A stretch of DNA of 64,000 nucleotides from Eledone cirrhosa. Its lineage: Eukaryota. Under the pieces are notes generated by a model that did not search any database, was not told where the DNA came from, and was given only the letters and a program-made list of their open reading frames with translations. Made by a program: the position numbers and the translations under genes. Position 1 is the stretch's first letter. Each line of letters opens with the position of its first letter. Positions 1 through 64,000 of the stretch are shown here, in pieces. The stretch is from positions 173,228,001 to 173,292,000 of the forward strand of contig OZ024740.1 of assembly GCA_964016885.1 (NCBI GenBank), read 5' to 3'.

Positions 1-175
1 CAATACCGAAGTAGAGTTTGAATATTCATTTATTATGGCTAAGTGATGAGCCTTGTTACTCTGGAGTCTCACCTGGATACTGGATACATCAGACAAGACT
101 GGTGTTCCTGTGAGTGCGCAGGTGAAACTTTAGAGTAACAAATCTCACGAATAGCCATAAGAAATGAATATATAT
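1..175. repeat. Short dispersed repeat with ~20 bp internal inverted repeat; second copy at ~48328-48500
   Basis: caataccgaagtagagttt...tagccataa is found at both loci; atattcatttattatggcta / tagccataagaaatgaatat form an inverted pair; both copies end in (TA)n. Confidence 0.75.
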
Positions 176-263
176 AAATATAAAATATAAATATTTACAC
201 ATACACCAATTAAACAGTTACAGGTATATATGTGTTTTTTGCAACTTTTCACGTTGCGGCTCA

Positions 264-975
264 ATTATCAAATAATTCTCTGGACATGCTTTACTCTAGT
301 ATTCCGCTCTGATTAATTTATTAATTCTCCATTGATCCACAACGTGAAAAGTTTCAAAAACACATAAATACCTGTAACTGTTTAATTGGTGTAAATATTT
401 ATATTTAATAATCTCCCATAAGGTTGAGATAAAAATCTGGGCGATATTGGGCTGCGCTTTCTAGCAACCAACCCAATCGCCGTAAGCAACCAATCACACC
501 CTTCCTGACTTGACCACTGCCACGTCACAGTTCTCAACCATTTTGAATTCGTGTTTGGCGGGGGTCACTTCGGAAAATAATATATCTAGCGAGTTTACCC
601 CCTGAAGAGCTCTAAACTCGAGTATGAACCTTAAATAAGGTATCTCAAAAGAGAGCGAAACCCATGGGTCGGGATTTAGTGATTTAATCCTGGTATGTAT
701 ATAAGCATTTCTAACATTAATTTTTACCTAATTATGTATGGTTGACCGTGTATTTAATTAATTTCCACATGCTGTCGAAACGTTGGGTAGATGCTCTATA
801 GCAGTTGCACGCGAAGACGCCGCGATGGTGTATCTATTTACTGTTTCTTCATAGATGCCTTTAATTCTTATAGCCTGGTCTAATTGATTTTTTGTGTAGT
901 TAATTGTGCTGATTAGGAGTAGAGATGATGTATATATATTATCAAATAATTCTCTGGACATGCTTTACTCTAGTA
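264..975 (+). mobile_element. Retrozyme-like non-coding element, family C, copy 1 (674 bp unit plus ~38 bp terminal redundancy)
   Basis: attatcaaataattctctggacatgctttactctagta occurs at 264 and 938; homologous to 34405-35115 and 60722-62272; contains an HHR; ends in a TA tract. Confidence 0.8.
599..673 (+). ncRNA. Type I hammerhead ribozyme (family C)
   Basis: ccc CTGAAGA gctct...agagc GAAA cccatggg TC ggg: all three stems and the core are intact. Confidence 0.85.
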
Positions 976-1341
976 TATATAAATATATATATATTTCCTC
1001 GCTAACATTCGCACGGCCAAGATGTGTCTTTGCCTTCTCGTCAATATTCGCACGTTTTTATGTTCAAAATGAATCATTGACTTGATTTTTCTCATTTTTT
1101 CCTCTCTTTACGTTGCCTCACCATTCGTATTTATTTACCTGTCTCTCTTTTTCCACCCAACTCTTTTTATCCCAATAACTTAATTTAGTTATTGTATTGC
1201 CCTAGCCGGAGGTATATGGTCTGTAATGCGAAGAAATACCTATGATGGCTAGTAGACCACTGATGATGGATAGTCCTGGCTTCTATTTCTAATTCTTTAT
1301 TATATATATCATATTTGCGACAACACAGCTCGCCATTTTTC

Positions 1342-1409
<68 letters not shown>

Positions 1410-1517
1410 GAGGAAATAGGAAGAAATTGGGTATAATACCAGTTTATTACCAATATATTAACCCCTTAAGAAAGGCTACAGTGCCCAATTTTTTAAAATT
1501 ATATATATGTATACATA

Positions 1518-1635
1518 CAGTGGCCGTGGAACTGGGACCCCCCCCCCCCCCCCCGCCGTAATAATAATATTTTTCTCTCTAAACTACCAAAACACACATC
1601 TATTTGGATATGTGCTACAATATATACACATGTTA
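1518..1635 (+). repeat. Dispersed repeat end (cagtggc... start); homolog at ~47312-47436
   Basis: Shared ataataatatttttctc..aaactaccaaa..acacatctattt..atatg.gctacaat. Confidence 0.55.
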
Positions 1636-2539
1636 TCATTATCGCATATCAAAGCTTTCTGACCATTTTAGAATGCAAAGAGCTAACCTAATCACTACAA
1701 CGAAACCAAATTGATTAAGCTATAAAAATTAAAGAAAGTTATTTGATATATAGTTTTGCCCGGCTAGAGATACATGTTATATATATTGTTGATCCCACGT
1801 TCGTGATTTAATGAAGGTGTAGTTATTGGATAGCTCCGATGAAGTTTGTAATCTCTAAACCAGGATGTTATTTAATTAAGCCTATATCAGCCCTGATAGA
1901 GCTGACCTATAACCGAGTACATTTCAGCTAATAGTCTTCCTAGTACTGGCGCAATGCATTATCGAATGTCTAAACATTTCGAGCCTCCAATCTATAGGCA
2001 ACGAATGCATTGCGTAATTAATTGAACGAGGGTTTCTCTAGCTAGCGTTAGTGAATTCACTAGTTCTTATTGGTCACTGCCAAGCTGATTACTTTCACAT
2101 ACACCATGTGAAAATGAAACTACAATTTAATCTTTTTCGCATATAAATACAGCTGGTCGTATATATCAGGATGTATATCTTAAGTCGAGGAGGAGAATTG
2201 GTAAAATCATTTGAACGTTGGATAGAATGTCTCGCAGTACTCTGCGTTCACTGAGTTCAAATCACTTCGAGGTAAAATTTGTCTTTTTATTTTATTTTCA
2301 GATCGATAAAATGTCCAGTACAGGAGTCGATTCTTTCTCCACTTCTCTCTTTTTCTCTTCATATCTTTCTCTGGAATGAATCGGATGTCCTCAGACCTGT
2401 ATTGCGGATGGGCTCCGCCAGGTTTATAATGCTCAAGGCACGCCGTATCCTTAATGACTCCATCAGGAGTTGTGGACGAATATACATGCATTCATGCATG
2501 CATGCATACATACATTCATATACACACGCACACGAAGCT

Positions 2540-3500
2540 CCAGAGTGAGAGTAATATAGATAAACAAAGTAGTCTATCTTAGACCAACGACCGCTATATT
2601 GTCTCCCACTTTGAAGGATACGCTTTTGCAATCCAAGAATAGGAAATCAACACTAAAGAGATAGGGATGCAGGCAAAAAACCTAGATGTGACAAGAGCAG
2701 ACTCTGCAGAATTAACATCGAAGATGTCACCCATGTCTTAAGCAGCTGTCAAAGATGTCATCGTGGTAGTATCTACTTACGAGGCATAATGTAGTGGCCA
2801 AAACATTGTGCAATGCAATCCATAGAAAAGATAGCCCTGATAATAAACACATTAAAAGCTTCAACAGTGTGGAAGACATACATATACATAATATGAAAGA
2901 GTACTGGTGGAATGTTCCAGTAAAAACCCCAATAAAATGTAGGCATAACAGACCAGATATAATGATATGGGACAGGGAAAAGAAGGCATGCACAGTAGTG
3001 GAGGTTAGCTGCCCAGCAGATGCCAATATAATATCAAAGATTATCGATGCAGAACTAATGAGAAATCTGCAGATACTCCACCCTGACTATACCTTCAGAT
3101 TTATGCCTGTGATTATTGGGGCACTGGGATATGTTAGTAACTACCTCAATACAAATCTTGAGAAGTAACTACCTCAATACAAATCAGGAACAGAAAGAAC
3201 ACGACTGGTTAGGAAATTACAAGTACAATCCATTAATGGAACAGTAAAAATATGTAAAACATTTCAAATATTATGCATCTAATAACTGCATATACAAAGC
3301 ATAAGCACATGCACACATACAACTCAAAACATACACATCCACACTTACAATAACATCCATACCTACACACATGCATGCATGCAGACATGCACACATATCT
3401 ACCTAGTTGATGTGTAAATTCCAATGAGAGAGTCTTGTATCTATGACAGAAACCGACTCTCTCTTTCTATTGGCAAAAATTTGTGAAATTATAAAACCAG
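2540..3500 (+). mobile_element. 5'-truncated, degenerate non-LTR retrotransposon with restriction-like endonuclease (R4/NeSL-like)
   Basis: ORF 2794-3168 has HNRPDIMIWD..VEVSCP and MPVIIGALG, matching the RLE domain of 13266-14129; remnants of the CCHC finger and RHN motif lie upstream. Confidence 0.8.
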
Positions 3501-4440
3501 AACATACATGTTAACATGTCTCAAGAGAAAGCCGTATGTTGTGGAGTTAATAGAATATCAGATATTGAGCCGAGGAATTGTTGATTCATCTTAGCGGAGT
3601 TACATTATATCGGTGATCGAACCACTCAACTTTCAACGGCTCAGTTCCCTCAAGGTGTATAAGTCGCTACCCTAACTAATGACAGCAATGTGCGATTGAT
3701 GAGTGTTTTATTGTGTGTGTGGGGGTGGGGGGAGGCTTGCAGTTCTTAGTTCAATACCTCTCAGGAGTGAAAAAAAAAGTTGTTCGCAGTCGCATGGACA
3801 GGAGAGGGCTTGTCGCACTTGCTTTTCGTTACGAAAATTTTGATGGGTGTTTATATTGTTGTTATTTAACATCGGGTCAGCTCTCACTCAGCAGACAATT
3901 GATCAAAAATATTAAAGCCATCTCTCTCCTTCTCTCTGGTATTACAGTTATATGACTGCACTCTCCAATGTGACCCTCCCTTTTAAAGACGCTAGGGTGT
4001 AATTTAAGGGAGATTTCGTTGCTATTTCTAGAAGGTCGGGTAACTACGTGTCAGATCTTGCAGAAACTTTGTAATTCAAAAGGGGCTAGCTTAAGCTGGA
4101 TTAACTGTTATGATTTTAATATATATGGCATTAAACATTATAAGCACTAACCTAAGATCAAAAGTAACAAACCAACTGAATCGAAACGTCGTATCTGACT
4201 TAACATTGCCACACCTTCATTACACTACATTCTCTCTTTCTCTTCCATTCCCTCTTCTCAAACAAGGTACTATCAATATATGTTTGTTTTCTACTAGTTT
4301 CATTGTATTATATTATCGCCTCTATATAAGTAATGCACTGGGTATTTGCTGGCCTTGTGCCAAAAGTAGAAACAATTATATTATCGCCTTTATATAAAGA
4401 AATTATTATTAATAAAGAAACTATTATATTATCGCCTCTA

Positions 4441-4660
4441 GGGCGGTGGATTGGCAATATTGGTAGAGAGTCGGACACCATGCTTTGCAGCATGGAGTTA
4501 CGGCCCCTTATGATCTCAGTTCAAATCCCGCCGAGGTTAACTTTGTCTTTCATCCTTACAGGGTCGATAAAATAAAGTACCAGTCACGCACTGGGGTCGA
4601 TTTAATCGACTTTCTCCTCCCCCCCAAAAAATGACGGGCCTTGCGCCTAATTCAGAAACC
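4441..4660 (+). mobile_element. Full-length tRNA-type SINE with 18 bp TSD
   Basis: A-box tggcaatattgg and B-box agttcaaatccc; core cctt..ggggtcgataaaataaagtaccag; TSD attatattatcgcctcta at 4423 and 4661. Confidence 0.9.
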
Positions 4661-5174
4661 ATTATATTATCGCCTCTAAATAATTCGTCAATCATTTAAC
4701 TACGACAAGATAGGATATTCCACCATTGTAGAGCAATGGTGCGTGACTTAATGGTTAAGGTGTTCGCCTCGCGGTCGTAAAGTCGTGAGCTCGATTCACT
4801 CTTTCAGTAATACATTTTTTTACTCATTTCTTCGGCTGAAAAAAATGAGTTGCACCAGTAATTCAAAAGATCAGCCTTATCACACACTCTGTCACACTGA
4901 ATCTTCATGGGTACACGTATCTGTGGAATTCTCAACCATTTGCACGTTAATTTCACGAGCAGGCTGTTCCGTTGATCAACTGGAACACTCGTCGTCAGAA
5001 CTGGCAGATGTCCAACACACATACAAAGACATACACAAACATAAACACATGACATAGTGAGACATCTCACTGTGGCTTGATATTTACCACAAGAAATAAC
5101 TGCATGAATCAAAGGATGAATTAACTTTTAACATTTTAAAGTGAACAATATTAACTACATATTTTCTATCTGTG

Positions 5175-5400
5175 CGGCAAATTGACATAGTTGTTAGATT
5201 GTCGGTTTAAATGCTTCGGCATTTGTTCCGAAACTCTGTGCAGTAAATTCAAATCTCGTCGAGGTCAAATTTGCCTTTCATCCTTTCGCGGTCGATACAT
5301 TACGTCCAAGGTCGATGGATTTGTGTGGAATTGTTAAAGTGTTGGCCAGAATGCTTTGAGACATCTGATCCGGCTCTGTGCATTCTGAATTCAAAAACCA
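5175..5400 (+). mobile_element. Two older, diverged SINE 5' fragments
   Basis: ttcaaatctcgtcgaggtcaaatttgcctttcatcctttcgcggtcgata resembles the SINE core. Confidence 0.6.
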
Positions 5401-8400
5401 CCTCCAGCCAAGAGCTGTAATCGACAGTGCCGGATAAACTTAGTAGCAAGAGTAACATTTGCTATAGACCCCGCATTTTCAGGGACCTACGTTAAGTGTT
5501 TTATACTATAGTACTATATTGCATTTAACCTTTATGCCACATTAAAAAAAAAGAAAAGAAAACTTTAGAGCCATTTTATAGTATATGCGACTGACCCTTC
5601 AATAACCTAATCCGGTACTGGTATCAAAAACGGAAAGACCAATTGAGCCTCTCCTGCTTCGGTTTGATCTAACGATCAGCACCTTTCCTTTACTTTTACT
5701 ATCCTAGCGTTTATCCCACTTTGTACAATGAGACATAATTTGAACTCAGAAAGCAAAGGGCCGCAAAGCATGCAGTCAGAAGTTTAACAATTCTGCTAAA
5801 CTACGACCCTGGACTGATACTTTATTTATCGAACCCAAAAGAAGAAACAAATGCTACAAGACGTTCTATCATAGGCTGTAATGAATCTGTTAATTACCCG
5901 ACTTTAGATACTATTGTTACAAATTTCCGCCAGAAAAGCATCACAAATCTACTAATGAAACTTAAACTCAGATAATTGATTATATCATTTGGCTGATATT
6001 AACACAGCTAAAATATTAGTAAACAAACCTAGTGCGTAGTTTCATACATTTCTATTCAACCCAAAATGAATGAAGAAAAGTTACTTCGAAGATAAACGAC
6101 TAATAGATAATTATCTGTATACAGAGTGCAAGTATTTAATTGAAGCTGTGAGAAATGTATGTTAACGCAAACATGTTTTATCTACGTATTATCCCATAAA
6201 TTGAAAAACAATGAACACTTTGACTCCAGTTTCAATCATTAGACACTGTCTACGTGATTTACACAAAGAGATACGCAACCAAAAGCATTATATCCCCATC
6301 ATATCAGGTAGAACTAAAGAACCGGGCTTACTAATTTACATAATTTTAGTGTTTACCGTGGTAGCTAATTCATTTATATATTAAATTGTGTACTAAGCAG
6401 CGGAAGTATGTTGTGTACTAAGCAGCTGAAGTATGTTATTAATTCATATAGTACACATCAATCGTTTGTTTTGCTTTGCACTGTTTTTGTTAATGCATTT
6501 GAAAAGAAGGAAATATACTGGGTAAAAAGATTACTTTATATATTTCTACCGCATTGTACCCGCTTTCTGGAATACTTATCAGTCATTTATTACAAGGCTT
6601 AGTTTTTCTCGGGGCTATAGTGGAATACACTTGCCCAATAGGCCACGCACCGTGATTTAATCTGAAACCACATGCAGTGAATTTCTTGATAACAAAGCTA
6701 CGATTTCTTTTAGGGATCTTTCTTTAAACACCCGACAGACCCTTTTGGAAGCGACTGACATTTGCAAGAGCCCTTTATGGGCATTTATATCTTCACTCTC
6801 AACTTCATCTATAGATTGATGTTTTTTTCTCTTCTATAATAAACGAACTTGCTTAGAGATAAAAATTCACCCTGAAATAATTATTCGTCCGTCTTTTAAT
6901 TTCTTAATGGGATTATTTGATAAGTTATTAACTTTGTGTTCCATTTTAAATCTACCGGCTCTCATATTACTACACGAATGACTGTTTTGTCTCTTTCCCA
7001 CAATTCTAATCTATCTATTTATAAGGTTTTGTTTTCATATGTAATTGGACAGTATCATTTTTTTTATTCCTTCATTGGTAAGTTTCACTCTGTAAATATT
7101 CCCTCTGTCAATCATTGTATGGTCTTTATTTGTTCTACTCCCTATTGAATATAGCAAGTCGGTCATCTTGTTGCTACAGTGTTATTTGTGTCTTACAGTA
7201 TTGTCACTCATTTATTTTTATTTTTTCTGTAGTTTACTTCAGTTTATGTTCATATTCAAAATGTAAAAAGTATTCGCCTTCAGTGACCGCAAGTGGCTCT
7301 TAACGGCTGATTCTTAGCTCCGGTTTGAGGCGTTAAGTAGAATAGTCAAGTTCGTGAGTTTAACTAATTTCGTATGAAGTTGGGAAAAGGTTAGTGACAT
7401 GGCCGATTTAAATAGAGTGGGAAAAAACAACTAAAAATATAATAAAATGATTGATTGAGAAATGTTTACGCATAGCAACATCAACGGTCCAATTACATTT
7501 ATCCACTTCTTCGGCACACGAACGTATCCACACTCAGTGGAACATTTTTCTCGACGCAAACGACCATCATTTTCCTTGGATGTTGTTTTATATTTCTTCT
7601 TTTGGAATAGGTTGTCAGTTTAAAACAAGAAACATTCATTGGAGGTCTTGTTTGTATCTTATTTCCGTCCGTTAGATGAATTAAAGCTCGTGGAATTAAG
7701 AGAAATGTTCTGTTGTACAGTTTATGTCCATGCCATTTCTATTTGATTACATTTCATTCTTTCAACAAATTCTAACCTTGCTCTAAACCAGGGGTGGGCA
7801 AACTACGGCAACCCCACCAAGTTTACTTGGTGAGGAGCGTGATTTTGGACACCCTGCAGGACAAAAAACAAAACCTAACAAAGGGTGGACGAACTCATAA
7901 CAGTCAACGCCCCCCCCCCAAAAAAAGTCCTGCCAAATCAATGGGTGGCAATAGTTCCAGCTGTACGCATCGAAAGACTGGTGTAGTGGTTCTGAGAACA
8001 ATGCGGCTTTGCAGATGATATATGCAGATTGACAATGGAAAGGCGCTCCCACTCGAGTTAGAAGAGAACTAATGACCTTCAGGAGAAGCAGCGACCCCTG
8101 TTTCAGCAACCGAAACAAATATGAAGTACACCAGATCCAATGCTCTTAGGGGCGGCCCTAGTTCTTTTTATTTGCGAGTGTAAACTCGGCCAGATTAGAT
8201 TAGATTAGATACATATACGTTTTATTATGTCTTTAATCAAATACTGCTAGATGCTGCTTAGATATATATCTTCTCAAATCGGCAGATTAACACAATGAAC
8301 TGCATTTTGACATCTTTAATCGAACCACAAATTATATTCGAACATATATCCATGAGTGCCATTAGATTAATCCAACGACAAACTCAACTCCGTGTTTAAC

Positions 8401-8585
8401 CAGGAACTGGTGGATTCACAGTTCCACGGTAGCTACCATTCATACAGATACAATATTTGTTCTTCTTCGTTGTCTTCCTCACAAAATCAGTTTCTTCCTA
8501 TTTTTCTTCAAATATCTCTGTCACTCACATCATCAAACCTATAAAGTCAGTCACTCATTTTATTTTTTCTACCCGCTCTCTTTCC

Positions 8586-8643
<58 letters not shown>

Positions 8644-8818
8644 TTTTTTCTTTCATTCTCTCTCTTTCTCTCTCATTCCCTCTCTATATATGACATTACA
8701 AGGATGTGCTTTTTATATCAGTTAAACTTTAAATAATGTCACGAACTCTTAATAGAATGATTTAAATATTTGACCTCCATGGCACATGTTAAGAGCGCTT
8801 TCTTTTCGTTTGTATACG

Positions 8819-8898
<80 letters not shown>

Positions 8899-8919
8899 TG
8901 TAATAAACAACACAATATA

Positions 8920-9097
8920 ATTATTCCATTACCCAAGGTTTCACGAAGCCATAACGCACCAGAGTACTCGATACTTGGAGTAGTATGAAAGGTTTCAGGA
9001 CCCCAACAGCTGAGCTCCAACCGTTTCGACAGCTAGATCCGAACAGATATAGCTGGCGAAACGGCCGGAACTCATCTGTCGGGGTCCTGAATCTTTT

Positions 9098-9101
<4 letters not shown>
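8920..9101 (-). repeat. Family A hairpin element (diverged copy) between (TA)n tracts
   Basis: Imperfect palindrome 8988-9097 plus tail gagtactctggtgcgttatgg shared with 40931 and 63603. Confidence 0.8.
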
Positions 9102-9184
<83 letters not shown>

Positions 9185-9439
9185 TCGAGTTACCCCGAAA
9201 GTGTACTAACTGCTTTCTCTATCAAATACAATAGTCACTTCCTGTCCAACTTACTACCCGCCTGTGACCTCTGTATCATGTATTAATTCTTCCCTCCGCC
9301 TTCTGAGATATTTTCACTTGCTACAAAAGAAAGTCCTTTTTCTTGATCGATGTATCGCGTGTTAATTCCTCCCTCCGCCTATAGAGATTTTCTCACTCGC
9401 TAGAAACGCGTCTGGAAAACAGTCCTTTTCTCTGAGGTG

Positions 9440-9531
9440 TTCCTTGACAAGCTGATTGACTTCACAACGATGGTGCAATTCTATACTGCACAATTGTTGC
9501 ATATTGATCAGCGAAACTGCGCAATCGGGAA
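9440..9531 (+). ncRNA. Degenerate type I hammerhead
   Basis: ttcc TTGACAA gctgatt...gatcagc GAAA ctgcgcaa TC gggaa; stems retained, two core transitions. Confidence 0.5.
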
Positions 9532-9617
9532 GAAAAAAATAGGTATATTTTGTCCATTATTTCTTCTTATTTTGTAAATCCCGCATTATTTCTTCTTATT
9601 TTGTAAATCCTGTCTTC

Positions 9618-9688
9618 GGGGTCGATAAAATAAAGTACCAGTAATACACTGGGTAATTGCTGGCCTTGTGCCAAAAGTAGAAACAATT
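9618..9688 (+). mobile_element. 5'-truncated SINE with ~30 bp flanking duplication
   Basis: ggggtcgataaaataaagtacc...gtagaaacaat; tattttgtc(c/t)attatttcttcttattttgta on both sides. Confidence 0.85.
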
Positions 9689-9854
9689 ATTTTGTCTATT
9701 ATTTCTTCTTATTTTGTACATATATATATATATGTACAAAATTGTACTTTAATCTGTTATTTTAATAAATATATATATATATATACACTTATATAACTTT
9801 GATAGATTTCGGCCAGTATTGGCTCAGGCCATGTCTAACTTAATAGAACCCCCT

Positions 9855-9949
<95 letters not shown>

Positions 9950-10574
9950 CTGTATATATATAAAGATGAAGTTTTCTGTGTGTGTGTGTGTGGACAATTT
10001 TTAATGAGGGCTCATATATTCTAAACCATTCATGCGATTTCTTTGAAACTTTTACAGAGCTTCTCCTTGCACAAAACCTGTACATGATCTACAAAGGCTT
10101 TCAAAAATTGATATTGGGGCCTTTGGAGACATTAAAAAAGTTTCGGTTATTTGTGTTAATTTTCGTGATTAAGTAAAACAAGAGTTATCTTTCGTCAATA
10201 TTTCGTGATTAAGTAAGACAAGAGTTATCTTTCGTCAATACAATAGGATCTCATTTTTGATGTTGTCAAAAATTTTGTTTTGGGATTTTGATTATTACAA
10301 TTCGGCTCATTCGGATTTTACTTTACTCTTTGTACTTGAAACAAAAGGTTTTATTGTAGTAAAAAAATGTACACCTAGACTGGATTTCTGTTGTTACATG
10401 GGATAACGGATGACACCGAGCTCACATATTAATTATTTCGCTGGAATAGTGCCTAAGGTTTTCATGTTTACATAAAGTACGTTTTTCTTCTAAATATACA
10501 AATTTACTTTGTTTAGTTTAATGAGCTACATCGAAAGCTACTTGAACCGGCCAAATGACGGGTTCTTTAGCTAG

Positions 10575-10995
<421 letters not shown>

Positions 10996-11130
10996 TCATA
11001 TATGATAAACATATCTTATACACACACAGGTGTATACGATATGTTTATGTATAATAAAAATACGGGAGACTTGTTATGAATTTTTTACTCGCTGTAATCA
11101 TGTCACAGCTTTTTCAGTTGCAGTGAGAAT

Positions 11131-11172
11131 GCCAGATAGCTATTTCTGGATTTTTATCCGTCATCAGCAATA
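11131..11172 (-). ncRNA. Minimal hammerhead core with weak stem I
   Basis: Minus strand: CTGATGA cggat aaaa atcca GAAA tagcta TC. Confidence 0.55.
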
Positions 11173-11281
11173 TTTACTCGCTCGCTACTGAGACACAATA
11201 GACTATAGTCTATATGGTTTTTGCGTATGTGTACGTGTGCATATGATGTGTTAACGATCTTTGTATATATATATATATATA

Positions 11282-11410
<129 letters not shown>

Positions 11411-11829
11411 CTATCACACACACACTATCATTTAGTATATTTCTCTGTATCAATAGCTATTTACCCATCCATCCAGGGCCCCCAAGAGAAATTTTGTAAG
11501 GCAGTACAACACTCTTTTGGGGCCCGAAGCAGGCAAAGATGTTTCTCAAAATGGGTGTTGAATGGTTACTGTGGGGTCTTCTTCGCTCTTGGGCCCAGGA
11601 ACAAAGTACCAGCTGCAGTCATAGGCCCTACATCCATCCAACCATCATGTTACCATTCTAGCTACCCATTCTTTCAACTTTCGATCTATCTCCTTAACGA
11701 GCAACCTTCTTTATATATATGTTTATGTGTGTGCGCGCGTGTGCACAAGTTTTATCTTTTCAAATAATTTTAGGCTTTTCCTAAACTTTTGTTTTTTCTT
11801 GTCTATTTATATTTTCTTTTACTAATTCT

Positions 11830-11915
<86 letters not shown>

Positions 11916-12083
11916 AAACACATACACGCATACATTCACACATACACATGCGAATTTGCTTTATCGCTCTTCACTTACACATCCAGCCATTTTATTTCCA
12001 TTTGAAGAATTTTCTTTTTAAGTTTAAATAGGTCAGTTACATACTCAACTAAAAACACACCACAACACATAACAACAATTGTG

Positions 12084-12120
<37 letters not shown>

Positions 12121-12139
12121 TTACTACTACTACTACTAC

Positions 12140-12176
<37 letters not shown>

Positions 12177-14206
12177 CAAGGTAATGATGGGTAATCTATA
12201 GACCTATCACATGCCTGTCCGTAATGTGGAAACTGTTGACAAGCATTATGTCTGAGGAAATCTACCATCACCTCCACACAAACAACTTGTTACCGGACGA
12301 ACAGAAAGGATGCCGAAAGAAGTCCCGTGGTACAAAGGACCAGTTACTTATTGATAAGATGGTAATGAGGAATTGCAAAAGAGACGCACTGGTCTTGCCA
12401 TGGGATGGATAGACTACAAAAAGGCATTTGACATGGTGCCTCATTCTTGGATCACCAAAAGCCTAGAGATCTTCACGGTGGCAGATAACATTAGACAGTT
12501 GTTGGGCAAAAGTATGAAGTCCTGGAAAGCAGAGTTAACATCAGCTGGAGAATCCTTGGGAGGTATCTTCCAGGGAGATAGTCTGTCCCCTCTGTTGTTT
12601 GTCCTTGCCCTGATGCCCCTGACCATTATACTGCGAAAAGTGAGAGCAGGATACAAGTTGGGAAAGGGAGAGCTTACCATCAATCACCTCCTCTTCATGG
12701 ACGATGTTAAGCTCTTCGGGAAGAGTGAGAAGGAGTTGGATGTGCTTGTTGACACTGTCCGTATTTTCAACAATGATATATGTATGCAATTTGGTATTAG
12801 TAAGTGTGGAGTCCTTGTGATGAAGAGGGGTAAATTGAGCAGAAGCAACGGAATCCAGGTACCAACAGGTGAGATGATAAAGGAAATTGACACTGAAGAA
12901 GGATACAAGTATTTGGGTGTTCTGGAGGCTGATGACATCAAGAACAAAAAAATGAAGGAATTGATAAGATCTGAATGCATTCGGAGAGTACGGAGCGTAT
13001 TAAAGTCACATCTGAACAGTAGGAATGCTATACGTGCAGTAAATTCCCGAGCTGTGTCTATTATTAGGTACAGTGCGGGAATTCTGAGATGGAATGTTGC
13101 TGAACAAAAAGAAATGGATAGGAAGACCAGGAAGCTATTGACTATCTACAACATGTTCCACAAGAGGAGTGATGTCGATAGACTCTACTTAAGGAGATCT
13201 GAAGGTGGAAGAGGTCTTATCAGCATAGAGGACTGTGTTCAGAGAAAAACAACCTACACAAACACGTGACTGATAGTACGGAGCCAATGCTCAGAATTGT
13301 ACTGAAGGAGAGGACAATAGACCAGGGTATGTCCAAGGAGGAAATAACAACGAGGAGAAAGAGCAGCCTTCAGGAAAAATCCCTTCATAGTACCTTCTTT
13401 GAGAAAAGTGAATTCAGAGATCCACAGACATGGAACTGGTTGAAAAGAGGAGACCTTAAAAAGGCTAGAGAAGGAATGCTAATGGCTGCGCAAGAGCAGG
13501 CCCTCAAAACGAAGTGGTTGAAACATCATATTTACAAGGAGGAGGCTAGCCCACTGTGCAGGATCTGTGGAGAGAGAGAGGAGACTGTGGCTCACATTGT
13601 ATCCGAGTGTAAGCACCTAGCCCAGACTCACTATAAGGGCTGGAGACATGATGTGATGGGCAGGATGATCCACTGGCACCTATGCAAAGTAAACAATTTA
13701 CCACATTCTGAGAAGTGGTATGAGCATAAGCCAGAGTCGGTGATAGAAAACGATCAGATGAAGGTGCTGTGGGATTTTAGGATACAGACGGACAAGAAAC
13801 TGGAACACAATAGACCTGACCTGGTGGTTTTGGACAAGGAAAAAAGATCGTGCCTGATTGTGGATGTGGCCTGCCCAATCGACACGAGAGTGCAAGAGAA
13901 GGAGAGGGAGAAAATTAACCGATACCAGGACTTGAAGTGGGAGGTAAAAAGGATTTGGAACTGCCATGAGGTCAAAGTGGTCCCGATTGTCATAGGCGCA
14001 CTAGGTACTATCTCAAAGAGTTTCCAGGGATGGTTAAAGAAAATTGGCCTCGCCACGCTTTTTGGAACGCTTCAAAAGGCATGCTTGGTGGGAACAGCAA
14101 GAACCCTCCGATACGTCCTGAATATCTGAGGCTGCAGGTAGGGGCTTGATATTCATTTCAACAAACTTTCCAGTTAACTAACATCAATGACTGAGACTCA
14201 AAGGAC
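12177..14206 (+). mobile_element. 5'-truncated R4-clade (Dong-like) LINE: RT, CCHC finger, restriction-like endonuclease; frameshifted
   Basis: WIDYKKAFDMVPH, GIFQGDSLSPLLF, HLLFMDD, CRIC..ETVAHIVSEC, HNRPDLVV..DVACP..EKINRYQDL in ORFs 12224-14129; (TAA)n on both flanks. Confidence 0.9.
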
Positions 14207-14239
14207 AATAATAATAATAATAATGATAATAATAATAAT

Positions 14240-16520
14240 GATTTCGTTATTGGCCACAAGGGCTGACACCAAGAAAAACATTACAGACGGCACAGGACGG
14301 TACAGGACGGTGGGTTTTGTGCGTGTAAATATTTTTATTATTTATATAAGAAAAGAAAAAAAAATAAAGAAAAAAAAACGACATAGAAACATATATATAT
14401 ATATATATATATAAACAATAAAAATGAAAATTGAAACAATGAAAAATTCCCCCAATAGGAGGGAAACCTCCGAGGGTTACTCGTGGCGAAAACCACACAA
14501 AAGACCACGGCCACCCTGTGTCTGTCCTTAACCCTTTTAACCTTGTCCACCACACAATCTCTTTCGCCATGGCCACCAGACAGATGAAAACCGCCTGCCC
14601 TTCCTCCTCGAAGGAAGACGACGAGACCATCTGCACAATGGACTCAGTCGATAACCGGATCAGTCCTACACGCGACAGCAACTGTTCGACATAGCTCCAC
14701 AAGTCAGTAATGCTCGGGCACTGAACGAGTGCGTGCACGACGGTTTCGTCGCTCTGCGCGCATCTCGGACAGGCTCGGCTGACGGCACTTCCATGCTTGG
14801 AGAGCTCATCTCAAACCGGCAGCGCTCCCCGGTAGCACTGCCAGGCCAGGGATTTTTGGAAGTTATCCATAGGCCCTGGGCTGAAAGTTCTCCGGAAGAG
14901 AGCAAACAGCTGATCTTCTTCGACGCCCAGGATCTCTCCGAGAATATCGTCGCTCTTTCTTTCCACTAGCCCTCTATAGAACACCGAGGTGGATGTTCCA
15001 CCGATACTGGTGCCCAGCTGGCAGAGGGCAGTGAGCGCCTGGAGACATTCCAGTTTCCAAGCGCTATCCCTCGGTCTTTTTCTGACCCAGGACTGCAGCC
15101 CCGTCAAGGAGACGAGCTGTGGGAAAACGTGCCTGGCGAACGGCGACCACACCTGTTCACCGTCAAGGAAGCACCAGAGATGTCGCAGCCTCAGCGCATG
15201 TTTTCGCATCATCAGCCATGGCATGCCCAGTCCTCCACGCAACGGGTGTTGACAGCAGATGGATCGTCTGACCATGGGAGCGCGTCCCTTCCATAAAAAG
15301 CGGAAGAGGAGGTGCTCCATTTTGGTGAGAGTTGGGATGGAGTAAGGGACGACGGTGAGGCGGTAGCAGATGACGGATGCGATGTACGCATTCGCCACCT
15401 CCGCCCGGCCTTTCAGGGACAGCTTCCTCTCGGCCCATTTCTGGGTGAGGGAGGCCACCCTGCTCGTCACCTCGTTCCAGTTTTTCTCCATCTGGAGGTC
15501 CGGTCCGAACCAGACTCCGAGCAATTTAACCGGTCCGTCCGTCCAACGCCCCACGAGGCTGTCGGACGGCATGGACTTGCCTCTCCAGGTGCCGAGCTGC
15601 AAGCCCACCGACTTTTCCTGGTTTATCTTTGCTCCTGTCACCGCTTCGTATTCCTTGAGAGCGGTGCGAGCATCTGCACGTGTCTGGTGCTCGACACCAC
15701 CACGGTGACGTCGTCGGCGTAAGCCGACTCGGATTTCCCGCATCCTAGTTCGCGTGGGACGTCCCTCATCGCCCCCAGTTTGTGCAGTAACGCCTCGAGA
15801 GCCAATACGTACAAGTGGGATGAGAGGGGATAACCCTGGCGGACTGAACGCATGATGCTGAACGGCTGCGACAGGTGACCGTTCACCCTCACAACTGAGC
15901 AGATGTCGCTGTACATTGCTGCGATCCAACCCCTTAAAACGGGCCCGAAACCGGCTGCCTCGAGGACCACCGCCAGGTACCGATGTTCGACCCTGTCGAA
16001 TGCTTTGGATTGATCCAAGTTGATCAGGGCCCCACCCGTGCCAGGTTCCTTAACCACCCTCTCTATGATGTATCGCATGAGGTGTATGGATCTGTCCGGA
16101 ATGGCGCATGTATGCGCCTCTCCCACCAGACTCTTGTCGACAAGCGCCAACCTCGTTGCTAACACCTTGGCCAAAATCTTGAACTCTGCGTTTAGCAGGG
16201 TTATGGGCCTGAAATTATCGATAACATCCCCCTTATTCGGGTCTTTTCTCAGCAACGCCACTGCTCCCCGACTCACAAAACTGGGAATGCTCCCGTACTG
16301 CTGCCAGTTGCAGTAGACGTCTGCCAAGAGGTCACCGAACAAGTCTGGCATAAATGCATAAAGCTCGTAGGGCAGACCATCCAAACCTGGCGATTTACCC
16401 CTTGTGTAGTTAGCCATCGCTTCCCGTATTTCACCGGCTGTTATTGGCTTTTCGCAACACTGTGCTGCGGTCGTCGAGAGCCGAGGCAGTCCATCGAGGT
16501 ATGCACTGAAGTCTACATTC
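14240..16520 (-). mobile_element. Tx1-type LINE, 5'-truncated (RT and C-terminal Zn finger, internal deletion near 3' UTR), (ATT)n tail
   Basis: SPGLDGLP, FRPITLLN, LDQSKAFDRVEH, VRQGYPLS, AYADD; 3' motif cccttgtggccaataa. Confidence 0.9.
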
Positions 16521-18220
16521 ACCCACATTTCAGTAAATTTACTGGGGTGCAGTGCCTCTCTCTCCACTCTGATTCTCCTTCTAAAGTGGTACCTAAAGAA
16601 GGGAATGAGTTGTTGTCCGGAGAGAAAGGCATCTGCCCTCAGTCCTCTCAATCTCGTCCACCATATAACCTCTATCACCATAGCCACTATACAGAGGAAA
16701 ACTGCCTCTTTTGTTTTTGAAAGAAGTTGGCGGTTTGATCCTTACTATGGACTTGGCAGTCAACTAGATTTGTCCCATATGCGACAGCAGTTGTTCTGCG
16801 TAGTTCTATAGGATGGTTACGCCCGGGCAGTGTACAATTGCGTGCAAGACGGTTTCAATGTCCTGCTCGCATCTTGGACACGTCCTCTTGGAAGGATCCC
16901 TGCCGGGGCGTCCGTGCCTGTAGATCTTGTCTCGAACTGGTAGAGCTCCTCGGTAGCACTGCCAGGCCAGGGACCTCTGGAAGTTGTCCATAGGTCCCGG
17001 GCGGAAAGTCCTACCAAACGGACTGGTGAGTTCGTCGTCTTCGACATCTAAAGTCTCTCCGGGCACTTCTTCGCCCTTGTGACGTATTAACCCTCTATAG
17101 AATGTCGAAGTGGAGTCTCCACTGATTGCTGTGCCCGCTTGACAGAGGACTGTGAGCGCCTGAGCGCATTCAATGTGCCAGGCGCCCATCTTCTTCGGTC
17201 TCCGCTTGACCCAAGACTGTAGCTCCGTCAGCGAGACAAGTTGCGGGAAATGCCTGTCTCACAAACGGTGCCCACACCGGTTGGGGGTCGGTGAGGAATA
17301 CCTGTAGATGCCGTAGCCTCAGCGCATGTTTGCGCATCATCAGCCACGGCATTCCCAGCCCTCCGTTGGAAGGGTGCTAACAGCAGACGGATCTCCTCAC
17401 CAGTGGAGCCTGCTTCTTCCAAAGGAACTGGAAGAGTATGCGTTCCATCTTGGTGAGGTGTTCATGGGGCCAAGGCACGACAGTCAAGCGGTAGTAGATG
17501 ATGGACGCTATGAAAGTGTTCGCCACCTCCGCTCGACCTTTCAAGGATAGTTTGCACTCTGCCCACTTCTGGGTGAGCGTAAATACCTTGGCCGTGACCT
17601 CGTTCCAGTTTTTCTCCACCTGGAGGTCTGGACCGAACCAGACCCTGAACAATTTCACCGGTCCGTCCATCCAGCGTCCGACAACGCTGTCAGACGGCAT
17701 CGGTTTGCCTGTTCACGTTCCGAGTTGCAAACCGACAGACTTGTCCGGGTTTAGTTTTGCTCCTGTGAGCCTTTCGTATTCCTGCAGTAAGTTGCCGATC
17801 ACACCGATTTCCGAGGTTTCCGACACCATTACCGTCACGTCGTCGGCATAAGCCGACCCCGCTTTCCGCAGTCCCGGTTCCAACGGGATGCCCTGCAGCT
17901 GCTCCAACTTCCGCAGTAGTGGCTCTAGAGTCAGTACGTACAGAATGGAGGAGAGAGGGCATCCCTGTCGGATGGAACGCGATATTGCGAACGGCTCCGA
18001 TAGGTAGCCGTTCACCTTAACCACCGAGCAGATGTTGGTGCGTATTGCGGCGATCCAACCTCTGAAGACGAGTCCGAAACCGGCCGCCTTGAGAACCGCT
18101 TCCAAGTATCGATGGTCGACCCTATCGAACGCCTTAGACTGATCTAAATTGATCAGAACCCCACCGAGGCCGGGTTTACACCCCACCCTATCTATGATGT
18201 ATCGCATGAGGTGGAGGTTG
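16521..18220 (-). mobile_element. Tx1-type LINE fragment (RT C-half to C-terminus), frameshifted
   Basis: LDQSKAFDRVDH, IRQGCPLS, AYADD, CPRC..ETVLHAIVHC. Confidence 0.9.
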
Positions 18221-18469
18221 AGATAAATAGATAACTTTTTTTTTTATTTTTTTTTTTAGATAAATAGATAGATAGATAGATAGATAGATATATTTCTTTA
18301 TTTACCATAAAGGCATAAAAAGAAGGGACAAATACAAAGGGGGAGTTTACATAAAATCGAGTAAAAAGGGTATAAAATGAAAATAATCGAAAACAACCTC
18401 AAAAGGGAGGGGACGTGATGGGGGTTGCACACACCCCCGAAAAAGTGTGCAATCGTTTGCCCGGGGAGC

Positions 18470-21400
18470 ACATGGAGAAGGTGCTCCCCTCTCCTTCACT
18501 TCTTTACCTACAGGATGGTATACAGAGAAGGCCCATTTACACGAGCCATTCTCGCCACTATCACCCACCTTTCATAAAACTGCCTGTGGCCAAGCACCTC
18601 TCTCTCTCCATTCTTATCCTTCTTCCGAAGTGATATCGGAAGAAGTAGACCAGACTATGGCCAGAGAGGAAGTTGCCTAACCTCAGACCTTTCAATCGGG
18701 TCCACCAAACAACCTCTTTCAACATGGCTATTACGCACAGAAAAACCTCCTTTGCTTCCTTTGTGAAGAGGGGGGAGCTTGATTGTCATCACGGACTCGG
18801 CGGTCAATCGAATCGGAGCCACCCGCGACAGCAGTCGTTCGGCGTAGCCCCACAGATCAGCCACGCCCGGACATTGCACCAATGCGTGCGCAATGGTTTC
18901 TTCGTGACGCACGCATCTAGGGCGAATCTTTTTCGAGGGAACCCTGCCCGAGCGCCCGTGTCTGTAGAGCCTCTCTCGAACGGGTAGAGCCCCCCGGTAG
19001 CACTGCCAGGCTAGTGACTTCTAGAAGTTGTCCATTGGTCCCGGGCCGAAAGTCCTACCGAACAGGCTGGCCAGTTCGTCCTTTTCCATGTCCAGCGACT
19101 CTCCAAGGGTGTCATCGCCCCTGCTAGCCACCAGCCCTCTATAGAATGATGAGGTGGATTCTCCACCGATGGCCTGGCCCGCTTGCCAGAGAGCCCTGAG
19201 CGCCTGGGCACACTCAGTGTGCTAGTCTCCCAGTTTTCCGGATCTTTGCTTGACCCAGAACTGCAGCTCGGTGAGCGAGACGAGTCTCGGAAAGGCTCGT
19301 TTCACGAACGGAGCCCACACCGGTTGACCAGTGAGGAATACCTGTAGGTGCCGTAGCCTTAATGCGTGCCTACGCATTATCAACCACGGCATCTCCAGCC
19401 CTCCTTTCGAAGGTTGTTGGCAGCAGATGGATCTTCTCATCATAGGAGAGCGCTTCTTCCAAAGAAATTGGAAGAGCATGCGTTCCATGGTGGTGAGTGT
19501 TTCCTTAGGGCAAGGCACGACAGTCAGGCGGTAGTAAGTGACGGACGCTATGTAAATGTTCGCCACCTCCGCCCGACCTTTTAGGGACAGCTTACACTTG
19601 GCCCATTTCTGGGTTAGTGTAAACACCTTGTTCGTAACCTCGTCCCAGTTCTTTTCCACCTGGAGGTCCGGTCCAAACCAGACCCCAAGCAACTTCACCG
19701 GGCCCTCCGTCCAGTGTCCGACGACACCGTCGGGAGGCATCAGTCTGCCTCTCCACGTTCCGAGTTGCAGCCCGATGGATTTTTCCCGGTTCAGTTTCGC
19801 TCCTGACAACCTTTCGTAATCCTCCAGTAAGGTACCGATCGCCTCGATCTCCGAGTCGGTCGATACCATTACTGTTACGTCATCGGCGTAAGCCGACACC
19901 GCTTTGCTCAATCCTGGTTCCAGGGGGATACCCTGCAACAACTCCAACTTCCTCAGTAAAGGCTCGAGAGTCAATACGTACAGAAGGGAGGAGAGAGGGC
20001 ACCCCTGTCGAATGGATCGTGTGATTTCGAACGGCTTCGAAAGGTAGCCGTTCACCTTGATCATAGAACAGATGTGGTTGCTATGTAAGGCAGTGATCCA
20101 GCCTCTGAAAACAGGACCGAACCCAGCCGCCGCTAGCACCGCATCCAGGTAACCATGGTCGACCCTATCGAAGGCCTTAGACTGATCCAAGTTGATCAGG
20201 GCCCCACCGAAGCCGGGTTTGTTGCCAACCCTCTCTATGATGTATCGCATGAGGTGGAGGTTATCGTGAATGGACCTGGATGGGATAGCACATGTCTGCG
20301 CATCTCCCACCAGGCCACCCACGACAAGCGCCAACCTCTTTGCTAACACCTTGGCCAAAATCTTTAACTCTGTGTTTAGCAGGGTTATGGGCCGAAAATT
20401 ATTTATACTATCCCCCTTGTTCTCGTCCTTCCTCACCAGCGAGACTACGCCCTTGGCTACAGAACAAGGAATTCTCCCGTTCTGCTGCCAATTGCAGTAG
20501 ACCGCTTCGAGGAGTTCGGAGAAGAAGACCGGCATTGCTAAATAAAGTTCGTAAGGTATACCATCGAGACCTGGAGATTTGCGTCTGCTGCATTGGCTCA
20601 GCGCATCCTCGATCTCATCAGCCGAGATTGGTCCCTCGCAGGACTCTGCCTCTTCGCTCGAGAGATGCGGCAGGCCGTCGAGGTATGGACCGAAATCCAC
20701 GTCCCCGCCCGGACCCTCGCCTCCCCCGAATAATCGGGCAAAGTGCCTTTGAAAGGCCTCGCACATCTGCTTAGGCTCCCGGATCACCCGTCCATCCTCG
20801 TCTTGCAAAGACCGGATGGTGGATCGATTTCCACTCTTAGCTTCTGTCACGCGGGCCCAGCCAACGGCTTTGGCCCCCTCATTACCTAGAGCACGTATTT
20901 TACTTCGAATGACGCAGCCTTCGTGCTTTGCATCGAAAAACTGGTTCAAGGCCGTCCTCGATGCCAGCACTCTGGCCACATCTTCGCTCTTGATTGCTTC
21001 TTCTAATTTACCTGTTAATTCTTTCTCGTTTCTATTCCTATCGGCAGCTAACATCTTGCTATAACTTATTGATTCTGTTCTAATCTCTCTTTTGAGAGAT
21101 GCCCACCATCGGTTGTTGACGATTGCACCCGTCAACCTCTCCTTAACTAATCTGCTAATCCGGTTTCTGTAAGTCTCTTTTGCCGGTAAAGACAAATTAA
21201 GTTTCCAGTAACCGGGACCCTGTTTATGTGTTTTCTCGAGATTGACTACGCAGGTCACTAATTTGTGATCCGTATAGCCAACCGTGAGCATTTCTGGACA
21301 GCTTAATATGTCCCTATCCTTACTCTAACTAAGAATCTATCTAAGTACGATCTAGATTGACCACTGTGGTTCGTCCAAGTCCAGGTTGGCACAGTTGGAA

Positions 21401-21944
21401 AATCTAGTCGATATCTATCGACCAAGTTAAAACGATCGAGTAACCCCTTGAGGCTGTTACACCCCCCTCTATTAGGACATGCTCCTGCATAGTCCCAACG
21501 TGCATCTAGGATGTCATTCCAATCCCCCGCTAGAAGCAGGGAACGCGACGTTCCCAGAAAAGTCTCCAAACGCTGGAAGAAGTCGGGCCGTTCAGCTCCG
21601 AAAGGGGAGTAGACGGCGACCAGTCTCAAGGCCGCACCTTCACTACTGCCAACGTCTAGCACCAACAAACGACCCTCCGGGTCCGAGTGAACAACCTGTA
21701 CGGCGAGACCCAGGTGTTTTTCCAGCAGTACGACAACCCCACCCCCACCTCCATGTTGACAGAATGATGCATGCACCTCAAAGTCATCGAAGGCAGGGGC
21801 CAGCTGCCGCACGACGCTGATCCGAGTCTCACAGATAACCATTACATTTATACCACGTGACCTGAGGTCATTTAGAAGCTTTGCTTGCTTCCAAGTTGAG
21901 CCCAGGCCACGTGCATTCCAACATCCTACTCTTAACACATCCAT
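18470..21944 (-). pseudogene. Tx1 ORF2: AP endonuclease, reverse transcriptase, Zn finger (frameshifted)
   Basis: WNARGL, ICET, AGDWN, SYLDRF, TDHK (APE); RT motifs in ORF 19222-21291; HALVQC. Confidence 0.92.
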
Positions 21945-21977
21945 GTGGGCGGCAAAGCCAAAGGAGAGTGTAGAGAC

Positions 21978-23930
21978 CTACCTTTCTGTTTCCCGGGGTT
22001 CGGGTCGCACGACTTCCATGGTGTCGGGGGTGTTGGGTGAAGGGGTGTCTTGTGGTGGTGTGGGGTCGTCAGTGTGTGGTGGGGTTGGGGTGTTTGGAGT
22101 TGTGTTGGGGAGGGGAAGGGGAGGGGGAAAGCTTTTTAGTAGGACGCGGTTTATGGGTTTGACAGAGGGTGGTCCTACGTCCTCCTTAAAATCCTTTTTT
22201 AGTTTTTGGCAGAGGTTCATTGGGATCTTTATTAATTTTAAATGTGGGTAGTTTTCTGAAGAAACAAAGTTTACACCTTCGGTTTGTACCGAAGGATTAT
22301 TGTTTATGAGTTTATTTAATTTATTATTGTTTCTGTTGATGTAAGTATAGTGTAATGTCTTTTTTTCGGATGGTGTGAGTGTTTCGAAGAGGGGAGGGCA
22401 GGTTTGGTTTTGTTTGTTGCTGGAGGGGTGTTTTGTGTTTTGTTGGATTGTGTTGACATTTGGGTAGGGGTTGTTTGGCCTTGTGTGTTTTGCACATGTT
22501 TTCTTTTTTTCCTTTTAATCTGTCTGAAGGACTCCGTTTCTTCCTCCGAATTCGTTGGGTTATCTTCAGTGTTGGAGGGAAGAGGTATGTTTGCTGGTAA
22601 TGTTTCCGTGTTGGTTTTCTTTGTGGGGAAGATGGATGTCACTATGTTAGACTGTGTTGTGTGTTGTGGCTGCGGTGGTTGTGTTGTTTTATTGAGTGAG
22701 GGGTTGGGTGGGACTGTATTTTGTTTTTGGGTAATGTGTTGTGACTGTTTGTGTTGTGGTGGTGGTGTAGTTTTACTGAGGGACGGGTTGGGTGGGACTG
22801 AGTTTTGTTGTTTGTTTATCTGTTGTGGTGGTGGTGGAGCTGGTGCTGGTAGCAGGGTTTTCTTTTTGTTGAGTTGGGGACAAGCCGCCTTCAGGTGCCC
22901 TCTGCCTGCACAGATATGACAGGACGGCCTTCTCCCCTCCACGCTAATGTTTATATACCCGTGGCCCTCTAATAGGATTCTGTCGGGTATTTGGGCGATG
23001 CGTTCAGGCTTCATTTGCACTACAAGTTCTATACCTGTTCCACTGAACGCATTGCCTGTGGTTTTCCCAATGGAAATCACGTTGTCATTCGCTGGATCGA
23101 TGAAGCCAGCTATGAGCCAGCAGTAGTCCACATCTGGCATCATTGCATCCAGCCATATGCGCTGAGTTCTTTTACCCATATAAGATGGATAAAAGGTAAA
23201 ATTTGTCGAACGAATCGGTGACAAAGCACATTTTTTTGCCGCCGATTCGTTCTTCATAATAATCGCTAGGCTTCCATACAGTCTGTCTCTTCTTATGAAA
23301 GTGGTTTCATTAAGCACTTCTGTAAGTACTGCTTTGATTTCTGTTTATGTTGGCTGTTGAGGTTTGTTTGAAATGTTGTTGATGGTGCGGAAAACGACCG
23401 TCCGACTTTCAATGTCTTTGGTGAGTTTTTGAGGCATTTTTACCGATAAAATACCATTTTCTCCTTCAGTTATGTATTGTTTGGCGTCTGTAATTCTTTG
23501 TGCCACATCTGAAATATTTTCAGGTATATATGTCAAAGATTTCTTTGTTGTTTGTGCAAATGAAATATTATTGGTGTTGACTTTGTCGTCTGCTTTGCTT
23601 TCTGTTATGATGTTGTTTTCAAATGTTATTTTTGTGTTTGTCGTGTCTTTGTTTGTGGTATTAATAGTGTCATGCAATTTTTCAAATTTCTTTTTTTTCG
23701 TTGTTGAAATCAATGTCCAGATTTGGTTTTTCGTCATTTTTCTCCGCAGATTCGTCTGTTTTTATTTTATTTTTTCCTTCCTTCTCTATGACGTTAGTTG
23801 GGAAGGAGGGGGGGGGGACTAAAGCGTGCGAGCTTACAACTCTTACCGTTGTCCCCCCACCACTATTTTCGTTAGCTTCGTTTAACATTTCTGTCAGACG
23901 ATTGAAATTTTTTATGCCACAAAATTTTTA
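21978..23930 (-). pseudogene. Tx1 ORF1 (gag-like, CCHC knuckle, Pro/Thr/Gln-rich linker), disrupted
   Basis: CHICAGRGHLKAAC; FYPSYMGKRT aligns with MYPSHMGKRT of the 58 kb element; position upstream of ORF2. Confidence 0.85.
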
Positions 23931-24121
23931 AAAATAGGTTTTTCACCCCTGGGGGGGGGCAAAGATGAAATGACACACCGCCTGACAGTTCAGACGGGGG
24001 GGGGGGTCAAGCTACACAATAGTATCAAAATTAAAATTGAACTTACAAAATTTCCGCAATAAATTTGAACAAAACTTCTGCGCGAAGTGAATTACATCTA
24101 CACTGTAGAACAGACGACAGC

Positions 24122-24205
<84 letters not shown>

Positions 24206-24454
24206 CAGAGAGAGGGAGGGGAGAGAGAGAGAGATAAAGAAAGAAAAAAAGAAAGAAAGAAAGAAGGAAAGGGATTGTGGAGAAGAAGAAAATAAAACAG
24301 AAAAATCCGAAGAGTGAGGGTGAAAAAGATGCTGATAGGTTAAGAGGAAAGAATAAGGTTTTCTCTTGCCACCCTACTGGTTTTAAGGAAATAACGTTAG
24401 AAGAGCATTAAGGAAAGAAGAAAATATCAGAGAAATGGACGGAGAAAAAATATT

Positions 24455-24574
24455 TGTTTCTACTTTTGGCACAAGGCCAGCAATTATACCAGCAGTGTAT
24501 TACTGGTACTTTATTTTATCAACCCCGTAAGGATGAAAGGCAAAGTTAATCTCGGCGGGATTTGAACTCAGATC

Positions 24575-24577
<3 letters not shown>
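24455..24577 (-). mobile_element. 5'-truncated SINE
   Basis: gtttctacttttggcacaaggcc...cggcgggatttgaactcaga. Confidence 0.9.
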
Positions 24578-24635
<58 letters not shown>

Positions 24636-25162
24636 GAGGGAGGGAAAGAGAAAGAGAGTAAACAAGAACGAGAAAAGAGTGTAAATGCCACAAAGAGAAC
24701 GAAAAAGAGCGAGAATAAGAATAAGTGAGACGGTGAAGTTCATTCATTATCATCTCACCCACAAAAACTTGGAAACAGCTATTATCATTGTGATAAACTA
24801 TAGGCTAAAACGTGATCCATTCTGACACACACACACACACATATACACGCATATAGACACTCGCGTGCGCGCTCATACACACAGAGGCATGTTTGCACAC
24901 ATACACATTAACACTGACGCACGTGCGCGCGCAGACTGAGAATTGGGAGCATCAACAAGTGACAGATAAGACATGCAATGTCAAGGAGAAATATTTTGAA
25001 GTGAGTGACCTCGTGACGACTGTACGTACTTTATAACTGTCCAAACACCACTTCATCTGACGTACCTCACACATAGCGGTCTCTCCTACATCTCTTCGTT
25101 TTATGTTTTGGATTTTTAATTGCTTTTTTGTCTATTCATCCTGTCTAACTATCTCATCCTTG

Positions 25163-25232
<70 letters not shown>

Positions 25233-25365
25233 CTCTCTCTCCCCGTCTCTCTCTCTCTGTTCTGTCTTAGTAGTAAAACTACGCAACGTTTTAGACACCA
25301 TGTACTTTCGGCAACGTAATGGTCTGTATAATTTATGATCAATATCCTCTCTTATTCCAAAGAAA

Positions 25366-25465
25366 TCTCCCAAGAAGACAGAACATTATTCTTTCAATAT
25401 TGGTAGTTCCAATAATTTGAAACTGCCAGTATTGTTTCTTTGTTCCAGAAACCATGGTAGGGAGA
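25366..25465 (+). ncRNA. Degenerate type I hammerhead
   Basis: tctccc AAGAAGA (ca)gaaca...tgttc(ca) GAAA ccatgg TA gggaga; 6 bp stem I, core CU mutated. Confidence 0.55.
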
Positions 25466-25493
25466 CTATTATATGTGTTAAACTAACTTATTT

Positions 25494-25592
25494 AATCCAT
25501 GGGCTGAACATCAGAGACATGAGGGCGACCGAACATTTAGCAGCTTCTAGCCCCGGTCGCCCTCATGTCTCTGATTTTCAGCCCCATGGATT
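25494..25592. repeat. Hairpin with ~38 bp arms between two HHR motifs
   Basis: aatccatgggctgaacatcagagacatgagggcgaccg / cggtcgccctcatgtctctgattttcagccccatggatt. Confidence 0.85.
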
Positions 25593-25623
25593 TTGTCTAT
25601 TATATTCCTTTGTTATATTTCGA

Positions 25624-25681
25624 ATACCTGATGATGTCACCGGATTCATACTGAACCCGGTCATTGAAATGATCATAGTAT
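25624..25681 (+). ncRNA. Type I hammerhead ribozyme
   Basis: atac CTGATGA tgtcaccgg..ccggtcatt GAAA tgatca TA gtat. Confidence 0.75.
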
Positions 25682-25869
25682 AATAAACCTTTTAAGGAAT
25701 TACACCAGTCCAGCCTCCTGTTATTTTATAATAATTAACTCCGTACTCGCACCACCAACTACACAAACGAAGACGGGTGAGTTACATTACGTTGAGTGCT
25801 CTCCATAATATTACATCGAGGTTGACCATACGGAATGACCAGTTCTATCCAGTGGTGAACCAACAAACC

Positions 25870-25918
<49 letters not shown>

Positions 25919-26016
25919 GAAAGTATAGAAATTATTGTGAGCGTGAAGCCAACAGTATTTCATAATATATAAGTGACTATAACATCAAAATGGAAAATAA
26001 TTAACGTAAGATGTGG

Positions 26017-26113
<97 letters not shown>

Positions 26114-26179
26114 GAAGAGAGAAGGAACATTTAGATATAATTAGTAATAAAATATATCATACCTAAACTGCTCCTAGAT

Positions 26180-26269
26180 TCCTCGACTACGTAGTTTCGT
26201 GGCATAAACAAAAACAGTACATCATAAAGATATAGAGCCTTTGCGAGGTCTGCCGACTTATCAAGAGGA
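26180..26269 (-). ncRNA. Degenerate type I hammerhead
   Basis: Minus strand: tcctc TTGATAA gtcggca...tgccac GAAA ctacgtag TC gagga. Confidence 0.55.
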
Positions 26270-26588
26270 TACCTCATTTTATAGCTTCAAGAACGCGTCT
26301 ACACGACGTGAGAAAGAATCCCAATACATATATATAAAGATGGTGTAGATATACAATACAACAGGAGAAACATAATAGTACCACTGATGATGTTGCAGCG
26401 AAAGAACTTTGTTAGACTATATATATGTGTTTATATCTATATTATATCAGTAATTTTGACCGTTGGTCAGTCAATGGTAAACATTGAGGACCGAATGAAT
26501 TAACTGTGGAGATATAAAAGATACAGAAGCGAAAACCAACCAAACAATGAGTGTGTTCTGTTATTATTTCCGGCAATTCCCCAAGTAT

Positions 26589-26713
<125 letters not shown>

Positions 26714-26714
26714 A

Positions 26715-29525
26715 AATATGTAGTTTAGAAAGCCACAACAATGCAGATGGGAAATCTCGAGGTAAGAAGTGAGTGAGAAATAGGAGAAAAGTGAAAATGA
26801 AAATGAAAACAAAACAAAGGTACAAGGGTTACCGTAGTGGAGATTTAATCCCAATATTTCGGGCTCACGCCCATCAACGGGGGAAAGTTCCAAAAGGGGG
26901 GGGGGGAACAGGCTAAACCGGAGAAAGTTGTATTGTCGTTAAAACTTAGGAATGCCGTTATGGGGAAAATTCAAACGAGGGAAAGAATGCGCGTGCGCGT
27001 GATAGGCTGTGGCAAAAGCTACTGACCAATTGGGTTAAATCAATAGGGTGCGCTAGCGTGTGAAAGCCGTAAAATATGTGTGTAAATATATATGTGTGTG
27101 TAACTGTGTGTGTATATGTGTATGTGTGTATGTATGTGAGTGTGTGTGTGTGAAAGATAGTGGGCCGTAGAATCTGGAAAACAAAGAGTGTGAAGGGTGG
27201 TAGGTTGTATAAACATGTGTGCGTGTATAAATATAGATGTGTGTGTGTATGTGTATGGGTATACATATAAGTGCGTGTGTGTGAAAGATAGTAGGCCGTA
27301 GGGGCTGTTACTGGTCACTATGGTTAAATTAGCCATGTCAGCTCATTTCTCTCAGCCCGGTTGTTAAGTGGGGGTCTGAGGTTCTTAATAACAAGTGCTT
27401 CCTTTATCCTTAAGGATCCGATACTGCGTTCAGTCGCTAGGACTGTGACCAAGGGTCTGCCCTGTGGGTTTCCGCATTTAAGGATGTGTTTACGGAAGGA
27501 AGATGCGTTGGTGTTGACATGTTCCTTGATACGAACATGTAGGGGTCGGATGGTGCTACCTATGTAGAACTTGTTACATTTATCGCATTGAATCTTATAT
27601 ACGACATAGGTGCGTAGGCAATCCGCCCCCCGTATCGGGCAGTTGCTGAGGGAACACGTCCCATCTGACTCGTCGGGTTTGTTGGAGAGGCATCTTCGGA
27701 GCGAAGGTCCTGTGTGGGCCAAATGTATGTCAAGTCCCTCCCTCCGTATGGCCCTACGGATGGCGTTCGAGGTATATTCACTCAGGTGGGGGATTTTAAA
27801 GAAGCACCTGCTTTTACCTAAGTTTCTAGTGGGTGTCTGTCTATTGGGTCTGGGGTCTCTAATTCCGTTAATCAGTCGCTTGGGATATCCATTAGACTTG
27901 AGTAGATTACGGAATTGCGTGGTATGGGTGAGACCACCCATCGGGTCGCTGCATCTATTAGTGATCCGTGTAAGTTCATTTAGGACATAGCCTCTCTTAG
28001 CGTTGTTGGGGAGGGCTGAGTTGTAATGCACAAATAAGTCCTTGCACGCTGCCTTGCGGTAGAAGGTGGTGTTTATGTCTCCTTCTTCCGAGATGTTGAT
28101 ACGGAAGTCGAGGAGGGCGAGTGACCCGTCTTCTCCAGGGTGTTCGATGGTGAAATCGACGTGATGGTCAGTGTCGTTGAAGATTTGGTGAATTTCATTC
28201 GCCATCTCCCGGGAAGAAGTGAGTATCAGTATGTCGTCGACGTATCTGGAGTAGAAGGCGACGGCGTTGGGTTGGCAGGTGTTGAGTGCCTTGCGTTCCA
28301 GGTGGTCCATGTACGAGATCGCAAGTATGCCGGACAGACTAGAGCCCAGAGAACTGTTTGTACGTGTGGCCGAGGAAATTGAAGAATGCATTATCCACAA
28401 CGAAGGAGAGGAGTTGGTGGATGTCCGTGTGTGTGAGTCCGAAGCAGTGTAAGTTAGATGCTCGGACTCGTTCGGTCAACAGGTCGACCGCTGGGGATGC
28501 TGGTACGGAGGTATAAAGGGCGACCACATCAAGACTGAAGGCATATCCGTTATCCTTTCTGGTGTTGGGCGCCAGATGGTGTAGTCGCTCCAAGACCTCC
28601 TTTGAGCTGCAGACGTGGGCTGGTAGTGTGTGTAGAATGGGTTTCAGTAGTGTGGAGAGCAGCCACGATATTTTGTAAAGTGGGCCCTCCACGCTAGAGA
28701 CAATGGGCCTGATTTTCAAATCGGGTCCTTGTTTATGTGTTTTCACCAGGTGGTAGAAGGTGGGTAGTTTGCTGTTTCGAGTCATTATGTTTCTTTTTTT
28801 TTGTTTTTTTTTTACCTTCTTTGGCAGTTTTCGTTGGACACAGATGTTAGTCCATATGGTGTTAATGCCTTCCTCGATTAGAGTCGAGGAGGTCCCTGTG
28901 ACTTTCAAGTAGAGGCTGTCGTCATTAAGATGTTGGAGAGCTAAGTTGTTGTAGGTCTCTCTCGAGATGACACAGAATTCTTTCCCCTTGTCGGAGGGAA
29001 GGTAAACAAGGTTCCTGGATCTTAGGTTGGTGAGAGTATTAAATTGTGCATTGGTGAGGTTGCGTTTATTGTGTGTGTGTGTGTGTGTTGGGAAAGGATG
29101 TTAGAGATAGAATGTTTCAACCTGAGTAGTTTAGTGTCAAGTTCGTGGTTGGTGGGTGGGGGTTGGAGTGGGTTGTCGAGGTGGTACGTGGGGAGTGTGG
29201 GGTGGGTTGTGGGGTTGTAATCGATCTCGGTGTTGTTTTGGATGGCGGTTAGCCATTTCAATTGATATGCTGTCCGACAGAAGTTGGTTTCGATGTCGAG
29301 TTTCAGTCTATCATCGAGACGCTGTGTAATGATGAACTTGGGTCCGAGGCGCAGGAGTTCGAGTTCGTCGTTGGTGAGGGTACTGGTTAGGTCGGTAACG
29401 AGGTGTGAAGCATCGTTGGTATGTAGATCGCTGTTGGGGGATGTAGCGGAGGGTGTTGTATCGCTGTTGCCCCTGGTGTGGTTGTAGTCGGTCCGTCTGT
29501 GGGAGCGGATGTTGTCATTGTAGTA
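26715..29525 (-). mobile_element. Penelope-like retroelement (RT and GIY-YIG endonuclease), frameshifted and 5'-truncated; 3' region has a degenerate HHR (~26850-26885) and ends at (TA)n
   Basis: KTHK..IRPIVS, FSLDVVALYTSVP, YSRYVDDILI, FYRK, VVYKIQCDKCNKFYIGST.RPLHVRIKEH. Confidence 0.9.
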
Positions 29526-30248
29526 TTTGTTTACAGTCCATTCGTATTTCCGTATAAGGCGCTGTTTATCGTATTTGACTCTCTATTACCCGTACCACAA
29601 ACATAACGAGTCCCTTAGATATATTAATGTTAATTCTAACCACCCCCAAAACATCACTGATAACTTAGTAAAAAGCGTCTCTATTAGAATCTCTGGCCTC
29701 TCTGCCAATGAAGATATTTTTAACGCCTCTGCCTCCTACTACGATGACGCCCTCGCCCGCAGCGGATTTAAAGAAAAGATAACCTACCTAGAAACCACTG
29801 CAAAACTGCAGAAGAGGAATAGGCATAGGCAGAATAGCTGGTACAACCCTCCCTTCAATAGAGAGGTCTCTACACCTATAGCTAGGACTTTCTTCACTTT
29901 GCTGAACATACACGTCCCCATACAACACAGGTACTACACCATCTTTAATAAGAACACAATAAGACTCTCCTATTCCACCACACCTAACCTTGCTAGGAAT
30001 ATAGCCAATCACATTTCTAAAAAATTAAATAAGCCAACCACCTCCGAACCCAATCCCCGGACTGGGGCCTTGTGTAATTGCCTAAATAAGGAAGCCTGCC
30101 CACTTGAAAACAAATACCTGACAAACGATATCGTATACAAATGCGATGTCATCTCAGGAAAAAGACTTACATCGGCATGACTTCCAATAACTTTAAGACC
30201 CGTTGGTATGCCCATACCAACTCCTTCAGAAGACCGGACAAATCAAAC
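29526..30248 (+). mobile_element. Penelope-like fragment of a different lineage (RT thumb, linker, start of GIY-YIG)
   Basis: YINVNSNHP, WYNPPF, IRLSYSTTPN, CNC..CPL..IVYKC in ORF 29527-30180. Confidence 0.8.
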
Positions 30249-31049
30249 TATATATATATATATATATAAATTCATAGGGATATATATGTATACATTTAGA
30301 CGGACTAAGGAGAAGAAAAATTTGATATATTTTATCTGACTGTTCTTCAAACTTACAATTTTATATATATATATAGAGAGAGAGAGACGGACCCCTAGTG
30401 AAACATAAGTAATATATAATTAAATATGTATATAAAGCAATATTGATTCTTTGTTCCCTTATATATTAATACTATGTATATATATATTTAAATATATATT
30501 GTTATACTTTGGGAAGGTCATGCTGCTAATAAAAACACACTCACCCGTTGGTTTTCACTTCAATCTATATACTACTAAAACTCTGTGATTGTGTGCTTGA
30601 CTATTATTTAATACAGCTAAAACGGCGCATAATGGGAAAATAGCCTGAAATGGGAATACAAATGGAATAAAATAAGTTTCGCGTAATTCGGAGCACGGGT
30701 CCCGAGATACGGGTTTTTTCCTGGTATCTTCATAAATAGAGAGAGAGAGAGAAAGATAGAGAGAAAGAGATAGTGGTTGTGAGAGAGTAGATTGAAAGAG
30801 AGAGAGAGAGAGAGAGGGGGGACACATAGACAGAAGGAAAATGGAAGAGAGCGAGAGAGAGCTGATGGTGTTGTTGAAGGAAATTGTTGAAACTGAATAT
30901 TAAGTCATATGTGTCATATAACGTTTGTTAGGACCTGTGTATACGAGTCACAGACACCTACACATATAAACACACATATACACATATTTTAATTATTTAA
31001 AAATTATTTTTAAGTGAACATGATTTTAAAAATTTATTTTAAAGTTAAC

Positions 31050-31078
31050 GTGACCCCACGGGTCACAAGTGGTCTAGT
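31050..31078 (+). mobile_element. Possible Helitron 3' terminus
   Basis: Hairpin gtgaccc-cac-gggtcac followed 7 nt later by CTAG and then T. Confidence 0.5.
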
Positions 31079-31579
31079 TCTTTATAAATTTACGGTTGGT
31101 TGGTCAATACCGAATGGTTGTTTATATATTGTCAAAGCTCTTTCGTCACACATTCTGTGACAAATCAAATAGTATCGAACTAGACAAACTGAGTTTGTGC
31201 TAGTACGTTGAACTTGCTCGATGATTTCACGGGACTTGCATTTCCTAAGTGCCAGTCCGTGATTCAGAGCGCACACACTTAGTTATCAGTCGTAAGTTTG
31301 GGATTATGTGCGGGTATTAAACAATTCAGCCCGGACCAAACGAAACCGTTAGTTTCTACTCAGTGTCCTATACACTGCGGCGCAATAATTGCACCCAGTA
31401 CGCAGAGTCCGTGCATTAAATTGAGAATTCTCTGAAAAGAATGGACGCGGCCAGAATCAACACAGAATTTCGTCAACGAATAACGATCCTTTGTGTTATA
31501 TCGCTAAGATCTACTAGTGATGCAGTAGCAGTTCTTGCCTGCCACTGACATCACGTGGTTACATATATAAATATATATA

Positions 31580-31718
31580 TGAAAAGATTCAAAACCCCGA
31601 CGGCTGAGCTCCGGCCGTTTCGACAGTTAGACCGAACTCATATTACCCACTCTACTACCCTAAGTATCGAGTACTCTGCGTTATGGTCCATCTGGTTTCT
31701 TACCACACTTTCTTTGCT
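31580..31718 (+). repeat. Family A element lacking one hairpin arm
   Basis: accccgacggctgagctccggccgtttcgac joined directly to tail tattacccactctactaccctaagtatcgagtac. Confidence 0.8.
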
Positions 31719-31823
31719 ATATATATATATAATATATATATATATGTGTGTGTGTTTGTGTGTGTGTCTGCGTGTGCATGTGTGTGTGTGTCTATGTGTG
31801 TGTGTGTGTATATATATATATAT

Positions 31824-31880
<57 letters not shown>

Positions 31881-31885
<5 letters not shown>

Positions 31886-32032
31886 GTAGAACACTGGAAG
31901 GTAATATCCGTAGTGGTAGAGTACTCAGTCCATGGGATGAGTTAGGTAGAAGTGGTTACACAACAGTTAGTTCACCATACCAAGAACAATTATTCTCGGT
32001 ATGGTGAACTAACTGTTGTGTAACCACTTCTA
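31881..32032 (-). repeat. Family B element, palindromic form (palindrome 31947-32032)
   Basis: 43 bp arms centred on aacaattatt; tail shared with 37165-37260 and 62413-62478. Confidence 0.88.
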
Positions 32033-32055
32033 TATATATATATATATTTACAGAT

Positions 32056-32123
<68 letters not shown>

Positions 32124-32126
<3 letters not shown>

Positions 32127-32509
32127 TATAAAGTATGTCCATAGATCATTTGATAATATATATACACCATTTCCTCTCCCAATTAGCATAATCAACCACA
32201 CAAAAAAACAATTAAACCAGGCTATAAGATTAAAAGGCACCTATGAAGAAATAATAGATACATAGACGACAGCCATCTATTCGCTATCAACAGCTATAGA
32301 ATATTTACCCAACATTTCAATAGCACGTGGAAATCGATTAAATATACCGTCAACCATACACAATTAGGTATAAAATTAAAGTTAGAAGTAAAAATGTATA
32401 TAAACATACCAGGATTACGTTTCTACCCTTTAGGGTTTCGTTCGCTTTCGGAAATATCCTATCAAGGATAAATTCTCGAGCTTCGAACTCATCAGGAAAC
32501 AAACTCACT
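32124..32509 (-). mobile_element. Family C retrozyme-like element, partial copy beginning just upstream of its HHR
   Basis: Reverse complement closely matches 61887-62272. Confidence 0.85.
32419..32500 (-). ncRNA. Type I hammerhead ribozyme (family C)
   Basis: Minus strand: gtttc CTGATGA gttcg...cgaac GAAA ccctaaaggg TA gaaac. Confidence 0.88.
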
Positions 32510-32611
32510 GTCTCTGTAGTTGTTCCTTTCTAGAACAATTAATGATAATAACACTACGCCAAACATTGGGTATGGGACGGTCATGTTTTACCTGATTGAT
32601 TATACATTATT

Positions 32612-32790
32612 TTGGCAGTATCGGTAGAGAGTCGGACGCCATGCTTTGACGCATAGAGTTACGGCCCTTGCCATTCTGAGTTCAAATCCCGCCGAGGTTA
32701 ACTTTGCCTTTCATCCTTATGGGGTCGATAAAATAAAGTACCAGTAATACACTGGTTAATTGCTGGCCTTGTGCCAAAAGTAGAAACAAT
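32612..32790 (+). mobile_element. SINE (short-tail subfamily)
   Basis: tggcagtatcggtagagag...gagttcaaatcccgccgagg...gtagaaacaat. Confidence 0.9.
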
Positions 32791-32970
32791 TATTTGTATA
32801 TATATATATATATAATTGTTAGTTAGGTGTATTGTAACAAGGGGTCGGGCCCCAGGCATTATGATTTGTATCCTAAGCCGATCGTTATCAAAACAATTGT
32901 AATATTCAAATAAAGTTTGTACGGATGCTACAACACTGACTCCGACTATACTTTCTCTCTCTCACCCCAC

Positions 32971-33038
<68 letters not shown>

Positions 33039-33089
33039 ATGTGTGTGTGTGTAGTTATATTTGCGGAGGGTCATATTGTTATAATATTG

Positions 33090-33305
33090 TTTCTTATATA
33101 GGCACAAGGCCAGCAATTTGGGGGGAGGGGAAAGTTGATAAAATCGACCCCAGTGTGTGACTGGTACTTTATTTTATCGACCCCGTAAGGATGAAAGGCA
33201 AAGTTAACCTCGGCGGGATTTGAACTCAGATCATAAAGGACCGTAACTCCATGCTGCAAAGCTTGGCGTCCGGCCCTCTACCGACACTGCCAATCCACCG
33301 CCCTC
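33090..33305 (-). mobile_element. Full-length SINE with 18 bp TSD
   Basis: catattgttataatattg at 33072 and 33306. Confidence 0.92.
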
Positions 33306-33546
33306 CATATTGTTATAATATTGCCAGAAATAATAATAGAACACACTCACTGTTTGGTTTGGATTGGTTTTCGCTTCTGTATCTTTTATATCTCCATAGT
33401 TAATTTATCTGTCAATCAATGTTTTTTATTGATTGACCAAACAGTGTGTATTTTCTATTATTGTTTCTGGCAATATTATAATAATATAACCCTCCCCAAA
33501 TATACAATATTTGTATACACACGATTTCATATCAAAAACCTTGCAA

Positions 33547-33659
<113 letters not shown>

Positions 33660-33703
33660 AAGATTAATAAAACAGACATCATAAAAGGTAATTTATTCCG
33701 AGG

Positions 33704-33821
33704 GCTTACAAATGTTTCTTTAGTAGTTACACAGCCTAGTCATGCTATATGCAAATTGGTAGTTATTAATTTGCAGATACTCAATTTTCAAATGCTATTC
33801 GTACCACCAAATCTTCAGAAC
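33704..33821 (-). ncRNA. Type I hammerhead with long stem II
   Basis: Minus strand: gtt CTGAAGA tttggtggt...actactaaa GAAA catttg TA agc. Confidence 0.65.
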
Positions 33822-34000
33822 GAATGTTTTATTAATCATTCCTTATCTACACTCGGAATATAGAAGAATCGGAAACCAAATTTTTTTAACTGTTCTTTTG
33901 TAACTCGTTGAGTAACCCCTCACCGTACGTCGACTCTATCTAGTGTAGTAATCAACCATTACTGCATTCAGGATAATCCTAAGCATTTCTTGCATAACCT

Positions 34001-34064
<64 letters not shown>

Positions 34065-34211
34065 TTTGAGTATATGTTGGTTGTATACCAACACCTAGGT
34101 ATGCAGATTGGAGCACTCGACGAAGTGCGCAGGTTGGTTTGGTTACTCCGGAGTAATGTAAAATAAAATAAAATAAATAAGTCAAATGTTTAAAATTTGG
34201 CTTCGTTTATT

Positions 34212-34266
34212 ACTGCTATATATATTTCGGTGACAGCCATCTTTGGCTGTGACCTCTTCAGGCAGT
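34212..34266 (-). ncRNA. Type I hammerhead ribozyme (family D)
   Basis: Minus strand: actgc CTGAAGA ggtcacagcca aaga tggctgtcacc GAAA tatata TA gcagt. Confidence 0.88.
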
Positions 34267-34404
34267 CCGAATTAGTGTGGTAGAGACGAGTACACATGTT
34301 GTTGAGGTGTATAACTTTGTCATTACTCTGATATGCCCAGTTCCTGGTTAGGTTGTTATTTCACTGAGGAACTGGAATCATATCTATCTCTCTATATATA
34401 TATA

Positions 34405-35115
34405 TGGAAGAGGAATTGGTATATATTTTATCTAATAATTCTAAGGACATGATTTATGATATATTGCTCTGATTATTTAATTTATTAATTCTTCATAGAG
34501 CTTAAAAGTGACCGGTTTCAACATATATATCTATAACTTTATGTATATGTAAACCTTTATATTTAATAATCTCCCGTTAGGTTGAGATTCTATTTGGCGA
34601 TATTTGGCTGCGCTTTCTAGCAACAAGCCTACCCGCCGTAAGCAACCAATCACATTCTTTCTAGCTTGACCTCAGCCACATAGCGATTCTTAGCCATTTT
34701 TTAATCTAATTTTGGCGCGATCAGGTTGGAGAACTAGATGTCTGATTTTGAGTTTGTCTCCTGATGAATCCTAACTCAAGACATTCCTATTAATTGGATG
34801 TCTAAAAATACGGATGAAACCATGGTAGAGATATAATTACGGTATGTACACATTTCTTCTAAGTTTAATTTTACACCTAATTGTGTATGGTTGATGATAT
34901 ATTTAGTCAGTTTCTACATGCTGTCGAAATGTTGGATAAATACTCTATTGGGGCCACCGCGAAGAGGCCACTTTCGGTTATTTGTCGGAGATTTCTTCAT
35001 AAGAGCCTTTCTTCTTATAGCTTGGTCTAATTGATTTTTTATATGGTTAATTATGCTAATTGGAAGAGGAATTGGTATATATTTTATCTAATAATTCTAA
35101 GGACATGATTTATGA
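34405..35115 (+). mobile_element. Family C retrozyme-like element (656 bp unit plus ~55 bp terminal redundancy)
   Basis: tggaagaggaattggtatatattttatctaataattctaaggacatgatttatga at 34405 and 35061; TA tracts on both sides. Confidence 0.85.
34757..34831 (+). ncRNA. Type I hammerhead ribozyme (family C)
   Basis: tctc CTGATGA atcc...ggat GAAA ccatgg TA gaga. Confidence 0.88.
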
Positions 35116-35116
35116 C

Positions 35117-35245
<129 letters not shown>

Positions 35246-35323
35246 CATACATACATACATACATACATACATACATACATACATACATACATACATACAT
35301 ACATACATACATACATACATACA

Positions 35324-35355
<32 letters not shown>

Positions 35356-36460
35356 CGTGTGTGTGTCTGTTAAACAATATACATTTAAACATACCAAGTA
35401 AATGTAATACTTCAGTTTAAGTTTCCATTTGAAAAAATTAGCCATGTTTATATTACATTACATTTACTACAGAATTGTCTCAATCAAAATGGAAGTACCC
35501 ATTGTGAAACGATGCTGTCTTCGTGAGCGATGGATTTGATCCGACCACTAGTAATCATGTAAACGTTCCCTTATCAACGGTTGACATGCGATGTAACTGG
35601 AGTTTAGCAATTACGGTTTATACAGTTTGAGGTATATTTATATATAGAAATATATATATATGTATGTGTGCGTGTGTGTATGTGTGTATGTGTGCATGAT
35701 ACTCTCCTCAATAGATTTTCTTTCACACTATCAAACGACTATCATGAAGCTGACCTTTATGGCCCCGTAGATAAGTTCCCATTGTGAATCGGCTTTTGAG
35801 TCCGAGATTTTGACATGTCGAACGGCCATCTGCTTATTCTTGTATCCCGGTGACAAAAGAATGGAATACTGATAAATAGTCCTATCCCATAGTCATCCAC
35901 AACAGTTGCAGAGTTCATACCAAGTAGCTAAGAAGTAGTGGTCAACTGTCTCACACACTGTCGCCCCCCACCTCTCTCTTTCTTTCTTTTGGTCTCTCTC
36001 ACTGCCAGGCCAGCGAAATCCATCTTATTAACAGATGTTTGGTAAATACATTTTTAATACTGCCTTTGCAAGCTAACATGCATACACATCATACCTGATA
36101 CATAACATCACATTATTCAACTGTGGTTATTTGTTCTTCATGTATTGTCGTATAACTTCGACGAAAGTTATATTTGATAAATTAGTAACATAGCGACTTT
36201 GTGTTATTGTGATTCATATATTTCATTTTCTACGTGAGCAGAGTAAATCATTTACGCCAGGAACCATCACATCATCATCATCATCATAATGTACACTGTT
36301 ACGTACTTGTACATCCGGAATCTCTGGTCACCCTGTGTCAGTCACATTAATCTTGCTTCGGCTACACTTTACATAACAGTGACCACACCACTGAGCAATC
36401 CACAAGTGAGTACACACACAACCGAATCAACACCATTTATCCTAAATATAATATCATCCA

Positions 36461-36521
<61 letters not shown>

Positions 36522-36575
36522 TTAAAAAATAATGAATAAAACAATGAAACAGTTCCTTATATTAAACAAAAAAAG

Positions 36576-36729
36576 TTCATTATTTAACGATCGTTTCTAG
36601 GATATATATGTGTTAGAATTGGCATGCATATTCAACAGATCTATGTACAAAATTATACAAAATTATACAAACTATCAAAATTAAATATACATACCAACAC
36701 ATATATATGCCGTCTTCAGAAATAATGAA
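36576..36729 (-). ncRNA. Type I hammerhead with 10 bp stem I and very long stem II
   Basis: Minus strand: ttcattattt CTGAAGA cggcatatatatgtgtt...aacacatatatatccta GAAA cgatcg TT aaataatgaa. Confidence 0.75.
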
Positions 36730-36845
36730 ATATATTTATTGATAATAACAACAATTCAAAATTACAGGTCTGTTTGGGAACAGAGTTCAAATTGACCAAT
36801 GAAAACACAAAAAGTTTATACAGTTAGGTGTGTGTATATATTATC

Positions 36846-36934
<89 letters not shown>

Positions 36935-37108
36935 AGATAATATATACACACACCTAACTGTATAAACTTTTTGTGTTTTCATTGGTCAATTTGAACTCTG
37001 TTCCCAAACAGACCTGTAATTTTGAATTGTTGTTATTATCAATAAATATATTTCATTATTTCTGAAGACGGCATATATATGTGTTGGTATGTATATTTAA
37101 TTTTGATA
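36673..37108. repeat. Near-perfect ~177 bp inverted repeat around a (TA)n tract
   Basis: 36673-36849 is the reverse complement of 36932-37108. Confidence 0.92.
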
Positions 37109-37124
37109 AGCGGATCTGCAGAAT

Positions 37125-37165
37125 CCGAGCTGAAGATCCGCTAAAGGTGAAACAATTGTTCTCGG
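37125..37165 (+). ncRNA. Minimal type I hammerhead at the head of an intact family B element (37109-37262)
   Basis: ccgag CTGAAGA tccgctaaaggt GAAA caattg TT ctcgg. Confidence 0.8.
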
Positions 37166-37813
37166 TATGGTGAACTAACTGTTGTGTTACTACTTCTACC
37201 AAACTCGTCCCATGGACTGAGTGCTCTACCACTACGGATATTACCTTCCAGTGTTCTACCTTTATATATATATGCAGTGCCGGATTTACCATTCTGCTTA
37301 GTTGTGCTTAAGCATAGAACCCCGTTAACTAGGGAGGTGGGGGGCATCTTCTTGCCAAAAAAATGTTTTACCTCTTTCAGGGCCCAAGTATCATAAATCT
37401 AGCACTATATATATCCCAAACAAGATAAGTAGAGTATATATATATTGTACCATCTGGACATTCCATACTATTCGGAGTTTCGCGTTGTGCACTTTGCGTT
37501 GTTTGGTGAAATATGCAGGACGTTGAATTTCTTGTCATGACACAGGAAGTACCAGCTGTGCATGATAAATATTTAAGCAAATAAATAGAGAAATAAATAT
37601 GTGTGTGTGCGCGTACATATGTATATATGTATGTATATATATATATATATGTATGCATGTATATATATGGATGCGTGTGGGAGCGCACGCCTGTCTTTAT
37701 GTTTTTCTCATACACCTAGACAACCATATTATCACACATATACGCTGCACTCGCACGCTCACACCTCTTCTCAATCTGTCTATCGTATTTACCTACCTAT
37801 CTGTTTCTCTTCT

Positions 37814-38373
37814 GTGCTTAATAGCTATGGCGAAAGGTGTTTCTGTGCGTAATAGCCATGGCGAAAGGTGTTTCTGTGCGTAATAGCCATGGCGAAAGAG
37901 GTTGTATGGTGGACGCGTCTGAAAGGACTGAGGTCAGACACCTTTCTCTCTGGCCAACAACTGGTCCGTTTCTTCCGATATCATTTCGGAAGAAGGATCA
38001 GGATGGAGAGAGAGGTGCTGCACCCCAGCCGTTTTTTATGAAATATGGGTGAAAGTGGCGAGAATGGCCCGTGTGAATGGGCCTTCACTCTACATCAGAC
38101 TATAGGTGAGGGAGATCAAGGGAGCACCCCCTCTCTGTGCTCCTGAGGAGAAGGGTTGCACACTTTTTTTCGGGGGGGGGGGGGGTGCTCCCCCTCCCCC
38201 AAGGCGCATCCTCCCTATTGAGGATTTTGTTATTAAATTTATTTTTGTTATATTTTATTTTATTTTTATATCTTGTTATTGCCTCCTCCTTATTGAGGAC
38301 GCCTTTTTATGTAAACTCCCCCCATTGTACTTGTCCCACTTTTTGATGCCCTGGTGGCAAATAAAAAGAAAGT
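37814..38373 (+). mobile_element. Tx1-type 3' end fragment with 16 bp TSD and 31 bp tandem reiteration at the 5' junction
   Basis: Homologous to 18291-18750; TSD tatctgtttctcttct at 37798 and 38374. Confidence 0.85.
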
Positions 38374-38852
38374 TATCTGTTTCTCTTCTCTCTCTCTATT
38401 TCTCTCCCTTCCCCTCTCTCCCCCGTCTCTTCTCTCCTTTCCTCTCTCGCCTGTCAATTTATTGTTATACGGCTTTATAGTGTAATATGAAAAAAAAAAC
38501 TAATGCAGAATAAAACTTGAAAAAAAAACGAAAAGGAAAACAGCAAAATCAAAACAAAAAAGACACAAAACAAAGAAATTTATAGGAAAAAAAAAATGAA
38601 AAAAGAGAGAGTGATAACGAGACGAAGTGGATTGAATAGTCGTGGGGGTATTATGAGGGATAATGATGGGAAGTAATATAGTGAGTGGGAGAGCGAGAAA
38701 GAGAGAGTGACAGTGGAAACTTGACGGAGGATTGAATGTATTTTTTCTCTCTAAGTTAGTGGATGTATTGCCTATAAGTTTTCAACTTGTGTGTATTTTG
38801 TTTAACTTTTCACAAACACCACTTACACTAAAGTGTATTTATATATAGATAG

Positions 38853-38922
38853 ATTTCTTTATTAGCCACAAGGGCGCAACAAGAAAAGGGGACAATACAA
38901 AGACATGCCGGGGATTTTACAT
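38853..38922 (-). mobile_element. Tiny Tx1 3'-end insertion within (GATA)n
   Basis: tttctttattagccacaagggc...ggggacaatacaaa matches the 3' ends at 14240, 18291 and 53263. Confidence 0.7.
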
Positions 38923-38953
<31 letters not shown>

Positions 38954-39327
38954 TAGATGTGTGCGAGAATATATATGTGTGTGTGTGTGCGTGTATGTTA
39001 AACTAATATATATCTTCATTGTACTGTATCGTTTGCTGTGTTTTCTGTTTACCTTTCTCATACATATATACGTATATGTATATGTAAACACGATACAAAA
39101 ATGCAGTGGAGATTGTACACCTACGACATAAACGTAACATCTACACACATGCACACACACATTACTACACTGGGGCAAAAACATGCGCGGATGTACAGAC
39201 AAGACATTCATTTGTGAGTGAAACGCACTCACACACACACAAACAAACTCACACACATATATATATTTTTTATTAAGGCTAGTCAACTACATACGGATAT
39301 ATATATCTATATACGCACACCCGTGTG

Positions 39328-39363
<36 letters not shown>

Positions 39364-39601
39364 TGAGTTTATAACAGTTGCGTTTTTATTTGTGTTTAAG
39401 ATACATTACTCGCTTAATCACACAAACACATACGCACATACACACATACGCACATACACACATACACACGCACACACATACACACATACTCACGCATAAA
39501 CATTTAGTAATTTTGTTTGTTTGTTTATAATTTGTATAATACGATACATAGTCGATAATTAGTTTTATTGACACTCGCACACATGCACGTACCTATCTAT
39601 G

Positions 39602-39638
<37 letters not shown>

Positions 39639-40113
39639 TATATGTATATATATATAAAACATATCACATCACATCTCAAATAGTTTTGACTTTAGAAACT
39701 TTTTACTTATGAACAACAACAAAAACAAGAAAGACAAACAACACAAAACCAATAAGAGGGACATTATAAGGTCTGTTTGACCAGGGCTTGTCCTGAGGAT
39801 AAACTAAACTAAGTGACTATTACCAACAACAGCAAACACTACAACTACAGCAAGTATAACTACAACAACAGCAACAGCAATAGGAAATCAATGTGACTAG
39901 ACTAAAACATCAACAACTTTGATAAGTTAGTCGTAATCTTTTTTACTCCGTTTTCAGCTCCCTTTGATATAAAAGAGAAGGGAGAAAAGGTGTGAGTCGG
40001 TGGAGCAACCAGGGATATATCAAGCGTGCTGTGGATTTTTAATGTTTTACCATTTCAAGGGGTAAGTTATCTAATATGTTATCTAGTTTACACTAAAAAC
40101 AAATCGATAAATG

Positions 40114-40180
<67 letters not shown>

Positions 40181-40570
40181 CAGGAAAGAAGAGTGACACG
40201 GTTTGCTATACAAAAAAGGTTTTTCTGTTACCCCGTATATATATATGTATATATATATATTTATATATATATCCGAAATAGATTTAATTAAATTAAATTA
40301 AAGGAGCATGTCCGAGACATGCACCATATCCACTATAGAATAAACTCAAAGATTCTATCTTAAAAGGTAATATTTAAAGATCTAGTTAAACTTTAATTAG
40401 TTACCTACCTAACTATGTGTGTTTACACACTTTACAAATTATCCCCTGTGATTGTTTCATGTGTGTATTTTAAATATATATATATGTCAATCAATTTCTA
40501 GATGATATATATATATATATATATTATTCAAAATGTTAACAAATGAAAAATATTTTCATAATCAAAATAT

Positions 40571-40638
40571 ATACTTTATTATATATATTTCAAAGGTACT
40601 GTGTTGTTTTTTCAGTACGTCCTCATCAGACAAAATAT
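40571..40638 (-). ncRNA. Type I hammerhead ribozyme
   Basis: Minus strand: atattttgt CTGATGA ggacgtactg..cagtaccttt GAAA tatata TA ataaagtat. Confidence 0.7.
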
Positions 40639-40778
40639 ATGATTTGATATATGACATACCGCTACGGTCTTGATTATTCAATTCCAGTATTGGTAGTCAA
40701 TAACTTTTCTGTTGAGTGCTTCTAATTTATTGTAAAATTGTATTCGTTGAGTAATCAACGAACCATACTAATTTTTGG

Positions 40779-40821
<43 letters not shown>

Positions 40822-40871
40822 AAGTATATGTATATATGTATATACATGTATATACATATACACACATATAT

Positions 40872-40930
<59 letters not shown>

Positions 40931-40934
<4 letters not shown>

Positions 40935-41121
40935 AACGAGTATGACCCCGACGGCTGAGCTCAAGCCGTTTCGACGGCTAATTCTATCCAGAATTAGCCG
41001 TCGAAATGGTTTGAGCTCAGCCGTCGGGGTCCTACTCGTTTCTATTACCTACTCTACTACCCTAAGTATTGAGTACTTTGGTGCGTTATGGTCCACCTGG
41101 TTCCTTACCACATTTCCTTCG

Positions 41122-41122
<1 letters not shown>
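40931..41122 (+). repeat. Family A hairpin element (palindrome 40931-41044 plus ~78 bp tail) in (TA)n
   Basis: Direct reading; near-identical to 63603-63797. Confidence 0.9.
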
Positions 41123-41184
<62 letters not shown>

Positions 41185-41294
41185 TAAATACATATATATA
41201 TATACATATACATGCATATATATATATAAAGATTAATTAGTCTCTAATTATGTTAAGATATCAGAACATATATTATATCTATGATGATTATGTT

Positions 41295-41372
<78 letters not shown>

Positions 41373-41470
41373 GTATATGTGTATATATATGTTTATATAT
41401 ATGCATACATATATATATATAAACAGCTGTTGAATCTGCCCTTAGAGAAAGTTGTATGACTCGCGTGAGC

Positions 41471-41506
<36 letters not shown>

Positions 41507-41687
41507 GCATATGTGTGTGCGCGCTCACATGTGCGTGTGTGTTTCTGTGTAACATTTGTTTATCGAAGTATTTATTCAACTGGGGTGACTCGGTACCATG
41601 GGGTTCTGCAATATTACCCCTGTACACTGCAAAATTAGATTTTACGTCATGAAGTCATAACAACTTTGAATGTAATAATAATATAAT

Positions 41688-41850
41688 TGTTTCTACTTTT
41701 GGCACAAGGCCAGCAATTATCCCAGTATATTACTGGTACTTCATTTTATCGACCCCGTAAGGATGAAAGGCAAAGTTATCCTCGGCGAGATTTGAACTCA
41801 GACCATAAAGGGCCGTAACTCTTTGCTGCAAAGCATGACGTCCGACCCTA
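41688..41850 (-). mobile_element. SINE
   Basis: SINE core and B-box match. Confidence 0.9.
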
Positions 41851-41946
41851 TAGTGATGATGATTTCTGTATTGTGTTATATATATATATATATACACAGC
41901 CGGAACTATGATGTCTACCCATTGGATAACAGCCCAACATAAACGG

Positions 41947-42083
<137 letters not shown>

Positions 42084-42136
42084 GGAAAAAATGAAACGAT
42101 ATTTCATTTCCCACTCTTAGTACGGCTGTTACTTAA

Positions 42137-42670
<534 letters not shown>

Positions 42671-43009
42671 TTATTGTAAACACTTTTCAATCGTTCGGAT
42701 GTGTTCGAGGCCACGTCTTTTAAAATTAACTATAGAAATATTTTTTTGTAATTCCTAATCATAGAAAACATGGGAAAATAAAACACATCTCAATTTATGT
42801 CTAGTTTGGGGAGTCGGTAGGATGTAAGATTAACTAACTGAAGTGTCTGGGATCCACAAACTCGTCTGTAATGTTTCACTTTAGACATGAGCAAAACGAA
42901 CCACCTGAAAAAGGGAGGGGTGTGTCACGTATAAAGTGAAGGTCACTGCACGAGGCGGCGGATATCAATGTCAATGTGTTATTAAGTCACAAACTGTCAC
43001 TACAGTCTA

Positions 43010-43160
43010 ACACATAGTTAGGGAATCTGTTTTGCAGCTACGTTGTTCTGGGTTCGGTCATGCTGCGCGGCACTTTCGGCAAGTGTCGTCTACTATAACC
43101 TCGGCTTGACCAATGAAATCACCTGTGGTATTTGGTAGACGGAAACTACAGAAAGCCGTA
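43010..43160 (+). mobile_element. Old SINE of a second family; related fragments near 4735-4800, 6600-6690, 51850-51960 and 59600-59760
   Basis: gggttcg B-box-like motif followed by ggcaagtgtc.tctactata.cctcgg. Confidence 0.55.
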
Positions 43161-43387
43161 CAGAAATAACAACACAATCGGTAGTGTATATAGAAGGACT
43201 ATATTAGGTTAGCGTTTGAAACAGCAGGAAGAGAGTCTTAACGTTTCGGACACTAGTCCTTCATCGGAAGAAAGAATGAGAAATAAGATAGATTGAAGGG
43301 ACATGCGGGGTGGAATCGGAAAAAATGTCTTTAGATAAAAATAACAGGACTATTCATGTTGACACACACACACATACATACATACAT

Positions 43388-43470
<83 letters not shown>

Positions 43471-43574
43471 ATCCTGTTTCGCCTTGTGTGTTCCGTACAT
43501 ATATATTTACTGTTAATTAAAACAATAGAAGGTCGGACAGGAAATATCGCTTTAAAGTTTTAATGTTGCAAAAA

Positions 43575-43632
43575 ACACTATATTTGTTTCAATGGACTGG
43601 TCACGTAAGACCTTGGCGACATCATCAGGTGT
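43575..43632 (-). ncRNA. Type I hammerhead with imperfect stem III
   Basis: Minus strand: acac CTGATGA tg..ggtc..gacc..catt GAAA caaata TA gtgt. Confidence 0.55.
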
Positions 43633-44974
43633 GAATTGCATAATTACTTAATCAATAAAAGGATTTACGGTAAAATACAAACAGAGAATAGAGAAAATAT
43701 TAGACTCGGAGATCGTCTGTGAAATGGGATGACCAGTTCTATCTATTGGTGAACCACACAACATAAATGTATATATATATTATGTGATGCATACTAACAT
43801 TACCTAATTTCCTGTACATGGTGGTTCCATTTGGACCACCGCCAGCAAATCGGAATCGTAGAAACTGGTGTATCGGTCAGGATATCTCAATTTTCCTACT
43901 AATACGAAGTCATCTTCCTCGCTGATTAACGTATGTATGTACTCTAATCGGTTGGGTTCGGATCTTAATATGGACTTAATTAGATTATTGAGTGAGTGAG
44001 TAAACGACCGAAGCTGAGTCTATTCTATTTATTAAGCTTCGTCCCTTAATTATATATATATATATATACATGTGTGTGTGTGTGTGTGTGTGTCAGTTTA
44101 GCAGTTCAACAAAAAAAAATACAATATGTACTAGACTTGAATATATAAATACTGGGATCGATATACTTTCGGGTTTCAAATAATAAGGGGTGGGGTGGAA
44201 AATCGATAATTTTTCTAGGATGTCTCAATTGAACTTTTTTAAAAACCAAAATAGTCGTTTTGTTTACATATTGAGACCGTAAACCATCTATTAATTTTAT
44301 AATGTATGGGATTTCTTGTAATGTTCTTTTTTTTCTCATGTATAATGTTTTTTAATGTATAAAGAAAATTGTCGCAGGAATGCTACTACTTAAAATAAAA
44401 TTTCATTGGAGATAGATTAGCAAAATTTAATAAGTGGGGGTAGGGGATTTCTGAAATATTAATAAGCAGGGAAGTGAACAATTATTCGAAACTCGAGAGT
44501 AGTCGACTACATCAAGGCGGTGCCCTAGTGTGGCCGCGATCTAATGACTGAGACCAGTAAATGAATAAATAAATATCACCCGAAGATCCGAAACGGTCTA
44601 AAGATTTGTGAAGCTTCAATTACCAATGAAATATATAGCTATACCTTTAGTAAGGAGTACTCTCCTTTCTACTACTTCTTCACACTTATGTTTTCATATA
44701 TCTCGTCTCTGATATTGCACTTAGAAGGTTACATGCAGGCCAGAATAGAGGGTTGCCTAATGGGCCAGTTGGCATAGGCCTACGATTTTGAGGTGACCAG
44801 CTTGCCTCAAATTCTACTTCTTTTTTTTTATTTGTTACTTGTAATTTCCTGTACACTACATGTACCTCTATATACTCGTATCCCACATATAAATCATATG
44901 ATTACTAAAATATTTAGTGAACAGTTTGAAATAGGACATACATTTCACATCTTTTCTGGGTTTGTTATTAGTTG

Positions 44975-45149
44975 GCAGTATCGGTAGAGGGTCGGATGCC
45001 ATGCTTTGACGCATAGAGTTACGGCCCTTGCCATTCTGAGTTCAAATCCCGCCGAGGTTAACTTTGCCTTTCATCCTTACGGGGTCGATAAAATAAAGTA
45101 CCAGTAATGCACTGGGTAATTACTGGCCTTGTGCCAAATGTAGAAACAA
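44975..45149 (+). mobile_element. SINE with 10 bp TSD
   Basis: ttattagttg at 44965 and 45150. Confidence 0.9.
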
Positions 45150-45222
45150 TTATTAGTTGAATGGGGACCTATATTTCCCATCTTGCCTGGGCCTATATTT
45201 TATATTTTACCTTGGCTAATTA

Positions 45223-47072
45223 CACCGTGTAACATATTTTTGTTCCCCGGTTCTAAGTGTCATTTCATGGTTTGTTATATCCCATTATTATAAAAAAAAA
45301 CACTATTATTTAATCAGAAGTTTGGGTTTGTGGTCAGCAGTTTGATATTTCGAAATTTTCATATTTTTCAAGAAAAAACACATTTTTTTAAAATTTATCA
45401 GTTCATATAATTAAATCAACAGAGTATATATTTATTTTATTACACAAGCTCATCAAAAGCAAACAAGTAAAAACAAATAACACTTATAAAGCAACTTATA
45501 CACGTCAGAAATGACTGGATTTCCTGGATTTGCGGTTGTAGTCCAGGTCGCACTAGTCCCGCACTAGCCCCCAGATATAGTCCCCCATCATTTTTTCATA
45601 GTAGTGGCCCTGGTACCTCCGCTCTATCTCTTTCACATCTTGGTGGAATATTTCGCCTTGTTCTTCTGAGTAGGTGCCCATATTGTCCTTGAATTTTTCC
45701 AGGTGAGCGTCCAGCATATGGAGTTTAAGCGACATCCTGCATCCCATGGCGCCAAAAGCCTTTATCAGATCCTGCACCAGTTGCTGGTAGTTTTCAGCTC
45801 TGTAGTTGCCCAGGAAGCCCTTAACAACTGCCTTGAAACAGTTCCATGCTGTTCTCTCAATCCTATTGAGCTTATTGGAGAACTCGGTAGACTCAATCAC
45901 CTTCTTTATCTGAGGTCCAACAAAAATTCCACCTTTGATTTTGGCCTCAGGTAACTTAGGGAAGAACTCAAGAAGGTACTTAAAAGCTGATGATTCTTGG
46001 TTGAGAGCCTTCACAAACTGCTTCATCAACCCCAACTTAATGTGCAGTGGCGGCATGAGCACAATCCTGGGATCAACTAGGTGGCTCCCACATGACGTTC
46101 TGGGTCCCAACTACAAATTCTGTTCGCTGCTCCCAGTTCTTTCTTTTGTAGTGGTCAGAGGTGGCTCTGCTGTCCCAAAGGTAGAGGAAGCATTGGAATT
46201 TGATAAAGCCTCCTTAGAGTCCAAGCAGGAAAGCCACCATCTTGAAGTCTCCAATGATTTCCCAATTGTACTGGTTGTATTGCAGAGCTTCCAAGAGGAT
46301 GTTCACACTGTAGGAATCTTCCTTCAGGCAGACTGAATGAGCTAAGGGCAGTGTCGGGAACTTGTTTCCATTGTGGGGGAGGAAAGCTTTCAAACTTGTG
46401 GTGGAGCTGTCTATAAATAGCCGCCACTCCTTGGGCACAAACGGCACCCCAATAACGTCAAACAGTCCAGGCACGTCATGGCAGAAGCAGAGGCCATCCC
46501 TAAGAGTATAAAAGCCTGAGAAAGGTTCGTGTCGAATTCTCTGACTTGTCACCTGCACTTCCTCCTTGACCAAGTTCCATTGCTTCATCCTGGAGACGAA
46601 TGCTTAAAACACAACTTACGCTTTATTCAGGGTGCGAATAAGTATCAATAAATCTCTTTAATCCACTTTTTAACAATTTTATACTTTATTGCACTTTTAT
46701 AATTTTCTTTAGGTATTACTCTTTATTTTATAATTTTTATTTAACCCGAAACATATATAAAAACATCATTTAACATAAGCAAATGAAACTTACATACAAT
46801 GTAAAATCCAGCATACAAATAATTGTTTCTACTTTAGGCACAAGGCCAGCAATTACCCAGTGCATTACTGGTACTTTATTTTATCGACCCCGTAAGGATG
46901 AAAGGCAAAGTCAACCTCGGACAAATAATTCTAGTGAATAGCTTAGAATTTTTACAAACCCAAACTTTTAACTGTTTAATAGCACTTTTTTTTTATTTAT
47001 TTGGGACCTAAGCAACACAAAAAAGTGATTACAAGCCAGGAACAGAGAAAATTTTTTTTTTGTTACACGGTG
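45223..47072 (-). mobile_element. Chapaev-like (CMC) DNA transposon, internally deleted; transposase remnant ~45510-46600
   Basis: TIRs caccgtgtaaca / tgttacacggtg; WRLFIDSS, GDFKMV, PPLHIKLGLMKQFVKAL, MSLKLH..H, SEEQGE.FHQD; family assignment is from memory of Chapaev3 proteins and CAC..GTG ends. Confidence 0.75.
46825..46920 (-). mobile_element. Truncated SINE nested in the DNA transposon, 10 bp TSD
   Basis: acaaataatt at 46815 and 46921. Confidence 0.9.
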
Positions 47073-47310
47073 ATAATTATCAGTTGAAATGGAGCCTATA
47101 TTTTGTCTGGTTTAGTCATCAGTTGAAGTGAGGGCCTATATTTCAAATCTTGCTTGGTGATATTATCAATTGAAATGGTCCTTACATTTCACATTTTGCT
47201 TGAGCCTATTATCAGTTGAGCTGGGGGGGGGGGGGGGTCTACGATTCAGATCTTGTCTCAGGCTATTATCAATTGAAATGGGGCCTACATTTCACATCTG
47301 GCATGTAACT
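47073..47310. repeat. Degenerate ~45 bp minisatellite, also at 44915-45222, interrupted by a SINE and the DNA transposon
   Basis: Repeating tattatcagttgaaatggggcctatatttcacatcttg. Confidence 0.65.
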
Positions 47311-47437
47311 ATCAGAGGCGGTGAAACGGGGGGGGGGGGGGGTAAATACCCCCCCCCCCCATAATTATATTTTTCTCCCCAAACTACCAAATCACACATC
47401 TATTTGTATATGCGCTACAATTTATGTACATGTTATG

Positions 47438-48128
47438 TAGAGATAGATATAGAGAGGGGGAGAGTTTCGTGGTAGCTGATATAGAGAGGAAGGTTGAGAG
47501 AGTGTGTTGTATATTAGGTATAAAAAGGGGGAGAGATTGATGTTTATTGATATAGAGAGGGATTGGAAAAAGTTCCAAGTAGTAGTTATAGAGAGGGGGA
47601 GAGATTGATATTTATTGATATAGAGGGGGGTGTAAGAGAGTTCCGTGAAGTAGATACAGAGAGGGGGAGAGTTTAGTGTTAATTGATATAGAGAGGGGGG
47701 TTGGAAGAGAAAGTTATATGGTTGATGTAACGAGGTGGAGTATTTGGTGGCAATGAATAGAGTGAGAGGATTGATAGAGATAGGTAGTGATAGATATAGA
47801 GATGGGGAGAGTTTGGTAGTGATATAGTGAGAGGAAATGAGAGAGAGTGTTGTATGGTAGATATAGAGAGGGATAGTTTGGTGGCAATTGATATAGAGAG
47901 AGGGGGATTGGGAGAGACAGTGTCGTAAAAGATATAGAGGCGAGGTTTGTGAGAGAACGATTACGAGAGAGTGTGGTAGAGATGGTGAGGGGGAGAGTTT
48001 GGAGATGATTGATATGAAGAGGGGGGATTGGGAGAGTGTTTTGTATGTTAGATTAGAGAGGGGGAATTTGGTGTTTATAGATATAGAGAAAGGATAATGA
48101 GAGAGTGCCGTGTAGTAGACATAGAAAG
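47438..48128. repeat. Degenerate purine-rich minisatellite
   Basis: Recurring gatatagagaggggga-gagttt units. Confidence 0.8.
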
Positions 48129-48494
48129 GGTCCCAAATAACAGGAGGGGTGGGAATGGAGGGGATGGCTTCAGAAATTGGTAATTGTATAGTTTACGTTT
48201 TAAATATGGGATTTCTTGTAATGTTCTTCTTTTGTTGTATATAATGTTTTGTTTTTTTTATGTAAAATAAAATAATTAGACCTGAGAGTACCTGAATTAT
48301 TGACGGACGTAAGAATGAAAGAAAACTCAATACCGAAGTAGAGTTTAAATATTCATTTATTATGGCTAAGTGATGAGCCTTGTTATCTGGAGTTTCATCT
48401 GAATACTTACAGGATTAACAGACAAGACTGGTGACCCTGTGAGTGCGTTGGCGAAACTTTGGAGTAACACAGCTCACCAATAGCCATAATAAAT

Positions 48495-48534
<40 letters not shown>

Positions 48535-48706
48535 AGAGATGAATGAACTCGATATAATAAATCACGGTCCGCCACATTACAGTGATCATAAAGAGCTCGA
48601 CTTACCTTCATGTCTAACACTACCTAACCCACACCACGGCCCTTAATGAATGATTATCATTTTCGGAGAATATTTTTTTTTTAATATAAAAAATAATTAA
48701 TAATGA

Positions 48707-48951
48707 TTGTTTCTACTCATGGCACAAGGCCAGCAATTTCAGGGGTATAAGCCACGCAGGACTCACATTAAGGGCGGTACGGGCCGGCACAGGGCGACCC
48801 CAGTGCATTATTGGTGCTTTAATTTTCATCGACCCTGTAAGGATGAAAGGAAAAGCTAACCTCGGCGGGATTTGAACTCAGAACGCAAAGGGCCATAATT
48901 CTAAGCTGCGAAGCATGGTGTCCGGCGCTCTACCGATACTGCCAATCCATT
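48707..48951 (-). mobile_element. SINE variant with a different GC-rich internal segment
   Basis: Normal head, core and tail; 48740-48797 differs from other copies. Confidence 0.88.
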
Positions 48952-48956
48952 AATAA

Positions 48957-48995
<39 letters not shown>

Positions 48996-49460
48996 ATATA
49001 TAGTTTCAGAGTCTGTCAAGTAGCTGACTTGATCTGAAACCGTGTGTGGGATCTGCAGCAATCACATCGTGGAAGTCATTTTAACCATTCAAAACCACGC
49101 GCGAAGACTGTTCATATATCACTTTACATTTGTCATTTATTTCTTGAAGTCAAAATTTTCGTCACACTCATTCTGACCAGGTCAATGACAGGCGCAATGA
49201 GACTGTCATTGAAAGAGTACGTCGAAGATTTTGACACCGGGGAAATAAATGATAAATGGAAAGGGAAGTAAATATGTTTGTGTTTTTGAATGGTTAAAAT
49301 GACTCTTCTGAGATGTAAAGATTAAACAATTAAAAAAAAAGTAATTATCTATCTGCAGTCACTGAATTTTAGCATTGTTCATTGACCTTTACATACAAAC
49401 TCATACAATTATATTATTACCTTGTTTAAATAAAACTATTACTCAAACACATACATACAT

Positions 49461-49514
<54 letters not shown>

Positions 49515-49576
49515 TCACACTGAACTGTGTCATCTATGTCCAGTAATCTCTAACTACCTGCTAATACATAAAGTCC

Positions 49577-49630
<54 letters not shown>

Positions 49631-49705
49631 TATGTATGTATGTATGTATGTATGTATGTATGTATGTATGTATGTATGTATGTATGTATGTATGTATGTA
49701 TGTAT

Positions 49706-50772
49706 TGGAATTTCGTATTTCTAAAGAAATACGGTATGTTTATAGATAAACATTTAGAAAGCCGTAGCTATGCAAATACACCGGAGGCTATAGTCCCTGG
49801 TGGTGTCTAGCAGAAGCAAGGGGGACAATCGTCGGTGCATTTCGAACTTAACTGGATCTCATCAGGACGATCCCTCCCGAAATGAATGAATATGAGGATG
49901 CATTAACATGAAGTCGTATTAGTTTCTCGCTTAACAGAAGAGTGAGTTACACAGTCAACGTAACGGGCATTTGCCCTTCATCAGGAAAAACATCGTTCAG
50001 AGTGTAGAAAAGGAAAAAAGGCAAGGCAAATAAAAAATAATTTTTAAAAATATATAATTAGAAAGAAAATAAAAAGAAGAGGGGTGTTGTGGAGTAGTGG
50101 TGGGTGAGGTAGTGGTGGGTGAGATAGTGATCCAGTGTGTGGGTTTGTGGGTCGTGGTGAGGGGTACAGACATGTAGTTGGTGGTTGTGTGTGGTGAGTG
50201 CGGGAGTTGATAGATAATGTGCCGGGTGTGGGAGTGAGAAGTGGTGTAACAGAGTGGGAGCTGGCAGGGCGAGCGCAGTTACGGAGGTGTGTTAGTGTAT
50301 CCATATGCTGGTATGTGTGAGTGGTTGTGCTGGTGGAAGATTTCGTGTGTAGTAAGGGTGGTTCGTGTGTATGGGTGTGTGAGTGGAAGGGTGGTGAATG
50401 TGGGGAAGGCGTTGGCTAGGGGGAATGTGGTGGTGCGTTTAGACCAGCGAGGTAAAGAATTGGAGAGAAAAAATAAAGTGCTGTTCCCTCTTGAGGCGTG
50501 AGTCCGATGGTCCGGCACAGGTGACAAGGTGGAATATTGTGAAGTTGTTTGTGCAGTGTCTGGCGGAGCAGAAATGTCGCGAGACAGGTTGCCCAGTCGG
50601 ATGTCAAGGAGGTGCTCGGCAAATCTGTCCCCCAAACGTCGGCCGGTTTGGCCAATATAAACGGCCTCGCATAGTGTGCAGTGGATCCCGTAAACGAGAC
50701 TCATGGATGTCCAGTGGAAGGAGTCCCTAACGTGGAAAGTTCGGCTGCTAGGTCCAGTGAGAGTGGTGGTGA
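49706..50772 (-). mobile_element. Penelope-like 3' fragment: GIY-YIG domain and 3' region with two HHR-like motifs (49829-49870, ~49955-49988); ends at (TATG)n
   Basis: LVYGIHCTLCEAVYIGQTGRRLGDRFAEH; tcgtc CTGATGA ga..tc GAAA tgca CC gacga; CTGATGAagggcaaatgccc. Confidence 0.82.
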
Positions 50773-51290
50773 GAGCTGTGATTGTCTGGTTTTGTGGCAA
50801 GCTTTCAAAGTGTGTTACACGCGTCATATCCCGCCAAACACTTAACAAGATCTTGTTTCGGATAAGGTTTGGCTTGTTATCCTGATTGAACCCACAGCTG
50901 TCGGCGTTTAACATTCTTCTAGAGTATCCACTTCTCATCACTGGTTATTAGACAGTTCAAAAATGGAAACTTATACTCTCAAAAATGAAGAGCAGTGCAG
51001 ATGTTAACGCGTTCTCTTCGATTATTTTCAGTTAGTTCATGTGGAATCTACTTGCCAAGCTTTGACGCCATTCCAAGTTCCTGTAAATTGGAACGAACGG
51101 TTGATGATGCTGAATTAACCTCAGCTAATTCTTTAACCATTGCATGGGGATTTTTTTCACTAACGGCTTTCGACGTATCATTATAAAAAAAAACAGGGCG
51201 CCAAAATCAAAGTTGCTATTGGTGTTTAACCCGTTTATCAGCTATGATCGAATGCATTCCAATAGAGACTATCATGTTTTTTCAGAGCAT
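50773..51290 (-). pseudogene. Mariner transposase fragment
   Basis: Manual translation gives VKELAE..SSTVRSNLQELG..SKLGK*IPHELT (WVPHEL), LITSDEKWI, and KILLSVWRD..HFESLPQNQTITA. Confidence 0.82.
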
Positions 51291-52601
51291 ATATCTTAAA
51301 ATACATTTTCTGTCTTTCCCATTTCAATCTTAAGGAGATTTGGTTGTTAGATCAAGTGACCATGGAGAGAGTATCACATTTTCTTCTTGATGTTGTTATC
51401 GTTTACTTGTCGCTTCTTGTTACTGTTCTTGTCGTTGACATTCAGCAGACCTAAGACCAAAGAGATTAAAGACGTGGCTATTCTGTTTTTTTTTTTCTTA
51501 ATGTGTATGTGTATGTGTAATGGGCGGGGGTATCTAGAGCTACATTCTCCAAGGCATAGGTTTTCAGACTGTATGTTGCGGTACTTTAGTGTATATCAGA
51601 TAACCTTTAGGTGTAACACGAAATTAAGTCAAACCTGATTACATTTTACGAATATTTGGCTGTGAAGTATAATTGAGTTCTAACAACCCTAATACAGTTC
51701 GACACGTGATATGTTATTTAATTGTTTATCTATTAATTTCATTAATTCTGTATCACTAACTAAACTTAATTAATGTATCATGAAGAAAAATATTTTTCTA
51801 AAATGTCACTTATGTGAAATGTTTGAAAAGCTCTTGACTAATTTTAAGATGATGGATGTGTAATCGTTAGGGTGCTGGCCTCACAATCATAACCTCATAG
51901 ATTTGATCTTCAGATCAAGTGCTGCATAATGTCCTTGAGCAAGGCTCTTCATTTCACGTTCAAATTCAGTCAGCTGGGGGTTAATCATACAACAGAGTGG
52001 CGTCACGCCCAAGAATGGAGGAGGTGTATTGTACACTCAACCATTTTAATGCCACATCGAACCGGGATAAGCTCCGGCTTTCACTCTTCAACCTGAGCAA
52101 GCATGGCCATACGAAACGATGAGGATGGAATGTAATTTGAGGGAGATTTGACAACTACTTCTAGCAGTTTAAGGTACTGCATAAACTCTACGACACTACC
52201 ATCACATCATTAGTTCGTAGTTGTTTAGTTACTGCTACTGTTGTGGTTGTTCTTCAACCCTCTCCCACGGAGGTACGGAATGTCACCTTTCAGTCAATCT
52301 ATTTGTATAACCAGTGTAGTTATTATTTGACCTGGGTATTTCCTTTTTTCCTCTTTTTATTCTTTATGTTTTTATATTTTCTTCTGTATGCCTGGATTTC
52401 TAAACCTGCCACCTTCACCTTTTCACTCACCCAATCCCCCCCCCCCCCCACCACCACCACTACTCTCTTTTTCTCTCTTCTTCTCTTAGTCACTTTCACT
52501 GACTATTTCTCCCTCTCTCGCTTGGCTGTCTTTTTCCTCTTTATTACGTTTCATATTTCTTTTTATCTTTATTTCACTCGTGTACGCACACACACATACA
52601 T

Positions 52602-52646
<45 letters not shown>

Positions 52647-52809
52647 ACACACACACATGTAGTAGTAGTAGTGAAAAGGCAGGCGGTTAGATCCCTAGTT
52701 GGTAGAGCACTCAGGCCAACAGACGAGTTCGGTATAGAGTTAGTTCCACAACAATTACCTAACCAAACTTGAGGACACGTGTTTCACCTAAAAAAGGATT
52801 ATTCAACTC

Positions 52810-53224
52810 GTGTATGGTTAACCTGAGAAGGTTAATCAGAGCTTCAAACGCGGCCACCAGACAAACAAAAGCTTCCTGTCCTTCCCCTCTGAAGGCAGAT
52901 GGCGGGTAATCTTCACAATGGACTCAGTTGATAGTCGGATCCGTCCTACACGTGACAGCAGGTGCTCAACATAAACCCACAGGTCAGTGTTTATCTCGAG
53001 CTGGCAAAGCTCCTCGGTACCACTGCCAGGCCAGGGATTTCTGGAAGTTGTCCATGGGCCCTGGACCGAAAGTCCTCTGGAAAAGAGTGTCTAGTTGATT
53101 TTCGTCAACGCCCAGATTCTCCTCAAGGATGTCATCGCCCTTACCCTCCGCTAACCCTTTATAGAACGCTAAGGTGACGTTTCCACCGATCGTACTGCCT
53201 GATTGGTTGAGGGTTGTGAGAGCT

Positions 53225-53226
<2 letters not shown>
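52810..53226 (-). mobile_element. Tx1-type ORF2 C-terminal fragment
   Basis: FYKGL..DDILEE.LGV..RTFGPGPMDNFQKSLAWQ. Confidence 0.85.
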
Positions 53227-53264
<38 letters not shown>

Positions 53265-53523
53265 TTTCATTTATTGGCCACAAGGGCCGACATATAGGGG
53301 ACAATACAAAAGACTGGGACAGTGGGGTTTTACAGAAAAATCGAGTAAACAATATGAATAAACAAAGTAGCAAGAAAGTAACAAGAAAATTACAACAAGA
53401 AAACATTCCCCAATAGGGGGGATGGCCACCTAGGGTTCGCTCAGGTACCCCACCAGTCCTGAACGATCTGACGCTTCGAGAGAACCCTGTAAGGGCACCC
53501 CTCTCCTCTTCAAATTTACCTAC

Positions 53524-56500
53524 CTACAGCCGCATGACCAGAGTAGGCCCACTCACACGGGCCATTCTCGCCACATTCACCCACCTTTTAGAAAATGTAC
53601 TGAGGGGAAGCACTTCTCTCTCCACCCTCACCTTCCTTTCCAAGTGAAACTTGAAAAAGTTGATGAGGGATTGGCTGAAGAGAAAAGTGTCTGTCTTCAG
53701 TCCTTTCAACCTGGTCCACCATACAACCTCTTTCGTTACTGCCACCAGACAGAGGAAAATTGCCTGCCCTTCCTGGCCAAAGGAAGGCGGCGGGTCGATC
53801 TTCATTATGGACTCGGCCGATAGCCGGATCCGTTCTACACGCGACAACAGCTGTTCAACATAACTCCACAAGTCAGTAATGCACGGACACTGGACGAGTG
53901 CGTGCAGAACGGTTTCGTCGCTCTGCGCGCATCTCGGGCAGGTCCGTCTGACAGCACTTCCGTGCCTGTAGAGTTTATCTCGAACCGGCAGTGCCCCCCG
54001 GTAGCACTGCCAAGCGAGGGATTTTTGGAAATTATCCATCGTCCCCGGCTCGAAAGTCCTCCGGTATAGACTGGTTAGTTCGACTTCGTTGACTCCCAGA
54101 GCCTCTCCGAGTGCGTCGTCGCACTTGCCCACCACTAATCCTCTATAGAACTCGAGAGTGGAAGTTCCACTGACCGCATTGCCCGCCTGGTAGAGGGCAG
54201 TGAGTGCCTGGCAACATTCCAGATGCCAGTCACCCAATCTCGGTCTCTTCTTGACCCAGGACTACAACTCAGTCAAAGAAACGAGCTGCGGAAAGGCCCG
54301 TCTGACAAACGGCGACCACACCTGTTCACCGTTTAGGCATAATATCTGGAGATGCCGCAGCCTCAGCGCGTGCCTGCGCATCATTAGCCACGGCTATCCC
54401 AGCCCTCCACGTAGAGGGTGCTGGCAGCAGATGGATCGCCTCACCAGCGGAACCTGACCCCTCCACAAGAATTTGAAGAGAAGCCGCTCCAAGATGGCGA
54501 GGCGCGAACGGGGGCAAGGGACGACAGTCAGACGGTAGTAGATGACGGACGCGATGTACGCGTTCGCCACCTCCGCCCGACCTTTCAGTGATAGCTTCAT
54601 CCCAGCCCATTTCTGGGTGAGACTGACTACTCTGCCCGTCACCTCGTCCCAATTCTTATCCACCTGGAGGTCTGGCCCGAACCAAACCCCTAGCAACTTT
54701 ACCGGTCCGTCCGTCCAGCGCCTAACGACGCTGTTGGACGGCATGGACTTGCCTCTCCAGGTGCCGAGTTGCAAGCCCACTAACTTTTCCGGGTTAAGTT
54801 TTGCTCCCGTCAACCTTTCATATTCCTCCAATAAGTTGCCGACCACCTGATTTCTGAGGTGTCCGACATCAACAGGGTGATGTCGTCCGCATAAGCCGAC
54901 ACAGCCTTTCCGCGTCCCGGTTCGAGCGGGATGCCCTGCAATAGCTCCAGCTTCCGCAGTAAAGGCTCGAGAGTCAATACGTACAGAAGGGAGGAGAGAG
55001 GGCACCCTTGACGGACCGATCGGGAGACCTGAAACGGTTCCGAGAGGTGGCCATTAATTTTGACCATCGAGCAGGTGCCGCTGTTAATTGCAGCGATCCA
55101 GCTTCTGAAGACGGGGTCGAAGCCAGCCGCCTTGAGGACAGCCTCCAGGTACCGATGGTCGACCCTATCGAATGTTTTCGATTGATCTAAATTGATCAGA
55201 GCCCCACCGAAGCCAGGTTTACACCCTACCCTCTCTATGATGTATCGCATTAGGTGGAGGTTGTCGTGTATGGACCTGGTTTGGATTGCGCAAGTTTTCG
55301 CCTCCCCAACCAAATCCCTGACGACAAGCGCCAACTTCTTCGCTAACACCCTGGCCAAAATCTTAAACTCTGTGTTGAGCAGAGTTATGGGCCTGAAACT
55401 GTCGTATGTGTCCCTCTTGTTCTCGTCTTTCCTTATCAGCGTCACTACGCCCCGGCTCACAGAACTGGGAATACTCCCGTTTTGCTGCCAGTTGCAGTAG
55501 AGCGCTTCGAGGAGATTGGAGAACAAGTCTGGCATATTTACGTAAAGCTCGTAGGGCAGATCATCCAAACCGGGTGACTTGCGCCTCATGCAGCCTACAA
55601 GGGCATCCTGAATCTCGGCTGAAGTAATTGGCCTTTCGCAGCGCCCAACGTCAGCCGTCGAGAATTGCGGCAAACCATAGAGGTAGGGAGTGAAGTCCGC
55701 CACCATCTCTGACCCGCCACTTCCCCCGAACAACCGAGCAAAATGTTGGCGAAAGGCCTCACACATCCTCTTGGAATCGCTCAGCTCGAGCCCGTCTCGG
55801 TCCGTCAAAGACCGAATCATGGTTTTATTACCACGCTGCGCCTCTGCCACGCGGGCCCATCGAACAGCTTTGGTTCCCTCGTTTCTCAGAGCACGCGCCT
55901 TAGCTCTGACAATGCAACCTTCGTGTTTCGCATTGAAGAAATGGTCTAATGCCATTCTCGCCGCTAGCACACCAGTTGCAATGCCACTACCAATAGCCTC
56001 GTCTAACTTATCTACCAACTCGCCCTCCTTTCTAGTTTTCTCTAATGCTACTTCTTTGCTAAACTCTATCGACATTACTCTAATCTCTCTTTTGAGAGCC
56101 CCCCACCATCGATTGTTGACGACTCCCCCTGTCAACTTTTTCTTAACTAAATTGTTGACCTGGTCCCTGTAAGCCTTACGTGCCGGAAATGACATGTTTA
56201 GCTTCCAGTAACCAGGTCCTAACCTACGCGTCTTATCTAGGTCGACCATACAGATCACAAACTTGTGATCTGAATAGGCGACCGTTTCAAAACGTGGACA
56301 GCTTACACTATTTCTGTCTATTTTCCTAATGAATATCCTGTCTATATACGATCTAGATGACCCTATGCGGTTAGCCCAGGTCCACTCTGGCGCATTAGGG
56401 AAATCTAGTCGGTACCTGTCAGACAGTTGGAACTGGCTGATCAGGTTCTTGAGGCTTTGCACCCCCCGCTCCTATCGGATACTCCCACACAGTCCCAGCG

Positions 56501-56944
56501 TGCGTCTAAGATGCCGTTCCAGTCCCCCGCTAACAGTAAAGGGCGAGACGTACCCAGAAAGGCTTCCAGGCGTCTAAAGAAGTCCGGCCGCCCTGCCCCA
56601 GTAGGAGCATAGACGGCCACCAGTCTAAAGGCACCACCTTCATTATTGTTCACGTCCAGGACCACCAACTTCCCGTCCGGGTCTCGGAAGATCGACCTTA
56701 CCTCGAGATCCAGGCCTTTCCTAAACAGCACTGCCACCCCGCCTCCCATTCCCGGCTGGCTAACAGATGCAAAGATCTGATAGTCGTCGAAAATGGGGGC
56801 TAGTGCGCGCGTATCGGAAATCCTGGTCTCGCTGACTGCAATTACATCCATTTCTATCGACCTGAGGTCGTTGAGCAGGTGACCCTGCTTCCAGGACGAT
56901 CCCAGGCCTCGAACATTTAAACATCCTACTCTTAATACGGCCAT
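53524..56944 (-). pseudogene. Tx1 ORF2: AP endonuclease, RT, Zn finger (frameshifted)
   Basis: LNVRGL, VSET, AGDWN, SYIDR, SDHK; VRQGCPLS, AYADD; CPRC..ETVLHALVQC. Confidence 0.92.
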
Positions 56945-56975
56945 GTTGGCAGGTTAAACAGAGAGAGAGGAAGGT

Positions 56976-58983
56976 TTACTTACCTTCCGGGCTCTTGTGA
57001 AGGTCGGGTTGTTCGACCTCCATAGTTAGTGGGGTTTCTTTTGGGAACCCCTTTAAAAGTCTTGAAGTGGGTTTTACGTTCGGGGTTCTCACGTCCCGAG
57101 GAAAGCTGTCTCGTATTTCTTTGAATATGTCGAGCGACATTCGCACCAGAACCAAATCTTCCGGCACGCGAAATGTGCTCGATTTAAACATTTCCCCCTC
57201 TTTTTGTATATTTTCACTTCGTGCTACGAGAGCCATCAGTTCCTTGTTGGCCCTCCTGACGAGCATGAAGTTTTATCTGTTTTGTTGGTGCGATTTTATT
57301 TGTTTGCGTGGCTGTGGTGGTGATGGTTTTGGTGGTGTTGTTTCGGTTGTATCTGTGTTTGTTGTGAGTGCGATGTTTGTGGTTTCAGATGTTTGTGTGT
57401 ATATTTGTTCTTGCGTCTGTTTCGGTTGTTTGCGTTTGGGAGATTCTGGTGATGGTGATGGTGGTGTTGATGTTGGTGTTATTGGAGCGATGTTTGCGTG
57501 GGTGGTGTCTGCGTTTTTTATTGTGGGTGCTTTTGTGCTTTGTTGAGTTTTTTTTTTCTTTTTGTGTTTCCTTTTTTGTATTTTGGGGGATTTGGGATTT
57601 CCCTCATCTTCACTACTGGTAGATGAGGGGTCTGTGTCTGTAAGTGTGTTTGTATGTATGTTTAAAGTTTTATTGGTGTGTGTATTTTGGGGGGGAAGGG
57701 GAATTTGACAGCTTTCCTCGTTTCCCCCCTGGGTGGTCAATGTTGGTGGTGTTTTTTCTATTGGTGTTGTTGGTGGTTTTGCCGGTGCGGGTGTTGGTTG
57801 TGGTCCTCGCCCCGGCGTCGGCAGCAGTGGAGCCTTTCGACCCCTTGCCTCTTTCAAGTTGAGGGCAGAAGGTTCGCAAATGGGTTTTTTCCCCACAAAC
57901 AAAACACTGCGGCCTTTTGCCTTCGGTCATAATGTGAATGACAGTCCCATTCTGAAGGCGGATATGGTCTGGGATTGTCTTCACATTCTCGGGCCTGATC
58001 TGGAGAAGGATCTCCAGGTCAACCCCGGACCAGTCCTCTCTGGCCGTTCTGGTCTCTTCTATAGGGACTGTATCCGTCCCCTCCACAATCACACATCCCA
58101 GAAGCCACCACATGTCAAGTCCTGGTGGGATTCTGGGAATGCAGAGACGGGCCGTTCTTTTTCCCATGTGGGAGGGGTACATTATGACCTTGCTGGTTTT
58201 GCAAGGAGTCATGGCGTGTTTCATCGCGAGGGCTTCTGACTTGAACAACACCGAAATGGTGCCGTACTGTCTGCCCCTCTTTATGTACTGGGTGTCTTCT
58301 CTGATGCACCTCAGTGCGACTTCGATATCTTCTTGTGGGATTAACGCTGCCCTTTTGGTTTGTGCTGAGATGCATCTATAATGCACCGTTTTGCGCTCCA
58401 CTGCCTCAATAGCTTCTACCGGGACAGTTAAGTTGGCTCAGGTTTGCTCTTGCTTGATGAGCTTCCATGCCTGGGCCAACTTTTCATCTTTGTTTGAGAG
58501 GTCCATGTTGAAGCATGGCCTCTTTTTTGCTGCTGCCGCAGCGAAAGTGATCTTGTTTTCGTTGGGGGTGTTGTTGACGTTGTTCTTGTTGGTTTTGTTG
58601 TTAGCACTGTCGCTTTTATCATTGTTGTCTTTGTTGCCACCGTTGTTCTCGGTGCAGTTGGTATTGTTGCTGTTGGTGTTGTCGCTATTTGTTTTCATGT
58701 TAGTGGTGTTGATATTGTTGTTGTATTTGTTATTTTTTTTTTTGTTATCTGTATTTTCGTTGTCGCTGTTCCTGTCATTTTTTTCAAAATTAGAGTTCTT
58801 ATTGGTATCATTGGTGTCTTTGTTTACCTTGTTTGTGGTGGTGTTTGTGTTATCAATGTGTGTTAATTTCGCTGTAGCGCTCCTCTCAACTTCTACGTCG
58901 TTGTCGCACGACAGCCGACATATCGCTGGGGGGAGGAGGGCGTTGCTCAGCCGTGTTTTTTTCTTCGTAAATTTTTTTAACAT
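56976..58983 (-). pseudogene. Tx1 ORF1 (Asn-rich N-terminus, CCHC knuckle), frameshifted
   Basis: CFVCGEKTHLRTFC; homology to the ORF1 at 22-24 kb. Confidence 0.85.
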
Positions 58984-59209
58984 GTAAAAAAAATTTCAAA
59001 TATTTGGGCCAAAAGGCCCAAATATTATACTTTCCCCTTCACGGGGCAAAGTCTAAGGGCTTATATCCCTTACACAACAAGAAATATTTAACAAATAATT
59101 TAAACAGGCAAATAAAGCGACTTACTGTGAGCGAGCAAAATACGTCCGCTTAGACCAATAATAATAATAATAATAATATCGCCTTCATTTATTGGCCACA
59201 ATAATAATG

Positions 59210-59378
59210 GTTCTTATATAGGCACAAGGCCAGCAATTTGGGGGGCGGGCAAGTCGATTAAATCGATCCCAGTGCGTGACTGGTACTTTATTTTATCAAC
59301 CCCGTAAGGATGAACGGTAAAGTTAACCTCGGCGGGATTTGAACTAGACCGTAAAGGGCCGTAACTCTATGCTGCAAA
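59210..59378 (-). mobile_element. SINE
   Basis: Matches 33090-33305. Confidence 0.9.
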
Positions 59379-59778
59379 TCAGCAAAAGCTGATGGTGTGT
59401 CGTAACACTTTTAGCACCTTATCCAGTCAGCTGTAGATTGAAAAAAGGTAAAACAATTCCTCCCACTTAACATGTCTTTCTGTTTTTGCACTTGATGCTC
59501 TGCTTATTGAATTATATAACTAGCTAAGATTCCAAACATATATCAGGCAGAACCAGCGTGACACCGTGTCCTGGTACAAAGCAGGTCTATTGAATAACAC
59601 CCGACAGGCTTCCTACACAGTTAACATTCTACCATTCTACCCAGCTTCATTCACATGGCTTAGATTGACCCAAGGTTTCAGTAGAAGGCGCTTACTGAAG
59701 ATATTCCGTTGTGAAATTGAAACCGAAGACTCATGATTCAGGAGCGAATATTTTATCAATTCTACCTTAAGCCTGTAT

Positions 59779-59860
<82 letters not shown>

Positions 59861-60081
59861 ACACACACAAACGTACACCCCCCCCCCCACACACACACAC
59901 ACACATACACACATACACATAACTTCAATGACCTGAAATTTAACAAACGTCAGTCAATTCACAACATAAATATGACATTTTACAAGAAGTCAGTTTGCTG
60001 TCATCTCAGAGTTTTAATTTCATTACTATTAATAGCGTGTTGAACTCCCCACATCCGCCAACTACACAAGAGGAGTCAGGG

Positions 60082-60163
<82 letters not shown>

Positions 60164-60440
60164 TGTATGTGTGTGTGCGTGAGTGCGTGAGAAAGCGTGT
60201 GAATGGGGGAAGAGAGACAGACAGAGTGAAAAAGAAGGAGAAATAAGATTAGTTAAAAGAAAAGACATGTAAGACAAGACCCGAAAGAAAATATTTTATA
60301 GAAACAAATTAAGTACATAATAAGAATCATTGTAGGGCGGAATTTTATGGAAAATTTTAAAATCCATCAGTCTTCATTTTATACATATACACAAGAATAG
60401 ACAAGACTAACGCACACATACACACATACGCAAACACGCA

Positions 60441-60528
<88 letters not shown>

Positions 60529-61216
60529 TATATATATTTATATATATATTTAATATAGAAATGGCTTCTACAGGACTAGAACTATTTCGGGAGAAATCAT
60601 CATGTATTGAGTGCCTTGCTTGCTGTGGTTGCCCCCGATAGAACCCGGGATAAACTTATATATATAGAAGTGGTTACACAACAGTTAGTTCACCATATTC
60701 CCAATTAGCATAATCAACCACATGTTGGGTAAATATTCTATAGCGGTTGATCGCGATTAGATGGCTGTCGTTTATTTATCCACTATTTCTTCATAGGTGC
60801 CTTTTAATCTTATTGCCTGGTTTAATTGGTTTTTTATGTGGTTGATTATGCTAATTGGGAGAGGAAATGGTGTATATATATTATCAAATGATTCTATGGA
60901 CATACTTTATAGTATATTGCTCTGATTATTTAACTTATTAATTCATCATTGAACCACATCGTGAATGATTACCAAAACATATATCTGTGACTCTGTCTAG
61001 TTTGTGTATATGTAAATCTTTATATTTGATAATCTCCCATAAGGTTGAGATGCAATTTTGGCAACATTGGGCTGCGCTTTCTAGCAACCAGCCTACTCGC
61101 CGTAGACACCAATCACATTCTTTCTGACTTGACCACTGCCATGTCACGGTTCTTAGCCATTTTGAATTCGTTTCTGGCGGGGATCATTTAGGAAAATTCT
61201 TTGTCCAAGTGAGTTT

Positions 61217-61297
61217 GTTTCCTGACGAATTCGAAGCTCGAGAATTTATCCTTGATAGGATATTTCCGAAAGCGAATGAAACCCTAAGGGTAGAAAC
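61217..61297 (+). ncRNA. Type I hammerhead ribozyme (family C)
   Basis: gtttc CTGACGA attcg...cgaat GAAA ccctaaggg TA gaaac. Confidence 0.9.
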
Positions 61298-61895
61298 CTA
61301 ATTCTGGTATGTGTATATGCATTTTTTCTTCTAACTTTAATTTTATACCTAATTGTGTATGGTTGACGGTATATTTAATCGATTTCCACGTGCTATTGAA
61401 ATGTTGGGTAAATATTCTATAGCGGTTGACCGCGAATAGATGGCTGTCGTTTATTTATCCACTATTTCTTCATAGGTGCCTTTTAATCTTATAGCCTGGT
61501 TTAATTGGTTTTTTATGTGGTTGATTATGCTAATTGGGAGAGGAAATGGTGTATATATATTATCAAATGATTCTATGGACATACTTTATAGTATATTGCT
61601 CTGATTATTTAACTTATTAATTCATCATTGAACCACATCGTGAATGATTGCCAAAACATATATCTGTGACTTTGTCAAGTTTGTGTATATGTAAATCTTT
61701 ATATTTGATAATCTCCCATAAGGTTGAGATGCAATTTTGGCAACATTGGGCTGCGCTTTCTAGCAACCAGCCTACTCGCCGTAGGCACCAATCACATTCT
61801 TTCTGACTTGACCACTGCCATGTCACGGTTCTTAGCCATTTTGAATTCGTTTCTGGCGGGGATCATTTAGGAAAATTCTTTGTCCAAGTGAGTTT

Positions 61896-61976
61896 GTTTC
61901 CTGACGAATTCGAAGCTCGAGAATTTATCCTTGATAGGATATTTCCGAAAGCGAATGAAACCCTAAGGGTAGAAAC
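61896..61976 (+). ncRNA. Type I hammerhead ribozyme (family C)
   Basis: Same motif as 61217, 679 bp downstream. Confidence 0.9.
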
Positions 61977-62269
61977 CTAATTCTGGTATGTGTATATGCA
62001 TTTTTTCTTCTAACTTTAATTTTATACCTAATTGTGTATGGTTGACGGTATATTTAATCGATTTCCACGTGCTATTGAAATGTTGGGTAAATATTCTATA
62101 GCGGTTGACCGCGAATAGATGGCTGTCGATTATTTATCCACTATTTCTTCATAGGTGCCTTTTAATCTTATAGCCTGGTTTAATTGTTTTTTTGTGTGGT
62201 TGATTATGCTATTTGGGAGAGGAAATGGTGTATATATATTATCAAATGATTCTATGGACATACTTTATA

Positions 62270-62308
<39 letters not shown>

Positions 62309-62327
62309 ATCTGTAAATATATATATA

Positions 62328-62474
62328 TAGAAGTGGTTACACAACAGTTAGTTCACCATACCGAGAATAATTGTTCTTTGTATGGTGAACTAACTGTTGT
62401 GTAACCACTTCTACCTAACTCTTCCCATGGACTGAGTACTCTACCACTACGTATATTACCTTCCAGTGTTCTAC

Positions 62475-62478
<4 letters not shown>
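62328..62478 (+). repeat. Family B element, palindromic form (palindrome 62328-62413)
   Basis: 43 bp arms centred on aataattgtt, plus tail. Confidence 0.88.
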
Positions 62479-62534
<56 letters not shown>

Positions 62535-62551
62535 TAGACACACACACACGC

Positions 62552-62727
<176 letters not shown>

Positions 62728-63216
62728 ACTTGCATCCAATGATGTAGACCAGTTCTTTTTTTGGGGTAAAAGCATTTACATATATATACACTTATATATA
62801 CAGGATGTTGGCTGCAACTCGATTTCGTGTAATGCCATCGCTTGATAGCATGAGCATAAGCATCACGGACGTGACTTTTAATCCTGCTAGAGACTTGCCT
62901 ATGGCCAGCAATACCATGCCTCGCCAAAACATGTCCCATATCAAGCGATACCTGCACTTGAAGCTTTTTTAAGTGATGAAAGGCTTTGCGCGGAGCCAGT
63001 CCTATTCTCTAAACATCGTATGCATTTACCCCAAAAGATGAACTGGTCTACATCATTGGATGCAAAAGATGCTGCAGGTTTTATATCAGATTGACCTCCT
63101 TCTAGAGAGATGTCTTACTGAAGACATCCTTCGTTTTTGCCTCTTCCCTTGGTTGAATACACATGATCCCCCCCCCCCCCCTTTGATCGTTCTCCTAATT
63201 TCACCAAGTTGCTAAG

Positions 63217-63262
63217 GATATATTTTACTGAAGAGATCTTGTAAAATCGAAACATGTCTATC
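63217..63262 (+). ncRNA. Minimal hammerhead core, stem I weak or bulged
   Basis: CTGAAGA gatcttgtaaaatc GAAA catg TC. Confidence 0.6.
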
Positions 63263-63493
63263 GCGTTTACCAAGTTAGCATGAAGTCAAGTTCATCTCCC
63301 ACTGCATTATATAAAAATGTTTCAAAGGTTTTTGATCAGCGCCGTATAAAGGAGTTCGTTCTCCTACTTACTTGTCACGATCAAAACATCCTTCCTAAGT
63401 GTGATTCGGTCTTGAAATTGAGAGGATATTCGTGGTTGTTCGATATTTTTCACACTCGTCCCTCTCACTTAGACACACACACACACACATATG

Positions 63494-63797
<304 letters not shown>

Positions 63798-64000
63798 ATA
63801 TATATATATATATATATATATGAATGTATTAGTGGGTAGTAGGTCAAATTTTTTCTGTTTTGCAGCTAGTTTTGCAGTCTAGTTTACCCACAGGGTTTAT
63901 TTGAACAGTGAAGAGAAATGTGTGTTTATTAAACGTACGCCTGTGAATTTGTTTAAAGCATATAGACAAACACAACATATGATATGTGTGTGTGTATGAA

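Follow-up and report, generated by a model that had tools for sequence, protein, structure and literature searches.

The window analysed here, a 64-kb stretch of the 3.0-Gb Eledone cirrhosa assembly (contig OZ024740.1, 173228001-173292000), contains four copies of a repeat that carries a type I hammerhead ribozyme (HHR). All four loci proposed in the initial annotation were recovered, and its estimates of about 1.06, 0.57, 1.08 and 2.3 units agree with the measured lengths. Locus 1 (264-978, plus strand) is a subfamily B copy of 1.06 units, with a terminal repeat of period 674 and an HHR core at 602. Locus 2 (32124-32509, minus strand) is a 386-bp subfamily A piece of 0.57 unit, with its HHR at 32495-32424, and locus 3 (34405-35115, plus strand) is a subfamily C copy of 1.08 units and period 656, with its HHR at 34761-34827. 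Locus 4 (60722-62272, plus strand) belongs to subfamily A and comprises 2.28 units of period 679, namely a partial unit (60722-60914) followed by two full ones (60915-61593 and 61594-62272). Phase is given below as position minus 60914, counted along the unit 60915-61593. The units are 76% identical between A and B and between A and C, and 71% between B and C. Because locus 4 is the longest among 89 end-anchored copies and one of only three with two HHR cores, it was regarded as a candidate source copy. The window density is well above average, as judged from four copies in 64 kb versus one (short) copy in a 400-kb spaced sample.

Loci 2 and 4 have about 300 bp of downstream flank in common, comprising 148 bp at 98% identity and then a matching order of microsatellites, which reduces the independent 3′ junctions of the window from four to three. 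By their sequence, the two loci are related through duplication or conversion. The last repeat of locus 4 (62187-62272) agrees with locus 2 at phases 594 and 601, and not with its own upstream repeats (61508-61593), suggesting that conversion or recombination has taken place between them. An inverted piece of the unit (60699-60723, minus strand, phase 601-625) sits at the 5′ junction of locus 4. Next to it lies a 47-bp piece (60651-60697, plus strand), which belongs to an adjoining hairpin element and has a second copy at 62314-62360 (96%); this repeat around locus 4 is possibly a long target duplication. An element of about 150 bp, with 32-bp inverted arms and a 66-nt extension between TA tracts, was found at 62328-62477, 31883-32030 and 37151-37260, and resembles the fixed head-to-head terminus of a further family of the Penelope-like element (PLE) type. 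Other transposon remnants, labelled from reading their ORFs, occupy 14500-23800, 52850-59000, 12358-14129 and 45553-46603; they include several AP-endonuclease/RT LINE copies that are 70-76% alike, an RTE-like RT fragment and a DNA-transposon-like remnant.

The hammerhead ribozyme and its unit

Five type I HHR cores were identified in the window (602, 32495 on the minus strand, 34761, 61222 and 61901), and stems I-III pair in each of them, so that every unit has the intact core and paired stems expected of a retrozyme. The first HHR of locus 4 (61217-61297, plus strand) consists of stem I (gtttc/gaaac), the core CUGACGA (61222-61228), a 49-nt stem II, GAAA (61278-61281) and stem III (ccc/ggg), with predicted cleavage after 61292 (phase 378). 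The second (61896-61976, plus strand) is identical in sequence, with predicted cleavage after 61971, and the predicted monomer between the two cut sites (61293-61971) is 679 nt long. In locus 1, cleavage is predicted after 670 (GUC). The stems listed in the initial annotation were all confirmed except at locus 2, where stem III reads ccctaaaggg. The proposed Rfam search detected no HHR in the window at either the gathering or the E<=10 threshold, probably because stem II is 48-49 nt long. When scored with a model trained on 41 family HHRs, including the window's own copies, the five window HHRs reached 80-106 bits, and the rest of the window gave no more than 15 bits.

The covariation of the stems, first noted within the window, holds genome-wide. 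It was evaluated in an alignment of 41 distinct HHR regions, after 11 of 52 rows had been dropped (nine truncated or rearranged, two near-duplicates). In this alignment, 90.8% of cells were paired and two-sided changes occurred in 13 of 23 pairs, mostly in stems I and II. There were 66 two-sided cells, compared to 22.7 in shuffled alignments and 3-26 in slid controls, and none of 500 shuffles matched the covariation score. Since related sequences can beat shuffles without any structure, the covariation supports, rather than proves, selection for cleavage. The core positions were 95% conserved, with N7 free and position 17 being A, C or U, never G. Both core motifs were retained in 105 of 165 distinct HHR regions, some of which are truncated copies. 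Other HHR-bearing repeat families, with a stem II of 26-35 nt, were also observed in the window (10875, 34261, 40629, 43628 and 49984 on the minus strand, 25628 on the plus strand) and in sampled loci (L094-L128). In spaced samples totalling 400 kb, a strict motif scan picked up 11 HHR motifs; at that density, the genome would hold tens of thousands.

The monomer is predicted to be a stable, self-paired RNA, as is characteristic of retrozymes. The predicted fold of the 679-nt monomer had a z-score of -5.8 against 20 shuffles, and circular folds were 15-23 kcal/mol below shuffles (about 2-3 sd). A rod-like hairpin of about 260 nt (61307-61564, plus strand, phase ~393-650) was predicted for each of the subfamilies A, B and C. 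Within it, a 60-pair core is maintained mainly through one-sided G-U changes, and 8 of the pairs show two-sided change. No strong conserved fold spanned the start sites of reverse transcription described below (alifold -3.2 kcal/mol).

A search with the unit returned 5,223 candidates on many contigs, 40 of which were scored. A 19-mer common to the window subfamilies had 1,309 exact matches genome-wide; corrected for the 39% of copies that reach the 19-mer and for its exact conservation in 30 of 56, this gives a rough family size of about 6,000 arms. At least four subfamilies (A-D) were distinguished, 67-76% alike and with 34-37% GC, and one member (L336) is more diverged than these. The 19-mer, together with CCAAT, lies in a block conserved across subfamilies (61070-61113, plus strand), about 110-150 nt upstream of the HHR, which is possibly an internal promoter. 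In agreement with the initial annotation, the unit is non-coding: the longest stop-to-stop frames in doubled units were 65-81 codons and no PLE protein match was obtained. There was no tRNA in the 64-kb window, and the unit has neither an LTR nor a tRNA head, as in non-LTR retrozymes. The unit abuts itself head to tail without interruption, with 175 exact junction matches. In contrast to the tandem nature initially assumed, the family is mainly dispersed and 5′-truncated. Only a minority of copies are tandems that contain two or more complete HHRs (locus 4, L028 and L271 among them; 3 of 89 end-anchored copies), and the sampled arrays reach about 3 units at most.

The initial annotation had considered the unit long for an animal retrozyme. 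It does exceed the 150-450 bp given by Cervera and de la Pena (2020, PMC7229834) but falls within the 51-972 bp of the consensus sequences in the accessible text of Li et al. (2026, bioRxiv 10.64898/2026.07.22.740005), where retrozymes are linked to PLE terminal repeats; by that range its length is not exceptional.

Two fixed 3′ ends and the pairing of arms

A new finding is that family copies terminate before (TA)n at either of two fixed 3′ positions, which are separated by 108 nt. The short end is the major one (62265-62275, plus strand, phase 679-3) and directly precedes (TA)n; its internal equivalent in locus 4 is at 61586-61596. The second end follows a 108-nt tail (60918-61025, plus strand, phase 4-111) and corresponds to 61025 (and 61704). 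The tailed end does not occur as an end in the window, yet exact patterns matched 395 short ends and 166 tailed ends genome-wide, compared to 175 sequences reading on and none in backward controls. Thus, copy ends are fixed rather than random across the genome. The single common 3′ end and fixed start that the initial annotation had read from four loci were confirmed genome-wide, but there are two such ends, not one, and the junctions of loci 2 and 4 are not independent observations.

In a full-unit search, 30 of 30 loci stopped at phase 3 or no more than about 12 nt from it, followed by TA in every case but one, which had TG. When 30 loci were retrieved with a 3′-end query, four extended to phase 111, every one of them with an inverted partner; of 29 distinct tailed loci, 22 were accompanied by an inverted arm that stops at the short site. 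Of the 90 arms anchored by the 19-mer (three pairs share a locus), 67 ended short, 15 carried the tail and 8 ended otherwise. Both 3′ ends were found in subfamilies A, B and C. Among 79 distinct head-to-head insertions, 54 combined a short and a tailed arm, one combined two short arms, none combined two tailed arms, and one end was rearranged in the remaining 24. Accordingly, the short-plus-tail combination accounted for 54 of the 55 insertions in which both ends could be classified, and for 22 of 34 in loci that had not been picked by their ends.

This anatomy was compared with that of PLEs. According to Craig et al. (2021, PMC8557442), the PLE tail is 30-40 bp long and often present at one end only; in the in vitro work of Frangieh et al. 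(2024, PMC11167929), it spans the interval between two internal RT start sites, which are themselves non-homologous to the target. As in the EN+ PLEs of these two papers, the present family shows 5′ truncation, partial tandems, inverted 5′ copies, (TA)n microsatellite targets, an optional 3′ tail on one arm of inverted insertions, and an HHR upstream of the internal start sites. Unlike EN+ PLEs as described there, it has no ORF, and its tail of 108 nt exceeds both the published 30-40 bp and those of PLEs resident in this genome (~43 nt in PLE1, ~45 nt in its relative PLE1b and ~68 nt in a Hydra-clade family). The same pairing was seen in these residents, with a short and a tailed arm in 5 of 5 inverted insertions of PLE1/PLE1b and in 8 of 9 pairings of the Hydra-clade family. 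The in vitro data available from PMC11167929 showed no strand difference in start site, whereas the genomic insertions here pair the short and tail starts almost always.

The best internal TA match is a (TA)4T motif (61552-61560, plus strand, phase 638-646), where copies of 1.06 units and of 42 nt often have their 5′ junction and where 3′ ends are rare. Only 4 ends were found at this motif versus 478 copies reading through it, so priming by the best TA homology was rejected and the RT start appears to be positioned, not found by homology. Fold-back copying of a single cDNA was likewise rejected as a general route, since the arms of two insertions (L066 and L073) do not overlap and neither arm can therefore always be copied from the other. 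With an insertion anatomy that is that of PLEs, having two starts and one tailed arm, the family is very probably a PLE-mobilised HHR element.

The template of reverse transcription

Both start sites fall within the predicted monomer, the first 301 nt and the second about 410 nt past the cut. The 89 short-ended copies (one duplicate dropped) had a median length of 430 bp, and 21 of them (24%) exceeded one unit, in line with the more-than-unit copies reported in the initial annotation. In a set of 310 distinct arms, 122 of the 139 arms at risk crossed the predicted cut site. An excess of 5′ ends was observed at phase 379-395 (17 versus 6.9 expected), next to a deficit at phase 362-378 (2 versus 6.4); in the subset independent of the 89 copies, the cut-site excess was weak (7 versus 4.1, P 0.12), and it could arise from RT stalling at the HHR or the rod. 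Ends were also overrepresented at phase 236-253 (13 versus 4.8; 6 versus 2.9 in the independent subset), which could mark a transcript start, with some templates being linear and uncut. A further excess, at phase 621-640, coincides with TA microhomology and the rod base. Given the crossing and this pattern, the cut site is at most a minor boundary, and the templates are either mostly continuous with some linear ends, or RT stalls at structure. In a single case (L065:720-1124, minus strand), an inverted arm has its 3′ end at phase 378, the predicted cut site, and lacks a TA tract; it could have been copied from the end of a cut RNA.

These data bear on two forms of template. A circle, as proposed for PLEs (PMC4209133) and for retrozymes (PMC7229834), is favoured here, although the same junction would arise from an uncut multimer or from template jumping between ends, and we consider it somewhat probable that circles are the main template. 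Alternatively, the same element could be copied by the same PLE enzyme from linear RNA, as uncut multimers or through end-to-end jumps, with the HHR acting as a regulator or a mere passenger. We regard this as rather unlikely, but it has several observations on its side. HHR cleavage was dispensable for an anole PLE in vitro, where uncut RNA was the main template (PMC11167929, as far as its accessible text goes); the 5′-end excesses at phases 236-253 and 379-395 fit linear ends; and the longest arm reaches about 3 units. Furthermore, both arms of 27 inverted insertions always came from the same subfamily, the partner being the closest relative in 15 but a distant variant (rank 30 or worse) in 4, which implies that more than one RNA molecule can take part. 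On the other hand, if templates were purely linear, the upstream promoter would be lost in each round, and sources would become ever shorter without renewal. Copies with two HHRs are scarce (3 of 89), although 24% exceed a unit; in addition, the HHR covaries and its stem III is stable. For such two-HHR sources, a circle would be the simplest route of renewal.

Resident Penelope-like elements and the proposed route

The window also contains PLE sequences. PLE1 (27324-29582, minus strand, 3′ UTR to ~26712) has RT and GIY-YIG matches just under the Pfam cut-offs and a frameshift in this copy; the family is young, with the best 150 of 16,040 candidates being 98-100% identical in the endonuclease. 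Its short end is preceded, at about 130 nt, by a minimal HHR-like motif in which the core is variant. The Hydra-clade fragment (29524-30250, plus strand) stems from an abundant family (46,305 candidates), assigned to this clade by its CxCX5C and RWY motifs, whose full copies (L465-L469) have a microsatellite-rich 3′ UTR of 2.4-2.7 kb ending in a long-stem-III HHR. At 50279-50944 (minus strand) lies an old GIY-YIG fragment of Neptune-like type, followed downstream by degenerate HHR motifs. The distance from cut site to short end is 301 nt in the HHR family compared to ~20-130 nt in three resident PLE families.

Alternatively, an autonomous PLE outside the sample could have the unit as its long terminal repeat or 3′ UTR, and the copies would then be its 5′-truncated remnants. 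Every insertion feature is indeed PLE-like, and the 2026 preprint, as available, reports PLE matches for 21 of 57 retrozyme families in Xenopus (24 match 22 elements, 21 of them PLEs). Yet no RT plus GIY-YIG ORF is colinear with the repeat, and the unit joins itself head to tail at the 175 exact junctions. PLE ORF matches were present in 71 of 300 unit loci (1.11 Mb, some overlapping), but a same-strand upstream PLE ORF without an intervening microsatellite occurred at one duplicated locus only, which joins in mid-endonuclease. The unit is therefore not always attached to a PLE ORF as its terminal repeat. The partner search covered 30 loci each of PLE1, Hydra-like, PLE1b (one being the unit locus L170) and Neptune-like elements with 1.5-kb flanks, and five longer Hydra-like loci. 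In 119 PLE endonuclease loci and the five longer ones, no unit homology was detected in the PLEs' own UTRs, and thus no similarity to the terminal repeats of these four groups. Naiads, which are listed for Octopus with a (TA)n preference (PMC8557442 supplement, in part), are a further PLE clade beyond these four. Taken together, this makes an autonomous parent improbable. Unit copies near 2 of 30 PLE1 and 4 of 29 PLE1b loci are explicable, on a rough estimate, by a shared preference for long TA tracts. TA-less junctions between the unit and PLE ORFs (L170 with PLE1b; L262, L350 and L056 with Hydra-like) were too few and mixed to name a partner. Tail blocks that by eye are shared with the Hydra-like tail failed a shuffle test (P 0.02-0.96, 20 comparisons), PLE1 scoring equally; a Hydra-clade family as the partner PLE is a weak lead.

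A satellite-like repeat with a vestigial HHR, spread by DNA-level duplication and recombination, would fit the flank common to loci 2 and 4 and the duplicated sampled loci (L056/L057, L159/L160), but it is highly improbable and already largely refuted by the end anatomy, the copies lying on many chromosomes in unrelated flanks, with fixed 3′ ends, scattered 5′ ends, strict short-plus-tail pairing, rare arrays and HHR stems that covary across subfamilies.

The family is a new non-LTR retrozyme family of an already known class. Like the metazoan retrozymes in the accessible parts of PMC7229834 and bioRxiv 10.64898/2026.07.22.740005, it is non-coding, with one canonical type I HHR per unit, GC below 50%, a predicted self-paired RNA, a length within 51-972 bp and PLEs in the same genome. 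It differs from them in being mostly dispersed and 5′-truncated, in its sampled arrays of at most about 3 units and in its stem II of 48-49 nt. It also matches none of the PLE terminal repeats sampled here, in contrast to many Xenopus families. Those parts of the two papers hold no end analysis comparable to the two fixed 3′ ends and head-to-head arms. With the non-autonomous Chlamys PLEs (MRC1; PMC8557442, in part), the family shares non-coding PLE passengers, pseudo-LTRs and head-to-tail copies; Chlamys passengers generally match their partner's 3′ end and most Chlamys lack a canonical HHR, in contrast to the canonical HHR without significant partner similarity described here. Neither the family nor the presence of tails in retrozymes is described in the literature that we searched on retrozymes in cephalopods, HHRs in octopus and retrozyme tails, in which subscription papers and repeat databases were little covered. 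The sample of the 2026 preprint, as given in its available text, comprises 35 species (vertebrates, three insects and one anthozoan), and one of nine predicted retrozyme dimers was cleaved there, while eight were not.

The covarying HHR, the fixed ends and the more-than-unit copies support the retrozyme-like reading with a PLE link that the initial annotation had offered. The reading that we hold to be probable is a dispersed, non-coding, non-autonomous HHR retrozyme, likely copied by a PLE enzyme from a predicted circular RNA of 660-680 nt. In this scheme, rare two-HHR copies such as locus 4 would be transcribed, and their HHRs are predicted, from structure and covariation, to excise the 679-nt monomer, which a host ligase may circularise as in described retrozymes. 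Judging from insertion anatomy, a PLE RT/GIY-YIG protein would then nick (TA)n, and reverse transcription would start inside the RNA at two protein-positioned sites, 301 and about 410 nt past the cut. Most insertions have the short end alone, presumably reflecting use of that site only. Where both target strands are extended, each site would supply one arm and a head-to-head copy with one tail would result. Synthesis would stop variably, usually after passing through the ligated cut site, and could pass its own start, thereby renewing two-HHR source copies.

In the retrozyme papers, as far as their accessible text goes, mobilisation by PLEs is backed by HHR type, co-occurrence and terminal-repeat similarity, and the mechanism is stated not to be worked out. 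We tentatively propose a more specific scheme, namely that a viroid-like 679-nt circle, unrelated in sequence to resident PLE ends, may carry its own pair of PLE start signals and undergo rolling-circle target-primed reverse transcription. The insertions might then record PLE enzymes moving retrozymes from circles, a dimeric enzyme giving each target strand one start. The family presents the mechanistic mark of PLEs, two internal starts with one per arm, in a non-coding HHR element, and the strict pairing of one short and one tailed arm is relevant to PLE integration generally. With a short, defined RNA, mapped starts and a predicted cut, a single in vitro assay could address both PLE trans-mobilisation and the choice between circular and linear templates, so that the two-start anatomy would turn a hypothesis on retrozyme mobilisation into a defined experiment.
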